DNA from: a virus
IMG/VR virus record: IMGVR_UViG_3300045988_052964
Coordinates: 1 to 38,806 of that record
Strand: one strand, 5' to 3'
Length of the DNA: 38,806 bases
In this document: one piece after another, positions 1 through 38,806 of the stretch
Layout: each line of letters opens with the position of its first letter
Numbering within the stretch: the first letter of the stretch is position 1
The notes under the pieces: model-generated
What the model was told of the DNA's origin: nothing
Seen by the model: the letters and a program-made list of their open reading frames with translations, nothing else
Database searches by the model: none
Translations under genes and position numbers: made by a program

Positions 1-55
1 CCCAGAAGTTGCTAACGGCGTAATCAAAGGGACTTTTGCTGCACCAGCCACAGAC
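1..55. repeat. Terminal overlap: 55 bp identical to 38752-38806 (circular or permuted genome closed by the assembler)
   Basis: Compared base by base: CCCAGAAGTTGCTAACGGCGTAATCAAAGGGACTTTTGCTGCACCAGCCACAGAC occurs at both ends. Confidence 0.95.
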
Positions 56-106
56 AAAACAGGCAAAACTGATCCATCCACAGGCACAGAAGGCAAAGCC
101 AAATAA
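2..106 (+). CDS. Major capsid protein, last 34 codons plus stop (continues 37922..38806 across the junction)
   Basis: The reading frame of the 37922 ORF continues through the overlap to ...DKTGKTDPSTGTEGKAK, with TAA at 104-106. Confidence 0.8.
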   Translation, partial: PEVANGVIKGTFAAPATDKTGKTDPSTGTEGKAK

Positions 107-127
107 GCGAAGAAAGGTTAATGACTT

Positions 128-484
128 ATGGAGCTATCAGACTTAAAAATCATGTTGGGACTATCAGATGAGAATAAGGAGTCTGATAGTCTTCTACAAT
201 TAATCATTAAAAATACAGAGCTGTCATTGCGATTTAAGCTAGGTTTAAGAGCCGATGAAGATATCCCTGGTGAATTATCGTATATACCTCTAGAAGTCGC
301 TGTGCGTCGTTTTAACCGTGTTAAAAACGAAGGTATGACGTCTTACTCTCAAGAAGGTGAATCTATCACGTTCAGCAACAATGATTTTGACGCCTTCGAA
401 AGCGATATTGAGGAGTACAAGCGCAGAAATAATTCAGATGGCTTGTTATATACGATTGATCCTTATAGGAGGTATGACGTATGA
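128..484 (+). CDS. Head-tail connector/adaptor protein (gp6-like)
   Basis: 118 aa. First gene after the capsid gene. The N-terminal pattern MELSDLKIMLGLSDEN..LLQLII is typical of Phage_connect_1-type proteins. RBS AAAGG lies upstream. Confidence 0.55.
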   Translation: MELSDLKIMLGLSDENKESDSLLQLIIKNTELSLRFKLGLRADEDIPGELSYIPLEVAVRRFNRVKNEGMTSYSQEGESITFSNNDFDAFESDIEEYKRRNNSDGLLYTIDPYRRYDV

Positions 485-786
485 GATTTGATACTTTAGT
501 CAGTTTCTATGATGAAAGCCAAAAACACTATGATCCATCAACACATGGATATGTTGGGGGAATTGATTTACTCGGGAGCTGTATGGCTAACGTTACAGAC
601 GTAGGGACTAACAGGGCTGTTCAATTATTTGGCAAGTTTGATGTTAATAGTCTAGTCATTAGAGTTTCGGAATTGCCTTATCAAAGTTGGGCGTTCGTTA
701 CTGTTGGAAGCTCTGATACTAAATATCGGCTTCAGACCATGCGACAGACGCAAAAAATGACAACTCTAATTGTTGGGGAGGGTTAG
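481..786 (+). CDS. Head-closure / neck protein
   Basis: ATGA start-stop overlap with the upstream gene. Called from its position in the neck module. Confidence 0.45.
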   Translation: MRFDTLVSFYDESQKHYDPSTHGYVGGIDLLGSCMANVTDVGTNRAVQLFGKFDVNSLVIRVSELPYQSWAFVTVGSSDTKYRLQTMRQTQKMTTLIVGEG

Positions 787-789
787 GGT

Positions 790-1143
790 ATGGCACGAAT
801 TAAAATAACAGGTGTCAAGGAATTGAAAGCAGCTTTAGAAGGGAACCTTTCACGATTTCCGAATGAAGTTGAGCAGATTGTGGCAAAGCATGGCGCTAGA
901 TTGCAGGATCAAACTCAATCTAACATGGATAGAGCGTATACGGCTGGATATAGTACGGGAGCTACCAAGCGAAGCGTTACTCTAGAAAGGGGTAAATTCA
1001 GAGCTGAAGTGCAACCACACACTAGCTATTTCCCTTGGTTAGAGTACGGTTCTCGTTATATGAGTAGGCGCCCTACATTAGGCCCGGCGTTTAGCAAAAT
1101 AGAGCCACAGTTTAGAGCAGATATTACTAAGTTGTTTAAGTAG
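790..1143 (+). CDS. HK97 gp10-family neck/tail-completion protein
   Basis: The N-terminus MARIKITGVKELKAALEGN.. resembles the HK97 gp10 family. RBS GGGGAGGG. Confidence 0.55.
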   Translation: MARIKITGVKELKAALEGNLSRFPNEVEQIVAKHGARLQDQTQSNMDRAYTAGYSTGATKRSVTLERGKFRAEVQPHTSYFPWLEYGSRYMSRRPTLGPAFSKIEPQFRADITKLFK

Positions 1144-1151
1144 GTGGAATT

Positions 1152-1544
1152 ATGACACCAGATCAATTAATTTTTGATTATATTTATCAATTATCATTAA
1201 ATTCAGGATATACAACATACGACCATTTGCCACTAGAAAGCGAAAATGCACCTTATCCGTTCGTTTTAGTTGGGACAGTACAAACACTACCGCTTACAAC
1301 TAAAAACGCAATACAAGGCCAAATAACGGCCAATGTGGACGTGTGGGGAGATGGAGAGAGTCGTTTTAAAGTTTCTCAAATAATGAACGATATCTTTATC
1401 CAATGTATGCAACCAGTAAAGCTAGGCAACACGTTCGTTAGATTACGTATAGACCAGTATGATAATCAAATAATTCAAGATACAAGCGTTCCAAACACTG
1501 TGTTGAATCACGGTATGATGACACTTGTATTCAATTTAAATTAG
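1152..1544 (+). CDS. Tail completion/terminator protein (positional call)
   Basis: 130 aa, located between the gp10-like gene and the major tail gene. RBS AGGTGG. Confidence 0.4.
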   Translation: MTPDQLIFDYIYQLSLNSGYTTYDHLPLESENAPYPFVLVGTVQTLPLTTKNAIQGQITANVDVWGDGESRFKVSQIMNDIFIQCMQPVKLGNTFVRLRIDQYDNQIIQDTSVPNTVLNHGMMTLVFNLN

Positions 1545-1558
1545 GAGAGTGACAAAAT

Positions 1559-2137
1559 ATGGCAAGACCACAAATTTTACAAGGGATGGATACCTTGGCA
1601 TACATTCGTTTACTAAAGAATGCAGCGACAGAAGAAGGGCAATTAATTCCTTATCAAACATCTTTATCTTTTGATCCACAACGTGACAGTGACACAACTC
1701 AAACAAAAGATGGTGCCGTTGGTACGTCTAGTTCCTTAGAAACCAAGATCGAAGTTGAATTTGTAAACAACATCTCTAAAGTTTCAGATGATTTATATAA
1801 CGCTTTGATCAAGAATGAAAAGGTTGAAATTTGGATCGTAAATATTTCACGTAAGAATTCCGAAGGCAAAGTATTTTCTTGGTATGCACAAGGATCAGTA
1901 ACAGAAGATAGCAGTGATAACGACCCAGATGATAATTCAACACGAGATGTAACATTTAGTGTTGATGGAGAACCACAACGCGGTTGGTTAGAACTACCAG
2001 CAAGCGCAAAGGAAGAATTGGCTTATGTATTTAGAGGCTTAGGCGTTGTTTCTAGCACAGATGCAACAGGTAAAGGCACAGCTTGGGCAGATGCAGACCG
2101 TGGAACAGGTTCAGCAACGCAAACAGAGCATTCTTAA
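1559..2137 (+). CDS. Major tail protein
   Basis: 192 aa, immediately upstream of the chaperone pair and the tape measure gene. RBS AGGAGAG. Confidence 0.6.
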   Translation: MARPQILQGMDTLAYIRLLKNAATEEGQLIPYQTSLSFDPQRDSDTTQTKDGAVGTSSSLETKIEVEFVNNISKVSDDLYNALIKNEKVEIWIVNISRKNSEGKVFSWYAQGSVTEDSSDNDPDDNSTRDVTFSVDGEPQRGWLELPASAKEELAYVFRGLGVVSSTDATGKGTAWADADRGTGSATQTEHS

Positions 2138-2156
2138 TCTGGGAGGAAATCACTAA

Positions 2157-2498
2157 ATGAAAATCAAAATTAACAATACAGAGTATGAACTAAATTTTGG
2201 AATTCGCTTCGTTCGTGAATTGGACAAGGTAGCGAGCGTATCTAACAATGGTATTTCTTTAGGCATGGCTTTGATGCGTACATTGCCAGCATTACAAACA
2301 TATGACCCAGTAGCGTTGTGTAACGTAATTTATGCATCAGCTTATGGCAATAAACCACGTCCAAGTATGAAAGATGTAGAACGATTTATCGATAAAGAAG
2401 TGTCTTTTGAAGATTTAGAAAAGTATTTTGACGATATCCTTAAGGAAATCAACGAAAGCACAGCTACAAAACTTGTAGCAAAAAACCTAAAAGCCTAG
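2157..2498 (+). CDS. Tail assembly chaperone (gpG-like)
   Basis: 113 aa, sits just before the TMP gene, and has a slippery heptamer near its 3' end. Confidence 0.65.
   Translation: MKIKINNTEYELNFGIRFVRELDKVASVSNNGISLGMALMRTLPALQTYDPVALCNVIYASAYGNKPRPSMKDVERFIDKEVSFEDLEKYFDDILKEINESTATKLVAKNLKA
2480..2486 (+). promoter_or_regulatory. -1 programmed ribosomal frameshift site A_AAA_AAC (G to GT fusion)
   Basis: The zero-frame codons are gcA AAA AAC. I checked the -1 frame and it has no stop from 2480 through the ATG at 2531 to the stop at 2956. Confidence 0.6.
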
Positions 2499-2530
2499 AT
2501 ACTGAAGAAACAGGGCTATCAAGTGAGCAA

Positions 2531-2956
2531 ATGTATCACGAGATAGTCCTGAATTCTTTGGCGTATCTAGGTTTAGAGAATATGCAAGAGATTGAGAAAA
2601 TGACGTTTGACGAGTATCTGATACGTTTAGAGGCGTTTCAACTCAGAACGATTAAACGTAATGAGGAACTAGCTTATCAAGCGTGGCTTAACCAACAAGT
2701 ACAAGCTACAACAGGCAGCTCTAAGAACCCTAAGCCTAAGTTTAAAAGGTTTGATCAATTCTTTGATGCTAACAAAATGGTCGATGAAGTCAGAGGAAAC
2801 TTTGAGCCTGATTACAAGGCCACAAGTAAGCAAAACACACTACAAACCAACGAGAATTTGTTTGTAGAACGACTTAAAGAGTTTAGAAAACTCAAGAAGC
2901 AAGGGAAAATTATCCCTTGGAACGCTCGAACAAAAGAGGAAAGGGGTGATTTCTAA
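2531..2956 (+). CDS. Tail assembly chaperone frameshift extension (gpT-like), probably made as a G-T fusion from 2157
   Basis: It lies in the -1 frame relative to the G gene and ends at the TMP start (TAATG overlap). There is no convincing RBS of its own. Confidence 0.55.
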   Translation: MYHEIVLNSLAYLGLENMQEIEKMTFDEYLIRLEAFQLRTIKRNEELAYQAWLNQQVQATTGSSKNPKPKFKRFDQFFDANKMVDEVRGNFEPDYKATSKQNTLQTNENLFVERLKEFRKLKKQGKIIPWNARTKEERGDF

Positions 2957-5900
2957 TGTCGCAATCTTTTAGCGTAAAAGCCATTCTCGAGGCTGTAGAC
3001 ACAACCTTTAGCTCGACTATAGAAAACGCTGATAAAGCTGTTCAAAGCTTTAGTTCAAACGTAAACAATAAATTATCAGGCGTCGGCAAGGCTATGATGG
3101 CTGCTGGTGCCGCTACTACTGCCATGGGCGTTGCTGGACTGAAGAACTTTGGCGAATTCCAACAATCGCTTAATACCGCGGCGGTTGTAGCTGGTGGAAC
3201 GTCTAAAGATATCAGTGGTTTGGCCGATGTAGCGAATAAGATGGGGGCTGATTTGCCGATTAGCGCTCAGAATGCTTCGGATGCGATGGTTGAAATGGCA
3301 CGTAATGGTGCATCTGTTGGCCAAATTAAGCAACAATTCCCAGCTATTGCACAAGCAGCAACCGCTGCTGGCTCTGATTTGCAAGCAACCGCGGGAGTGG
3401 TTCAACAAGCAATGAATATTTGGGGAAGCTCGTTAAAATCGCCTAAACAAGCGGCAGAAATTTTAGTTCAAACCGCTAATATGTCCAATGCTTCAATCGA
3501 GGATATGCAGCAAGCAATGGCAACTTTCTCAGGAACTGCTAAGCTTGCGGGTATGAGTATGCAAGACTCTACAGAAGCGATAGGTTTGCTTACTAACAAA
3601 GGCTTTAGTGCTGCACAAGCATCGCAAGACTTAAACCATGCTGTGCTTCAAATGATAGCTCCATCTAAAGCAGCTAAAGAAACGATGAATGATTTAGGCA
3701 TTAGTTTTACTGACGCTCAAGGAAAAATGAAGCCTTTCCCACAAATCTTGCAAGAGTTAAATAAGTCTATGGACGGGCTCAGTGATAGTGAAAAGACTCA
3801 AAAGCTTAAAAAGATGTTTGGCACTTCAGGTATGGCAGCTATTGCACCTTTGATGGATACAATGAAGAACAAAACCAACGACTCCACTAAGAGTTGGAAT
3901 GCTTGGTCTAAAGCGGTTGATAAAGCGGCAGGAACAAGTAAAGCGGCAGACAAAACTCTTAAAGGGCAAGCAGCAGAAATGCAAAAGAACGTTGGTGCCA
4001 AGATTGAACAAGTTGGCGGTAACTGGGAAGCGTTACGTAACACATCGCTTAACTCTCAAAACAAAATAAGTGGTGGCTTGCTGGATATGATTAACAATAC
4101 TCTATCATGGGCTAACGCGTCACATAGTGGCGTTGCCAAGGTCATTCGAGGCTTTGTAGGCTTAACGCCAGTACTTGGACCAGTTCTTACAGCCAGCGGA
4201 GCGTTTCTTAGAAATGCTGGGCAGATTGGTAAAGTAGCGTTAGGAGCAGGTAAGGGTATTTGGAACTTAGTGTCTAAATTTACACCTTTGAGTCGAATAC
4301 TTCCTAAAACCAGTGCTAAAATGAATGAAACTGGGCAAAACACAAAAACAGCTGGTAAGTCTGCTGGCGAGTCTTCAACAAACTTCTTACAACTAGGGAC
4401 GGCAATCCTTGAGATTGGTGCTGGTGTCGGATTAGCAGCTGCCGGTATGGCTTTATTGGTATACGCAACAGCTAACTTAGCTAAGCAAGGCACGGCTGGA
4501 GTAGGAACACTAGTAGCCGTTACCGCTGCTTTAACCGCGATCATTGGAGTTGCTGCAATAGCGGGTAAAATGATAGGGTCGATGGGCCCACAAGCATTGA
4601 TGGCTTATGCAGGAATAGCGCTCTTGGTTGGCTCATTTAGCTTGCTCGTTTTAGCTGTAACTAAGTTCGCTGGTACTGGCAGAGCTGGAATTGAAGCATT
4701 GGCAGCTGTTACTGTTGCAGTAGCTGCCATGGCTGCTGTATTTGCCTTAGTTGGTCCAGCATTAACGGCTAGTGCTGCAGGATTGGTTGCCTTTGGCGCT
4801 GCTGTCCTTATGGCTGGCGCTGGAATTGCATTAATCAATCTATCATTAGCGGTGCTTATTAGCGCGTTTTCTCAATTGAGTGGGAATATCTCGTCAATAG
4901 TTCCTTTATTTGCGGCAATGGGGAAAGGCTTAGCATCTATGATTACTAGTTTTGTTCAACAAATTGCAACAGCAGTACCACTTATCACAGGCTTGATAGT
5001 TAACATGCTTGTGCAATTGGTTATCCAAGTTGCTCAACACACTACTACAATCGCCAACACGGTTCTTCAGATGTTTGTTCAAATTCTGGCAATAATAGCT
5101 CAAAACATACCTCTTATCATGCAACAAGGGCTATTGATTATTCAAGGTTTCTTACAAGGGGTTCTACAAGGTATACCAATGATTGTGACTTATGTTAGTC
5201 AAATTATCATTACTTTCTTGGATACGTTAACTACACAGCTACCGTCGATTATTCAAGCCGGGATTAATTTGATTGTTGCCTTTATTGATGGAATAGCACA
5301 AGGACTACCCCAAATCATTCAAGCAGCAGTCAATCTGATTGGACAATTCCTAATAGGCCTTGCTGAAGCTATACCACAGATTGCCGATGAAGCAATGCAA
5401 GCGGTAATGCAATTCGTTTATGGTGTAGGCTATGCATTAGGTGAAGTATTATCTTCCGGTGACAAGCTTATTAAAATGTTTATCAAAGGTATCGAAAACG
5501 GTATTAGCGGATCTAGTGGTGCAGGTAAGAAGAACGCCAATGCGGTAAAAAGCGGTGTTTCGGGAATTAACTTATTTAGTAATGGTAGTTCGATAATTGA
5601 GGGATTTCTCAGTGGTATGCAATCAGCGTACGGGAAAGTCAAATCATTTGTTTCTGGAATTGCAAGCTGGATCAAGGAACATAAAGGCCCTATCAGTTAT
5701 GACCGCAAGTTGTTAATTCCTGCCGGTATTGCAATCATGAATGGCTTTAATAAAGGGTTACAGGACCAATTTGAAACAGTCAAGGCAAATGTATCTAGTA
5801 TGGCTGGTGCAGTTTCTAATGCGGTATCTAGCAATTTAGAAGCAATCACAGTACCAAGCCCAGATACAAGAAGCTTTATGAATACAATGAGTGCTTTACA

Positions 5901-6135
5901 GAGCGCTAGTCAAAATCTATATAGACAGCATTCAGTAAGCTTCGGTGGAACTTTCAGCGACAATTTAACAATTGATAGCCCTACTGTGGCACAGGAAAAT
6001 AACAGTCTATTACGGAAAATAGCAGATAAACAACAGGATATTTATCTCGATGGTGATGTGTTAGTCGGTAGTACGTACGATAGATACGATAATCGTTTAG
6101 GAAATCGAGTAAATTTAAAAGGTAGGTGGAGCTAA
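2956..6135 (+). CDS. Tape measure protein
   Basis: 1059 aa, the largest ORF. Has an Ala/Gln-rich helical N-terminus and a long hydrophobic Gly/Ala/Ile-rich centre, and occupies the canonical position. Confidence 0.9.
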   Translation: MSQSFSVKAILEAVDTTFSSTIENADKAVQSFSSNVNNKLSGVGKAMMAAGAATTAMGVAGLKNFGEFQQSLNTAAVVAGGTSKDISGLADVANKMGADLPISAQNASDAMVEMARNGASVGQIKQQFPAIAQAATAAGSDLQATAGVVQQAMNIWGSSLKSPKQAAEILVQTANMSNASIEDMQQAMATFSGTAKLAGMSMQDSTEAIGLLTNKGFSAAQASQDLNHAVLQMIAPSKAAKETMNDLGISFTDAQGKMKPFPQILQELNKSMDGLSDSEKTQKLKKMFGTSGMAAIAPLMDTMKNKTNDSTKSWNAWSKAVDKAAGTSKAADKTLKGQAAEMQKNVGAKIEQVGGNWEALRNTSLNSQNKISGGLLDMINNTLSWANASHSGVAKVIRGFVGLTPVLGPVLTASGAFLRNAGQIGKVALGAGKGIWNLVSKFTPLSRILPKTSAKMNETGQNTKTAGKSAGESSTNFLQLGTAILEIGAGVGLAAAGMALLVYATANLAKQGTAGVGTLVAVTAALTAIIGVAAIAGKMIGSMGPQALMAYAGIALLVGSFSLLVLAVTKFAGTGRAGIEALAAVTVAVAAMAAVFALVGPALTASAAGLVAFGAAVLMAGAGIALINLSLAVLISAFSQLSGNISSIVPLFAAMGKGLASMITSFVQQIATAVPLITGLIVNMLVQLVIQVAQHTTTIANTVLQMFVQILAIIAQNIPLIMQQGLLIIQGFLQGVLQGIPMIVTYVSQIIITFLDTLTTQLPSIIQAGINLIVAFIDGIAQGLPQIIQAAVNLIGQFLIGLAEAIPQIADEAMQAVMQFVYGVGYALGEVLSSGDKLIKMFIKGIENGISGSSGAGKKNANAVKSGVSGINLFSNGSSIIEGFLSGMQSAYGKVKSFVSGIASWIKEHKGPISYDRKLLIPAGIAIMNGFNKGLQDQFETVKANVSSMAGAVSNAVSSNLEAITVPSPDTRSFMNTMSALQSASQNLYRQHSVSFGGTFSDNLTIDSPTVAQENNSLLRKIADKQQDIYLDGDVLVGSTYDRYDNRLGNRVNLKGRWS

Positions 6136-6896
6136 TGCAGTATGAGTTTAGGAACCTCGATCCTATAGAGGAGAAAGCCAAGCCAAACATAGCAAACGAA
6201 GGCTTTGTCTTTAACGATTACGATACACGCTTAAATGGCTGGTGGTTAACTGAACGAACAGCTCCAACGCCTGAAGAACAGGAGATTACCGAAAGTGTGC
6301 CGTATCGTCAAGGCAGTTATGACTTCTCAATGATTGATAACGAACGTTTTTTCAACAACCGAGAAATCACATACAAGTTGCTATATGTTGGCGAAGAGTA
6401 CCACAATCGCAAAGGCTTTGAGCAAGAATTAAAGCGACAACTAATGCCACATAATTGGGATAAATTAGTCGATACTCACGAGCCAACTTACTACTGGCGA
6501 GCTAAATGTAAGAGCGTTGAAGTTGACGATAACAGCGATAATGAAACACTTGAAGCGACAATCGTGTTTACTGCATACCCGTATGCTTACACAAACCACA
6601 ATGAAGGCACTGATTATTGGGATGATGTTTTCTTCCCTCATTGGATATGGCAACAAGTCAAGTTCAACGTCAATGGAAGCCAATACGTCAATATCAAAAA
6701 CATTGGCTCACGGCCGGTTTTATCGTCCTTTGCGGTAACTGGTAACGTCAAAGCAAAAGGAAACTTTGGTGAAGTGTCGTTAAATGACAGTAACTACAAG
6801 CAAACACAGGTAGTGCTTGATATTGGCGATAACAAAATCAATTTGTCTGGCAACGGCACAATCGAGTTTATCTTTAAACGCGAGGAGATGGTTTAA
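6126..6896 (+). CDS. Distal tail protein (Dit)
   Basis: Follows the TMP gene. The start is either GTG 6126 or, more likely, ATG 6135 (TAATG coupling with the TMP stop). Confidence 0.65.
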   Translation: MELMQYEFRNLDPIEEKAKPNIANEGFVFNDYDTRLNGWWLTERTAPTPEEQEITESVPYRQGSYDFSMIDNERFFNNREITYKLLYVGEEYHNRKGFEQELKRQLMPHNWDKLVDTHEPTYYWRAKCKSVEVDDNSDNETLEATIVFTAYPYAYTNHNEGTDYWDDVFFPHWIWQQVKFNVNGSQYVNIKNIGSRPVLSSFAVTGNVKAKGNFGEVSLNDSNYKQTQVVLDIGDNKINLSGNGTIEFIFKREEMV

Positions 6897-9193
6897 TGTA
6901 TCGGATTATTGGATATAACGAGCCTACCGATAAGAATGGCTTTATCGTGCTTGATCAACGAGTTAATCGCACGGTTAGCGAAGGCAAACTGACGATCAAA
7001 GAAACCGATATTGATGACCTGGAACTCACTGTAAACCGTGATAGTTTGCTGTTTGATAACGTCAGACCAATGCACACGCACGTTGAAGTATACGACGATG
7101 ATAAGCTGTTGTTTCGAGGCCGAGCAATCAAGCCAAAGAAAGAAATGCAATCAAGCGGGAATTTTATTAGAACGTACGTGTTCGAGGATATTGAAGCATA
7201 CCTGCTTGATAGTGTTCAGCGGTTTTATGAAGCTGTTGGATTGAAACCAAAAGAGTTCTTACAATCACTATTAGATGTTCATAACAGCCAAGTGCCACAA
7301 TACAAACAATTCAAGTTGCGCAACTGTAACGTTACTAACAATAAAGATGATGCTTACCGACAAATTGATTATCCCAAAACACGGGATGCAATCAAAGAAA
7401 AGCTAATTAACGAGCTCGGTGGCTATCTAGTAACAGAATACAGGCCAGGCGGGCCAAACATGCTTGATTATGTAACTGATATTGGCAGTGATCATAAAAA
7501 CGATACACCTATTCAATTAGCGGTCAACATGCAATCCGCAAGTCTTACAATTGATCCTACAAAAGTTATAACCAGACTTATACCTTTAGGGAAACAATTG
7601 GAAAGTAACAAGGTTGAAGTTGACGGTGAAAACTCAACAGTAACGACTGGCGGCGGTGCAACTACCGCTATTAATGGTGATTGGACTGAAGCAATTAAGC
7701 ATGCTGCAAAGATGATGAACGTTAACCTTGATCAGAATGGCTTGAGCGCCGTTTTAAGGCGTATTAATCAAGAGTCTGGCGGTAGTGAGACTGTTACAAA
7801 CAACTGGGACAGTAATGCGGCAGCAGGCCATCCATCAACTGGTTTGCTTCAGTATATTCAGCCAACTTTTGACGCTTGGAAGGTACAAGGATATGAAGAT
7901 ATCCACAAAGGCTTTCATCAGCTTTTAGCGTTGTTTAATGACTCTAATTGGCTAGCTGATATCTCACGCGCTGGTGGTTGGGGTCCAACTGGTACACGAC
8001 GAGTTAACGGGCCTGTTAGTGATACCACAACGACAACAACATCAAACAGCTGGGGTTGGCCATTTCCTAGTGTTGGTGAAGGTAGTTTCTCTGGAGGTCA
8101 ATTATTTGGCGTTCACCCCGGCGGTGAATTTAGACCCAATGGTTTTCATGACGGTTTAGATTTTGGATCTGTAGATCATCCGGGTAGCGAAATACACGCT
8201 ATCCATGGCGGTACAGTGGTTTTCAAAGGCTATATGGGCGGCCTTGGTAATTATGTTGTGACACATAGTACTGACGGCTTTAATATCGTATATCAGGAAG
8301 CTTTTAGCAGTGCTAACCAAATTCGAGTAAACATTGGTGATAAAGTCAAGACTGGTGATGTTATTGGTTGGCGAGATACTAGCCACTTACACGTTGGCGT
8401 TACTAAAGCTGACTTTTACGAAGCTGTCAGGAAATCATTCACGAATGATGGGACGTGGTTAGACCCGCAAGCATTGATAAAAAAAGGCGGCGATGGCTCA
8501 CAATCTAAAGATGAAAGTAAAAAAGATGAGATTAGTGACTCAAATGCTGCCAAACCCAAGCTAACAATCACTAGTGTTAATGGTGGGCGTGATTATATTG
8601 ATATACCAGATTTGCAAAAGGAATTCGGTATTATCTGTGGTACAGTTGAGTTCAGTGATGTAACTGATGCTAATGTTCTAATGAGCCAAGCGAAAGCATG
8701 GATAAACGCACAACGAGTACCAGAAAATTGGGAAGTTAGTGCAATCGAACTGAATTTACCTAATTTCAACCATTTCAAAGTTGCTGACCGATATATGTTT
8801 ATCAATCCATACGTTGCACAAACTCAGCTATTACGAGTTGTACAGAAAGAAATTGATCTATTAAGACCGCACAAATCAACGTTAACCATTGGTGATAAAT
8901 CACTAGGATTAACTGATTATCAAGCAGAAACAAACCGGCAATCTCAAGATTTAGAGCGAGTCAAGGTTATTGTTGGCCGTGTAGCTGAGGTTCAAGCAAG
9001 TGGACAATCTAACGTATCAAGTACTACTACAATCATTCAGAACGGAGCAAGCAGTGAAGATGTAACACAGCTCAAGTTTGATATGAAACAGTTGCAAACG
9101 GTTATTAATGACAGAATTCCAGCAGGATATGTATCACAAGCAGATTTCAATGCACTAAAGGCCGAAGTTGATAAGTTGAAAGGAGACGGCTAG
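6896..9193 (+). CDS. Tail-associated lysin (Tal) with lytic transglycosylase and M23 peptidase domains
   Basis: SLT-like motif INQESGGSE...STGLLQYIQPTF. M23 motifs HDGLDFG and SHLHVGV. The C-terminus is coiled-coil. Confidence 0.85.
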   Translation: MYRIIGYNEPTDKNGFIVLDQRVNRTVSEGKLTIKETDIDDLELTVNRDSLLFDNVRPMHTHVEVYDDDKLLFRGRAIKPKKEMQSSGNFIRTYVFEDIEAYLLDSVQRFYEAVGLKPKEFLQSLLDVHNSQVPQYKQFKLRNCNVTNNKDDAYRQIDYPKTRDAIKEKLINELGGYLVTEYRPGGPNMLDYVTDIGSDHKNDTPIQLAVNMQSASLTIDPTKVITRLIPLGKQLESNKVEVDGENSTVTTGGGATTAINGDWTEAIKHAAKMMNVNLDQNGLSAVLRRINQESGGSETVTNNWDSNAAAGHPSTGLLQYIQPTFDAWKVQGYEDIHKGFHQLLALFNDSNWLADISRAGGWGPTGTRRVNGPVSDTTTTTTSNSWGWPFPSVGEGSFSGGQLFGVHPGGEFRPNGFHDGLDFGSVDHPGSEIHAIHGGTVVFKGYMGGLGNYVVTHSTDGFNIVYQEAFSSANQIRVNIGDKVKTGDVIGWRDTSHLHVGVTKADFYEAVRKSFTNDGTWLDPQALIKKGGDGSQSKDESKKDEISDSNAAKPKLTITSVNGGRDYIDIPDLQKEFGIICGTVEFSDVTDANVLMSQAKAWINAQRVPENWEVSAIELNLPNFNHFKVADRYMFINPYVAQTQLLRVVQKEIDLLRPHKSTLTIGDKSLGLTDYQAETNRQSQDLERVKVIVGRVAEVQASGQSNVSSTTTIIQNGASSEDVTQLKFDMKQLQTVINDRIPAGYVSQADFNALKAEVDKLKGDG

Positions 9194-9370
9194 ATGGCTA
9201 CTACTGATGAGATGAAGAACATTGCTGAAACAATTCGTAAGGCCCAATATGGTAAGGATGTTCGGGAAGCTATAGCAAAAGGTTTTGAACTGTTAGCTGC
9301 AAAGCAGGACAAAGTGGATGGCTTCTTGAATTCGTATGGGCTGGATGAAGACACTATAGATGAACAATGA
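9194..9370 (+). CDS. Small tail/baseplate-associated protein (58 aa, absent from the ORF track)
   Basis: RBS AAAGGAGA lies 8 nt upstream of the ATG. Translation begins MATTDEMKNIAETIRKAQYGKDVREAIAKGFE. It fills the gap between Tal and the BppU-like gene. Confidence 0.5.
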   Translation: MATTDEMKNIAETIRKAQYGKDVREAIAKGFELLAAKQDKVDGFLNSYGLDEDTIDEQ

Positions 9371-9384
9371 AAGAAGGGGAATAA

Positions 9385-10734
9385 ATGGCTTTACGAGAGA
9401 AAGCACGGCTAACGCTTGATCTAACACGATATCAAGATCAAATTTTAGATATTAGCGGTTATTTTAACGGCCGTGTAGGAGACACAGATGATTATTTGCC
9501 GGTGTATATCACCAGCAACGGGTTACCGGTTAATATGAGCGGCTGGAAATATGAGTACGGCGGGGTAGATAATCAAGGACACGTGCATAAACATATCTAT
9601 CCAGTAAGAGGTGATGACCGTAACGACCAAATTATGTTGGGACGAGTAACGCTGCACTTTGATGAACGTACTTTTAACGTTCCTGGACACTGGCAACAAT
9701 TCTATATTAGATTTATTGGTAAAGATGGTTCGACCGTATCAACTGTTGATATGGATTTCAATGTTATTGATGATCAGTTTTTTGCACACATTGGGAACGC
9801 TGGCAGAGATTACATTGATGAACTCGAAAAAGTTTTGGATCAAGTAACTAACAAAGGTGAAACGATCAAAAGTGAGCTCACTGAAAAAGGCGAAACATAT
9901 AGTCGAGAGTTTAGTGAGTGGCTAGCTAAATACAAGCAATCATTAAATGATGCAATGGCAGAAATCAATGATCCTAAAAATGGTTTGTACATTCGCTATA
10001 ATCAATTGTTAGAAATGACAAAACAAATTCAAGAAACACTGAAGCAAGCCCAATTCCATGATCGAGTATGGCAATTCAGTGATGTTCCAACCATGCAAGC
10101 CTATACTCCACTAGCTGCAGGTGACCTTGCAATCACAAAAGGTTGGGACAACTATGATGACGGCCACGGGGCTGTTTGGCAAATTCGCGTTAAGCATAAG
10201 GATGAAGTTCCAGATGGCGCTAACGTCATCGCGTTAGCAAATGGTGTGGTTGCTGAACGTAATGCAAGTATAGTAACAGCTGACAGTTTAGAAGAATTAA
10301 TGTACGGATACAAAATCACAATCGTGCACAATCAGAAAGGCTATCCTAAACCAACTGTATTCTACTATGAAAATGCGATTGGTACTGAAATCGGTGGCTT
10401 TGCTGCTGGGTCATTTGGTGAAACATTAACTAAGTTAATTCCTTGCGAAGCTGAGTATACAAATAACAACTCAATTGTTGTACGCATACCACGCAATTTT
10501 TACATGAACGCTGCACCATTCTACAAGTATGGTGATTGGTATTTGAGAAGTGAGAACAAAGTAATTAAAATTAGTTTAGGTGATGTTGATGATACTGCTG
10601 CTAAGACTGGGGATGGCAAAGGAGGAAGCACCCTTGCAGGCGGATCTGGTTACTTTAGCAAGCCAACAAGTCCATCCGACTTGCGTGCTAGTTATATCGA
10701 TCAACATACACAACGCCTAGAATGGCGCAAATAA
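9385..10734 (+). CDS. Baseplate upper protein (BppU-like) / receptor-binding complex component
   Basis: 449 aa. The N-terminus MALREKARLTLDLTRYQDQILDISGYFNGRVGD resembles the BppU N-terminal domain. Has a central coiled coil. Confidence 0.6.
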   Translation: MALREKARLTLDLTRYQDQILDISGYFNGRVGDTDDYLPVYITSNGLPVNMSGWKYEYGGVDNQGHVHKHIYPVRGDDRNDQIMLGRVTLHFDERTFNVPGHWQQFYIRFIGKDGSTVSTVDMDFNVIDDQFFAHIGNAGRDYIDELEKVLDQVTNKGETIKSELTEKGETYSREFSEWLAKYKQSLNDAMAEINDPKNGLYIRYNQLLEMTKQIQETLKQAQFHDRVWQFSDVPTMQAYTPLAAGDLAITKGWDNYDDGHGAVWQIRVKHKDEVPDGANVIALANGVVAERNASIVTADSLEELMYGYKITIVHNQKGYPKPTVFYYENAIGTEIGGFAAGSFGETLTKLIPCEAEYTNNNSIVVRIPRNFYMNAAPFYKYGDWYLRSENKVIKISLGDVDDTAAKTGDGKGGSTLAGGSGYFSKPTSPSDLRASYIDQHTQRLEWRK

Positions 10735-10754
10735 AAAAGAAAGAAGGAACAAAC

Positions 10755-11147
10755 ATGGCAATAAATTTTGAACCTATTTTTTCTGAAATGCAAAATGGTC
10801 CAGAAGAGATTAAGGATAATTTCAACAAAGTCAACAATGGTTTGCGTTGGGGCCAACCACAGGACTTTTTAAATTTAGAAGGAATTGGTGCTTCTAATTC
10901 TTACAAGGTTAGAAATGATGGCAACTTTCTCTCAATAACAATGTATATCACTGGCGACGGTAACGGGTCATGTTATTTACCAATATCAATCTCAAAAAAG
11001 ATTGATTTCAATCAAGTAGTTGGGCGCACAGATAATGGTGCAGTTGGCTACATGAACATTAATTCTGGTACTGGTAAATGTACATTCAAAAAACCAGATA
11101 CTTCAGGAATGTATATTCAAGCGCTAGTTCCATTGGTAGAACACTAG
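10755..11147 (+). CDS. Hypothetical baseplate / receptor-binding candidate
   Basis: ATG 10755 with RBS GAAGGAAC. The track start at 10722 overlaps the upstream gene. Confidence 0.45.
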   Translation: MAINFEPIFSEMQNGPEEIKDNFNKVNNGLRWGQPQDFLNLEGIGASNSYKVRNDGNFLSITMYITGDGNGSCYLPISISKKIDFNQVVGRTDNGAVGYMNINSGTGKCTFKKPDTSGMYIQALVPLVEH

Positions 11148-11158
11148 GAGGAGAACAA

Positions 11159-11629
11159 ATGAAGAAAGTATATTTTTATGATAGCACTACAAAGGAATTT
11201 GCTGGCTATGATGTAATTGATGATGCTGCAGAATTTCCAGCTAATGCTACAACAGTAGCTCCCACTGGCTTGTATGCTCCAACTTGGAACAAAAACAAAA
11301 ACTCTTGGGATAGCTTAACAAAAGAAGAGTGGGACAAAGAGCATCCCGCTCCAGTGCCAAAGCCAACTCCAGAACAAATACAATTAGCGGCTTTAACTAA
11401 GCAAGTTATGGCATTACAAGCGGCAGCAACACAAAGTGAAGCAATAGATCTAAAAGAAACAAGTGAAGTAAACGAAGCAATGTATGCAATGTTCAAGGCG
11501 TACTATCCACTAGGATTATTTACTGTTGATGATTGCCGCTTAGCTGTTAAAGTTCATTATTTTGGCAAGAAAGAATTTAAAGAAATTACTGGCCAAGATT
11601 ATGATGCACCAGAGGCTCCAGCAGTTTAA
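11159..11629 (+). CDS. XkdW/XkdX-like tail-lysis junction protein
   Basis: RBS AGGAGGAG before ATG 11159. The C-terminus ...YYPLGLFTVDDCRLAVKVHYFGKKEFKEITGQDY resembles the XkdX motif. Gene order mirrors PBSX xkdW-xkdX-xhlA-holin-lysin. Confidence 0.45.
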   Translation: MKKVYFYDSTTKEFAGYDVIDDAAEFPANATTVAPTGLYAPTWNKNKNSWDSLTKEEWDKEHPAPVPKPTPEQIQLAALTKQVMALQAAATQSEAIDLKETSEVNEAMYAMFKAYYPLGLFTVDDCRLAVKVHYFGKKEFKEITGQDYDAPEAPAV

Positions 11630-11673
11630 GATAATGACAGGGTGGGCGGGTAGGATTAAGCAGGTGAGTATAT

Positions 11674-11982
11674 GTGCATTCATTATTAGGATATTCATGG
11701 ACGGATATCGCGGCGATGTTGGCGGCTGTTTCTGCTCTTTTTGGCGGAGTCTGTTGGCTAATTAAACGTGGCGCTGACGTGATAAACATGGCAATTAATG
11801 CTGGGACATTCCCGCTACAACAACAGTTTAAAGAACTAACCAATACGATTAAACAGCTCAACAACAATCTTGAAGAGCAACACAAAGACTTAGAGGAAGT
11901 AAGAAGAGAAGTTAGTAGACACCATGACACATTGATTGAATTTAAAAATCGAATTGAAAATTTGGAGGATGACAAAAAGTGA
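11674..11982 (+). CDS. XhlA-like membrane-anchored coiled-coil lysis accessory protein
   Basis: N-terminal TM segment (IAAMLAAVSALFGGVCWLI) followed by a coiled coil. Lies directly upstream of the holin. The GTG start is uncertain. Confidence 0.5.
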   Translation: MHSLLGYSWTDIAAMLAAVSALFGGVCWLIKRGADVINMAINAGTFPLQQQFKELTNTIKQLNNNLEEQHKDLEEVRREVSRHHDTLIEFKNRIENLEDDKK

Positions 11983-12338
11983 AAATTATCAATGATATTA
12001 TCGAATGGTTAATACAGACAGGCCTATTATCTGTATTAGCTATTTTTTTGCTTAAGCAACTCAAACCAGTTTTAGATAATAAGGCTGAGCATGCATCCAC
12101 TGAACAATCTAAAGCACTCTGGGTGCTGCTTGAACAAGTAGCAGATATGGCTGTTACTAGCTTAGTAGGCCAAGATAAGAGCGGACGTGAAAAGTTTGAT
12201 GAAGCTAGTATGATTGTTAATGATGTTATGAAGAAACAAGGATATAAGCTTGACTCACAAACTATCCACACTGCCGTTCAATCAGCTTACGAGAAATCAG
12301 ATTTAACACCAACAGTTAAGATTAAGGAGGACAAATAA
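11979..12338 (+). CDS. Holin (LL-H / holin superfamily 6-like)
   Basis: One N-terminal TM segment followed by a long charged tail. Overlaps the XhlA-like gene and abuts the endolysin gene. Confidence 0.55.
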   Translation: MKIINDIIEWLIQTGLLSVLAIFLLKQLKPVLDNKAEHASTEQSKALWVLLEQVADMAVTSLVGQDKSGREKFDEASMIVNDVMKKQGYKLDSQTIHTAVQSAYEKSDLTPTVKIKEDK

Positions 12339-13267
12339 TGGCTATGTACACAGTAGACGTTTATTCAGGGTCAGATGATAGTATTATTCGTGATCCACAC
12401 GCTCAAGGAGTAATTGTGAAGGCTACTCAAGGCACAGGATATGTCAATCCCAAGTGCAATCACCAATGGGATCTAGCCGGAGAACTTGGTAAAAAGCGCG
12501 GTTTATATCATTATGCTGGTGGCGGTAATCCAGTATCAGAAGCACAGTATTTTATTAATAATATCAAGAACTATGTTGGTCAAGGTATGCTAGTTATCGA
12601 CTGGGAAGGTTACCAAAATTCAGCATGGGGTGACTCTAACTGGGTTCGCCAATTTGTAGATGAAGTACACCGTTTAACCGGGGTATGGTGTGTTATCTAT
12701 GTTCAAGAGTCAGCTTTGAACCAAGTGGCTAACTGTGCAAAGGATTGTGCTGTTTGGGTAGCCAAGTATGCATCTATGAACTGGAACTCTTGGACAGTAC
12801 CAGATATGAACGTGTCTAGTGGTGCTTTTGCTTCAATCGCTGGCTGGCAATATACAGGCGGAGATATGGATAGATCTATCTGGTATCTGGATGCTAACGC
12901 TTGGGATAAGTTTGCTAAGGCTGGATCAAAGCCACAAACTGAAACACCTAAACCAGCTCCAGCGCCTAGCCAAAATAATACTGCATACGACTCTTGGACT
13001 GATGACTTAGGCGTTAAGTGGTACAAGGAAGATGGCAAATTTACTGTTACTGTTGATGAAGGTATTATGTTACGCTGGGGTGCAACAACAAAATCAGCTA
13101 AGATTGGGGCTTTACCTAAAGGCTCAGTTGTTAAATATGATGCTTTCTGTCACTCTGGCGCCTATGTATGGATTAGACAGCCTAGAGGCAACGGACAATA
13201 TGGTTACTTGCCAACTGGTGTAAGTGTAAATGGCAAGCGTGTAAACAGCTGGGGCAAATTTGAATAA
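12338..13267 (+). CDS. Endolysin: GH25 muramidase with a C-terminal SH3-type cell-wall-binding domain
   Basis: GH25-like GVIVKATQGTGYVNP...GLYHYA...LVIDWE. Has a Pro/Thr linker and an SH3b-like C-terminus (GALPKGSVVKYD...GYLPTG). Confidence 0.85.
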   Translation: MAMYTVDVYSGSDDSIIRDPHAQGVIVKATQGTGYVNPKCNHQWDLAGELGKKRGLYHYAGGGNPVSEAQYFINNIKNYVGQGMLVIDWEGYQNSAWGDSNWVRQFVDEVHRLTGVWCVIYVQESALNQVANCAKDCAVWVAKYASMNWNSWTVPDMNVSSGAFASIAGWQYTGGDMDRSIWYLDANAWDKFAKAGSKPQTETPKPAPAPSQNNTAYDSWTDDLGVKWYKEDGKFTVTVDEGIMLRWGATTKSAKIGALPKGSVVKYDAFCHSGAYVWIRQPRGNGQYGYLPTGVSVNGKRVNSWGKFE

Positions 13268-13274
13268 TGTTTTG

Positions 13275-13305
13275 AGCCTACCTTTAGGGGTAGGCTTATT
13301 TTTTA
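13275..13305 (+). terminator. Intrinsic terminator after the endolysin gene
   Basis: 8-bp stem AGCCTACC/GGTAGGCT with a 6-nt loop, followed by TATTTTTT. Confidence 0.8.
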
Positions 13306-13316
13306 TGCTTTTAAAA

Positions 13317-13345
13317 TTGATAGCAACAGCTTATACTGATATAAT
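13317..13345 (+). promoter_or_regulatory. Sigma-70-type promoter (TTGATA, 17-bp spacer, TATAAT)
   Basis: -35 at 13317-13322 and -10 at 13340-13345. Confidence 0.6.
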
Positions 13346-13351
13346 ATAGTT

Positions 13352-13418
13352 GCAGGCGCTACAGTGTTGGTACACTGACTAAACAGACCCTACTAAATTG
13401 TAGGGTCTTATTTTTTTT
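13352..13418 (+). ncRNA. Candidate small RNA of about 65 nt (promoter to terminator, no ORF)
   Basis: Contains hairpin CAGTGT-TGGT-ACACTG followed by a terminator hairpin AGACCCTAC/GTAGGGTCT plus a T8 run (13385-13418). Confidence 0.3.
13385..13418 (+). terminator. Intrinsic terminator
   Basis: 9-bp stem with a 6-nt loop, followed by TATTTTTTTT. Confidence 0.75.
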
Positions 13419-13440
13419 GCACTTTTTTATAAAAAAGGTA

Positions 13441-13473
13441 TTGAAATATACCTAATAATAGTATATTATATAC
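13441..13473 (+). promoter_or_regulatory. Early promoter (TTGAAA, 17-bp spacer, TATTAT) overlapped by the 13-bp perfect palindrome GTATATTATATAC
   Basis: -35 at 13441-13446, -10 at 13464-13469, palindrome at 13461-13473. Confidence 0.6.
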
Positions 13474-13502
13474 TTGTAAGATAAATAGAGGAGGTCATTA
13501 TT

Positions 13503-14072
13503 ATGAGTATTGAAAAAATCTTTGATTTAGCCGAAGAGCTAAACCTGGTAAACAAGACGTTTACCACAGCAGACGGACGTGATGGAGAAACCGGGATAGA
13601 TGGTTGGCTATACCTGCCAGAAACGACGGTATTCCGTGAAGGAAATAAAGTTGCCAGAGTTTTTGTTTCTAATTTCTTTGGTAACTTAATTGAATTCGCG
13701 GATGGTACAAGCTTGGATGTGTCCAAAGAAAAAGGCTTTGATAAAGCTATTGCCAAAATTAAGAAAATTTCTCAAAACAGTCCTGATAATTCAGAGTTAA
13801 CATTTGAGGAAAAACATCCAAACGAAACGTTTGATGTTGATGGGCTTCCGGTTGATGATGCTATGATCAGTATTATCAACATGGTAGGGGACAACTTTGA
13901 AGTCTTTTTCGATGTTCCCGATTGTGTCGATGGTTGGGCTATCGTCGAAATAAAGGACGATAACAACATCGTTCCTGTTGAAGTAGATGATACTTCAATT
14001 AAATTAGATGATGAAGAAATAACAGCTGTCGAACTTGTACATCATCTAAGCAAAATCTTCAAAGAACGATAG
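13503..14072 (+). CDS. Highly acidic early protein of unknown function
   Basis: RBS AGAGGAGG. 189 aa. By my count it has 41 D/E against 18 K/R. It is the first gene of the early operon. Confidence 0.7.
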   Translation: MSIEKIFDLAEELNLVNKTFTTADGRDGETGIDGWLYLPETTVFREGNKVARVFVSNFFGNLIEFADGTSLDVSKEKGFDKAIAKIKKISQNSPDNSELTFEEKHPNETFDVDGLPVDDAMISIINMVGDNFEVFFDVPDCVDGWAIVEIKDDNNIVPVEVDDTSIKLDDEEITAVELVHHLSKIFKER

Positions 14073-14085
14073 GAGGCGATTAAAT

Positions 14086-14298
14086 ATGCAAAAGTACACA
14101 ACGCTCAGAGTTTTAAGAGCTGAACGGGATTTGACTCAAGCCAGCCTAGCCCAAGCACTAGGAGTCACGCAAAAAGTGATTTCATCGTGGGAGACGGGCC
14201 GAAGCAATCCCAGACCCGTGATGATGCAAAAGGTAGAAGACTTTTTCAACGTGCCAAAGGAAGAGATTTTTCTAAAAGCCTTTGGGAAGAGCAAATAG
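14086..14298 (+). CDS. XRE/Cro-type HTH transcriptional regulator
   Basis: LRAERDLTQASLAQALGVTQKVISSWETG is a classical HTH_3 pattern. Confidence 0.8.
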   Translation: MQKYTTLRVLRAERDLTQASLAQALGVTQKVISSWETGRSNPRPVMMQKVEDFFNVPKEEIFLKAFGKSK

Positions 14299-14309
14299 GA
14301 GGAACTGAA

Positions 14310-15098
14310 ATGAGTGAACTAAAAATATTAGGAACTGAAAAAATTGGTAGTTTTGAATTTACTGGAATTGAAGGCGGCTTTGGTGAAAATAAAAGAGCCA
14401 TGCTAGTTAAAGATATAGCTTTGATCCATGACAGACCAGTTAAAGCAATTAACCAAGCGATAGAAAGACAACTTAACAGATTTAAAAATGGGATAGATAT
14501 CTTAGATTTGAAGGCTGAAAATTTTGCGGTCACACTGAGTGACCTCGGATTTAATCAAGGGCAGATTAACGCATCCAAACATATCTACCTACTCTCAGAG
14601 CGTGGATATGCCAAGTTACTCAAAATTCTTGAAGATGATAAAGCTTGGGAAATCTATGATGAGTTGGTGGATAACTACTTTAACATGAGATACGTCATTC
14701 AAAAGCAAGACTCATATATGATCAACGACCCAATTCAACGCGCTAAACGTTGGATTGAAGAGCAGCAGGAACACCAAGCCAAATTAAATATACTGCAGCC
14801 TAAGGCAATCAAATATGATCGCTACTTAAGCAACAAAGGACTGATTACAACTACTCAGATCGCCAAAGAATACGGGATGAGCGGGGTCAAATTATATCAG
14901 TTCTTACACGATAAAGGGATCATCTATAAGCGAGGTAGCAAATGGTTTGTTTATCAAAAATTTGCAAATAGCCACTTAGTAGGATATGAGATTTTCGCAC
15001 CAAATGATAATATCGTTAAACATACGCTCAAATGGACTACTAAAGGCGAACAATTTGTTAGAGAGTTACTTGAGGCTAATGACATAATGCCAGCTTAA
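14310..15098 (+). CDS. Antirepressor-type protein (ORF6N/KilA-N-like N-terminus plus KilAC C-terminus)
   Basis: ATG 14310 with RBS AGGAGG. The C-terminus LITTTQIAKEYGMSGVKLYQFLHDKGIIYKRG is KilAC-like. The track start 14187 overlaps the HTH gene and is rejected. Confidence 0.7.
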   Translation: MSELKILGTEKIGSFEFTGIEGGFGENKRAMLVKDIALIHDRPVKAINQAIERQLNRFKNGIDILDLKAENFAVTLSDLGFNQGQINASKHIYLLSERGYAKLLKILEDDKAWEIYDELVDNYFNMRYVIQKQDSYMINDPIQRAKRWIEEQQEHQAKLNILQPKAIKYDRYLSNKGLITTTQIAKEYGMSGVKLYQFLHDKGIIYKRGSKWFVYQKFANSHLVGYEIFAPNDNIVKHTLKWTTKGEQFVRELLEANDIMPA

Positions 15099-15112
15099 GG
15101 AGGAAAATTATT

Positions 15113-15784
15113 ATGACAAAGAAAAATAAAAAAGAAAACGAAAATGTTTATGTTGCAAAGAAACCATTTTACAAGAGAGTTTGGTTCTGGATCTTAGCTA
15201 TTTTGGCTATTATAGTTATTGGAGGAGCTGTAGGTGGTGGATCTGATCCAGATACATCGCCAACTTCAGAGAACAACTCAAGTTCAAGCTCAAGCAATAA
15301 GGCTAGCACTCAAAACGATGCATTTAGAAAAGCATTTGATAATATAACTGTCGGTGATTTGATGAACCACGGCGATGGTGGAACAACCCTTAGTGATGTC
15401 GAGAAAGTTTTAGGCAAGCCTTCCACAACATCAACAACAACTATACAGGGAATAGAAACTAAAAATTACATCTGGAGTAAAGGCGGTGTGTCCATTACCG
15501 TTGTATTTAATGGCGATCAGGCTGTTTCTAAGCATATAACAGGTTTCAAATTCTCACGTGCTCCTAAATTCAATCTAGACGCTTATAACAGTCTTGAAGA
15601 TGGTTCTTCGTATGAAGATGTTGTAAGTAAGTATGGTGAGCCTGATGGTTTAAGTGAAATGATTATTGGTGGTAATAAGAATGTTACTGCAACATGGGCA
15701 ACCGGCACTAAAGGTGGTACAATTACATTAGAATTTACAAATGACAGTTTAGTTTCTAAAGCGCAATCTGGTTTAGAAAACTAA
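15113..15784 (+). CDS. Membrane-anchored extracytoplasmic protein (DUF3862/BLIP-like repeats)
   Basis: N-terminal TM segment VWFWILAILAIIVIGGAV, a Ser-rich linker, then two similar domains (..LSDVEKVLGKPS.. and ..YEDVVSKYGEPD..). Confidence 0.6.
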   Translation: MTKKNKKENENVYVAKKPFYKRVWFWILAILAIIVIGGAVGGGSDPDTSPTSENNSSSSSSNKASTQNDAFRKAFDNITVGDLMNHGDGGTTLSDVEKVLGKPSTTSTTTIQGIETKNYIWSKGGVSITVVFNGDQAVSKHITGFKFSRAPKFNLDAYNSLEDGSSYEDVVSKYGEPDGLSEMIIGGNKNVTATWATGTKGGTITLEFTNDSLVSKAQSGLEN

Positions 15785-15804
15785 AACTAAAAATAAGCCA
15801 AGAG

Positions 15805-15843
15805 GTCTTACTTCTACTACAGTAGAGGTAAGGCTTTTTTTAT
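15805..15843 (+). terminator. Intrinsic terminator
   Basis: 13-bp stem (two G-U pairs) with a 4-nt loop and a T7 run. Confidence 0.8.
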
Positions 15844-15900
15844 TCGCATTATTTATTGATTAAATAAAATACACTTTTTTAAAAAAAGTTCAAAAAAGTA

Positions 15901-15928
15901 TTTACTTTTATAAAAAGTTTAGTATAAT
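15901..15928 (+). promoter_or_regulatory. Promoter (TTTACT, 16-bp spacer, TATAAT)
   Basis: -10 at 15923-15928, upstream of the HTH gene. Confidence 0.45.
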
Positions 15929-15957
15929 AAAAGTATAAAGTTAAAGGAGGCAATAAC

Positions 15958-16164
15958 ATGGATTTATTAAAAGACAATGCTAACTCTATTTTAAAGGAAG
16001 AGTTGAAAAATAAAGGTTTAAAGCAAAAGTTTGTAGCTGAACATATTGGAATTGCAAACACATACCTAAGCCAATTGTTAAATGGCAGTAAGCCTTTGAC
16101 TGTTGAAGTTGCAATCAAAACGGCACGTTTCTTGAATGTACCACTTGAAAAGATTTTAAATTAG
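15958..16164 (+). CDS. XRE-type HTH regulator
   Basis: LKQKFVAEHIGIANTYLSQLLNG is an HTH pattern. RBS AAAGGAGG. Confidence 0.7.
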   Translation: MDLLKDNANSILKEELKNKGLKQKFVAEHIGIANTYLSQLLNGSKPLTVEVAIKTARFLNVPLEKILN

Positions 16165-16179
16165 AAAGGAAGAATTGAA

Positions 16180-16896
16180 ATGAAAGAACTTATCAAAATT
16201 ACAAAAGATGAACAAGGAATTTCAGTTGTTAGTGGTAGAGACTTACACGAATTTTTAGGAATTAACACAGAATATAAGAAATGGTTTAACCGTATGACCG
16301 AGTATGGTTTCACAGAAAATGCAGATTTTGTAAGGGTGACCCAAAAATGTCACACCCCTGGTGGAATTCAAAACATCACAGATCACGCAATGATTTTGGA
16401 CATGGCAAAAGAAATATCTATGATCCAACGAACAAATAAAGGCAAACAAGCACGTCAATATTTTATCGAAGTAGAAAAGGAATTCAGAAAGCAATGTCAA
16501 CTGCCTCAAACTCCAGAAGAAAAACTCGAATTAACGATGCAAGTAACAACACGGATCAATAAGCGACTTGGGAAGGTTGAAGAAAAGATTGACGAAATTC
16601 AAAACAAATCAGAAATTGACTCAGATCAGCGATATAAGCTTTGGGTTGCTAGAAACAAGAAAGCAGTCAAGACACTAGGCGGCAAAGATAGCAATGCTTA
16701 TAAGAACAAGATTTTATCAAGAAGAGTATTTAGAGTTTTAGAACGTGAATTCAAAGAAGCATTTGTGATTTCACGTTACGAAGATCTTAAGAAAGAAAAT
16801 TTTGATAAAGCGATAGATTTTATTGATAATTGGTATCCGCCATGTGGTTTAAACCGAGAGATTGAAGCTATAAACTCACAAGAAAATTTATTCTAA
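16180..16896 (+). CDS. Antirepressor-type protein (AntA N-terminus plus ORF6C-like C-terminus)
   Basis: VVSGRDLHEFLGINTEYKKWFNRMTEYGFTENADF is AntA-like. The C-terminus is helical and ORF6C-like. Confidence 0.65.
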   Translation: MKELIKITKDEQGISVVSGRDLHEFLGINTEYKKWFNRMTEYGFTENADFVRVTQKCHTPGGIQNITDHAMILDMAKEISMIQRTNKGKQARQYFIEVEKEFRKQCQLPQTPEEKLELTMQVTTRINKRLGKVEEKIDEIQNKSEIDSDQRYKLWVARNKKAVKTLGGKDSNAYKNKILSRRVFRVLEREFKEAFVISRYEDLKKENFDKAIDFIDNWYPPCGLNREIEAINSQENLF

Positions 16897-16908
16897 GGAG
16901 GTGATCAG

Positions 16909-17013
16909 GTGAAACCTGTATTAGCGGTTTTGGCTGCTTGCCTGGTTTACATCACCGTGTTTGTCGGTGTGAGTTGGGCTAAAGATAAAATTAATGATTG
17001 GAATGATAAATAA
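16909..17013 (+). CDS. Small single-TM peptide (34 aa)
   Basis: GTG start with RBS AAGGAGGTG. Sequence VKPVLAVLAACLVYITVFVGVSWAKDKINDWNDK. Confidence 0.45.
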   Translation: MKPVLAVLAACLVYITVFVGVSWAKDKINDWNDK

Positions 17014-17111
17014 TGTGGTGTATATACGGAATATTCGCATGTATGGCATTTGCCTGTAGTGTAGATCTTTATAGATGGAACAAGAAACGTAAGGGAGGTG
17101 ATGAAAAATGA
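17013..17111 (+). CDS. Small single-TM peptide (32 aa)
   Basis: TAATG coupling with the upstream gene. Sequence MWCIYGIFACMAFACSVDLYRWNKKRKGGDEK. Confidence 0.4.
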   Translation: MWCIYGIFACMAFACSVDLYRWNKKRKGGDEK

Positions 17112-17221
17112 TTACATTAACTAACGCTGGTTATTGGACCTTGATAGGTTTATCAGTACTTGGCGGCTATGTACTGCACGCCGTAATAGATGCAATCAAA
17201 GATGGAACTTTCTTCGATTAG
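17108..17221 (+). CDS. Small single-TM peptide (37 aa)
   Basis: RBS AAGGGAGGTG. ATGA overlap with the upstream gene. Sequence MITLTNAGYWTLIGLSVLGGYVLHAVIDAIKDGTFFD. Confidence 0.45.
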   Translation: MITLTNAGYWTLIGLSVLGGYVLHAVIDAIKDGTFFD

Positions 17222-17329
17222 AAATAAAAAAGCTAGATCGTTAAGACCTAGCTCTTCAGGAAGACATAAATTTAAAATAAGAATTTAAAATTGAATTTGT
17301 GTCTTTATTATAACACAAGGAGGTAAGCA

Positions 17330-17485
17330 ATGGAAAGAGGAGAAATAGATCAAGCTATTGAACACCTATATGGCAAGGATACGACAGCCTTACCAGATGA
17401 TAGATATTTAGAGCACAAAGGACAAGAATACCTTAACAGTCAAGGCTGGTTAGAACGTGAGTTAGGAAACAAGAAAGGAAGATAA
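17330..17485 (+). CDS. Hypothetical 51-aa protein
   Basis: RBS AAGGAGG lies 7 nt upstream. Sequence begins MERGEIDQAIEHLYGKD... Confidence 0.45.
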   Translation: MERGEIDQAIEHLYGKDTTALPDDRYLEHKGQEYLNSQGWLERELGNKKGR

Positions 17486-17489
17486 AAAA

Positions 17490-17951
17490 ATGAATGAATT
17501 ACAAAAATTTAATTTTGAAGGTAACGATTTAGCAGTTAAGGAAATCGAAGGGCAAGTTTATTTCAATGCAGAACAAGCCGCTATTGGTTTGGGTTTGTTT
17601 GAAAAGAAGAATGGGAAAGTCTATGTACGCTGGAGAAACGTGTCTAAATATCTTTCGCAAGAAGTTGCGAAAGGCGATTTTATCACTGAACCACAATTTT
17701 ACAAGTTTGCTATTAAGGCAAACAATCCAGTTGCAGAAAAATTCCAAGATTGGGTCACGGATGAAGTATTACCTGCAATTCGTAAACATGGAGCTTACAT
17801 GACAGACGAGAAAGCTTTTGACGTTGTTCACAACGCTAGTGGATTAGCAGACTTACTACAACAAGCAGCCGACCAATTGAAGGCTAAAGATATTCAGATT
17901 GCAGAAAGGAAGCCTAAAGCATTGTTCACTGATAGTGTTGCCGTTTTATAA
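17490..17951 (+). CDS. Bro-N domain antirepressor-type protein truncated at the start of its KilAC domain
   Basis: Bro-N motifs (FNAEQAAIGLG, FQDWVTDEVLPAIRKHGAYM). The protein ends 8 codons after KPKALFTDSVA. Confidence 0.7.
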   Translation: MNELQKFNFEGNDLAVKEIEGQVYFNAEQAAIGLGLFEKKNGKVYVRWRNVSKYLSQEVAKGDFITEPQFYKFAIKANNPVAEKFQDWVTDEVLPAIRKHGAYMTDEKAFDVVHNASGLADLLQQAADQLKAKDIQIAERKPKALFTDSVAVL

Positions 17952-17969
17952 AAATCAAGGAGGAAAAAT

Positions 17970-18698
17970 ATGATGAATGAATTAATTAAAGTAACAGTTA
18001 AGGACAACCAACAATTAGTTAGTGCTAGAGACTTACACAAAGGGTTAGAACTTAAAAAGCAATTCACGGATTGGGTAAAACAAAATTTCGATGTATTTAT
18101 TGAGAATGAAGATTTTACGTTTACCCCTAGAAGTGTAAACATGCCAAACGGCGGGACAAAAGCGGTTAAAGATTACGCAATCACGGTAAGCATGGCGAAA
18201 GAATTAGCTATGATGAGTAGGACTAAAAAAGGAAAAGAGTATAGAAAATACTTTTTAAAATTAGAACAAGCTTGGAATAGTCCTGAAATGGTTATGAAAA
18301 GAGCTTTAGAAATTGCTAACAAGAAAGTAGAACAATTGAAACTTGAAAATCAAGAAATGAAGCCTAAAGCATTATTTGCGGATAGTGTTGCAGCAAGCCA
18401 TACAACAATTTTAATTGGCGAACTAGCTAAAATCTTACGTGGCAATGGAATTGATATTGGCGCTAATAGATTGTTCCGATGGATGCGAGACCAAGGCTAT
18501 CTTATCAGTAGAAAAGGGACGGACTACAATACGCCAACTCAGAAAAGTATGGATTTAGGGTTATTTAAGATTAAAGAGTCGACCGTTATACACAGTGATG
18601 ACTCAACATCTATCCGTAAGACAACTAAAGTTACCGGCAAAGGGCAACAGTATTTTATCAACAAGTTCATGAAGATGAAGGGGGAAGAAACATGCTAG
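17970..18698 (+). CDS. Antirepressor-type protein (AntA N-terminus plus full KilAC C-terminus)
   Basis: LVSARDLHKGLELKKQFTDWVKQNF is AntA-like. KPKALFADSVAASHTTILIGELAKIL... is KilAC-like. Confidence 0.7.
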   Translation: MMNELIKVTVKDNQQLVSARDLHKGLELKKQFTDWVKQNFDVFIENEDFTFTPRSVNMPNGGTKAVKDYAITVSMAKELAMMSRTKKGKEYRKYFLKLEQAWNSPEMVMKRALEIANKKVEQLKLENQEMKPKALFADSVAASHTTILIGELAKILRGNGIDIGANRLFRWMRDQGYLISRKGTDYNTPTQKSMDLGLFKIKESTVIHSDDSTSIRKTTKVTGKGQQYFINKFMKMKGEETC

Positions 18699-19207
18699 AG
18701 AATGAAGATTTCGAAATTGAAAAAGAAGCTTACGAGATTACAAGCACGGAAGAGGCGTTGCTGACGTTTGAACAAATATTTGATGAGCAAAGCAAGATTA
18801 AGAATTTGAAGGACAAAATAAAGCAAACTAAGAGCTTCTATGAAAATCAGATCAAGTATGAAGAGTTCAAAGTAGATAACCTTAAGAACGCTTTGCTTGC
18901 ATATTACGAGAAACAAAAGATGGCAAACCCTAAAGTTAAGATCAAATCACCATTCGGGAATTTTGTAAGTCACAAAGAAAAGCTAGATTTTGAACTTGAC
19001 GAAGAAAAATTAATTGAGAAATACAACGGAACTGATTTAGTTAAAACTACATCAACATTGTATAAAGGTGATTTAAAGAAACGCTTATCAGTTATCGGAG
19101 ACAAAGTAGTCGATACAGAAACAGGTGAAGTTGTAGATGGGGCTAATCCAGTAACTAAACCGGCTTATGTATCAGTATCAATCAAGAAACCTAAGGAGGA
19201 CAAATAA
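18692..19207 (+). CDS. Gp157-like / Gam-like coiled-coil recombination accessory protein
   Basis: 171-aa acidic coiled-coil protein immediately upstream of the ERF gene. Confidence 0.45.
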   Translation: MLENEDFEIEKEAYEITSTEEALLTFEQIFDEQSKIKNLKDKIKQTKSFYENQIKYEEFKVDNLKNALLAYYEKQKMANPKVKIKSPFGNFVSHKEKLDFELDEEKLIEKYNGTDLVKTTSTLYKGDLKKRLSVIGDKVVDTETGEVVDGANPVTKPAYVSVSIKKPKEDK

Positions 19208-19208
19208 T

Positions 19209-19886
19209 ATGCAAAGTGAAAATTTAGATAAGTTATTCAAAGGTATGAATACCTTCAGAAGTCAATTAAAACAACCAGCAAAGGACGCAAAGAACCCGTT
19301 CTTTAAATCTAATTACGTAACACTTGAAGGCGTTCAAAACGCAATAGATGCAGCTATTAAGGGCACAGGGCTTGCATATACTCAAATCGTTAAGAATGAC
19401 GATAACGGCAATGTAGGAGTTGAGACAATCATTACTCATGAAAGTGGGCAATATCTTACTACTGGGGTTCTTGCATTACGCCCAGAAAAAGCAACTCCTC
19501 AAGGTTATGGCTCTACTATCACATACGCCAAACGTTATCAATTAGCTTCAGCGTTCGGTGTCAGCTCAGATGTTGATGATGATGGAAACGTTGGGAGTGG
19601 AAACTTTAAGACACCAGCAAAAGGAAATTATCAACAAAACAATTATCAACAAAGTTATCAACAACCGAGACAACAAGTACAACAGAAACAGGTAAGCCTA
19701 GAAGTTGAATATAATAGCTTATTTAATAAAGTATTAAAAGCTTTAGGAACTGATAAAGATGATTTACAGGCTCGAATAAATGGCCAGTTAACCCAAATGT
19801 TCCCCGACGACACAAGAACAGAGGATAAGTTTAAACATGGAATTATGATTTTAAAAGGGCTCATAGAAAGCAAGGCTGATAAATAA
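19209..19886 (+). CDS. erf: ERF-family single-strand annealing protein
   Basis: NPFFKSNYVTLEGVQNAI...TYAKRYQLASAFGV. ATG 19209 with RBS AAGGAGGA. Confidence 0.75.
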   Translation: MQSENLDKLFKGMNTFRSQLKQPAKDAKNPFFKSNYVTLEGVQNAIDAAIKGTGLAYTQIVKNDDNGNVGVETIITHESGQYLTTGVLALRPEKATPQGYGSTITYAKRYQLASAFGVSSDVDDDGNVGSGNFKTPAKGNYQQNNYQQSYQQPRQQVQQKQVSLEVEYNSLFNKVLKALGTDKDDLQARINGQLTQMFPDDTRTEDKFKHGIMILKGLIESKADK

Positions 19887-20560
19887 TGTTTGGCAAGTTG
19901 ATCGGTATCCAAGGAAACGTGCTTAAAATCGTCCCTGACGAAGATTTAGACATAGCCAAGGTAAATAGACTCGCTAATGGTAAACAGCCCACAGTCGAGC
20001 TAAAAATAGCCGATAACAGGAAGATAAGCCCAGAACAACGTAAGAAAATATTTGCATTGATTAATGATCTATGTTCTTACACTGGAGATGTTCCAGAATA
20101 TTGGGAAACAGTATTTAAGTATCAAGTACGAGAAACGTTTGGAGTAGATGAGTTCAGCTTGTCTGACTGCTCCATCACGATAGGAAATTACATGATCTTG
20201 GTAATTTTAAATTTTATGTTTGAAGAAGATATACCTTTCAAGACTAAGACGTGGGATAGTTTGCCAAGCGAGTTTCCAAAACAAATGTTGTGTCTTAAAA
20301 ATAAGCGCTGTGTGTTGTGTGGTAAGCCTGCAGATATTGCACACTATCATGCTGTAGGAGCTGGTAGAAATCGAAATAAGATTAATCACGTTGGCAATTA
20401 CATCATGACTTTATGCAGAGAATGTCACACAGAGCAGCATAAGATAGGCGTTAAGAGTTTTCTTATGAAGTACCATATAAAGCCTATCAAAGTTACAGAA
20501 GATATAGCAAAACAATTTAAATTAGGAGTGATAGATAATGACATTACCAGAATTGATTGA
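19886..20560 (+). CDS. Putative HNHc-type nuclease
   Basis: C-terminal Cys/His cluster CVLCGKPADIAHYHAVG...LCRECHTEQH. Confidence 0.6.
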   Translation: MFGKLIGIQGNVLKIVPDEDLDIAKVNRLANGKQPTVELKIADNRKISPEQRKKIFALINDLCSYTGDVPEYWETVFKYQVRETFGVDEFSLSDCSITIGNYMILVILNFMFEEDIPFKTKTWDSLPSEFPKQMLCLKNKRCVLCGKPADIAHYHAVGAGRNRNKINHVGNYIMTLCRECHTEQHKIGVKSFLMKYHIKPIKVTEDIAKQFKLGVIDNDITRID

Positions 20561-20726
20561 ATTGAAACAAAAAATAGAAGTTTATAAGCGTCTGCTTTAC
20601 GGCGAAGCAATGACAACAACACCGCCAGAAATGAAGTTTAACATTTGGTTATCAGATTTTGAAGCTGCACAAGAAAAGCTATCAAATTTCATTTTAGAAA
20701 ACGAAGGTAAAGATATAATCTTTTAA
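20538..20726 (+). CDS. Hypothetical protein (62 aa)
   Basis: ORF overlapping the end of the upstream gene and followed by a terminator. Confidence 0.5.
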   Translation: MTLPELIELKQKIEVYKRLLYGEAMTTTPPEMKFNIWLSDFEAAQEKLSNFILENEGKDIIF

Positions 20727-20734
20727 AAATCAAA

Positions 20735-20766
20735 AGCATGCTGCTACTCGGCAGCATGTTTTTTTA
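20735..20766 (+). terminator. Intrinsic terminator
   Basis: 8-bp stem CATGCTGC/GCAGCATG with a 6-nt loop, followed by a T-run. Confidence 0.8.
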
Positions 20767-20801
20767 TTTGCTTAGAATTAACATAACAGGAGCCAAATAA
20801 A

Positions 20802-20870
20802 CGCGTTCTAAGACGTTTAACCCCTATCTAGTATAATTACACCCAAGATATATTTAAAACCGTTATACGC
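20802..20870 (+). repeat. Promoter-bearing repeat element, copy D (diverged)
   Basis: AGACGTTTAA at 20811, 21 bp upstream of TATAAT (20832-20837), followed by TTAAAACCGT. Confidence 0.5.
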
Positions 20871-20981
20871 ATGTTTTTTTACCAAATACAAGTAATCAAG
20901 AACATTATCTAAGTTAGATAACCAGTTAATTCACCTGATCCTGCATGATAATAAAAAAGGGCAAAAAAGTACACAAAAGTC

Positions 20982-21010
20982 TTGACAGAATAAATGTATT
21001 CAGCTATCAT
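20982..21010 (+). promoter_or_regulatory. Promoter (TTGACA, 17-bp spacer, TATCAT)
   Basis: -35 at 20982-20987 and -10 at 21005-21010. Confidence 0.65.
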
Positions 21011-21040
21011 TTAGGTATACTTATTGAAGGAGGAATTACA

Positions 21041-21229
21041 ATGCAACAAGTACAAACTGAGTATCTCAACTATAAAGAAACTATGAAGGTTCTAGGGTTA
21101 ACAAGCTACAAGGCTTTGCGACGTTACATTAAAGCAGGCTTGCCAGTAATTGAGGTTGCTAATTCAAAACGAATTAAGAAAAGTGACTTAGACGCCTTTA
21201 TGGCAGCGCACTATGCAAACAAAAAGTAG
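21041..21229 (+). CDS. Excisionase/MerR-like HTH DNA-binding protein
   Basis: ATG 21041 with RBS GAAGGAGG. YLNYKETMKVLGLTSYKALRRYIKAGLPV resembles the HTH_17 family. Confidence 0.6.
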   Translation: MQQVQTEYLNYKETMKVLGLTSYKALRRYIKAGLPVIEVANSKRIKKSDLDAFMAAHYANKK

Positions 21230-21290
21230 TAAAAAAAGATGAGTCAGTGAACTTATAACACCGAACGGGTGGGAAGCCCGTTAGGAAGGA

Positions 21291-22565
21291 ATGATAAACA
21301 TGGAAGAAAAGCCAAGTTACTATTCAATTTTGACCGCAAATGTTAGGTACGACGAAAGGCTAAGCGCAAATGAAAAAATATTATTTAGCGAAATTACTGC
21401 TTTATCCGGTAAGTATGGTTATTGCGCTGCTAGAAATGGATATTTCTCGAAACTATACAACGTTTCAGACAGAAGTATTACACGTTGGATCAAACACCTA
21501 AGAGAACTTGAATACTTAAAATATGTGCCAATCTATAAAGAAGGCTCGAAAGAAGTAGTCGAAAGAAGATTATATGCACTTGCTGACTCAAAACACCCCA
21601 TGGACAAACAAGTCTTAGGGGGTAGACAAAAATGTCTTCAAGGGGTAGACACAGATGTCGAGGATAATAATATAAATAATAATAATATAAATACTAATAA
21701 CTCTTTTACTCAAGATAGTATTAATACTAAAGGTATTGGTATCTTAGCTGAGAGCGATAACGATAATAAGAATAAAGATAAAACTAAGAATAAAGATAAA
21801 AATAAAAAAGATAATGATAATAAAGAGAATAATAGAGTTAAAGATAAAGAGAGTAATAGTAATATAAACAATAATAGTATTAATACTAATAAAGATCTTA
21901 AAGGCAATAGAGATAAAGATAGAGTTAATACTAATAAAGATCTTGAAGGCAATATAGATAATGAATGCAGTATAGATAAAAAGGAGAGCAAGGGAAGGGG
22001 TAGCAGTATTAATACTAAGATAGATAATACATGCAATATAGAGAATGAATGCAGCATAGAGAATGAAAAAAAACATACACATGGTATAGATAATAAATGC
22101 AGTATAGAGAATACATGCAATAAAGATCTTAAAGGCAGTAAAGATAATTTTGATTATAAAAGATTTATTGAATGGTTTAATGAATTAGCTAATAAGAACT
22201 TTAGAGATACAGAGACTAATAGAAAGATGATTAGATCTAGATTGAATGAAGGATATACAAAAGAGGATGTAGCTAAGGTAGTTAGACTTAAAGTGCAGCA
22301 ATGGAAAGATAACCAGAAGATGAATAAGTATCTAAGGTTTACCACATTATTTGCAGCTACTAACTTTAGTAATTATCTACAAGAAGCTGAAGATACCCTT
22401 GAACCACAGGAAAAGAAAAAAAGAGAAAGTTCCGCTAAAGAGAAAACAAGAAAAACAAACCCTGTTGAAGAGAAAATACAGCAATACAAATTATTCTTAA
22501 GTGAACATCCAGATAACAAAGTGATAAAAGAAGCACTAGAGCAACTTGAACAAAGCAAAGGATAG
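21291..22565 (+). CDS. Replication initiator/organizer (winged-helix N-terminus, low-complexity centre, conserved phage C-terminal domain)
   Basis: N-terminus YYSILTANVRYDERLSANEKILFSEI..SITRWIKHLRELEYL. C-terminus FIEWFNELANKNFR..NKYLRFTTLFAATNFSNY. The alternative start is ATG 21300. Confidence 0.65.
   Translation: MINMEEKPSYYSILTANVRYDERLSANEKILFSEITALSGKYGYCAARNGYFSKLYNVSDRSITRWIKHLRELEYLKYVPIYKEGSKEVVERRLYALADSKHPMDKQVLGGRQKCLQGVDTDVEDNNINNNNINTNNSFTQDSINTKGIGILAESDNDNKNKDKTKNKDKNKKDNDNKENNRVKDKESNSNINNNSINTNKDLKGNRDKDRVNTNKDLEGNIDNECSIDKKESKGRGSSINTKIDNTCNIENECSIENEKKHTHGIDNKCSIENTCNKDLKGSKDNFDYKRFIEWFNELANKNFRDTETNRKMIRSRLNEGYTKEDVAKVVRLKVQQWKDNQKMNKYLRFTTLFAATNFSNYLQEAEDTLEPQEKKKRESSAKEKTRKTNPVEEKIQQYKLFLSEHPDNKVIKEALEQLEQSKG
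21650..22150. repeat. AT-rich iteron cluster inside the initiator gene (candidate ori)
   Basis: Perfect 12-bp palindrome AGTATTAATACT at 21717, 21876 and 22005. AAAGATCTT[A/G]AAGGCA at 21891, 21936 and 22122. AATGCAGYATAGA occurs 3-4 times. Confidence 0.55.
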
Positions 22566-22884
22566 AATAGCTGATAGCACAGGATAGTCCTGTAAGGCTC
22601 TCAGAGGCTGTTACAGACGTTTTAGATAGTCTTGAGTATAATTACACCAAGAACACGTTAAAACGTCTTAGAGAGCATTATACGAGCTAAGAGAAAGAAA
22701 TAGAAAAACAAATGACTTGAGCAAAGCAAAGAATATGATTAGCTGATAACGCGGAATAGTCTTGTGAGGCTCTCAGAAGCTGCTACAGGGATTTTAAATG
22801 ACTCTGAGCATAATTATACTAGAAACACATTAAAACGTCTTAGAAGGCGTTATATGAGCAAATAAGAAAGGAATAAAGAAATGA
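22545..22884 (+). repeat. Tandem duplication of about 170 bp, two units (22545-22715 and 22716-22884), each carrying promoter-element copy A or B
   Basis: Both units start CTTGA[A/G]CAAAGCAAAG, contain AGGCTCTCAGA[G/A]G...[T/C]ATAAT...TAAAACGTCTTAGA, and end AAATGA. Confidence 0.75.
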
Positions 22885-24116
22885 ACGAAATAGAATTGAG
22901 AATTGTAGAGGCACTATTAAATAAACCAGAGCTGATCGATAGCACATACATCAATACAGATTGGTTTACTGAAATTAAGCTAAGAAACATTGTCGAAGCA
23001 ATGCAAAAGCTAGATCTACAAGAAAGGACATTGCTTAATGTCTTTACTGAGATGAATAATGACGGTAGTGTCGAATATAAGCATCTGGTAGATATGCAAG
23101 GTGAATTTGTTACAAGTGCTAGCTTCGGAAATGATGTCAAGTCGCTACACAAGCTATACGCACAACGTATACTAGAAACAAGCATGGACGTGTATAAGCA
23201 AAACCCAAAGAAACAAGAACTTACTAACTTGTCAGAAGCAATTGCAGAGTTATCAAAAATCGATGAAGCAGGAGACGATGGAAAACTTGAAGAAGCAATC
23301 GATGAGTTACAGGATAGATTAGCTTCAGGAAAACCAGTAGGAATTAAGAGCTTTGAAGGCCTAGACGACTTACTTGCTGGGGGCTTATACGGTTCTATGC
23401 TGTTTACCATTGGCGCTAGACCTAGTGTTGGTAAAACGGCTTACGCGGTCAATCTAGCCTATCAAATCATGAATAAAGATCCAGAGGTTCAAGTAGACTT
23501 TTTTACTCTTGAAATGAACAAAAGAGAAATGCTAAGCCGCTTTGTTTCAAGAAGCGCTAACGTGGATAGCCAAAGGTTAAAACAGCCTGCTAGTGATTTA
23601 GACCTAGCCTTTACCGAAATGGTTAGCGAAGGTATTAAGTGGGTTAGAACTCACAAAATAAGGATCTATGATAGAGTTTTAACTTTAGGCGGTATCTTAA
23701 GCATAATTAAAAAAAATGCTGCTAAAGCTAAACCAGACAAGTATGTTGCAATTATCGATTACATTGGTTTGGTTAAAGTGAACGGTAGACAAGATCGTTG
23801 GTTACAAGTTGGAAAAATTACACGAGAACTCAAAATTGTTGCTAACGAGTACAATGTTCCAGTGGTTGCGCTGGCTCAATTAAATCGTGGGGTAGAGGGT
23901 AGAAAAGATAAAGAACCTTTGCTTTCGGATTTGAGAGAGTCTGGCTCTATTGAACAAGACAGTAACGTTGTAGCGTTTCTATACCGGCCAGATGAGGACA
24001 ACAGGGAATTGGTTAAATTAGCCATCAGAAAGAACCGTGAGGGCTCACTGGGAGATATCAGTTATTACTTTAACGGCAAATATATGAATTTCCAAGAAAT
24101 GAGTGAGGATATATAA
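22881..24116 (+). CDS. dnaB: Replicative DNA helicase (DnaB-like)
   Basis: Walker A GARPSVGKT, Walker B VAIIDYIGLV, and ALAQLNRGVE..SDLRESGSIEQD. Confidence 0.85.
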   Translation: MNEIELRIVEALLNKPELIDSTYINTDWFTEIKLRNIVEAMQKLDLQERTLLNVFTEMNNDGSVEYKHLVDMQGEFVTSASFGNDVKSLHKLYAQRILETSMDVYKQNPKKQELTNLSEAIAELSKIDEAGDDGKLEEAIDELQDRLASGKPVGIKSFEGLDDLLAGGLYGSMLFTIGARPSVGKTAYAVNLAYQIMNKDPEVQVDFFTLEMNKREMLSRFVSRSANVDSQRLKQPASDLDLAFTEMVSEGIKWVRTHKIRIYDRVLTLGGILSIIKKNAAKAKPDKYVAIIDYIGLVKVNGRQDRWLQVGKITRELKIVANEYNVPVVALAQLNRGVEGRKDKEPLLSDLRESGSIEQDSNVVAFLYRPDEDNRELVKLAIRKNREGSLGDISYYFNGKYMNFQEMSEDI

Positions 24117-24523
24117 TGAGTTACATGGATTACAACCAGTTTCAAAGCCTCATGGTCGAGAATGGTTATCAAAAGTCTAAAGCAGTTGGTGTGTATCTGG
24201 ACAAGGCAATGCACTACAACAAAATGATCAAGAGTATTAAAGCAAACGTCAAAGATAAAGCCCCAGTAGTCAAGACCAAAATGGAAAAGTTTATCAAGTT
24301 GTATGATAACAAGCGAATTGAGGCGGTGTGGGGTGCGATTAAAGTAGCTGAATTAGAGAAGCTACAGGGTTGGAAATTTATTGAAGATGGTGAAGGATTT
24401 GTTCTACAACTGCAGATTAAGTATCAAGGAAATTTGAAGAAAGCTACTGAATTTGAAAAGAAGCAAGTTGAGTTAGCAACTCTTTATGAACAAGCACACA
24501 AGAAAGGTGGATTACATGACTAA
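24116..24523 (+). CDS. Hypothetical protein
   Basis: 135-aa ORF with an ATGA overlap with the helicase gene. Confidence 0.55.
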   Translation: MSYMDYNQFQSLMVENGYQKSKAVGVYLDKAMHYNKMIKSIKANVKDKAPVVKTKMEKFIKLYDNKRIEAVWGAIKVAELEKLQGWKFIEDGEGFVLQLQIKYQGNLKKATEFEKKQVELATLYEQAHKKGGLHD

Positions 24524-24749
24524 CGAATACAAACAAGGCCAACAAGATATGTTAGCACTAATTAAAGACGCATACTATAAAACTGACAAATCAGAGTTTG
24601 AACGCTTACTTGATACAGGTGACGAGAACGAAGTACAAGAATTCTTAAGGCACGATTATATCCAGCAAGGCATGGAGATTGAAAGAACTAGACTTTTAGG
24701 AGAAATAAGGGAGCTTGCAGAAAAACATGGAATTGATATTCAACATTGA
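24516..24749 (+). CDS. Hypothetical protein
   Basis: ATG 24516 with RBS GAAAGGTGG. Confidence 0.5.
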   Translation: MTNEYKQGQQDMLALIKDAYYKTDKSEFERLLDTGDENEVQEFLRHDYIQQGMEIERTRLLGEIRELAEKHGIDIQH

Positions 24750-25140
24750 ACCACAACAGCAAGAACGGCCTAGAGCAACAGGGCGCGGCAAATTTATTCG
24801 AATGTATGATCCACCTAAAACAGCAAAATTCAAGGAACAGTTGCGAGCATTGGCGACAGAAATATATCACGATGCACCACTTGAAGGCGAAATTTATCTT
24901 AAGGTAGCCTTCTATCGAAAGATCCAAAAGAGTATATCGAAAAAAGAACACGATAGACGGGTCTCAGGAGCACACAGACCGATTGTAAAACCGGATCTTT
25001 CAAATTACCTCAAGGCGTTTGAAGATGCTTTAAACGGGATTATATGGGCAGATGACGCGATGATCGTTCACGAAGAAATCGATAAGTATTATTCAGACGA
25101 ACCAAGAATAGAAGTTGAAATTAAAGTAAAGGAGGTCTAA
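24715..25140 (+). CDS. rusA: RusA-family Holliday junction resolvase
   Basis: PQQQERPRAT..., KPDLSNYLKAFEDALNGIIWADDAMIV. The start may be ATG 24727. Confidence 0.75.
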   Translation: MQKNMELIFNIEPQQQERPRATGRGKFIRMYDPPKTAKFKEQLRALATEIYHDAPLEGEIYLKVAFYRKIQKSISKKEHDRRVSGAHRPIVKPDLSNYLKAFEDALNGIIWADDAMIVHEEIDKYYSDEPRIEVEIKVKEV

Positions 25141-25194
25141 AAAAATGAAGCATTTAAGCAAAATCAAATTTAAATATTCAAACTGATTAACAAT

Positions 25195-25298
25195 GTAGAA
25201 TAGTTTTAAAAGGCTCTCAGAGGACGATACAGACGTTTTAAACAGTTCTGAGTATAATTAACCATAGAAGTTTCAAAAGCTCTTAGAAGACAATTTTA
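25195..25298 (+). repeat. Promoter-bearing repeat element, copy C
   Basis: AGGCTCTCAGAGG at 25211, AGACGTTTTA at 25231, TATAAT at 25253. Confidence 0.65.
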
Positions 25299-25346
25299 GG
25301 GGCTTTTATTTTTTTACACAAAAATATATTTTTTAGCAAAAAAGTG

Positions 25347-25374
25347 TTGACAAGTAATATATACGTGTTATGAT
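25347..25374 (+). promoter_or_regulatory. Strong promoter (TTGACA, 16-bp spacer, TGT-TATGAT extended -10)
   Basis: -35 at 25347-25352 and -10 at 25369-25374. Confidence 0.65.
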
Positions 25375-25407
25375 AAGAGTGTAATCAAAAGCAAGGAGGA
25401 CAAACAA

Positions 25408-26283
25408 ATGAAAAAGAATATCATTTTATCAGCAGTAGTATGTAGCACATTGTTAGCAGGATGTGGGGCAAATACAAACCACGTCAAAACAAGTTCGAGC
25501 GTTTCCAAGGTTTCAACTTCAAAGGTTGTAAAATCATCATCATCAGTCAAACCTGACCCAAAAGCATCTGAAAGAACATGGACTTATAAAAACAATGTCT
25601 TTGATGCAGGAAACGAAACTTATAAATTCACTGGCTGGGACGTTGTGAATTCAGCAAACGAAGGCAAGAAAGTTCTAGTACTTTATTGTGATGTTACAAA
25701 TAATTCAACTGAAGAAATGGATCCATCAAATGTATATTTGGTTGTGGACGCATATCAAAAAAACGAAGCTTCAAATATGCGACTCAGCTCTGGAATGGTT
25801 GAATGTGACGAGAATGGAAATAATCCATTGCAACAATACGAAGATGCATTGTACAACAAACTATTACCTGGAAAGACAGTTAAAGCCGCTATATGGTTTG
25901 AATTTAATAATGACAGCCCGGTCCGAGTAGAATTTAAAAATTCAGAACTCGAAACCATTGGAATTAAGAATTACAAAGTTAGCAAGAAATTGAGTAAGGC
26001 TGATAGAGAAAAACTTAAGAGATCTAATGCATCACAACCAGCAGCACAATCAAATGAAGCTGCACAAACTAAAGGCACTGTTCAAAGTGACAACGGCAGT
26101 GATGTTCAAGCCCAAGTAAGTGATGACCAAACTTCAAAATCAAATGACGATGATCAAGTTGATACAGCTCAACCATCACAAGGTGGAACAATCTACCAAA
26201 CTAATAACGATGGTGATGGCTTCAAGGGCGATCCAGATGCTATTGCTGACACGCAGCAGAGAATGATGGAAGGAATAAAATAA
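25408..26283 (+). CDS. Secreted lipoprotein (DUF5067/DUF4352-like) with a Gln/Asp/Ser-rich tail
   Basis: Signal peptide with lipobox MKKNIILSAVVCSTLLAGC. The core VLVLYCDVTNNSTEEMDPS..GKTVKAAIWFEF. Confidence 0.7.
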   Translation: MKKNIILSAVVCSTLLAGCGANTNHVKTSSSVSKVSTSKVVKSSSSVKPDPKASERTWTYKNNVFDAGNETYKFTGWDVVNSANEGKKVLVLYCDVTNNSTEEMDPSNVYLVVDAYQKNEASNMRLSSGMVECDENGNNPLQQYEDALYNKLLPGKTVKAAIWFEFNNDSPVRVEFKNSELETIGIKNYKVSKKLSKADREKLKRSNASQPAAQSNEAAQTKGTVQSDNGSDVQAQVSDDQTSKSNDDDQVDTAQPSQGGTIYQTNNDGDGFKGDPDAIADTQQRMMEGIK

Positions 26284-26299
26284 GCGGGAGGCTACTACT

Positions 26300-26533
26300 A
26301 TGACAAATAAGAATTTTATTGGAACAATTGAAAGTGAAACAAAGGCGAAAAGCCTAGCTGTTTTAAAAGCCACAAACGACGGGGATGTGGTGAGTGCAAC
26401 CCCATTTGAAATATTTGATACGTTGCAAGGCAAAAGAATTCAGTTTCACCTTCCAATTAAAGCAAACCGATTTAAGGTGCTTTCGGTTGAAGGTGACGCT
26501 ATTGATGACTTGATAAATATAATTGAGATATAG
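26300..26533 (+). CDS. Hypothetical small protein (77 aa)
   Basis: RBS GGGAGG. No recognisable motif. Confidence 0.55.
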   Translation: MTNKNFIGTIESETKAKSLAVLKATNDGDVVSATPFEIFDTLQGKRIQFHLPIKANRFKVLSVEGDAIDDLINIIEI

Positions 26534-26544
26534 GAGAAATTATT

Positions 26545-26754
26545 ATGGAGAAGAAAATAACAGAATTAGATAAGGCAAAAGCGGTTGTATTCGATAAGAA
26601 TAACAGCTTCAAGAAGCTGCATGAAGTATCGGGTTGCTCAGTTTCGAGGCTTAGACACTATCGCTGTGAGCCTGAGTTACTAGAGACGGCTAGATGGATT
26701 ACAATTCACAGGCTAGCAAGTTTGTACGACGAGATAGCCAAGAGATACAAATAA
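26545..26754 (+). CDS. Small putative HTH protein (69 aa)
   Basis: SFKKLHEVSGCSVSRLRHYR is HTH-like. RBS AGGAGA. Confidence 0.5.
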   Translation: MEKKITELDKAKAVVFDKNNSFKKLHEVSGCSVSRLRHYRCEPELLETARWITIHRLASLYDEIAKRYK

Positions 26755-26905
26755 GGCGGTGATGGCGAGCGTGCCTAAAAGTACGACCGTTCCAATAAAG
26801 CAAAGACAAGTTCAATAACAAAACGTTACTGAGTTTATAAATTTCGTTTGCCGCCAAAAGTGGCGATGAAACAGTTTGATTTGAGATATAGGAGGAATTA
26901 AAACG

Positions 26906-27682
26906 GTGAATGAATTACAAATTTTTAACTTTAAAGGAAGCGAAGTAAGAACAGTAACTATTAACAACGAACCTTATTTTGTTGGTAAGGACGTTGCAGA
27001 TATTCTTGGGTATCAAAACCCCAGCCGTGATATTAACCGACATGTTGATCAAGAAGATCGTCAAAACTACCAAAACGGTAGTTTAGCATCAAACCGAGGA
27101 ATGACAGTAATTAACGAGTCTGGATTATATTCCTTAATCATTGGCAGTAAGTTGCCAGATGCAAAGAAATTCAAACGCTGGGTAACAAGTGAGGTATTAC
27201 CATCCATCCGTAAACATGGTACCTATATGACACCGGACAAGATCAACGAAATTTTGTCGGACCCAGACACAATCATTAAATTGGCTACACAATTGAAAGT
27301 TGAACGCGAAGGCCGGCTAGTAGCTGAACAACGAGTCAACGAACTGACACCTAAAGCCAGTTACTATGACCTTGTTCTACAAAACAAAACGTTGGTCACA
27401 ATTACACAGATTGCCAAGGATTATGGTATGAGCGGTCAAGAGTTAAACCGTAAGCTACATGAGCTAGGTGTTATCTATAGACAAGGCAACGTTTGGCTGC
27501 TATATAGTAAGTATCAACGAACAGGTTGGACCCAATCAGAAACGTTTATGGCTCCTAAACCAGACGGTACACAGAAGGCTGTGATGCATACCAAATGGAC
27601 ACAGAAAGGACGCCTAGGCTTATATGAGTTGCTTAAACAAAATGGGATCCTGCCATTAATCGAGACAGAAGATGAAGACTAA
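26906..27682 (+). CDS. Antirepressor-type protein (Bro-N plus KilAC)
   Basis: GTG start with RBS AGGAGGA. FVGKDVADILGY..FKRWVTSEVLPSIRKHGTYM is Bro-N-like. ITQIAKDYGMSGQELNRKLHELGVIYRQG is KilAC-like. Confidence 0.75.
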   Translation: MNELQIFNFKGSEVRTVTINNEPYFVGKDVADILGYQNPSRDINRHVDQEDRQNYQNGSLASNRGMTVINESGLYSLIIGSKLPDAKKFKRWVTSEVLPSIRKHGTYMTPDKINEILSDPDTIIKLATQLKVEREGRLVAEQRVNELTPKASYYDLVLQNKTLVTITQIAKDYGMSGQELNRKLHELGVIYRQGNVWLLYSKYQRTGWTQSETFMAPKPDGTQKAVMHTKWTQKGRLGLYELLKQNGILPLIETEDED

Positions 27683-27696
27683 AGGAGACGATAAAA

Positions 27697-27903
27697 ATGG
27701 AATTTGTAGGATATGTTGTAAAAATTAATAATTGTTATTATAGATCACAAATAAATGGTGATTATATGATCTGCAAATCATTTGATGAAGCAATGAAAAT
27801 TACATCAATTCGTTATGCTAGAAAAATCGCTGAAGAAATCGGCGGAGTAGTTAGACAAGTGTATGTTTCAGATGAAAAAATTGATGAATGTGGGGAACAA
27901 TAG
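27697..27903 (+). CDS. Hypothetical protein (68 aa)
   Basis: RBS AAGGAGA. Confidence 0.5.
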   Translation: MEFVGYVVKINNCYYRSQINGDYMICKSFDEAMKITSIRYARKIAEEIGGVVRQVYVSDEKIDECGEQ

Positions 27904-27905
27904 TT

Positions 27906-28133
27906 ATGAAAATACTAAATAAATTGTTATCCTGGCTAGTAGGAATTACAATTTTTGTAAACGGCATAATCTTGATTTTAGAGATATTCTATTTTCCTGA
28001 TATGTTTCTATTCAAGTTGTGGATCGCTGAGTTAGTAGCAACACTTGCAATAGTAGGGATCAAAGCGCATGTATCATATAAGGTTTTTGAGTTAGAGGAG
28101 GAAGAAACCAATGGAATTGATGGAAGAAATTAA
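27906..28133 (+). CDS. Small membrane protein (2 TM)
   Basis: Sequence MKILNKLLSWLVGITIFVNGIILILEIF...LWIAELVATLAIVGI. Confidence 0.5.
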   Translation: MKILNKLLSWLVGITIFVNGIILILEIFYFPDMFLFKLWIAELVATLAIVGIKAHVSYKVFELEEEETNGIDGRN

Positions 28134-28497
28134 AGAGCTTAAAGAATACAAAGAAGCTAAAGATTTACCAATTGCAGAATTAGCAAGAAGAATTGAAGCT
28201 GATGATACAACGGTTGGCAGATGGTTAAAAGGTATGGCTACACCTAGCGACTATTCTTTACTCAAAGTGCGAAGATTTTTAGATAGTGTCAAAGGCTGGG
28301 AAGGCTCGAAAACACTAGAACCATTTAAAGATAAAACAACTAGAGAGCACGAACGAGCAGAGAAAGATATTAACTATCTAAAACAACGTATTAAGGCTTT
28401 AAACGATATTGAAGAGTTGGATCCACTGGTGGCCGAATTAAACACCATTACACAGCTTGGAAAACTTATGCTTGATGCTTACGACACTACATTTTAG
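28111..28497 (+). CDS. Putative HTH protein
   Basis: LPIAELARRIEADDTTVGRWLKG is an HTH-like pattern. Its 3' end is duplicated at 28829-28954. Confidence 0.55.
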   Translation: MELMEEIKELKEYKEAKDLPIAELARRIEADDTTVGRWLKGMATPSDYSLLKVRRFLDSVKGWEGSKTLEPFKDKTTREHERAEKDINYLKQRIKALNDIEELDPLVAELNTITQLGKLMLDAYDTTF

Positions 28498-28521
28498 ACG
28501 CCAAATTAGGAGGACAAACAA

Positions 28522-28806
28522 ATGAATTCAGAAACAGATATCAATTGCAACACCGATTTTGCTGAAGTTGAGTCAGAAGAAGAAAAAATTAAGTGTAAAA
28601 AAGTGGCGGTTTTTCTAGCCAATGGTACAGAAATGGTAACTAACAACGTTTTGAGTGTTAGTGAATACACTAACGAACACGGCGGGCTTGCACTTGAACT
28701 TTGTGGCAAAAGCAAAACAGGGAAAACCAAAAAGATGGTTTTCAATCTAACAAGCAGTAACGTCATTGGATATTCAATAGAAGATCAAGAAACAAGCAAA
28801 TCTTAA
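28522..28806 (+). CDS. Acidic hypothetical protein (94 aa), a moron-like insert
   Basis: RBS AGGAGGA. Flanked by the 28372-28497 and 28829-28954 direct repeats. Confidence 0.55.
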   Translation: MNSETDINCNTDFAEVESEEEKIKCKKVAVFLANGTEMVTNNVLSVSEYTNEHGGLALELCGKSKTGKTKKMVFNLTSSNVIGYSIEDQETSKS

Positions 28807-28828
28807 GGATTGACCTTAACAAGTCGTA

Positions 28829-28954
28829 AACTATCTAAAACAACGTATTAGCGCTTTAAACGATATTGAAGATTTAGGCACATTAGTAACTGAATTAAAT
28901 ATTATCGCACAGCTTGGAAGCCTTGCGCGTGATGCTCACAAGGCGCCGTTCTAA
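28829..28954 (+). pseudogene. Start-less duplicate of the 3' end of gene 28111-28497
   Basis: Translates to NYLKQRISALNDIEDLGTLVTELNIIAQLGSLARDAHKAPF, against NYLKQRIKALNDIEELDPLVAELNTITQLGKLMLDAYDTTF in the intact gene. An in-frame stop lies at 28817 and there is no start codon. Confidence 0.7.
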
Positions 28955-28979
28955 AAGTATCAACAAAGGAGAAATTAAC

Positions 28980-29240
28980 ATGGATTATCAAAAAAAAGTA
29001 GACATGAAAGAAGTTAAAAAAATACAGAAACAAACAACTGAGATAGCTAAAATCTTGAAAAAAGAGGGCTATGAAGCGGGAGTAATAGCGTTAGGTAGAG
29101 GTACAGGGGTCGCGACTAATGTTTTTGGCAGCAGAAAAGATGTGCTATTTACTGTATACACTATTTTGGAAAATTTGAAAGAAGAAGACAAACTAATACT
29201 TTTATCTATGATCTCAGGTATCAAATTAGGAGATAAATAA
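28980..29240 (+). CDS. Hypothetical protein (86 aa)
   Basis: ATG 28980 with RBS AAAGGAGA. The track start 28914 lies inside the pseudogene fragment. Confidence 0.55.
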   Translation: MDYQKKVDMKEVKKIQKQTTEIAKILKKEGYEAGVIALGRGTGVATNVFGSRKDVLFTVYTILENLKEEDKLILLSMISGIKLGDK

Positions 29241-29730
29241 TTAAAATTTTGACCTTAGTTTCAGAGGAATGTTAAATCAATTGACCTTAGCACGTCATTA
29301 AACTGCTAAATACTGACGTGGTTATTTGAACGGTATACATTCACAAAAAACCGTAAATCAGGATCTCGCAAATAACGACACAGTACAGGCTTAGCATCTG
29401 TCGAAGGGTGCTGAGTCATAGGCAGTAGAGATGTAAGGAAGCTATAAAACAAAAATTTATTAAAAAGGTAGGTGTAATTTCCCTTTCTCATTAATTCATG
29501 CAGTAGCAGCCGAGCAAATTTATTGCCGAAACTAGACTATCCTTAGTTGCAGACTGCAAATTGTGAGCAAAAAAAATTATGAAAGAAGGTTCAAGCCTTC
29601 GTATATTCTTCGTATCTTGTTTGCAACTAATCTGCCTTGTATCTGCAAAATTTGAGCCAGTCACACGTTTTTGAGAGCGTGGCAAGGTATTTATACCGGT
29701 ATAATATTAAAACGATAAGGAGAGGTGAAA

Positions 29731-30225
29731 ATGGAGCTTATAACAGCAATTCACAACTTAGAACAATGGAGACCAATTATGGAGTGGGATGATCACATAA
29801 AGGAGCTGCCAGATGAGCTAAAAGAGAGTTGGAATAGAATACTACAAGCCAGAGGTATAGGGTTGATGGATAGGTTAGGACTAACACAAGCCGAAATCAG
29901 AGAAATATCCGAGTTGATTAACAATGACACACTACCAACTGAAGCATTCCGAAGATATGGGATCAAGTATGCAAAGCGCTTAGCCAAGAGATTGGGTATG
30001 GAAGATGTGATTGATAATTATTACAAGCGGGTTAAGTCGTATTACTTGATAAATGTTGTTACTAAAGAAAAGTATCAGTTTCATAGGTTACAAGATGCGG
30101 CTGAGTTTCTAGGAAGAAAAGACTATAGGTCGCTGCCGCAATACATTGATAGAGCTTTGCTCATTCCAAGAACAAGCTACAAGATTTATAGATACAGAAC
30201 ATTCAAGAAAAGAAAGAGGTTTTAG
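29731..30225 (+). CDS. Hypothetical DNA-binding candidate (NUMOD1/HTH-like C-terminus)
   Basis: ATG 29731 lies 8 nt after AAGGAG; the track uses GTG 29725. The C-terminus YYLINVVTKEKYQFHRLQDAAEFLGRKDYRSLPQYI resembles a NUMOD1-type HTH. Confidence 0.5.
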   Translation: MELITAIHNLEQWRPIMEWDDHIKELPDELKESWNRILQARGIGLMDRLGLTQAEIREISELINNDTLPTEAFRRYGIKYAKRLAKRLGMEDVIDNYYKRVKSYYLINVVTKEKYQFHRLQDAAEFLGRKDYRSLPQYIDRALLIPRTSYKIYRYRTFKKRKRF

Positions 30226-30226
30226 C

Positions 30227-30418
30227 ATGAAAAAGATCATGGCGTTAATTTTTACAATAATTTCAGGAGTAAGCATGTTTGGAGTCATTACAGGATATAT
30301 ACTTGATGCACTTGGCTTATGTGGAGCAGGCTTCTATCTAATAGGAATAGGTGAGGTTGTATGTGTTGCATCTGCAGCGGCGGTTGTCACAATTGGTATT
30401 TTTAGCTATTTAGAGTAA
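30227..30418 (+). CDS. Small hydrophobic Gly/Ala-rich membrane protein (63 aa, 2 TM)
   Basis: Sequence MKKIMALIFTIISGVSMFGVITGYILDALGLCGAGFYLIGIGEVVCVASAAAVVTIGIF. Confidence 0.5.
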   Translation: MKKIMALIFTIISGVSMFGVITGYILDALGLCGAGFYLIGIGEVVCVASAAAVVTIGIFSYLE

Positions 30419-30451
30419 TAAAAACGATTGTATCATAAGGAGTGCAGGCTT

Positions 30452-30892
30452 GTGGAAGATATGCTACTAGATTTACCTCAGGTTAATTACGATGGAACAG
30501 CTGATAACGTTGTAAAGTTTCTAACAAACAGAAGCTACTACCCTAGGATGTATGATATATACATGCAAGCTAATCCAGAGAAATTAAAGAGCCCAAGTTT
30601 AAGTGGTATGCCTGGAGGTAGTGTTGGAAACAGCAACGAAAATAAAATGATCAAATATTTGTATGCAAAGGCGATTGTAGATGGAGTTAGACAAACGATA
30701 GACAAGGGTTCGCATGAGTTAAAAGTAGTGTTTAGTAACATAACCGGAGAGATAAGTGCGGTTGAAGCGATGCGAATGTTACACTATGAAAAAACAAGAT
30801 ACTACTTAATTAGAAAACAGGCTTTAAATGAATTTGCCGATATTTTAGAAGTTCAAAATTTGCATTGCCCAGATCTACATGCTTATATTTGA
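30452..30892 (+). CDS. ArpU-family late transcriptional regulator
   Basis: KSPSLSGMPGGS motif and a C-terminal HTH/sigma region-4-like segment. GTG 30452 lies 9 nt after AAGGAG; the track start is TTG 30428. Confidence 0.6.
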   Translation: MEDMLLDLPQVNYDGTADNVVKFLTNRSYYPRMYDIYMQANPEKLKSPSLSGMPGGSVGNSNENKMIKYLYAKAIVDGVRQTIDKGSHELKVVFSNITGEISAVEAMRMLHYEKTRYYLIRKQALNEFADILEVQNLHCPDLHAYI

Positions 30893-31034
30893 ATATTGCA
30901 TAAAAGCGGAGACCAAAGGGATTTGTTGAAAACGTACATTGAAAGCAAAAAGGATGCAGCCAAACGAAAAAGGTGGTATTATATTATTGTCGAAAGACAT
31001 AGTTAATCATTCATTTCAAAATTAAATAGTTTGC

Positions 31035-31063
31035 TTTTCAAAGACAGCGAGATGAGTTATAAT
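31035..31063 (+). promoter_or_regulatory. Promoter (TTTTCA, 17-bp spacer, TATAAT); candidate late promoter downstream of the ArpU-family gene
   Basis: -10 at 31058-31063. Confidence 0.45.
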
Positions 31064-31069
31064 AAACTT

Positions 31070-31357
31070 GTCTCTTATGTGGTGTGTAGGAGCACCACAC
31101 TCTGACATTAAATAACTTTAGCGTGATATTCTTTGGTTTTTCATTACTGAGAATAAGCCTCCTTTAGAATGATATTTGGAGTGTGGTTCCAGTTCGATCC
31201 TGGAACACTACTTTGTGTGTATGACACTATCCATACCGTGACCACAACGTTATGTGGATATAATTGTAATTCCTATTGTTATTCATGTTGGCTTTTCAAC
31301 TATCATTTTTCATTATATTCCTTTACAGAGAACAGTTTTAATGACTGTTCTTTTTTT
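31070..31357 (+). ncRNA. Candidate structured leader or ncRNA of about 290 nt
   Basis: No credible ORF or RBS. Hairpin 31078-31099. T-arm-like hairpin TTCCAG-TTCGATC-CTGGAA at 31187-31205. Hairpin CCACA-ACGTTA-TGTGG. Ends in a terminator. Confidence 0.3.
31327..31357 (+). terminator. Intrinsic terminator 22 nt upstream of the Panacea gene start
   Basis: Stem GAACAGT/ACTGTTC (extendable to 10 bp) with a 7-nt loop and a T7 run. Confidence 0.7.
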
Positions 31358-31378
31358 ATACAATTTAGGAGGTTGTTT

Positions 31379-31888
31379 ATGCAAAAAATTGAATTGCAAA
31401 GCCCTATAGCTGTGGCTAATTTTATAATTGAAGTTGCTAAGAAAGAAGGAAATCCAGTTACAAATTTGAAGCTTCAGAAAGTTTTATTTTTTCTACAGGG
31501 ATATTGTTTGAATGAGTACAATAGGATATTATTTGATGGAAAATTTGCTAAGTGGCAATATGGCCCTATTGAAGAAGAAATATATCAGATATTTAAACCT
31601 CAGGGATCCATGCCTATTGATTTTCTAAGTACACAAGGAAAAATCGAAAATGGGATAATAAAGTTGTATCACGAAAAAATTGATTTACCTCAAGAATACA
31701 TTGAGGAATTGAAAAGCGTGGTGATAAAGATAAATCAAAAAGCACCATGGGAATTGTTTGAATTAACGCATAAACATAGTAGCTGGTATTCTTATAAAGA
31801 CGATATAAGCAGGGGAATTGCAATTGATTATGCAAACGATGAGATAGAAAAATGCTTCAAAGATAATTTTAGCCAGCTTAATAGCTGA
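31379..31888 (+). CDS. Panacea (DUF4065, SocA/GepA-like) antitoxin-domain protein with no adjacent toxin
   Basis: RBS AGGAGG lies 8 nt upstream. VANFIIEVAKKEGNPVTNLKLQKVLFFLQGYCL...FAKWQYGPIEEEIYQIFK matches the DUF4065 core pattern. Confidence 0.7.
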   Translation: MQKIELQSPIAVANFIIEVAKKEGNPVTNLKLQKVLFFLQGYCLNEYNRILFDGKFAKWQYGPIEEEIYQIFKPQGSMPIDFLSTQGKIENGIIKLYHEKIDLPQEYIEELKSVVIKINQKAPWELFELTHKHSSWYSYKDDISRGIAIDYANDEIEKCFKDNFSQLNS

Positions 31889-31910
31889 CTTTTTATTTTG
31901 CAAAGAAGGG

Positions 31911-32813
31911 GTGATACCAATTTTACAACTAGATGAAAGGAAAGTTCGAAAAGGAAAACCTATTGGACTCCCATATGTTGGAAGCAAGAAAAAAATATCA
32001 AAAAAAATCGTGGAGATAATCAAACAAAACTTCGGAACTGATATACCAGTTTACGATGTTTTCGGCGGTGGTGGTGCAATTACTGCAGAACTGCTATTGA
32101 ATAATATGCAGGCCCACTACAATGACTTAGACAGCGATGTTACAAGTATGTTTACCAGAGTTATCTCACAAGATAGAGAATGGATCAAAACATTGGCTGT
32201 TTCACGTGATGAGTTTCTAACTATCCGTGATAAAAAAGGAAAAACAGTTGATGACAATTTGAAGTTACTGGTCAATTCTTTTGCGAATAATTCAAAAAAT
32301 TACTTGTACTGCAAAGAACAGTCCAGGGCAAAATACAATCTCGCAATTGAAATTATAAAAAAACATGATGTGTTTAGTGGCTACAAGCAAACGGGAACCT
32401 ATCGAAACGCTAAACAATCATGGCGACCGGAGCAGTTAGAACGACTACAACAATTAGAACAACTACAACAATTAGAACAACTACAACAGTTGAAGGAAGC
32501 GCGAGACCCAGAGATAACTAATTATGACTATACAGCATTTTCAAATGTTGAGAATGCTATTTTTTATCTGGACCCACCATACCAAAACACAATGAATGGA
32601 TATAAATTTGAGTTCAATCATTCGTTATTTTATGACTGGTGTGTTGAGATGGCAAAAAAAAATATTGTAATTATTTCCAGCTACAGCATTCCAGATCCGC
32701 GTTTTAAGGTTGTTTGGGAGTTTAAAACGGCGCGTGGTTCGTTTGCTGGAGGCGTAAATAAGAAGTATGAGCAACTTTACATGGTTTCGGAAGGATTAAA
32801 TCAACTAAGCTAA
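31911..32813 (+). CDS. Orphan N6-adenine DNA methyltransferase (Dam/D12 class)
   Basis: PYVGSKKKI, FGGGGAIT (motif I) and LDPPYQNT (motif IV). The GTG start is uncertain because the RBS directly abuts it. Confidence 0.75.
   Translation: MIPILQLDERKVRKGKPIGLPYVGSKKKISKKIVEIIKQNFGTDIPVYDVFGGGGAITAELLLNNMQAHYNDLDSDVTSMFTRVISQDREWIKTLAVSRDEFLTIRDKKGKTVDDNLKLLVNSFANNSKNYLYCKEQSRAKYNLAIEIIKKHDVFSGYKQTGTYRNAKQSWRPEQLERLQQLEQLQQLEQLQQLKEARDPEITNYDYTAFSNVENAIFYLDPPYQNTMNGYKFEFNHSLFYDWCVEMAKKNIVIISSYSIPDPRFKVVWEFKTARGSFAGGVNKKYEQLYMVSEGLNQLS
32433..32496 (+). repeat. In-frame 18-bp tandem repeat (about 3.5 units of CTACAACAATTAGAACAA) encoding (LQQLEQ)n
   Basis: Two units are identical (32445-32462 and 32463-32480) and are flanked by degenerate units. 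Confidence 0.85.
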
Positions 32814-32821
32814 GGCAAAAG

Positions 32822-33313
32822 GTGGTGAGTATTGTGGTAAGAGCGCTTTACAAAGAATGGTTAACAGAGGAAAAGTTAACATTGTTGAAAGGCTGGAAGA
32901 GAAATGGTTTAACTGATGAGCAAATTGCTCATAATATGGGAATTAATGTTCGCACGTTGTGGAGATGGAAAGCTGAGCATAAAGAGATGAAGGAGGCACT
33001 AAAAGTAGGGAAAGAAGTGGCCAACTTCATTGTTGAAAATAAGCTGTTTCAAAAGGCTATCGAAGGTAATACTACTGCTATGGTTTTTTGGCTAAAGAAC
33101 AATTGGCGCGATAAATACAACGATAGTGAGTTGTCGCCAGAAGAACGTAAGCTTGCTATTGCACGTATGAAGAAATTAGAAGTTGAAACTAAGAATGTTC
33201 AATTACGTAATAAGTCACTTGAAGAAAATGGCGCTGATATTGAAGAAGCACTCAATAGAGTTATGGATAAGCTTAGCAGTGAAAGCGACAAAGAAAATAA
33301 TAATAATGATTGA
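32822..33313 (+). CDS. terS: Terminase small subunit
   Basis: HTH LTDEQIAHNMGINVRTLWRWKAEH. Lies upstream of terL. The start could be GTG 32822, 32825 or 32834. Confidence 0.7.
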   Translation: MVSIVVRALYKEWLTEEKLTLLKGWKRNGLTDEQIAHNMGINVRTLWRWKAEHKEMKEALKVGKEVANFIVENKLFQKAIEGNTTAMVFWLKNNWRDKYNDSELSPEERKLAIARMKKLEVETKNVQLRNKSLEENGADIEEALNRVMDKLSSESDKENNNND

Positions 33314-33336
33314 TAATGGCTAGTTTGTAGTATAAT
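33310..33336 (+). promoter_or_regulatory. Promoter-like element (TTGATA, 15-bp spacer, TATAAT) at the terS stop
   Basis: -10 at 33331-33336. The short spacer lowers confidence. Confidence 0.35.
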
Positions 33337-33342
33337 ATAAGA

Positions 33343-33527
33343 GCAAACAAAAAGCCCTAGCGGTGTTGGCGACACCCTAGAGCTGGTAACCATAGAAAGG
33401 ATATGATTACATGGATACAATCAAGTGAGTGTATCAAGATGCGCAATTGGAAAAGCAAAAACACACAAGGGCTATATTTGGAAATATATTTAATAAATGG
33501 TTAGTACTCTTGATGAGTGCTTTTTTT
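33343..33527 (+). ncRNA. Candidate leader or small RNA of about 185 nt between terS and terL (may instead encode a 33-aa peptide at 33403-33504)
   Basis: Hairpin GGTGT-TGGCG-ACACC flanked by CCCTAG direct repeats. Ends in a terminator-like hairpin. Confidence 0.25.
33503..33527 (+). terminator. Terminator-like hairpin 22 nt upstream of the terL start
   Basis: 7-bp stem AGTACTC/GAGTGCT (one G-U pair) with a 5-nt loop and a T7 run. Confidence 0.55.
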
Positions 33528-33548
33528 ATTAGCAGAGAGGTGAACGCA

Positions 33549-34787
33549 ATGGCAATAGATAATTTGTTAACTGCAAAGCAGCAAAAAGCCTTACAATCCT
33601 ATTTACATGATGATTGGAGAGTCCTGATCCTATCTGGTGCAGTTCGTGCTGGCAAAACATATATTTCTGATTGGATATTTTTGCTTGAGTTGCGAAGGAC
33701 TGCACGACTAGCTAAAGTCCAAAACGATCCGCACCCTGTTGTTATCCTTGCTGGATATAGTTCTAATTCAATCTACACGAATGTTATCGTTTCAATTGAA
33801 AATGAGTTTGGCGTTGAACTAAAGCCAGATAGGCATGGGCATTACCATTTGTTTGGTGTTGATATAGTGCCTGCTTATACTGGAAACAAGCGAGGAATGA
33901 GCGCCATTCGCGGTGCAACTGCATACTCCGCCTACATTGATGAAGGATCATTAGCCGATCAATCTGTGTTCCAAGAAATACTACAGCGTTGTTCAGTTGA
34001 AGACTCGCGAATTATTGTGACTACTAACCCTGGGAGCCCGGTTCACTACTTGAAAACGGATTACATTGACAAGGAAGACGACCCTGAGGCTAGGATCAAA
34101 GTTTTTAACTTTACGATTGATGATAATACGTTCCTTAGCCCTGAATATGTAAAAGCTTTAAAGGCACAAACGCCTTCGGGAATGTTTACGGACAGAGCTA
34201 TCTATGGCCTTTGGGTATCTGGGGAAGGGCTAGTATATCGTGACTTTGATAAAAATAGAATGATGATCGATAAACTACCACCTAACCGCTCATATAAATA
34301 TTATTGTGGCGTCGACTGGGGCTTTGCTGAAGGACACGATACATCAATTACTGTATGGGCTGATGATGAACAAGGCAACACTTATTTAGTTGAAGAACAT
34401 ACCGCAAACCGTAAGTACATTGATTACTGGATTGAGGTAGCTAAAGGTATTCAGAAGAGGTATGGATACAACGTTACCTTTTGGTCAGACCCCGCAAGAA
34501 TTGATTATGTATCTCAGTTTGTTACTAATGGTATACAAGCTCGGAACGCAAAGAAAGATATTTTGGCCGGGATTGAGTCAGTTGCAGAGCTGATGGCCAC
34601 TAAGCATTTCTTTGTGTTGAAGAGTGCTCCTGTTAAGTTTCTTGATGAAATTTATCAATATGTTTGGGATAGTGACAAGGGAGTGCCGATTAAGAAGAAG
34701 GATCACGTATGCGACTCAATGAGATATGGAATATTTAACGAGCATCTAAACAATGACGCTCAATTTATTAATTCAGTTTATATTTAG
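33549..34787 (+). CDS. terL: Terminase large subunit (PBSX/Terminase_3-like)
   Basis: Walker A SGAVRAGKTY. ATG 33549 with RBS AGAGAGGTG. The track start 33429 runs through the terminator and is disfavoured. Confidence 0.85.
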   Translation: MAIDNLLTAKQQKALQSYLHDDWRVLILSGAVRAGKTYISDWIFLLELRRTARLAKVQNDPHPVVILAGYSSNSIYTNVIVSIENEFGVELKPDRHGHYHLFGVDIVPAYTGNKRGMSAIRGATAYSAYIDEGSLADQSVFQEILQRCSVEDSRIIVTTNPGSPVHYLKTDYIDKEDDPEARIKVFNFTIDDNTFLSPEYVKALKAQTPSGMFTDRAIYGLWVSGEGLVYRDFDKNRMMIDKLPPNRSYKYYCGVDWGFAEGHDTSITVWADDEQGNTYLVEEHTANRKYIDYWIEVAKGIQKRYGYNVTFWSDPARIDYVSQFVTNGIQARNAKKDILAGIESVAELMATKHFFVLKSAPVKFLDEIYQYVWDSDKGVPIKKKDHVCDSMRYGIFNEHLNNDAQFINSVYI

Positions 34788-34798
34788 GAGGTGGTAGC

Positions 34799-36214
34799 GT
34801 GGCAGACAGTGTAAAGATTGCTGGCAGTGCTTATATATCCAAGGAAGGCCTGTATCTTTATCCAAATGAAGAACTAACAGGCGAAGACATTTTAACGTTT
34901 ATTAACTATAACAGAGGTATCACAACGTATGGAGAGAACTACCGTTACTATACAGGTGAACATTCTATTTTAAAGAAGAAGTTTGATCCTAACAGCTTTA
35001 GACCAGATAACAGAGTGGTCAGTAATTGGGCTAACTATGTTGTGGATACATATATCGGCTATTTCATGGGGACACCAGTTAAGATACAGTTGGAAGATGA
35101 TAACAAGAACAAGTTATTACAGGATTGGCTGAAGGTTAACACGTTTACAGACAAATTATCAGAAGTAGCCAAACAAGTGGCAATCTATGGTTTGTCTTAT
35201 ATGTTGGCTTATCAAGATGAAGATAGCAATACTTGCGTTGCAGTAGTGCCGCCGGATGAAGGCTTTATTATCTATGATACAAGTATCAAGCGTAAACCTA
35301 TTGCGTTTGTTAGATACGCTTATTTTAATTCTGAATTAGTCGGGGAAGTCTATACTGACAGCAAGATTTATAGTATTGGCAGAGATGGAGTACTTGAAGA
35401 AACAGGAAATATTGTGCCATTTAAAGAAGTCCCAGCGGTAGAGTTCTATGCGAACGAAGAACGTTTATCTTTAGTTGGCAAGATCAGAACCTTAGTTGAC
35501 ACGTACGATAATGCAATCTCACAGAAAGCTAACGAGCTTGAATATTTCGATCAGTCTTTTCTTCTAATGCTGGGTATTAATTTGCCGAAGGATCCTAAAA
35601 CAGGCAAGCCAATCCTTGATTTTAATGGTGGCAAGCGTGTGTTTAATGATCCATCGCCAGAAGCAGCCAATGCGAAGTTTGAGTTCTTATCTAAACCGGA
35701 TAGCGATAACATGCAAGAAAACATGCTTAACCGTTTGGTTAATGATATCTTTCAAACAGCGATGGTAGCTAATCTAAACGATGAGGCGTTTAGTGGCAAT
35801 TCTAGCGGCGTGGCTATTCGATATAAATTATTGAGTATGCAGAACCAAGCGGCACTAGAAGAACGTAAATTCACGATAGCTTTAACTAATTTCTTAGGTA
35901 ACATCGCAAGCCTAGGCAAGATTATCGGCAGTGTTTCATCTGATGAAGTCAAGACTGGATTATCGTTCACATTCAAGCGTAACATACCGGTAAACGATGC
36001 AGACGAGGCAAATACAGCTAAAACACTCGAGGGCGTCGTGTCTAAGGAAACTCAGCTTAAAGTGTTATCTATTGTCGATGATCCCAAAGCTGAGATTGAA
36101 AAGATCGATCAAGAGAAAGAAAACTTGATCAAACAATCATTACAAAACTCGATCAATGCCGCTGATATGTTCAAAGGTGGTGTAGATGATGATACCGAAG
36201 AACAAGCAGAATGA
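34799..36214 (+). CDS. Portal protein (SPP1 gp6-like)
   Basis: 471 aa, follows terL. GTG start with RBS AGGAGGTGG. Confidence 0.8.
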   Translation: MADSVKIAGSAYISKEGLYLYPNEELTGEDILTFINYNRGITTYGENYRYYTGEHSILKKKFDPNSFRPDNRVVSNWANYVVDTYIGYFMGTPVKIQLEDDNKNKLLQDWLKVNTFTDKLSEVAKQVAIYGLSYMLAYQDEDSNTCVAVVPPDEGFIIYDTSIKRKPIAFVRYAYFNSELVGEVYTDSKIYSIGRDGVLEETGNIVPFKEVPAVEFYANEERLSLVGKIRTLVDTYDNAISQKANELEYFDQSFLLMLGINLPKDPKTGKPILDFNGGKRVFNDPSPEAANAKFEFLSKPDSDNMQENMLNRLVNDIFQTAMVANLNDEAFSGNSSGVAIRYKLLSMQNQAALEERKFTIALTNFLGNIASLGKIIGSVSSDEVKTGLSFTFKRNIPVNDADEANTAKTLEGVVSKETQLKVLSIVDDPKAEIEKIDQEKENLIKQSLQNSINAADMFKGGVDDDTEEQAE

Positions 36215-37208
36215 AGAGTACTGGAAAGCCAGGGAGCAAGCAGAAAAGAAGTGGATAGCTCAGAACCTGAAGAACGACAGGAAGTTTAATGGCAAGCTAA
36301 CTGATTATTACGAAAGAGCTATTGACGATATCAATGGCAAAATTGATGTAGAATATCAAAAGATAGTCGAGACACATGGTGATAGCATTGGCACTACAGG
36401 GGCTTATAAAGCTGTTAGTAAAGCTGATATAGAAAGATACGAGCGCGAAGCAAAAAGGCTTGTAGCTAAAGCTAACAGGCTTAGAAAGCAAGACAGGAAA
36501 GTATCTCGTAAAGGTTTTACAGCAGAAGAAAACGCACGTATGAAAGTTTATAATGCTACCATGCGGCTTAATCGACTTGAGTATCTAAAATCACAAATAG
36601 GGTTAACTATGGTTGATTTAGGTATGGATATAGACGACGAGATGCAAGAAAAGATCCAGGATGACTATATGGACGAAATAAAGCGTCAATCAGGTATCTT
36701 AGGTAAAGATCTAACCAAGACGTCGTTATGGACTAGCTCGACGATTGCTGCAATCGTAATGGCTCAAACGGGTGCCGTTAATTTCAGCCAACGCATATGG
36801 GCAAATATAGATGCTTTAAAAGCTGAATTAGATGCAGTTATATCAACAGGAATTATACACGGAGATAATCCGCGAGAGATGGCAAGGCAGCTTAAAAAAC
36901 ATGTACGACAAACAGTTACTAATCATAGATATGTTACTGAACGCATTGCACGTACTGAGAGCGCCAGAGTGCAGCATAAAGCACAGGTTAGTTCACTGAC
37001 TGAGATGGATTATAGATTTTGTAAATGGCATGCTGAGCCTGGTGCATGTAAGATTTGTAGTGATATTGCGAACAATGACGATGGTTGTGGCAAAGGCGTA
37101 TATGAGATAGACGATTGTCCAATTGTTCCAGCTCATCCATGTTGCAGATGCGGGATTAGTGCTTACTGGGTTGATGGCGAGAATAATTCGTACAAACACA
37201 GCAATTAA
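36186..37208 (+). CDS. Minor head morphogenesis protein (Mu F / SPP1 gp7-like)
   Basis: ERIARTESARVQH and the C-terminal Cys cluster CKICSD...PAHPCCRC. Confidence 0.75.
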   Translation: MMIPKNKQNEEYWKAREQAEKKWIAQNLKNDRKFNGKLTDYYERAIDDINGKIDVEYQKIVETHGDSIGTTGAYKAVSKADIERYEREAKRLVAKANRLRKQDRKVSRKGFTAEENARMKVYNATMRLNRLEYLKSQIGLTMVDLGMDIDDEMQEKIQDDYMDEIKRQSGILGKDLTKTSLWTSSTIAAIVMAQTGAVNFSQRIWANIDALKAELDAVISTGIIHGDNPREMARQLKKHVRQTVTNHRYVTERIARTESARVQHKAQVSSLTEMDYRFCKWHAEPGACKICSDIANNDDGCGKGVYEIDDCPIVPAHPCCRCGISAYWVDGENNSYKHSN

Positions 37209-37298
37209 CATTTTGACTTTTTCCATGCTTGCAGTCATTAAAGAACAACTTGAGTAAACCGCCTCCCAAGGCGTTAAATGCGAGCAGGAGGTCCAATT

Positions 37299-37907
37299 AT
37301 GGATGTAGAAGAGACAACACAAGTAACTGAAGCTCAAGACAATCAAGAAAACGTCGAAACGGTTAAAAAGGACGTCCAAGATAAGAAACCGGTAGACGCT
37401 GACAAGATTGCTAAAAAACTTCAAAAGCGTATCAGCAAGGAACAAGAAAGCAAGCACCAAGCTTTGAAGGAAGTAGAGGAGCTTAAAGCTAAACTTGCTA
37501 AATACGAAAGCAACGACAAGAGTATCAAGGAACTTTCAGACGAAGAGAAAGCTAAACAGGAAGAAGATGTCAAAGATAGACGTATCAAGGAACTCGAAGA
37601 CCGTTTAGCACGTAATGAAGCTTTAAAACAAACCAAACAAGTGTTTGAAGAGTCAGATATCCAAGTTTCAGATGATGTCCTCGATATGGTTGTTGTAAAT
37701 GACAATAAAAAGACCATTGCTAACGTCCAAGCGATTACTAATTTTATTGAGAAAATCAAGGAAGATACACGTAAGGAATTGTTAGCAGGCAAGACTCCAC
37801 GAACAACAGGAGTCAAAACTAAAATGACAAAAGAACAAATTAGAAGCATCAAGGACACAGCAGAGCGTCAAAAAGCAATGCGCGATAACTGGGCCTTGTT
37901 CAATTAG
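37299..37907 (+). CDS. Scaffolding protein
   Basis: ATG 37299 with RBS GCAGGAGG. Acidic coiled-coil protein immediately upstream of the capsid gene. Confidence 0.65.
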   Translation: MDVEETTQVTEAQDNQENVETVKKDVQDKKPVDADKIAKKLQKRISKEQESKHQALKEVEELKAKLAKYESNDKSIKELSDEEKAKQEEDVKDRRIKELEDRLARNEALKQTKQVFEESDIQVSDDVLDMVVVNDNKKTIANVQAITNFIEKIKEDTRKELLAGKTPRTTGVKTKMTKEQIRSIKDTAERQKAMRDNWALFN

Positions 37908-37921
37908 GAGGAAACAAAATT

Positions 37922-38806
37922 ATGGCAGATCCAAAATTAATCAAAACACCTGATATGGGCGAAGTACAAGCAAAAGACTTTGTGGAACGCTTTTCAGAAA
38001 GCATTACAAAATTAACTCAAGCATTGAGCACTACACGCCCACAAGCAATGACTCAAGGCAATACTATTCAAATGTATAAGTTCACTACTGATATGGCTGC
38101 TACAACAGCTGTTGGTGAAGGCGAAGATATCCCATTGAGTGGGGTTAAGCGCGTGAAAGATCGTGCTTTTACTGTTGGCTTTAAAAAAGCACGTAAGGCT
38201 GTATCTATTGAAGAAGTTCAACGTGTTGGATACGATATGGCAGTCCTACAATCAGACAAGCGTATCTTAAAGGAAATCCAAAAGAATGTTCGTAAAGGCT
38301 TCTTTGATTTCTTGGCAACAGCACCAACAGACTTAAAAGCTCAAGGCGGCTTACAAAATGCAATTGCTCAATCAGTTGGCAAATTACAAGTATTGTTCGA
38401 TGATGATGCAGTAGAAACAATTGTGTTTATCAATCCAATGGATGCAGCTAAGTATTTAGGTGCAGCAGATATCACAAACGGAGCAAGCGTTGGCTTTGGT
38501 TTAACATTGCTTAACAACTTTTTAGGCGGCGTTACTTTAATCATGAACTCCAGTGTTCCAGAAAACACATTCTATGCAACTGTTAAGGATAACATTAACT
38601 TGATGTACTTAGATACTAACGGAGAAAGCCGTAAGCTATTTGAAAACAAGTCTATTACAACAGACGAAACAGGTTTAATTGCTTTAGTTCGTGATGATAA
38701 CACAACAAACTTGACAAACCAAAGTACACTATATTGGGGCATTGAGATCTTCCCAGAAGTTGCTAACGGCGTAATCAAAGGGACTTTTGCTGCACCAGCC
38801 ACAGAC
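37922..38806 (+). CDS. Major capsid protein (HK97-fold type); the ORF runs off the window end and finishes at 2..106
   Basis: RBS AGGAGGAA. Sequence MADPKLIKTPDMGEVQAKDF... with no stop before 38806. It is absent from the ORF track for that reason. Total length is 311 aa once the circle is closed. Confidence 0.8.
   Translation, partial: MADPKLIKTPDMGEVQAKDFVERFSESITKLTQALSTTRPQAMTQGNTIQMYKFTTDMAATTAVGEGEDIPLSGVKRVKDRAFTVGFKKARKAVSIEEVQRVGYDMAVLQSDKRILKEIQKNVRKGFFDFLATAPTDLKAQGGLQNAIAQSVGKLQVLFDDDAVETIVFINPMDAAKYLGAADITNGASVGFGLTLLNNFLGGVTLIMNSSVPENTFYATVKDNINLMYLDTNGESRKLFENKSITTDETGLIALVRDDNTTNLTNQSTLYWGIEIFPEVANGVIKGTFAAPATD

What the first reader, a model, noticed from the sequence alone, without database searches (positions are those of the whole stretch)
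30893..31378. Promoter, roughly 290-nt structured leader, then a strong terminator placed directly in front of the Panacea-methylase-terminase gene block
The 485-bp gap after the ArpU-family late-regulator gene has no credible ORF. It contains a TATAAT promoter (31035-31063), several hairpins, and a clean intrinsic terminator (31327-31357) that ends only 22 nt before the RBS and ATG of the next gene. No promoter fits between the terminator and that gene. The downstream genes, and probably the packaging and late genes beyond them, therefore have to be expressed by terminator read-through. This is the same layout as lambda PR'-6S RNA-tR' with Q, or the HK022 put RNA system. The leader contains mutually exclusive helices: TGTGGTGTG (31078) pairs with CACCACAC (31093), CCACACTC (31095) pairs with GAGTGTGG (31179), and GTGGTGT (31079) can also pair with ACACTAC (31205). 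It also has five TGTGGT/ACCACA motifs and a tRNA T-arm look-alike (TTCCAG-TTCGATC-CTGGAA). Possible readings are a cis-acting antitermination or attenuation RNA, a stable phage ncRNA, or a relic of a tRNA-derived attachment core.
Basis: partly seen in the sequence, partly recalled or inferred. Interest (0 to 1): 0.75.

Follow-up and report, generated by a model that had tools for sequence, protein, structure and literature searches.

The report
tRNA-like RNA in phage late-operon leader
The gap after the phage's late-gene regulator holds a conserved, previously uncatalogued RNA that folds like the top half of a tRNA and ends in a terminator the late genes must be read through; a rarely seen layout, but its function is not yet known.

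Summary
The sequence features are real. No ORF in the gap is conserved. A strong intrinsic terminator (31327-31357) ends 22 nt before the next gene's ATG, with no promoter between them. The competing helices and the T-arm look-alike are also there.

The promoter call is wrong. TATAAT at 31058-63 lies in the loop of a covarying hairpin and occurs in only 2 of 17 relatives. The conserved promoter-like core is TGGTATTAT-AT-TATTGTCG (30974-30992), directly after the arpU gene. That gives a leader of about 365 nt, not 290.

The same 384-441-nt module follows arpU in about 17 distinct Ligilactobacillus phage sequences, although the downstream gene differs. Covariation supports a + strand RNA (99% of cells paired, 9 compensatory pairs, 0/500 shuffles). 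It has hairpin P0, a tRNA-like three-way junction at 31079-31212, two more hairpins and the terminator. The junction has a 7-bp acceptor stem with G3·U70, a long helix with a swappable insert, and a canonical T-arm.

Rfam and ARAGORN find nothing. Closer relatives without the RNA keep the promoter core and a leader terminator. More distant ArpU phages carry genuine tRNA genes in the same slot.

Best reading: a tRNA-derived or tRNA-mimicking passenger in the late leader, probably cut out by RNase P and RNase Z, with obligatory terminator read-through. Function untested.

The parts
30428..30892 (+). ArpU-family late transcriptional regulator gene (context)
   Evidence: TIGR01637 43.6 bits (cut-off 43.1) and phrog_248 E 3.8e-22. 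The AF2 model gives only weak matches, to sigma-28 and ECF sigma region 4.
30893..30973 (+). Candidate ArpU-binding repeat region, directly distal to arpU
   Evidence: A-rich AAAGG-type repeats (D3: AAAGCAAAAAGG / AAACGAAAAAGG, 20 nt apart). Relatives have clear arrays with 11-nt spacing at the same place: CGGAAA x5 in L012, AGTGTAGA x4 in L058, AGTGAAC x4-5 in L146. Published Ltr/ArpU sites are direct repeats just distal to the ltr gene (PMC3753634). Binding here is inferred.
30974..30992 (+). Conserved -35-less late-promoter core TGGTATTAT-AT-TATTGTCG. The extended -10 is at 30974-30982 and a second -10-like hexamer at 30985-30990. Predicted start is about 30989-30999.
   Evidence: It is invariant or nearly so in all 15 aligned relatives. 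RNA-less ArpU relatives also keep it (GTGCTATTATGGTATTGTAGCAAAGG). TATTGTCG is shared even with L146, whose ArpU is 28% identical. The transcription start is not mapped.
31051..31072 (+). Hairpin P0 (7 bp).
   Evidence: Helix 1: 3 of 7 pairs change on both sides and 98.3% of cells are paired. The loop sequence is not conserved.
31079..31212 (+). tRNA-like domain. Acceptor-like stem 31079-85/31205-11 with G3·U70. D-loop analogue GTAGGAGC at 31086-93. Helix P2 31094-31103/31178-31187. T-stem 31188-92/31200-04 with T-loop TTCGATC at 31193-99. Position 73 is U (31212). No CCA is encoded.
   Evidence: RNAalifold predicts this junction without any constraint. Acceptor stem 100% paired, P2 99.4%, T-arm 100% with CG<->AU (9:8) and GC<->AU (15:2) swaps. 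The G53-C61 closing pair is present in 17/17 and the T-loop UUCRA in 17/17 by inspection. Covariance model R1 scores 233 bits here and finds a single copy in the window.
31104..31177 (+). Variable insert carried by P2, in place of the D and anticodon arms. It includes an anti-SD-like CCTCC at 31160-64.
   Evidence: There are three sequence types, giving domain lengths of 136-170 nt among 17 distinct variants. No tag-like ORF is conserved.
31213..31257 (+). Hairpins P4 (31213-31241) and P5 (31242-31257). P4 begins directly after the position where RNase Z would cut.
   Evidence: Helices 5 and 6 each have 2 pairs with changes on both sides, for example CCACA/TGTGG to CTGCA/TGCAG in L029.
31303..31313 (+). 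Conserved block ATCATTTTTCA, role unknown
   Evidence: ATCATTTTT is invariant in all relatives, while the surrounding spacer varies and has no consensus structure.
31327..31357 (+). Intrinsic terminator of the leader
   Evidence: 11-bp stem, 5-nt loop, T7 run, -12.5 kcal/mol. It is conserved in all relatives, with a compensatory variant in L001.
31367..31888 (+). SD (31367-72) and the first downstream gene (ATG 31379), a Panacea/SocA-like protein. This is the start of the read-through-dependent block: methylase, terS, terL.
   Evidence: PF13274 E 7.3e-16. Downstream are MethyltransfD12, phrog_309 terS and Terminase_6N. Relatives have a different first gene after the same module.

Best explanation
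The gap is the leader of the ArpU-controlled late operon of a Ligilactobacillus (salivarius-group) siphophage.

Transcription most likely starts just downstream of a conserved, -35-less promoter core at 30974-30992. That core sits right after the repeat region where ArpU-type activators are known to bind.

The resulting RNA of about 365 nt contains, in order:
- hairpin P0;
- a 134-nt tRNA-like domain;
- two further hairpins;
- an intrinsic terminator 22 nt before the first late gene.

The tRNA-like domain has a 12-bp acceptor/T-stem minihelix, a canonical T-loop, a GG-containing D-loop analogue and a G3·U70 pair. A long helix with a swappable insert replaces the D and anticodon arms.

In more distant ArpU phages the same slot holds genuine CCA-less tRNA genes. 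The domain is therefore most likely a tRNA-derived or tRNA-mimicking passenger.

I infer that RNase P (5' of G31079, which has U-1 and A-2) and RNase Z (after U31212) excise it. That would give a stable tRNA-like small RNA and leave a downstream RNA whose 5' end is capped by hairpin P4.

The Panacea, methylase and terminase genes can be expressed only by polymerases that pass the terminator. It is unknown whether that passage is passive leakage or is promoted by ArpU-modified polymerase.

Shown: conservation, structure, strand, layout and the tRNA slot. Inferred: transcription start, processing and read-through mechanism. Unknown: the function of the RNA in trans.
For: - Conserved module: all 14 IMG/VR relatives of the ArpU protein keep the roughly 500-nt non-coding stretch (68-88% identity), although the next gene differs. 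With the metagenome and protein look-up loci this gives 17 distinct variants.
- Structure: 45 pairs, 99.0% of cells paired, 9 pairs with changes on both sides, 0/500 shuffles reaching the observed value, and only 36-48% paired when partners are slid.
- Strand: many invariant G·U pairs would become C·A mismatches on the - strand.
- tRNA hallmarks: a 7-bp acceptor stem contiguous with a 5-bp T-stem, T-loop UUCRA in 17/17, the G53-C61 pair in 17/17, GG in the D-loop analogue, and G3·U70 in 16/17.
- Promoter core: it is conserved in relatives with and without the RNA. Repeat arrays lie upstream of it, as published for Ltr proteins (PMC3753634).
- Terminator: it is conserved, and no promoter follows it in this phage.
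- tRNA slot: tRNA-Asn, tRNA-Trp and tRNA-Pro lie between arpU and the first late gene in L140-L142 and L146. All lack an encoded CCA and have U-rich trailers, and the leader has a terminator there too.
- Not essential: a natural deletion variant (L003/L053) loses the domain between GGAACAC repeats but keeps the promoter, P4, P5 and the terminator.
Against: - There are no expression data. The start site, processing sites and termination efficiency are all unmeasured.
- The acceptor stem and P2 vary only by one-sided A-U/G-U/G-C changes, which also fit the competing local hairpin. The two conformers are nearly isoenergetic.
- The domain lacks D and anticodon arms. It scores with neither Rfam tRNA or tmRNA models nor default ARAGORN.
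- The family is narrow: one host group and 17 distinct sequences. It is absent from 65 more distant ArpU loci.
- The window and L029 do carry a 10/12 promoter match at 31035-63, which could add a second start.
- A function as a processed tRNA mimic is only an analogy.
Confidence: 0.5

Rival explanations
1. Q-like protein antitermination. The promoter core fires constitutively and makes the terminated leader RNA of about 365 nt, a '6S-like' product. ArpU, bound at the adjacent repeats, loads onto RNA polymerase and makes it terminator-resistant, which switches on the late genes. The tRNA-like domain would be cargo. This is compatible with the best explanation for the RNA itself.
For: - The layout matches lambda Q-PR'-6S-tR': regulator gene, its DNA sites, promoter, non-coding leader, intrinsic terminator, then late genes with no other promoter.
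- The same layout occurs in RNA-less relatives. In L058 and L043 a separate terminator already ends the early unit upstream of the repeats.
- In L146 a tRNA-Pro lies after the leader terminator with no promoter before it.
- The core has an extended -10, which can work without a -35.
- In staphylococcal phages RinA needs sequences more than 155 bp upstream of the mapped terS 5' end, and a terminator lies between them. The authors called this mechanism unexplained (PMC3152322).
Against: - The ArpU model shows no similarity to Q proteins in the PDB. Its best matches are weak (E >= 0.5) and are to sigma-28 and ECF sigma region 4.
- Published work describes Ltr proteins as activators that bind upstream of the late promoter (PMC3753634).
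- Some RNA-less relatives have a -10-like TTGTATTAT or TGATATAAT directly after the leader terminator, so they may simply re-initiate there.
Confidence: 0.15
2. Cis-acting RNA switch or put-like antiterminator. The leader RNA itself controls the terminator or modifies the polymerase. This could work through the bistable pairing 1:2/3:4 against 1:4/2:3, or through binding of a tRNA-recognising factor.
For: - The four segments TGTGGTGT, CRCCRCAC(TC), GAGTGTGG and ACACTAC can pair in two exclusive ways. The two conformers are within 0-4 kcal/mol in all 17 variants.
- All A/G substitutions are compatible with both folds.
- Terminator read-through is obligatory in this phage.
Against: - The terminator lies 115 nt beyond the domain. 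No conserved alternative pairing with either terminator arm was found.
- RNA-less relatives have the same promoter core and a leader terminator.
- The L003/L053 deletion variant lacks the switch segments but keeps the terminator.
- No Rfam riboswitch, T-box or other known family matches.
Confidence: 0.15
3. Independent small RNA of about 290 nt made from the first reader's promoter (31035-31063). It would start near 31070 and end at the terminator.
For: TTTTCA-17-TATAAT is a 10/12 match. A start at about 31070 would lie 9 nt before the acceptor-like stem.
Against: - The -10 is absent in 15 of 17 variants.
- It lies in the loop of P0, which covaries and therefore belongs to the RNA.
- Promoter-like matches in this AT-rich region are at the chance level.
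Confidence: 0.08
4. A DNA-level element rather than an RNA: a relic tRNA-derived attachment core, or a cos/pac site.
For: Integrases commonly target a T-arm plus the 3' acceptor strand. Packaging sites often lie upstream of terS.
Against: - No integrase was found among the ten genes following the endolysin that were screened; four of them are Ant-like genes. The rest of the window was not screened against protein families, but no ORF of 80 aa or more on the - strand lies clear of a + strand ORF.
- Both strands of every helix are constrained by RNA-type G·U and compensatory changes.
- A species-representative genome scan for the T-arm block gave only chance hits.
- Phages with the RNA carry different terminase types.
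Confidence: 0.03
5. Miniature tmRNA: an alanine-charged tRNA-like domain plus a short tag reading frame in the insert.
For: The architecture matches a tmRNA tRNA-like domain, including G3·U70. Some inserts have GCA or GCG followed by short frames, for example GCAGAGCATGAATTATAA in the type-B insert.
Against: - The frames are not conserved. They run from 1 to 10 codons, there is no stop in L002, and the GC is lost in L004.
- There are no pseudoknots.
- ARAGORN tmRNA mode finds nothing even at a relaxed threshold. Rfam tmRNA models do not match.
Confidence: 0.02

Closest known systems
Genuine phage tRNA genes in the arpU-to-late-gene leader of other ArpU phages (L140, L141, L142, L146)
   Same: They occupy the same slot on the same strand, after ArpU-box repeats and a TATTAT/TATTG-type core. 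None encodes CCA, the trailers are U-rich, and an intrinsic terminator lies in the leader before the first late gene.
   Different: Those are full cloverleaf tRNAs (Asn, Trp, Pro) that Rfam and ARAGORN recognise. The window element has no D or anticodon arm; a 10-bp helix with a 74-nt variable insert takes their place. No sequence similarity to them was detected.
tRNA-like domain of tmRNA
   Same: A three-way junction of a 7-bp acceptor stem with G3·U70, a D-loop analogue containing GG, a long helix 2 leading away, and a 5-bp T-stem with a 7-nt T-loop abutting the 3' acceptor strand.
   Different: There is no conserved tag ORF, no pseudoknots and no encoded CCA. The domain is 136-170 nt. It lies inside an mRNA leader, and no tmRNA model scores.
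Lambda PR' - 6S RNA - tR' with Q
   Same: The regulator gene lies directly upstream. The promoter is followed by a non-coding transcript that ends at an intrinsic terminator immediately before the late genes, so late expression needs read-through.
   Different: The regulator is ArpU/Ltr-family, weakly sigma-region-4-like, with no Q-like fold. The leader is longer and carries a tRNA-like RNA. No pause element has been demonstrated.
rinA/ltr-terS intergenic regions of staphylococcal and enterococcal phages (PMC3152322, PMC3753634)
   Same: An Ltr-family gene is followed at once by direct repeats. A factor-independent terminator lies in the spacer. The late genes begin about 20 nt beyond it, and the regulator acts from more than 150 bp upstream of the late-gene 5' end.
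   Different: Those papers place the promoter after the terminator, with the 5' end 23 nt before terS. Here no promoter fits after the terminator, and a conserved core lies before the leader. No tRNA-like RNA is described there.
Leader-encoded, RNase P-processed phage regulatory RNAs (P1/P7 C4, P4 CI) and tRNA-mimicking Y RNAs (YrlA; PMC4201824)
   Same: These are small phage or bacterial RNAs with acceptor/T-arm mimicry that makes them substrates of tRNA enzymes. C4 and CI are cut out of operon leaders (the C4 and CI details are from my own knowledge).
   Different: There is no sequence or model similarity (the Rfam YrlA model does not score). No Ro60 gene and no antisense target were identified.

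Membership tests
tRNA | Cloverleaf with D-arm and anticodon arm, recognised by tRNA detectors | tested here: not met
   Default ARAGORN finds nothing in the window or in 34 loci. Rfam RF00005 gives no hit even at E <= 10. Only relaxed ARAGORN (-ps70 -i) calls a 'tRNA with a 71-nt intron' at 31074-31212, and that setting also produces many noise calls.
tRNA | 12-bp acceptor/T-stem minihelix with a 7-nt T-loop U54-U55-C56-R57-A58 and a G53-C61 pair | tested here: met
   Acceptor stem 7 bp and 100% paired. T-stem 5 bp and 100% paired, with compensatory swaps. G53-C61 in 17/17. T-loop UUCRA in 17/17 and no spacer on the 3' strand, by inspection.
tRNA | Processing by RNase P and RNase Z, CCA addition, aminoacylation | not testable with these tools
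   Only sequence context is available: U-1 and A-2 before G31079, U73, a UUG trailer and no CCA. The genuine tRNAs in the same slot of L142 and L146 have the same kind of context.
tmRNA | tRNA-like domain with G3·U70 | tested here: met
   G·U at the third acceptor pair in 16/17 sequences. L012 has G3-C70 with G4·U69 instead.
tmRNA | mRNA-like domain with a conserved resume codon and tag ORF, plus pseudoknots | tested here: not met
   The inserts fall into three unrelated sequence types with no conserved frame or stop. ARAGORN -m finds nothing at 70% threshold. Rfam tmRNA models do not score.
Lambda-type Q antitermination unit | Promoter, non-coding leader and intrinsic terminator directly before the late genes, with no other promoter | tested here: met
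   Sequence and scans. The layout recurs in relatives.
Lambda-type Q antitermination unit | Regulator with a Q-family fold | tested here: not met
   The AF2 model (pLDDT 72) searched against the PDB gave no Q protein among the 50 best matches listed. The best matches are weak and are to sigma-28 and ECF sigma region 4.
Lambda-type Q antitermination unit | Sigma-dependent promoter-proximal pause element, and regulator-dependent read-through | tested here: inconclusive
   A second -10-like hexamer, TATTGT (30985-90), is conserved 2-3 nt after the first. Its register relative to +1 is unknown. Read-through cannot be tested here.
HK022 put-type cis antiterminator RNA | Leader RNA is required for terminator read-through | tested here: inconclusive
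   This is comparative evidence only. RNA-less relatives and the L003 deletion variant keep the promoter core and a leader terminator. No functional test was possible.
Ltr/ArpU late-operon control region (PMC3753634) | ArpU-family gene directly upstream | tested here: met
   TIGR01637 is just above its cut-off (43.6 against 43.1). phrog_248 'transcriptional activator' E 3.8e-22. Pfam has no hit.
Ltr/ArpU late-operon control region (PMC3753634) | [quoted passage not shown] | tested here: met
   The repeats are degenerate in the window but clear in relatives. The terminator is at 31327-31357.
tRNA-derived attP core | Adjacent integrase, and identity to the 3' part of a host tRNA gene | tested here: not met
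   No integrase among the ten genes screened after the endolysin, and no ORF of 80 aa or more on the - strand lies clear of a + strand ORF; the other genes of the window were not screened. The genome-contig scan gave only chance hits that fail the covariance model.
Any Rfam 15 family | Score at or above the gathering threshold | tested here: not met
   The only hit in the window is salivarius-1 at 29634-29690. Nothing scores in the leader, even at E <= 10, in the window or in L010.

The most novel reading that the evidence does not exclude
The leader domain is a working substrate of the host tRNA machinery. RNase P and RNase Z would cut it out, the CCA-adding enzyme would extend it, and AlaRS would charge it through its G3·U70 pair. 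That would make it a phage-made, anticodon-less adaptor resembling the tmRNA tRNA-like domain. Such an RNA could interfere with ribosome rescue or act as a decoy for tRNA-targeting defences. Its production would be tied to late transcription, because it sits between the ArpU promoter and a terminator.
Probability: 0.12. Interest if true: 0.85.

Novelty: new variant of a known kind. Interest (0 to 1): 0.6.

Why it matters
1. It defines a structured RNA family that Rfam 15 lacks and that tRNA and tmRNA finders miss. Its location and covariation support are clear.

2. It shows that the leader of ArpU/Ltr-type late operons is a recurring home for tRNA genes and tRNA-like RNAs. It also captures a tRNA slot that has evolved into an anticodon-less mimic with a swappable insert.

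3. It shows that in this clade a conserved promoter core is separated from the late genes by an intrinsic terminator. That makes an old puzzle directly testable: how do Ltr/RinA-type regulators act from more than 150 bp upstream, across a terminator (PMC3152322)? The candidates are activation plus leaky termination, re-initiation, or antitermination.

4. If the RNA is charged or processed like a tRNA, it would be a new way for a phage to engage host translation or defence.

Tried and rejected
- blastn (distant mode) of the 486-nt gap against 50,697 deposited phage genomes found no match. A 6.3-kb query matched only the flanking methylase and terminase genes.
- An exact 22-mer of the window's T-arm gave 0 hits in IMG/VR. 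Degenerate patterns were needed.
- The one genome-contig scan returned 11 hits in unrelated MAGs, and all failed the covariance model. It gave no host tRNA or prophage information.
- Rfam was run at gathering and at permissive thresholds on the window and on L010. Only chance miRNA and snoRNA hits came up.
- Default ARAGORN found nothing. The relaxed settings are noisy.
- The tmRNA tag-ORF reading was rejected because the frames are not conserved.
- A search for trans targets, by duplex energy against all start-codon regions of the phage, gave a best energy of -34.2 kcal/mol. Shuffled controls gave -34.5 +/- 2.6, so the result is uninformative.
- A search for an antiterminator partner of the terminator arms found nothing. 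No consensus structure exists between P5 and the terminator.
- Sequence searches of ArpU against the PDB and Pfam found nothing significant. The fold search gave only weak sigma-like hits.
- The covariance model found no copy in 65 more distant ArpU loci or in 18 RNA-less closer relatives.
Full report
**Context.** The window is a siphophage genome of about 38.8 kb in which no ORF of 80 aa or more on the - strand lies clear of a + strand ORF. The gene ending at 30892 is ArpU-family: TIGR01637 scores 43.6 bits against a cut-off of 43.1, and phrog_248 'transcriptional activator' scores E 3.8e-22. Pfam has no hit. Downstream lie a Panacea/SocA-like gene (ATG 31379), a D12 methylase, terS and terL. 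Homologues of the ArpU protein that carry a source name come from Ligilactobacillus. The only Rfam hit in the window is the salivarius-1 RNA at 29634-29690. The host is therefore a Ligilactobacillus of the salivarius group.

**Checking the observation.** The stated sequence features are all present.
- The terminator is 31327-31353 plus a T-run to 31357, with 11 pairs and -12.5 kcal/mol.
- Its T-run ends 22 nt before the ATG. AGGAGG lies at 31367-72, and no + strand promoter match lies between them.
- The three quoted pairings, the five TGTGG/CCACA motifs and the T-arm look-alike are real. The motif cluster is the densest in the window.
- The + strand folds better than shuffles (z = -3.3).
- The small ORFs in the gap are not conserved in relatives.

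The weak point is the promoter. TTTTCA-17-TATAAT (31035-63) is a 10/12 match, but such matches occur at the chance rate here (10 found, 10.1 +/- 3.5 expected).

**Relatives.** The ArpU protein has 14 relatives in IMG/VR at 71-94% identity. All of them keep the non-coding stretch of about 500 nt after arpU (blastn 68-88%), while the next gene differs. That gene is Panacea here, a methylase in L001 and L002, terS directly in L004, a ParB-N protein in L005-L011, and others in L012-L014. Degenerate DNA patterns, a metagenome scan and protein look-ups raised the set to 17 distinct sequences. From the -10 to the end of the terminator the module measures 384-441 nt. No match exists in 50,697 deposited phage genomes at blastn sensitivity.

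**Where the promoter really is.** In the alignment the window's TATAAT lies in the loop of a hairpin, P0 (31051-57/31066-72). The stem of P0 covaries: 3 of its 7 pairs change on both sides. Its loop is TCTATTGGAG, TTCGA, TTTAA and so on in 15 of 17 variants. The RNA must therefore begin upstream of 31051.

The one invariant block upstream is GTGGTATTAT-AT-TATTGTCGAAAG (30973-30996). It is an extended -10 with no -35, followed by a second -10-like hexamer.
- The same block, GTGCTATTATGGTATTGTAGCAAAGG, is kept by ArpU relatives that lack the RNA.
- In L058 and L043 two extra genes separate arpU from the late genes. There the order is: a terminator ending the early unit, then four AGTGTAGA repeats at 11-nt spacing, then this block.
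- L012 has five CGGAAA repeats, and L146 has AGTGAAC repeats followed by ...TATTGTCGG.

This fits published work in which Ltr/ArpU proteins bind direct repeats just distal to their own gene, upstream of the late promoter (PMC3753634). I therefore place the late promoter at 30974-30992 and the start at about 30989-30999. The leader is then about 365 nt. This is inference, because no start site has been mapped.

**The RNA.** RNAalifold on 14 sequences predicted, without any constraint, the following elements:
- P0;
- a three-way junction made of a 7-bp stem GTGGTGT/ACACTAC (31079-85/31205-11), a 10-bp helix P2 (31094-103/31178-87) and a 5-bp stem with 7-nt loop (31188-31204);
- hairpins P4 (31213-41) and P5 (31242-57).

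On the 18-sequence alignment fitted to the model (17 distinct sequences), 99.0% of 762 cells are paired. Nine pairs, or 22 cells, change on both sides. None of 500 shuffles reaches any of the four main measures. Sliding the partners drops pairing to 36-48%. P0, the T-stem, P4 and P5 carry the compensatory changes. The acceptor-like stem and P2 vary only through A-U/G-U/G-C changes and stay 100% and 99.4% paired. The many invariant G·U pairs would be C·A mismatches on the other strand, so this is a + strand RNA and not a DNA palindrome.

**How tRNA-like it is.**
- The 3' acceptor strand follows the T-stem without a spacer, which gives the 12-bp minihelix of a tRNA.
- The T-loop reads U-U-C-R-A-N-Y in 17/17 sequences, closed by G-C in 17/17.
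- The 8-nt linker GUAGGAGC keeps a GG, as D-loops do.
- The third acceptor pair is G·U in 16/17.
- Position -1 is U, position -2 is A, position 73 is U, and the trailer is UUG with no CCA.

P2 with its variable insert of 74 to about 105 nt replaces the D and anticodon arms. The insert comes in three sequence types and includes an anti-SD-like CCUCC in most. This is the architecture of the tmRNA tRNA-like domain. However, there is no conserved tag frame and no pseudoknot, and neither ARAGORN nor Rfam reports a tRNA or tmRNA. The element is therefore neither a tRNA nor a tmRNA.

**The competing fold.** TGTGGTG can pair locally with CRCCRCA, and GAGTGT can pair with ACACT to extend the T-hairpin. 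This alternative lies within 0-4 kcal/mol of the junction in all 17 variants. The junction is favoured in 13. Every substitution fits both folds, so the comparative data cannot choose between them. Tertiary T-loop/D-loop contacts would favour the junction.

**What the relatives say about mechanism.** The covariance model finds one copy in the window. It finds none in closer ArpU relatives with short spacers (L042-47, L058-65) or in 65 more distant ArpU loci. The RNA-less relatives nevertheless have the same promoter core, a leader of 100-250 nt, and an intrinsic terminator just before the first late gene. A deletion variant (L003/L053) has lost 31090-31199 between GGAACAC repeats but keeps everything else. 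The tRNA-like domain is therefore an optional passenger of the leader and is not what makes the promoter-terminator layout work. This weakens a put-like or riboswitch-like role. So do the 115-nt distance to the terminator and the lack of any conserved antiterminator pairing.

**The tRNA slot.** In ArpU relatives of only 28-30% identity, Rfam and ARAGORN find genuine tRNA genes in exactly this slot and on this strand.
- L142: arpU, then GTGNGAT repeats, then TAGTATTATCGATAATTGG, then tRNA-Asn and tRNA-Trp, then terminator 3488-3508, then RBS.
- L146: arpU, then repeats, then ...TATTGTCGG, then leader, then terminator 3163-93, then tRNA-Pro seven nt later, then RBS.

None of these tRNAs encodes CCA, and all have U-rich trailers, like the window element. 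L142 also contains a possible anticodon-arm-less tRNA-like element. I saw this by eye, and the thermodynamic fold supports only its acceptor stem. The late leader of ArpU phages is thus a recurrent site for tRNA genes. The window element is best read as a derivative or mimic of such a gene. It would be expected to be excised by RNase P and RNase Z, which would leave P4 as a 5'-terminal hairpin on the downstream RNA. This last step rests on general knowledge of Firmicute tRNA processing and 5'-stabilisers and has not been shown.

**Read-through.** In this phage nothing resembling a promoter fits after the terminator. The sequence there is TTTTTTTATACAATTTAGGAGG, and any -10 in it would place the start inside or beyond the SD. 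The late genes therefore depend on read-through. In L146 the tRNA-Pro after the terminator makes the same argument.

Some RNA-less relatives do have TTGTATTAT or TGATATAAT directly after the terminator, so re-initiation may occur in those. This recalls the staphylococcal result of a terS 5' end 23 nt before the ATG, with RinA needing sequences more than 155 bp upstream (PMC3152322).

It is open whether read-through is passive or ArpU-promoted. The AF2 model of ArpU (pLDDT 72) has only weak matches, to sigma-28 and ECF sigma region 4, and none to Q proteins. This argues mildly against a Q-type mechanism.

**Rejected readings.**
- attP relic: no integrase among the ten genes screened after the endolysin (four are Ant-like), RNA-type covariation on both strands, and no host tRNA match. 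The remaining genes of the window were not screened against protein families.
- cos/pac site: phages with the RNA carry different terminase types.
- Mini-tmRNA: no conserved tag.
- Trans-acting antisense RNA: no target stands out above shuffles.

**Verdict.** The lambda-like layout is real and general to this clade. The structured part is a new tRNA-like RNA family of narrow distribution, occupying a slot that holds tRNA genes in related phages. I give moderate confidence (0.5) to the 'processed tRNA-like passenger plus obligatory read-through' model. The function of the RNA is unknown.

Noticed in passing
window 29634-29690 (+); also L089, L091, L092, L105 (two copies), L107: There is a salivarius-1 RNA (RF03030, 70.2 bits against a gathering score of 50) in the 5' region of the 166-aa gene two genes upstream of arpU. 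The same motif recurs upstream of arpU in more distant relatives, so it is a phage-associated element of the early/late boundary.
   Followed up: partly
window 13273-13420: After the endolysin gene comes a terminator (13273-13298). A near-consensus promoter follows (TTGATA-17-TGATATAAT, 11/12 plus TG, 13317-13345). A second terminator (13385-13408 plus T8) lies about 40 nt further on. Together these look like a self-contained small-RNA gene of about 65 nt.
   Followed up: no
window 13503-20560: No integrase or repressor turned up among the ten genes screened after the lysis genes. Instead there are four Ant-like anti-repressor paralogues (14187-15098, 16180-16896, 17490-17951, 17970-18698). 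There is also a BLIP/Sie-like gene (15113-15784), a Gam-like gene and an Erf-like gene. The phage looks like a non-integrating derivative of a temperate lineage.
   Followed up: partly
L003:4624-4729 and L053:475-580: This is a natural deletion variant of the leader RNA. The segment equivalent to window 31090-31199 (P2, the insert and the 5' half of the T-arm) is lost between two GGAACAC repeats. The promoter core, P4, P5 and the terminator remain.
   Followed up: partly
L142:3363-3421: A possible anticodon-arm-less tRNA-like element follows tRNA-Asn and tRNA-Trp in the late leader. It has a 7-bp acceptor stem ATCGCTG/CAGCGAT, a D-arm-like GGCTAATTGGTAAGCC and a T-arm CGGGTTCGAGTCCCG. ARAGORN and Rfam do not call it, and the thermodynamic fold supports only the acceptor stem.
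   Followed up: partly
L135, L140, L143, L144 (downstream of arpU): ORF-poor gaps of 0.8-1.8 kb lie between arpU and the next SD-preceded gene in distant ArpU relatives. Apart from one tRNA in L140 they have no Rfam hit. They may hold further leader RNAs, or genes that my crude ORF rule missed.
   Followed up: no
window 13499-13512, 15208-15221, 30977-30989: The motif TATTAT-N2-3-TATTG occurs 3 times on the + strand, against 0.1 expected. The two extra copies lie at a start codon and inside a gene, and they lack the flanking conserved bases, so they are probably chance matches.
   Followed up: partly
window 31157-31166 and the equivalent positions in relatives: The variable insert carries GCCUCCUUU or ACCUCCAUUUUU, which is identical to the anti-Shine-Dalgarno end of 16S rRNA over 5-8 nt. 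It is present in 12 of 17 variants; type B has CCUCUUUUU instead. It could pair with SD sequences, including AGGAGG at 31367-72.
   Followed up: no
window 32420-32521 (inside the methylase gene 31911-32813): The D12-class methylase contains a short tandem coding repeat...QLERLQQLEQLQQLEQLQQLKE.... It could be a slippage-prone tract.
   Followed up: no

Follow-up and report, generated by a model that had tools for sequence, protein, structure and literature searches.

The DNA analysed here, a 38,806-nt viral record of a Ligilactobacillus salivarius phage (IMG/VR IMGVR_UViG_3300045988_052964; hereafter the window), carries an orphan Panacea (PanA) gene whose ancestry is traceable, by sequence comparison, to complete PanA-PanT toxin-antitoxin modules located in the same slot of related phages. 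We give about even odds to the reading that this PanA is a trans-acting antitoxin mimic directed against resident PanAT systems. Neutralisation of host toxins, the idea put forward in an earlier note on this DNA, is plausible from the sequence comparisons and is strengthened because the gene descends from PanA-PanT pairs and exchanges alleles with them.

A standalone Panacea protein with toxin-linked relatives

The PanA ORF (31379-31888; plus strand, like the ArpU, leader, methylase, repeat and TerS features below) encodes 169 aa and starts with an ATG preceded, six nt upstream, by AGGAGG (31367-31372). In agreement with the Panacea (DUF4065) assignment of the earlier note, PF13274 SocA_Panacea matches over its whole model (1-113 of 113; 59.5 bits, cutoff 25.7; E 7e-16), and phrog_1281 also matches (E 3e-34). 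No extra domain accompanies it, i.e., the protein is a standalone Panacea. Within the domain, the signature KWQYGPI (31550-31570, aa 58-64) represents the “GPV” motif of Panacea (W-x-Y-G-P-[VI]), which PMC8832971 describes as critical for neutralisation. An alignment of 27 family sequences shows W59 and G62 to be invariant and P63 nearly invariant, with GPI in the window protein and GPV in most relatives. AlphaFold2 models the protein with confidence (pLDDT 94.8, pTM 0.91); a Foldseek search of the PDB with this model gave no match at E <= 0.001, and a sequence-profile search of the PDB found no solved Panacea structure. In BFVD the model matched uncharacterised phage proteins with TM ~0.6, and one protein named as Panacea there matched at E 0.017. 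A near-identity DNA search of GenBank phages with the region returned nothing, nor did scanning IMG/VR with the PanA protein alone, and the relatives described below were taken from the protein database and metagenome assemblies.

Among known systems, the nearest counterparts of the window PanA are the PanA-PanT type II modules with membrane-targeting PanTs (Kurata et al. 2022, PMC8832971; Ernits et al. 2023, PMC10440598), whose antitoxin domain it shares, with full-length PF13274 and GP[VI]. Among GTDB species representatives, ten of the 12 closest PanA relatives are directly followed by members of one homologous PanT family, and PanTs of this family likewise stand 3′ of PanA in the Ligilactobacillus salivarius plasmid and integrative-element (ICE) copies (L008-L012, cluster P0021, with 200 contigs on record; the PanT of L008 has 293 aa), in phage L015 and in the streptococcal prophages 315.4 and P9. 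Across the element-borne relatives of Ligilactobacillus, Lactobacillus and Streptococcus, nearly all PanA genes are followed by this one coiled-coil, three-transmembrane (three-TM) PanT family. The relatives with 73-80% identity to the window PanA are antitoxin-first pairs whose toxin combines a coiled coil with C-terminal transmembrane segments, an architecture validated for the Helicobacter-type PanT (PMC8832971, PMC10440598). Two related phages, L118 and L120, have a complete pair between their ArpU and TerS genes, which includes a promoter and palindrome of its own and a three-TM PanT of 229 aa (L118) or 232 aa (L120). The L118 PanA is 73% identical to that of the window, whereas the L120 PanA is 80% identical in amino acids and 87.7% in nucleotides, with homology limited to 31379-31867; the prophage PanA P0009 and the plasmid/ICE PanA P0021 reach 80% and 54% amino acid identity, respectively.

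Unlike these modules, the window PanA has no toxin gene adjoining it or elsewhere in the 38.8-kb genome. A tblastn search with the PanTs of relatives found no homologue anywhere in the window (best E 0.06), and none of the small ORFs in the leader upstream of PanA is conserved in frame among relatives, so that the description of PanA as an orphan in the earlier note stands. Like a phage-borne orphan antitoxin, the window PanA is homologous to antitoxins of a system found in the host population, and the phage carries it with no toxin. Two control elements mark the toxin-linked copies, TGATATAAT as an extended -10 and the palindrome TGTCAA-N10-TTGACA; neither is present in the orphan copies (window, L121, L004 and L013). 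Instead of the promoter and operator of its own that a PanAT module would have, the window PanA has a terminator hairpin directly 5′ and no autoregulated promoter or palindrome, and it is the first gene of the phage late operon. Homology between orphan and linked copies runs from the RBS/ATG to near codon 163, the last ~6 codons having been replaced in the window PanA. Promoter and toxin are cleanly gone from the orphan copies, with no decaying remnants.

A single-gene insertion at the start of the late genes

The accessory slot that holds PanA is flanked upstream by an ArpU-family late (packaging/lysis) transcriptional activator (30428-30892; phrog_248 “transcriptional activator”, E 3.8e-22; TIGR01637 phage_arpU, 43.6 bits, cutoff 43.1), a family that activates late operons and lies upstream of terS (PMC3753634). 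Downstream, the methylase is followed in sequence by the terminase small subunit TerS (32822-33313; phrog_309, E 3.9e-41), TerL and the portal. Both flanks bear out the placement given by the earlier note, where the late genes begin. Between ArpU and PanA lies a non-coding leader (31007-31357), which is conserved in six phages with a mean identity of 86%; two of these phages have no Panacea gene, and the leader is part of a conserved ArpU-leader-methylase-TerS backbone, not of the Panacea gene. The leader has a fold z-score of -3.67, and a terminator scan shows that its end resembles an intrinsic terminator (hairpin with stem 31327-31353, then a T-run). This strong terminator stands 9 nt 5′ of the PanA RBS, which counts against the mimic reading.

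Several candidate elements in and around the leader were considered and set aside. A hydrophobic 51-aa ORF (31254-31409), considered as a small toxin, and an in-frame upstream extension of PanA from 31169 both contain stops or frameshifts in relatives, where their start codons are not conserved. A sigma-70-like promoter (31035-31063) is not a conserved feature either, its TATAAT being a 5-nt insertion in a hairpin loop common only to the window and L121 and absent in L047, L021, L004 and L013. At gathering thresholds, the sole Rfam match was an unrelated salivarius-1 RNA (29634-29690); a permissive RNA-family scan restricted to the leader yielded nothing beyond a chance hit to an miRNA (E 0.33), and ARAGORN reported no tRNA despite a T-arm-like hairpin.

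PanA arrived in this backbone as a precise single-gene cassette (31358-31888) consisting of the RBS (AGGAGG) and the ORF. On either side stands one copy of an imperfect direct repeat made up of a T-run and an RBS (~31350-31372 and 31889-31911). In phage L047, whose flanks are 92.6% and whose methylase is 98% identical to those of the window, precisely the Panacea ORF and its ribosome-binding site are missing; L021 (flanks 84% identical) likewise has the methylase and lacks the cassette. Among 79 other IMG/VR phage loci with a window-type methylase, 72 of them with 600 nt or more of sequence upstream, none has a Panacea ORF. Conversely, L118 and L120 hold their toxin-linked Panacea gene in the same slot with no methylase. 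Since the methylase occurs without Panacea and Panacea occurs without the methylase in the same slot, their adjacency reflects a single-gene insertion into an accessory-gene hotspot. A PanAT pair is recognised by a conserved partner within 100 nt that stands outside a longer operon; the window PanA lies inside the late operon, and its 3′ neighbour is found without PanA in close relatives. By these comparisons, Panacea and the methylase are not a two-gene unit, contrary to the “two-gene cassette” of the earlier note. Its further suggestion of the upstream RNA or the methylase as partner for PanA fares no better, both being intact in phages without Panacea.

It could still be argued that the two genes form a functional pair, the methylase being a “toxin-like” cargo that PanA restrains or whose activity it times, and some observations lean that way: the 22-nt gap noted earlier between PanA and the methylase is confirmed and recurs as 22-23 nt in four phage backbones (window, L121, L004 and L013), the two ORFs overlap in the gene calls of L013, and free partner swapping is known for Panacea (PMC8832971). 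However, the L013 overlap is an artefact of start-codon calling, with a Shine-Dalgarno sequence and a conserved ATT lying downstream of it. The L047 methylase stands behind the same leader with no PanA, the streptococcal, Leuconostoc and lactococcal homologues of the methylase also stand alone, and no D12 methylase appears in the PanT tables of Kurata et al. (PMC8832971). Such a pairing is in our judgement very improbable.

Selection, allele exchange and a proposed role against resident toxins

PanA has dN/dS values of 0.16-0.28 over dS of 0.4-1.2, similar to those of the methylase (0.09-0.23), and these ratios indicate purifying selection and long-term constraint. At least four diverged backbones keep the orphan ORF and its strong RBS undamaged, and so do nine protein clusters (P0001-P0008, P0012). 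Orphan alleles moreover share parts with toxin-linked ones. In the L013 allele, codons 16-120 are 96-100% identical in nucleotides to the plasmid/ICE PanA, while both ends are phage-type; in the L004 allele, codons 61-120 are 96-100% identical to the toxin-linked PanA of L120, a prophage copy.

These data bear on whether the orphan might simply be the remnant of a phage PanAT that lost its toxin, a passenger of no present benefit. Complete PanAT modules in the same slot of related phages, together with closely related phages lacking PanA, are what such a history could leave behind; yet the long-term constraint, the intact ORF and RBS across diverged backbones, the precise removal of promoter and toxin and the repeated gain of new cores from toxin-linked alleles all speak against it, and we regard it as quite improbable.

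The same data can be set against a role in the phage's own programme, in which PanA would work on a host or phage protein as a SocA-like proteolytic adaptor or a sensor, for example to time lysis, to influence replication or to exclude competing phages, or else would give lysogens an “anti-addiction” immunity to PanTs that incoming elements bring. SocA is described as a ClpXP adaptor in work cited by PMC8832971, and the SocA-SocB type VI system of Caulobacter has the Panacea domain in common with the window PanA. However, PanA scores 90.1 bits against the SocA equivalog NF047745, well under the cutoff of 190, and it has neither a SocB-like partner nor any sign of an adaptor role, and the standalone protein offers no extra domain. 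Panacea has also been proposed as a sensor domain, not always a neutraliser (PMC10440598), which counts against the mimic reading as well as in favour of this one. Relatives of the window phage are prophages in L. salivarius genomes according to their source names, membrane PanTs resemble holin-like effectors, and PanA-PanT pairs adjoin lysis genes in streptococcal and Listeria prophages. Nevertheless, the promoter needed for expression in a lysogen is missing from PanA, none of the window ORFs that were scanned turned out to be an integrase, and PanT is the ligand suggested by the core exchange with toxin-linked alleles. A role of this kind seems unlikely to us.

On the mimic reading, the phage would have captured PanA from a PanA-PanT module, keeping the ORF alone and losing the toxin gene, promoter and palindrome, and the ORF is now placed behind the late-operon leader terminator, as the first gene before the methylase and terminase. 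During lytic growth, PanA would be made from the phage's own late transcript and would bind the coiled-coil, three-TM PanTs of L. salivarius plasmid, ICE or prophage PanAT modules. In the B. choladocola PanAT, the interface is described as lying at the pre-TM helix of PanT. A bound PanT would stay inactive, and the membrane-toxin response that infection would otherwise set off, be it abortive infection or superinfection exclusion, would then fail to stop the phage, to its benefit. The methylase would act separately, with adenine methylation of phage DNA giving protection from restriction. Standalone Panacea proteins are known to neutralise membrane PanTs via direct binding (PMC8832971, PMC10440598). 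No known antitoxin domain is more promiscuous than Panacea, and for about half of its members a toxin partner cannot be recognised; that about half of all Panacea proteins lie outside TA-like loci (PMC8832971) counts against the mimic reading.

A more specific version, which we put forward tentatively, regards the promoter-less orphan PanA of L. salivarius phages as a swappable “antitoxin decoy” whose variable core (~codons 16-120) would time and again be exchanged, through recombination, for that of a PanAT antitoxin resident on host plasmids, ICEs or prophages, in an allele-matching arms race against abortive-infection PanATs with membrane toxins. The natural allele swaps mark the part of PanA that probably sets specificity. 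Recombination between homologous genes can, on the other hand, happen without selection for specificity, which counts against the mimic reading. Nothing near-identical to the window allele is seen among the toxin-linked copies in the data (closest, 80% aa), so that for this allele cross-neutralisation is assumed, which likewise counts against the mimic reading.

Phage-borne orphan antitoxins have precedents in DarG-like enzymes directed against DarTG (Johannesman et al. 2025, PMC11825919; Patel & Seed 2024, PMC11481870) and in two further antitoxin mimics, T4 Dmd against RnlA/LsoA and pseudo-ToxI against ToxIN. As in these cases, the window phage carries the antitoxin half only, the system resides in the host population, expression would presumably be driven by the phage, and the gene is present in some close relatives and absent in others. 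Unlike them, PanA is of the Panacea family, has a presumed membrane-toxin target and is known here from its sequence, and orphan PanA alleles visibly swap their core with host-resident antitoxin genes. The literature searched, which spans part of the journals, did not describe any Panacea protein in the role of a phage anti-defence factor. As likely targets, the 229-293-aa three-TM PanTs of L. salivarius plasmids, ICEs and prophages stand out. If the mimic reading is true, Panacea joins the short list of antitoxin families used by phages as counter-defence, and membrane-toxin PanATs are phage defences in lactobacilli, which bears on how probiotic and gut strains resist phages. If the decoy version is true, anti-defence proteins would for the first time include a Panacea-based one, and phage defence by this three-TM PanAT family would have its first evidence.

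The neighbouring adenine methylase

The gene downstream of PanA (31911-32813) encodes an alpha-class D12 N6-adenine DNA methyltransferase and belongs to the backbone. PF02086 MethyltransfD12 (53 bits, cutoff 22), phrog_56 and PADLOC MTase_II (379.6 bits) all match, and the AdoMet motif FGGGG (FxGxG; aa 51-55, nt 32061-32075) precedes the catalytic DPPY (aa 221-224, nt 32571-32582), the alpha-class order. These matches support the N6-adenine methyltransferase call of the earlier note, and its label “Dam-like” holds for the D12 class but not for the Dam subfamily: TIGR00571 scores 36.9 bits, far under its cutoff of 114.85, and its studied relatives in lactococcal 936 phages have tentative target assignments of CC(6mA)G or CY(6mA)G, not GATC (PMC4190342). 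Translation probably starts not at the GTG at 31911 but at a conserved ATT (31920), which lies 8 nt past a Shine-Dalgarno sequence, GAAGGGG (31905-31911), and is retained in the alignment of relatives. No restriction endonuclease was found among the ORFs scanned, a set that took in part of the small ORFs, and within that scope the lack of a restriction partner stated earlier is upheld. Motif avoidance gave no strong signal for the target (observed/expected GATC 0.77, CTAG 0.89, CCAG 1.08), and a PDB sequence search with the methylase returned no match at E <= 0.01.

As an orphan phage methylase this enzyme is ordinary, and it makes up the routine part of the finding. Methylases ~60-63% identical to it in amino acids occur in 239 phages of lactic acid bacteria. 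The orphan N6-adenine methyltransferases of lactococcal 936 phages (M.Phi15I, M.Phi145II and M.Phi93II; Murphy et al. 2014, PMC4190342) show ~60% amino acid identity, as does that of phage ASCC191, named in the same paper as a carrier of a member. They have in common with the window methylase the FxGxG-then-DPPY order and the absence of a partner endonuclease. Unlike that group, whose genes lie in the replication region, the window methylase heads the late/packaging block. It also differs in bearing an insert formed by an 18-nt tandem repeat (32436-32488; Tandem Repeats Finder, 2.9 copies, 97% matches, score 99), which encodes LEQLQQ repeats between FGGGG and DPPY.

An orphan Panacea gene at the head of the late block

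The window is a complete metagenomic phage contig of 38,806 bp, with every long ORF on the + strand. Its host is Ligilactobacillus salivarius, as several close PanA homologues carry L. salivarius source names and the window contains a salivarius-1 RNA (RF03030; 29634-29690), its single Rfam match at gathering threshold. This match is full-length (70.2 bits, E 1.7e-13) and lies just upstream of an ORF at 29725-30225. Further along the + strand, an ArpU-family late activator gene (30428-30892; phrog_248; TIGR01637, 43.6 bits against a cutoff of 43.1) is separated by a 486-nt non-coding stretch from the Panacea (PanA) ORF (31379-31888), followed after a 22-nt gap by the methyltransferase ORF (31911-32813) and then by the genes for TerS (32822-33313), TerL (33429-34787) and portal (34799-36214). 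Because activators of the ArpU, RinA and LtrC families drive Gram-positive phage late packaging/lysis operons from a site upstream of terS (PMC3753634), this order places both genes at the head of the late block, where the earlier note had located them.

The 169-aa PanA aligns with PF13274 (SocA_Panacea) along the whole model at 59.5 bits (cutoff 25.7), also matches phrog_1281, and carries KWQYGPI, a version of the GPV signature that is critical for neutralisation according to Kurata et al. (PMC8832971); the HMM search thus confirms the Panacea/DUF4065 domain proposed from sequence inspection. An AlphaFold2 model built with 27 homologues is confident (pLDDT 94.8, pTM 0.91); Foldseek returned no solved structure resembling it in the PDB at E <= 0.001, and among viral proteins its best structural matches (TM about 0.6) are phage proteins that are either uncharacterised or named as Panacea. 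Two weak signals, independent of each other, link the fold to DarG, namely a PADLOC DarG HMM match (E 1.4e-3, model positions 175-259 of 329) and the top Foldseek PDB match, chain B of the M. tuberculosis DarTG complex 7yk3 (E 0.02, probability 0.96, TM 0.43). Some members of the PanA family (P0027, P0032, P0033 and P0035; 255-279 aa) bear an unrelated C-terminal extension ending ...WEVVDAKLNVSK and may be fused variants.

The 300-aa methylase scores 53 bits against PF02086 (MethyltransfD12) and 379.6 bits against PADLOC MTase_II, with FGGGG preceding DPPY, the motif order of alpha-class enzymes. Its earlier description as a Dam-like orphan N6-adenine methyltransferase holds for the D12 class and both motifs, but it is not Dam proper, a candidate rejected on a TIGR00571 score of 36.9 bits against a cutoff of 114.85. 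It is ~60-63% identical to the methylase of 239 GenBank phages of Lactococcus, Streptococcus, Leuconostoc and Weissella, including ASCC191, which carries a member of the M.Phi15I/M.Phi145II/M.Phi93II group; these alpha-class N6A enzymes have been given CC(6mA)G or CY(6mA)G as tentative targets (Murphy et al., PMC4190342). By analogy with orphan phage methylases, its role is most likely to shield phage DNA from restriction. Translation probably starts at a non-canonical ATT (31920), 8 nt past the Shine-Dalgarno GAAGGGG (31905-31922 region); a GTG at 31911 abuts the Shine-Dalgarno and is unconserved in the leader-to-methylase alignment (window, L047, L021, L004, L013). In these four relatives, no canonical start is placed to begin the 33 conserved N-terminal residues, which include a PYVGSK motif, so gene callers truncate the methylase (267 aa, L004) or over-extend it (312 aa, L013). 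Inside the gene, an 18-nt tandem repeat (32436-32488, 2.9 copies, 97% matches) encodes LEQLQQ repeats that lie between the motifs for AdoMet binding and catalysis, where alpha-class enzymes have their target-recognition region; the L004 homologue has a same-length repeat with substitutions.

A single-gene insertion into a leader-methylase backbone

The two genes had been read as a two-gene anti-defence cassette or, alternatively, the upstream RNA or the methylase as the partner that the Panacea protein controls. We searched all ORFs of 79 IMG/VR loci encoding this methylase (51-98% aa identity; upstream sequence of 600 nt or more in 72 of them) using a Panacea HMM that picks up every known copy with ease, and none of the 79 encodes a Panacea ORF. 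The nearest locus, L047, whose methylase is 98% identical, aligns to window positions 28431-31355 and 31889-33306 at 92.6% nt identity with the intervening segment exactly missing, and L021 shows the same gap. In both, the methylase ribosome-binding site (RBS) comes straight after the leader terminator hairpin, and in the window the inserted segment is bounded by an imperfect direct repeat of a T-run plus RBS, CTTTTTTTATACAATTTAGGAGG and CTTTTTATTTTGCAAAGAAGGGG. The methylase homologue also stands alone in streptococcal prophage Javan501, at the same ArpU-to-terminase position, and likewise in Leuconostoc phiLN12. Since leader and methylase are intact in the Panacea-less L047 and L021, these alignments indicate that both are backbone features and that the Panacea ORF with its RBS entered as a single-gene insertion. 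Such an insertion rules against both the cassette and a partnership with the leader or methylase, and with the methylase residing behind the same leader without PanA, a functional PanA-methylase pair is very improbable.

The leader (31007-31357, between ArpU and the first late gene) shows 86% conservation among six phages; compared with shuffled sequence it folds better (z -3.67), and it contains several hairpins. One of these, GGTTCCAGTTCGATCCTGGAAC (31186-31206), resembles a tRNA T-arm and shows a compensatory change, CCAG/CTGG to CCGG/CCGG; the closing terminator also has compensatory changes in L047. No Rfam family matches the leader and no tRNA was called in it. Its possible roles are those of an antitermination leader, a binding region for the activator or a packaging site.

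Toxin-linked relatives and exchange of the PanA core

Nearly all PanA homologues at 38-93% identity belong to Ligilactobacillus and Lactobacillus. In L. salivarius the commonest cluster is P0021 (54% identical, 200 contigs on record), which adjoins a MobL relaxase on an element, plasmid or ICE, whose other cargo includes PemK and Fic toxins. Its partner, 1 nt past the stop codon, is a protein of 291-293 aa that combines a coiled-coil region with transmembrane segments at the C-terminus. P0020, in the early region of a phage, has a 242-aa partner, and the Panacea genes of streptococcal prophages 315.4 and P9 overlap with a partner (DUF334 or 269 aa), the pair sitting between lysin and virulence genes. 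These partners are all mutually homologous, and the same partner lies directly downstream in 10 of the 12 closest PanA relatives among GTDB species representatives, drawn from L. hayakitensis, L. saerimneri, L. ruminis, Lactobacillus species, Coprovivens, Coprosoma and Alkalicoccobacillus. A partner gene also follows directly on each Panacea gene from phages of Listeria, Staphylococcus, Pseudomonas and E. coli.

A complete antitoxin-toxin pair (PanAT) occupies the window's slot in two related phages, L118 (PanA 73% identical to that of the window) and L120 (80% aa, 87.7% nt), in the order ArpU, PanA, a three-TM toxin (PanT) of 229 or 232 aa, and terminase. PanA is instead followed by the methylase, with no PanT, in the window, L121 (89% identical), L004-L007 (80%) and L013/L014 (63%). 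No PanT homologue was found anywhere in the window (tblastn best E 0.06), bearing out the view of this gene as an orphan lacking a toxin-like neighbour. In L004-L007, an HNH endonuclease gene that may be an intron or homing element interrupts the terminase large subunit gene (7121-9287), and an extra N6_N4 methylase, absent from the window, follows RusA.

The toxin-linked PanAs (control regions at L118 3940-4000, L120 3930-4000, L008 4940-5000 and L015 3950-4000) share an extended -10 element, TGATATAAT, with a GAAAGGAG ribosome-binding site after it and, before or overlapping it, a TGTCAA-N10-TTGACA palindrome that is degenerate in L120 and L015. This layout is the usual appearance of an autoregulated toxin-antitoxin operon, and the palindrome/-10 region is likely the autoregulatory operator of this PanAT family. 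Homology between orphan and toxin-linked PanAs runs only from the RBS/ATG (window 31371-31379) to 31867, near codon 163; upstream of the orphan ORF lies the backbone terminator, and the last ~6 codons differ (CFKDNF... in clusters P0001-P0008 and P0012). Given these boundaries, the PanA ORF alone was grafted into the late transcript, minus its own control region and minus the toxin.

The orphan PanA is not decaying: its dN/dS is 0.16 (window-L004), 0.28 (window-L013) and 0.21 (L004-L013) at dS 0.6-1.2, the methylase giving 0.09-0.23. A codon-window comparison reveals that over codons 16-120 the L013 orphan and the plasmid/ICE copy of PanA in L008 share 96-100% nucleotide identity, whereas codons 1-15 and 121-165 of the orphan are phage-type, 80-98% identical to the window and 44-87% to L008 (minimum 44%, codons 136-150). 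Similarly, the L004 orphan and the toxin-linked PanA of L120 are 96-100% identical over codons 61-120. The swapped segment takes in the GPV motif as well as aa 76-120, where the 27-sequence alignment of the family is most variable. Orphan and toxin-linked PanAs are thus interchangeable across the domain core, which argues that the orphans retain antitoxin function. A functionless remnant is improbable, set against this constraint, the precise ORF-only graft and the core exchange. Exchange of this kind is what tracking of resident PanAT alleles by phages should produce, or it could stem simply from chances for homologous recombination. L121 has the window's allele as well, whose nearest toxin-linked relative in the data is 80% identical.

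A candidate antitoxin decoy

The best explanation, to which we give a probability of about 0.5, is that the window PanA acts in trans as an antitoxin decoy against resident PanAT modules. This reading draws on the direct binding and neutralisation of membrane PanTs by standalone Panacea proteins (PMC8832971, PMC10440598) and on phages that carry the antitoxin half of host toxin-antitoxin defences, such as DarG-like enzymes, Dmd and pseudo-ToxI. Ancestry, orphan status, rewired expression, selective constraint and allele exchange are established by the comparisons; beyond these, the orphan PanA would bind PanT, resident PanAT modules would act against the phage, PanA would be expressed late, through or past the terminator at 31327-31353, and the phage would benefit. 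That PanA serves instead as an adaptor, a sensor or in lysogen immunity is rather unlikely.

The Panacea domain, PanAT modules in phages and orphan phage methylases are already known, as are phage-borne orphan antitoxins as a kind of counter-defence. In the literature searched, which spans part of the journals, we found neither a Panacea protein described as a phage counter-defence antitoxin nor a promoter-less PanA that heads a late operon and has swapped cores with host PanAT genes. The locus makes the function of solitary Panacea proteins directly testable.

Elsewhere in the window, no integrase was detected among the ORFs scanned, and there are five paralogous anti-repressor (Ant)-like genes (14187-15098, 16180-16896, 17490-17951, 17970-18698 and 26906-27682) and a Sie-like lipoprotein gene (15113-15784); the phage may descend from a temperate lineage and have become virulent.
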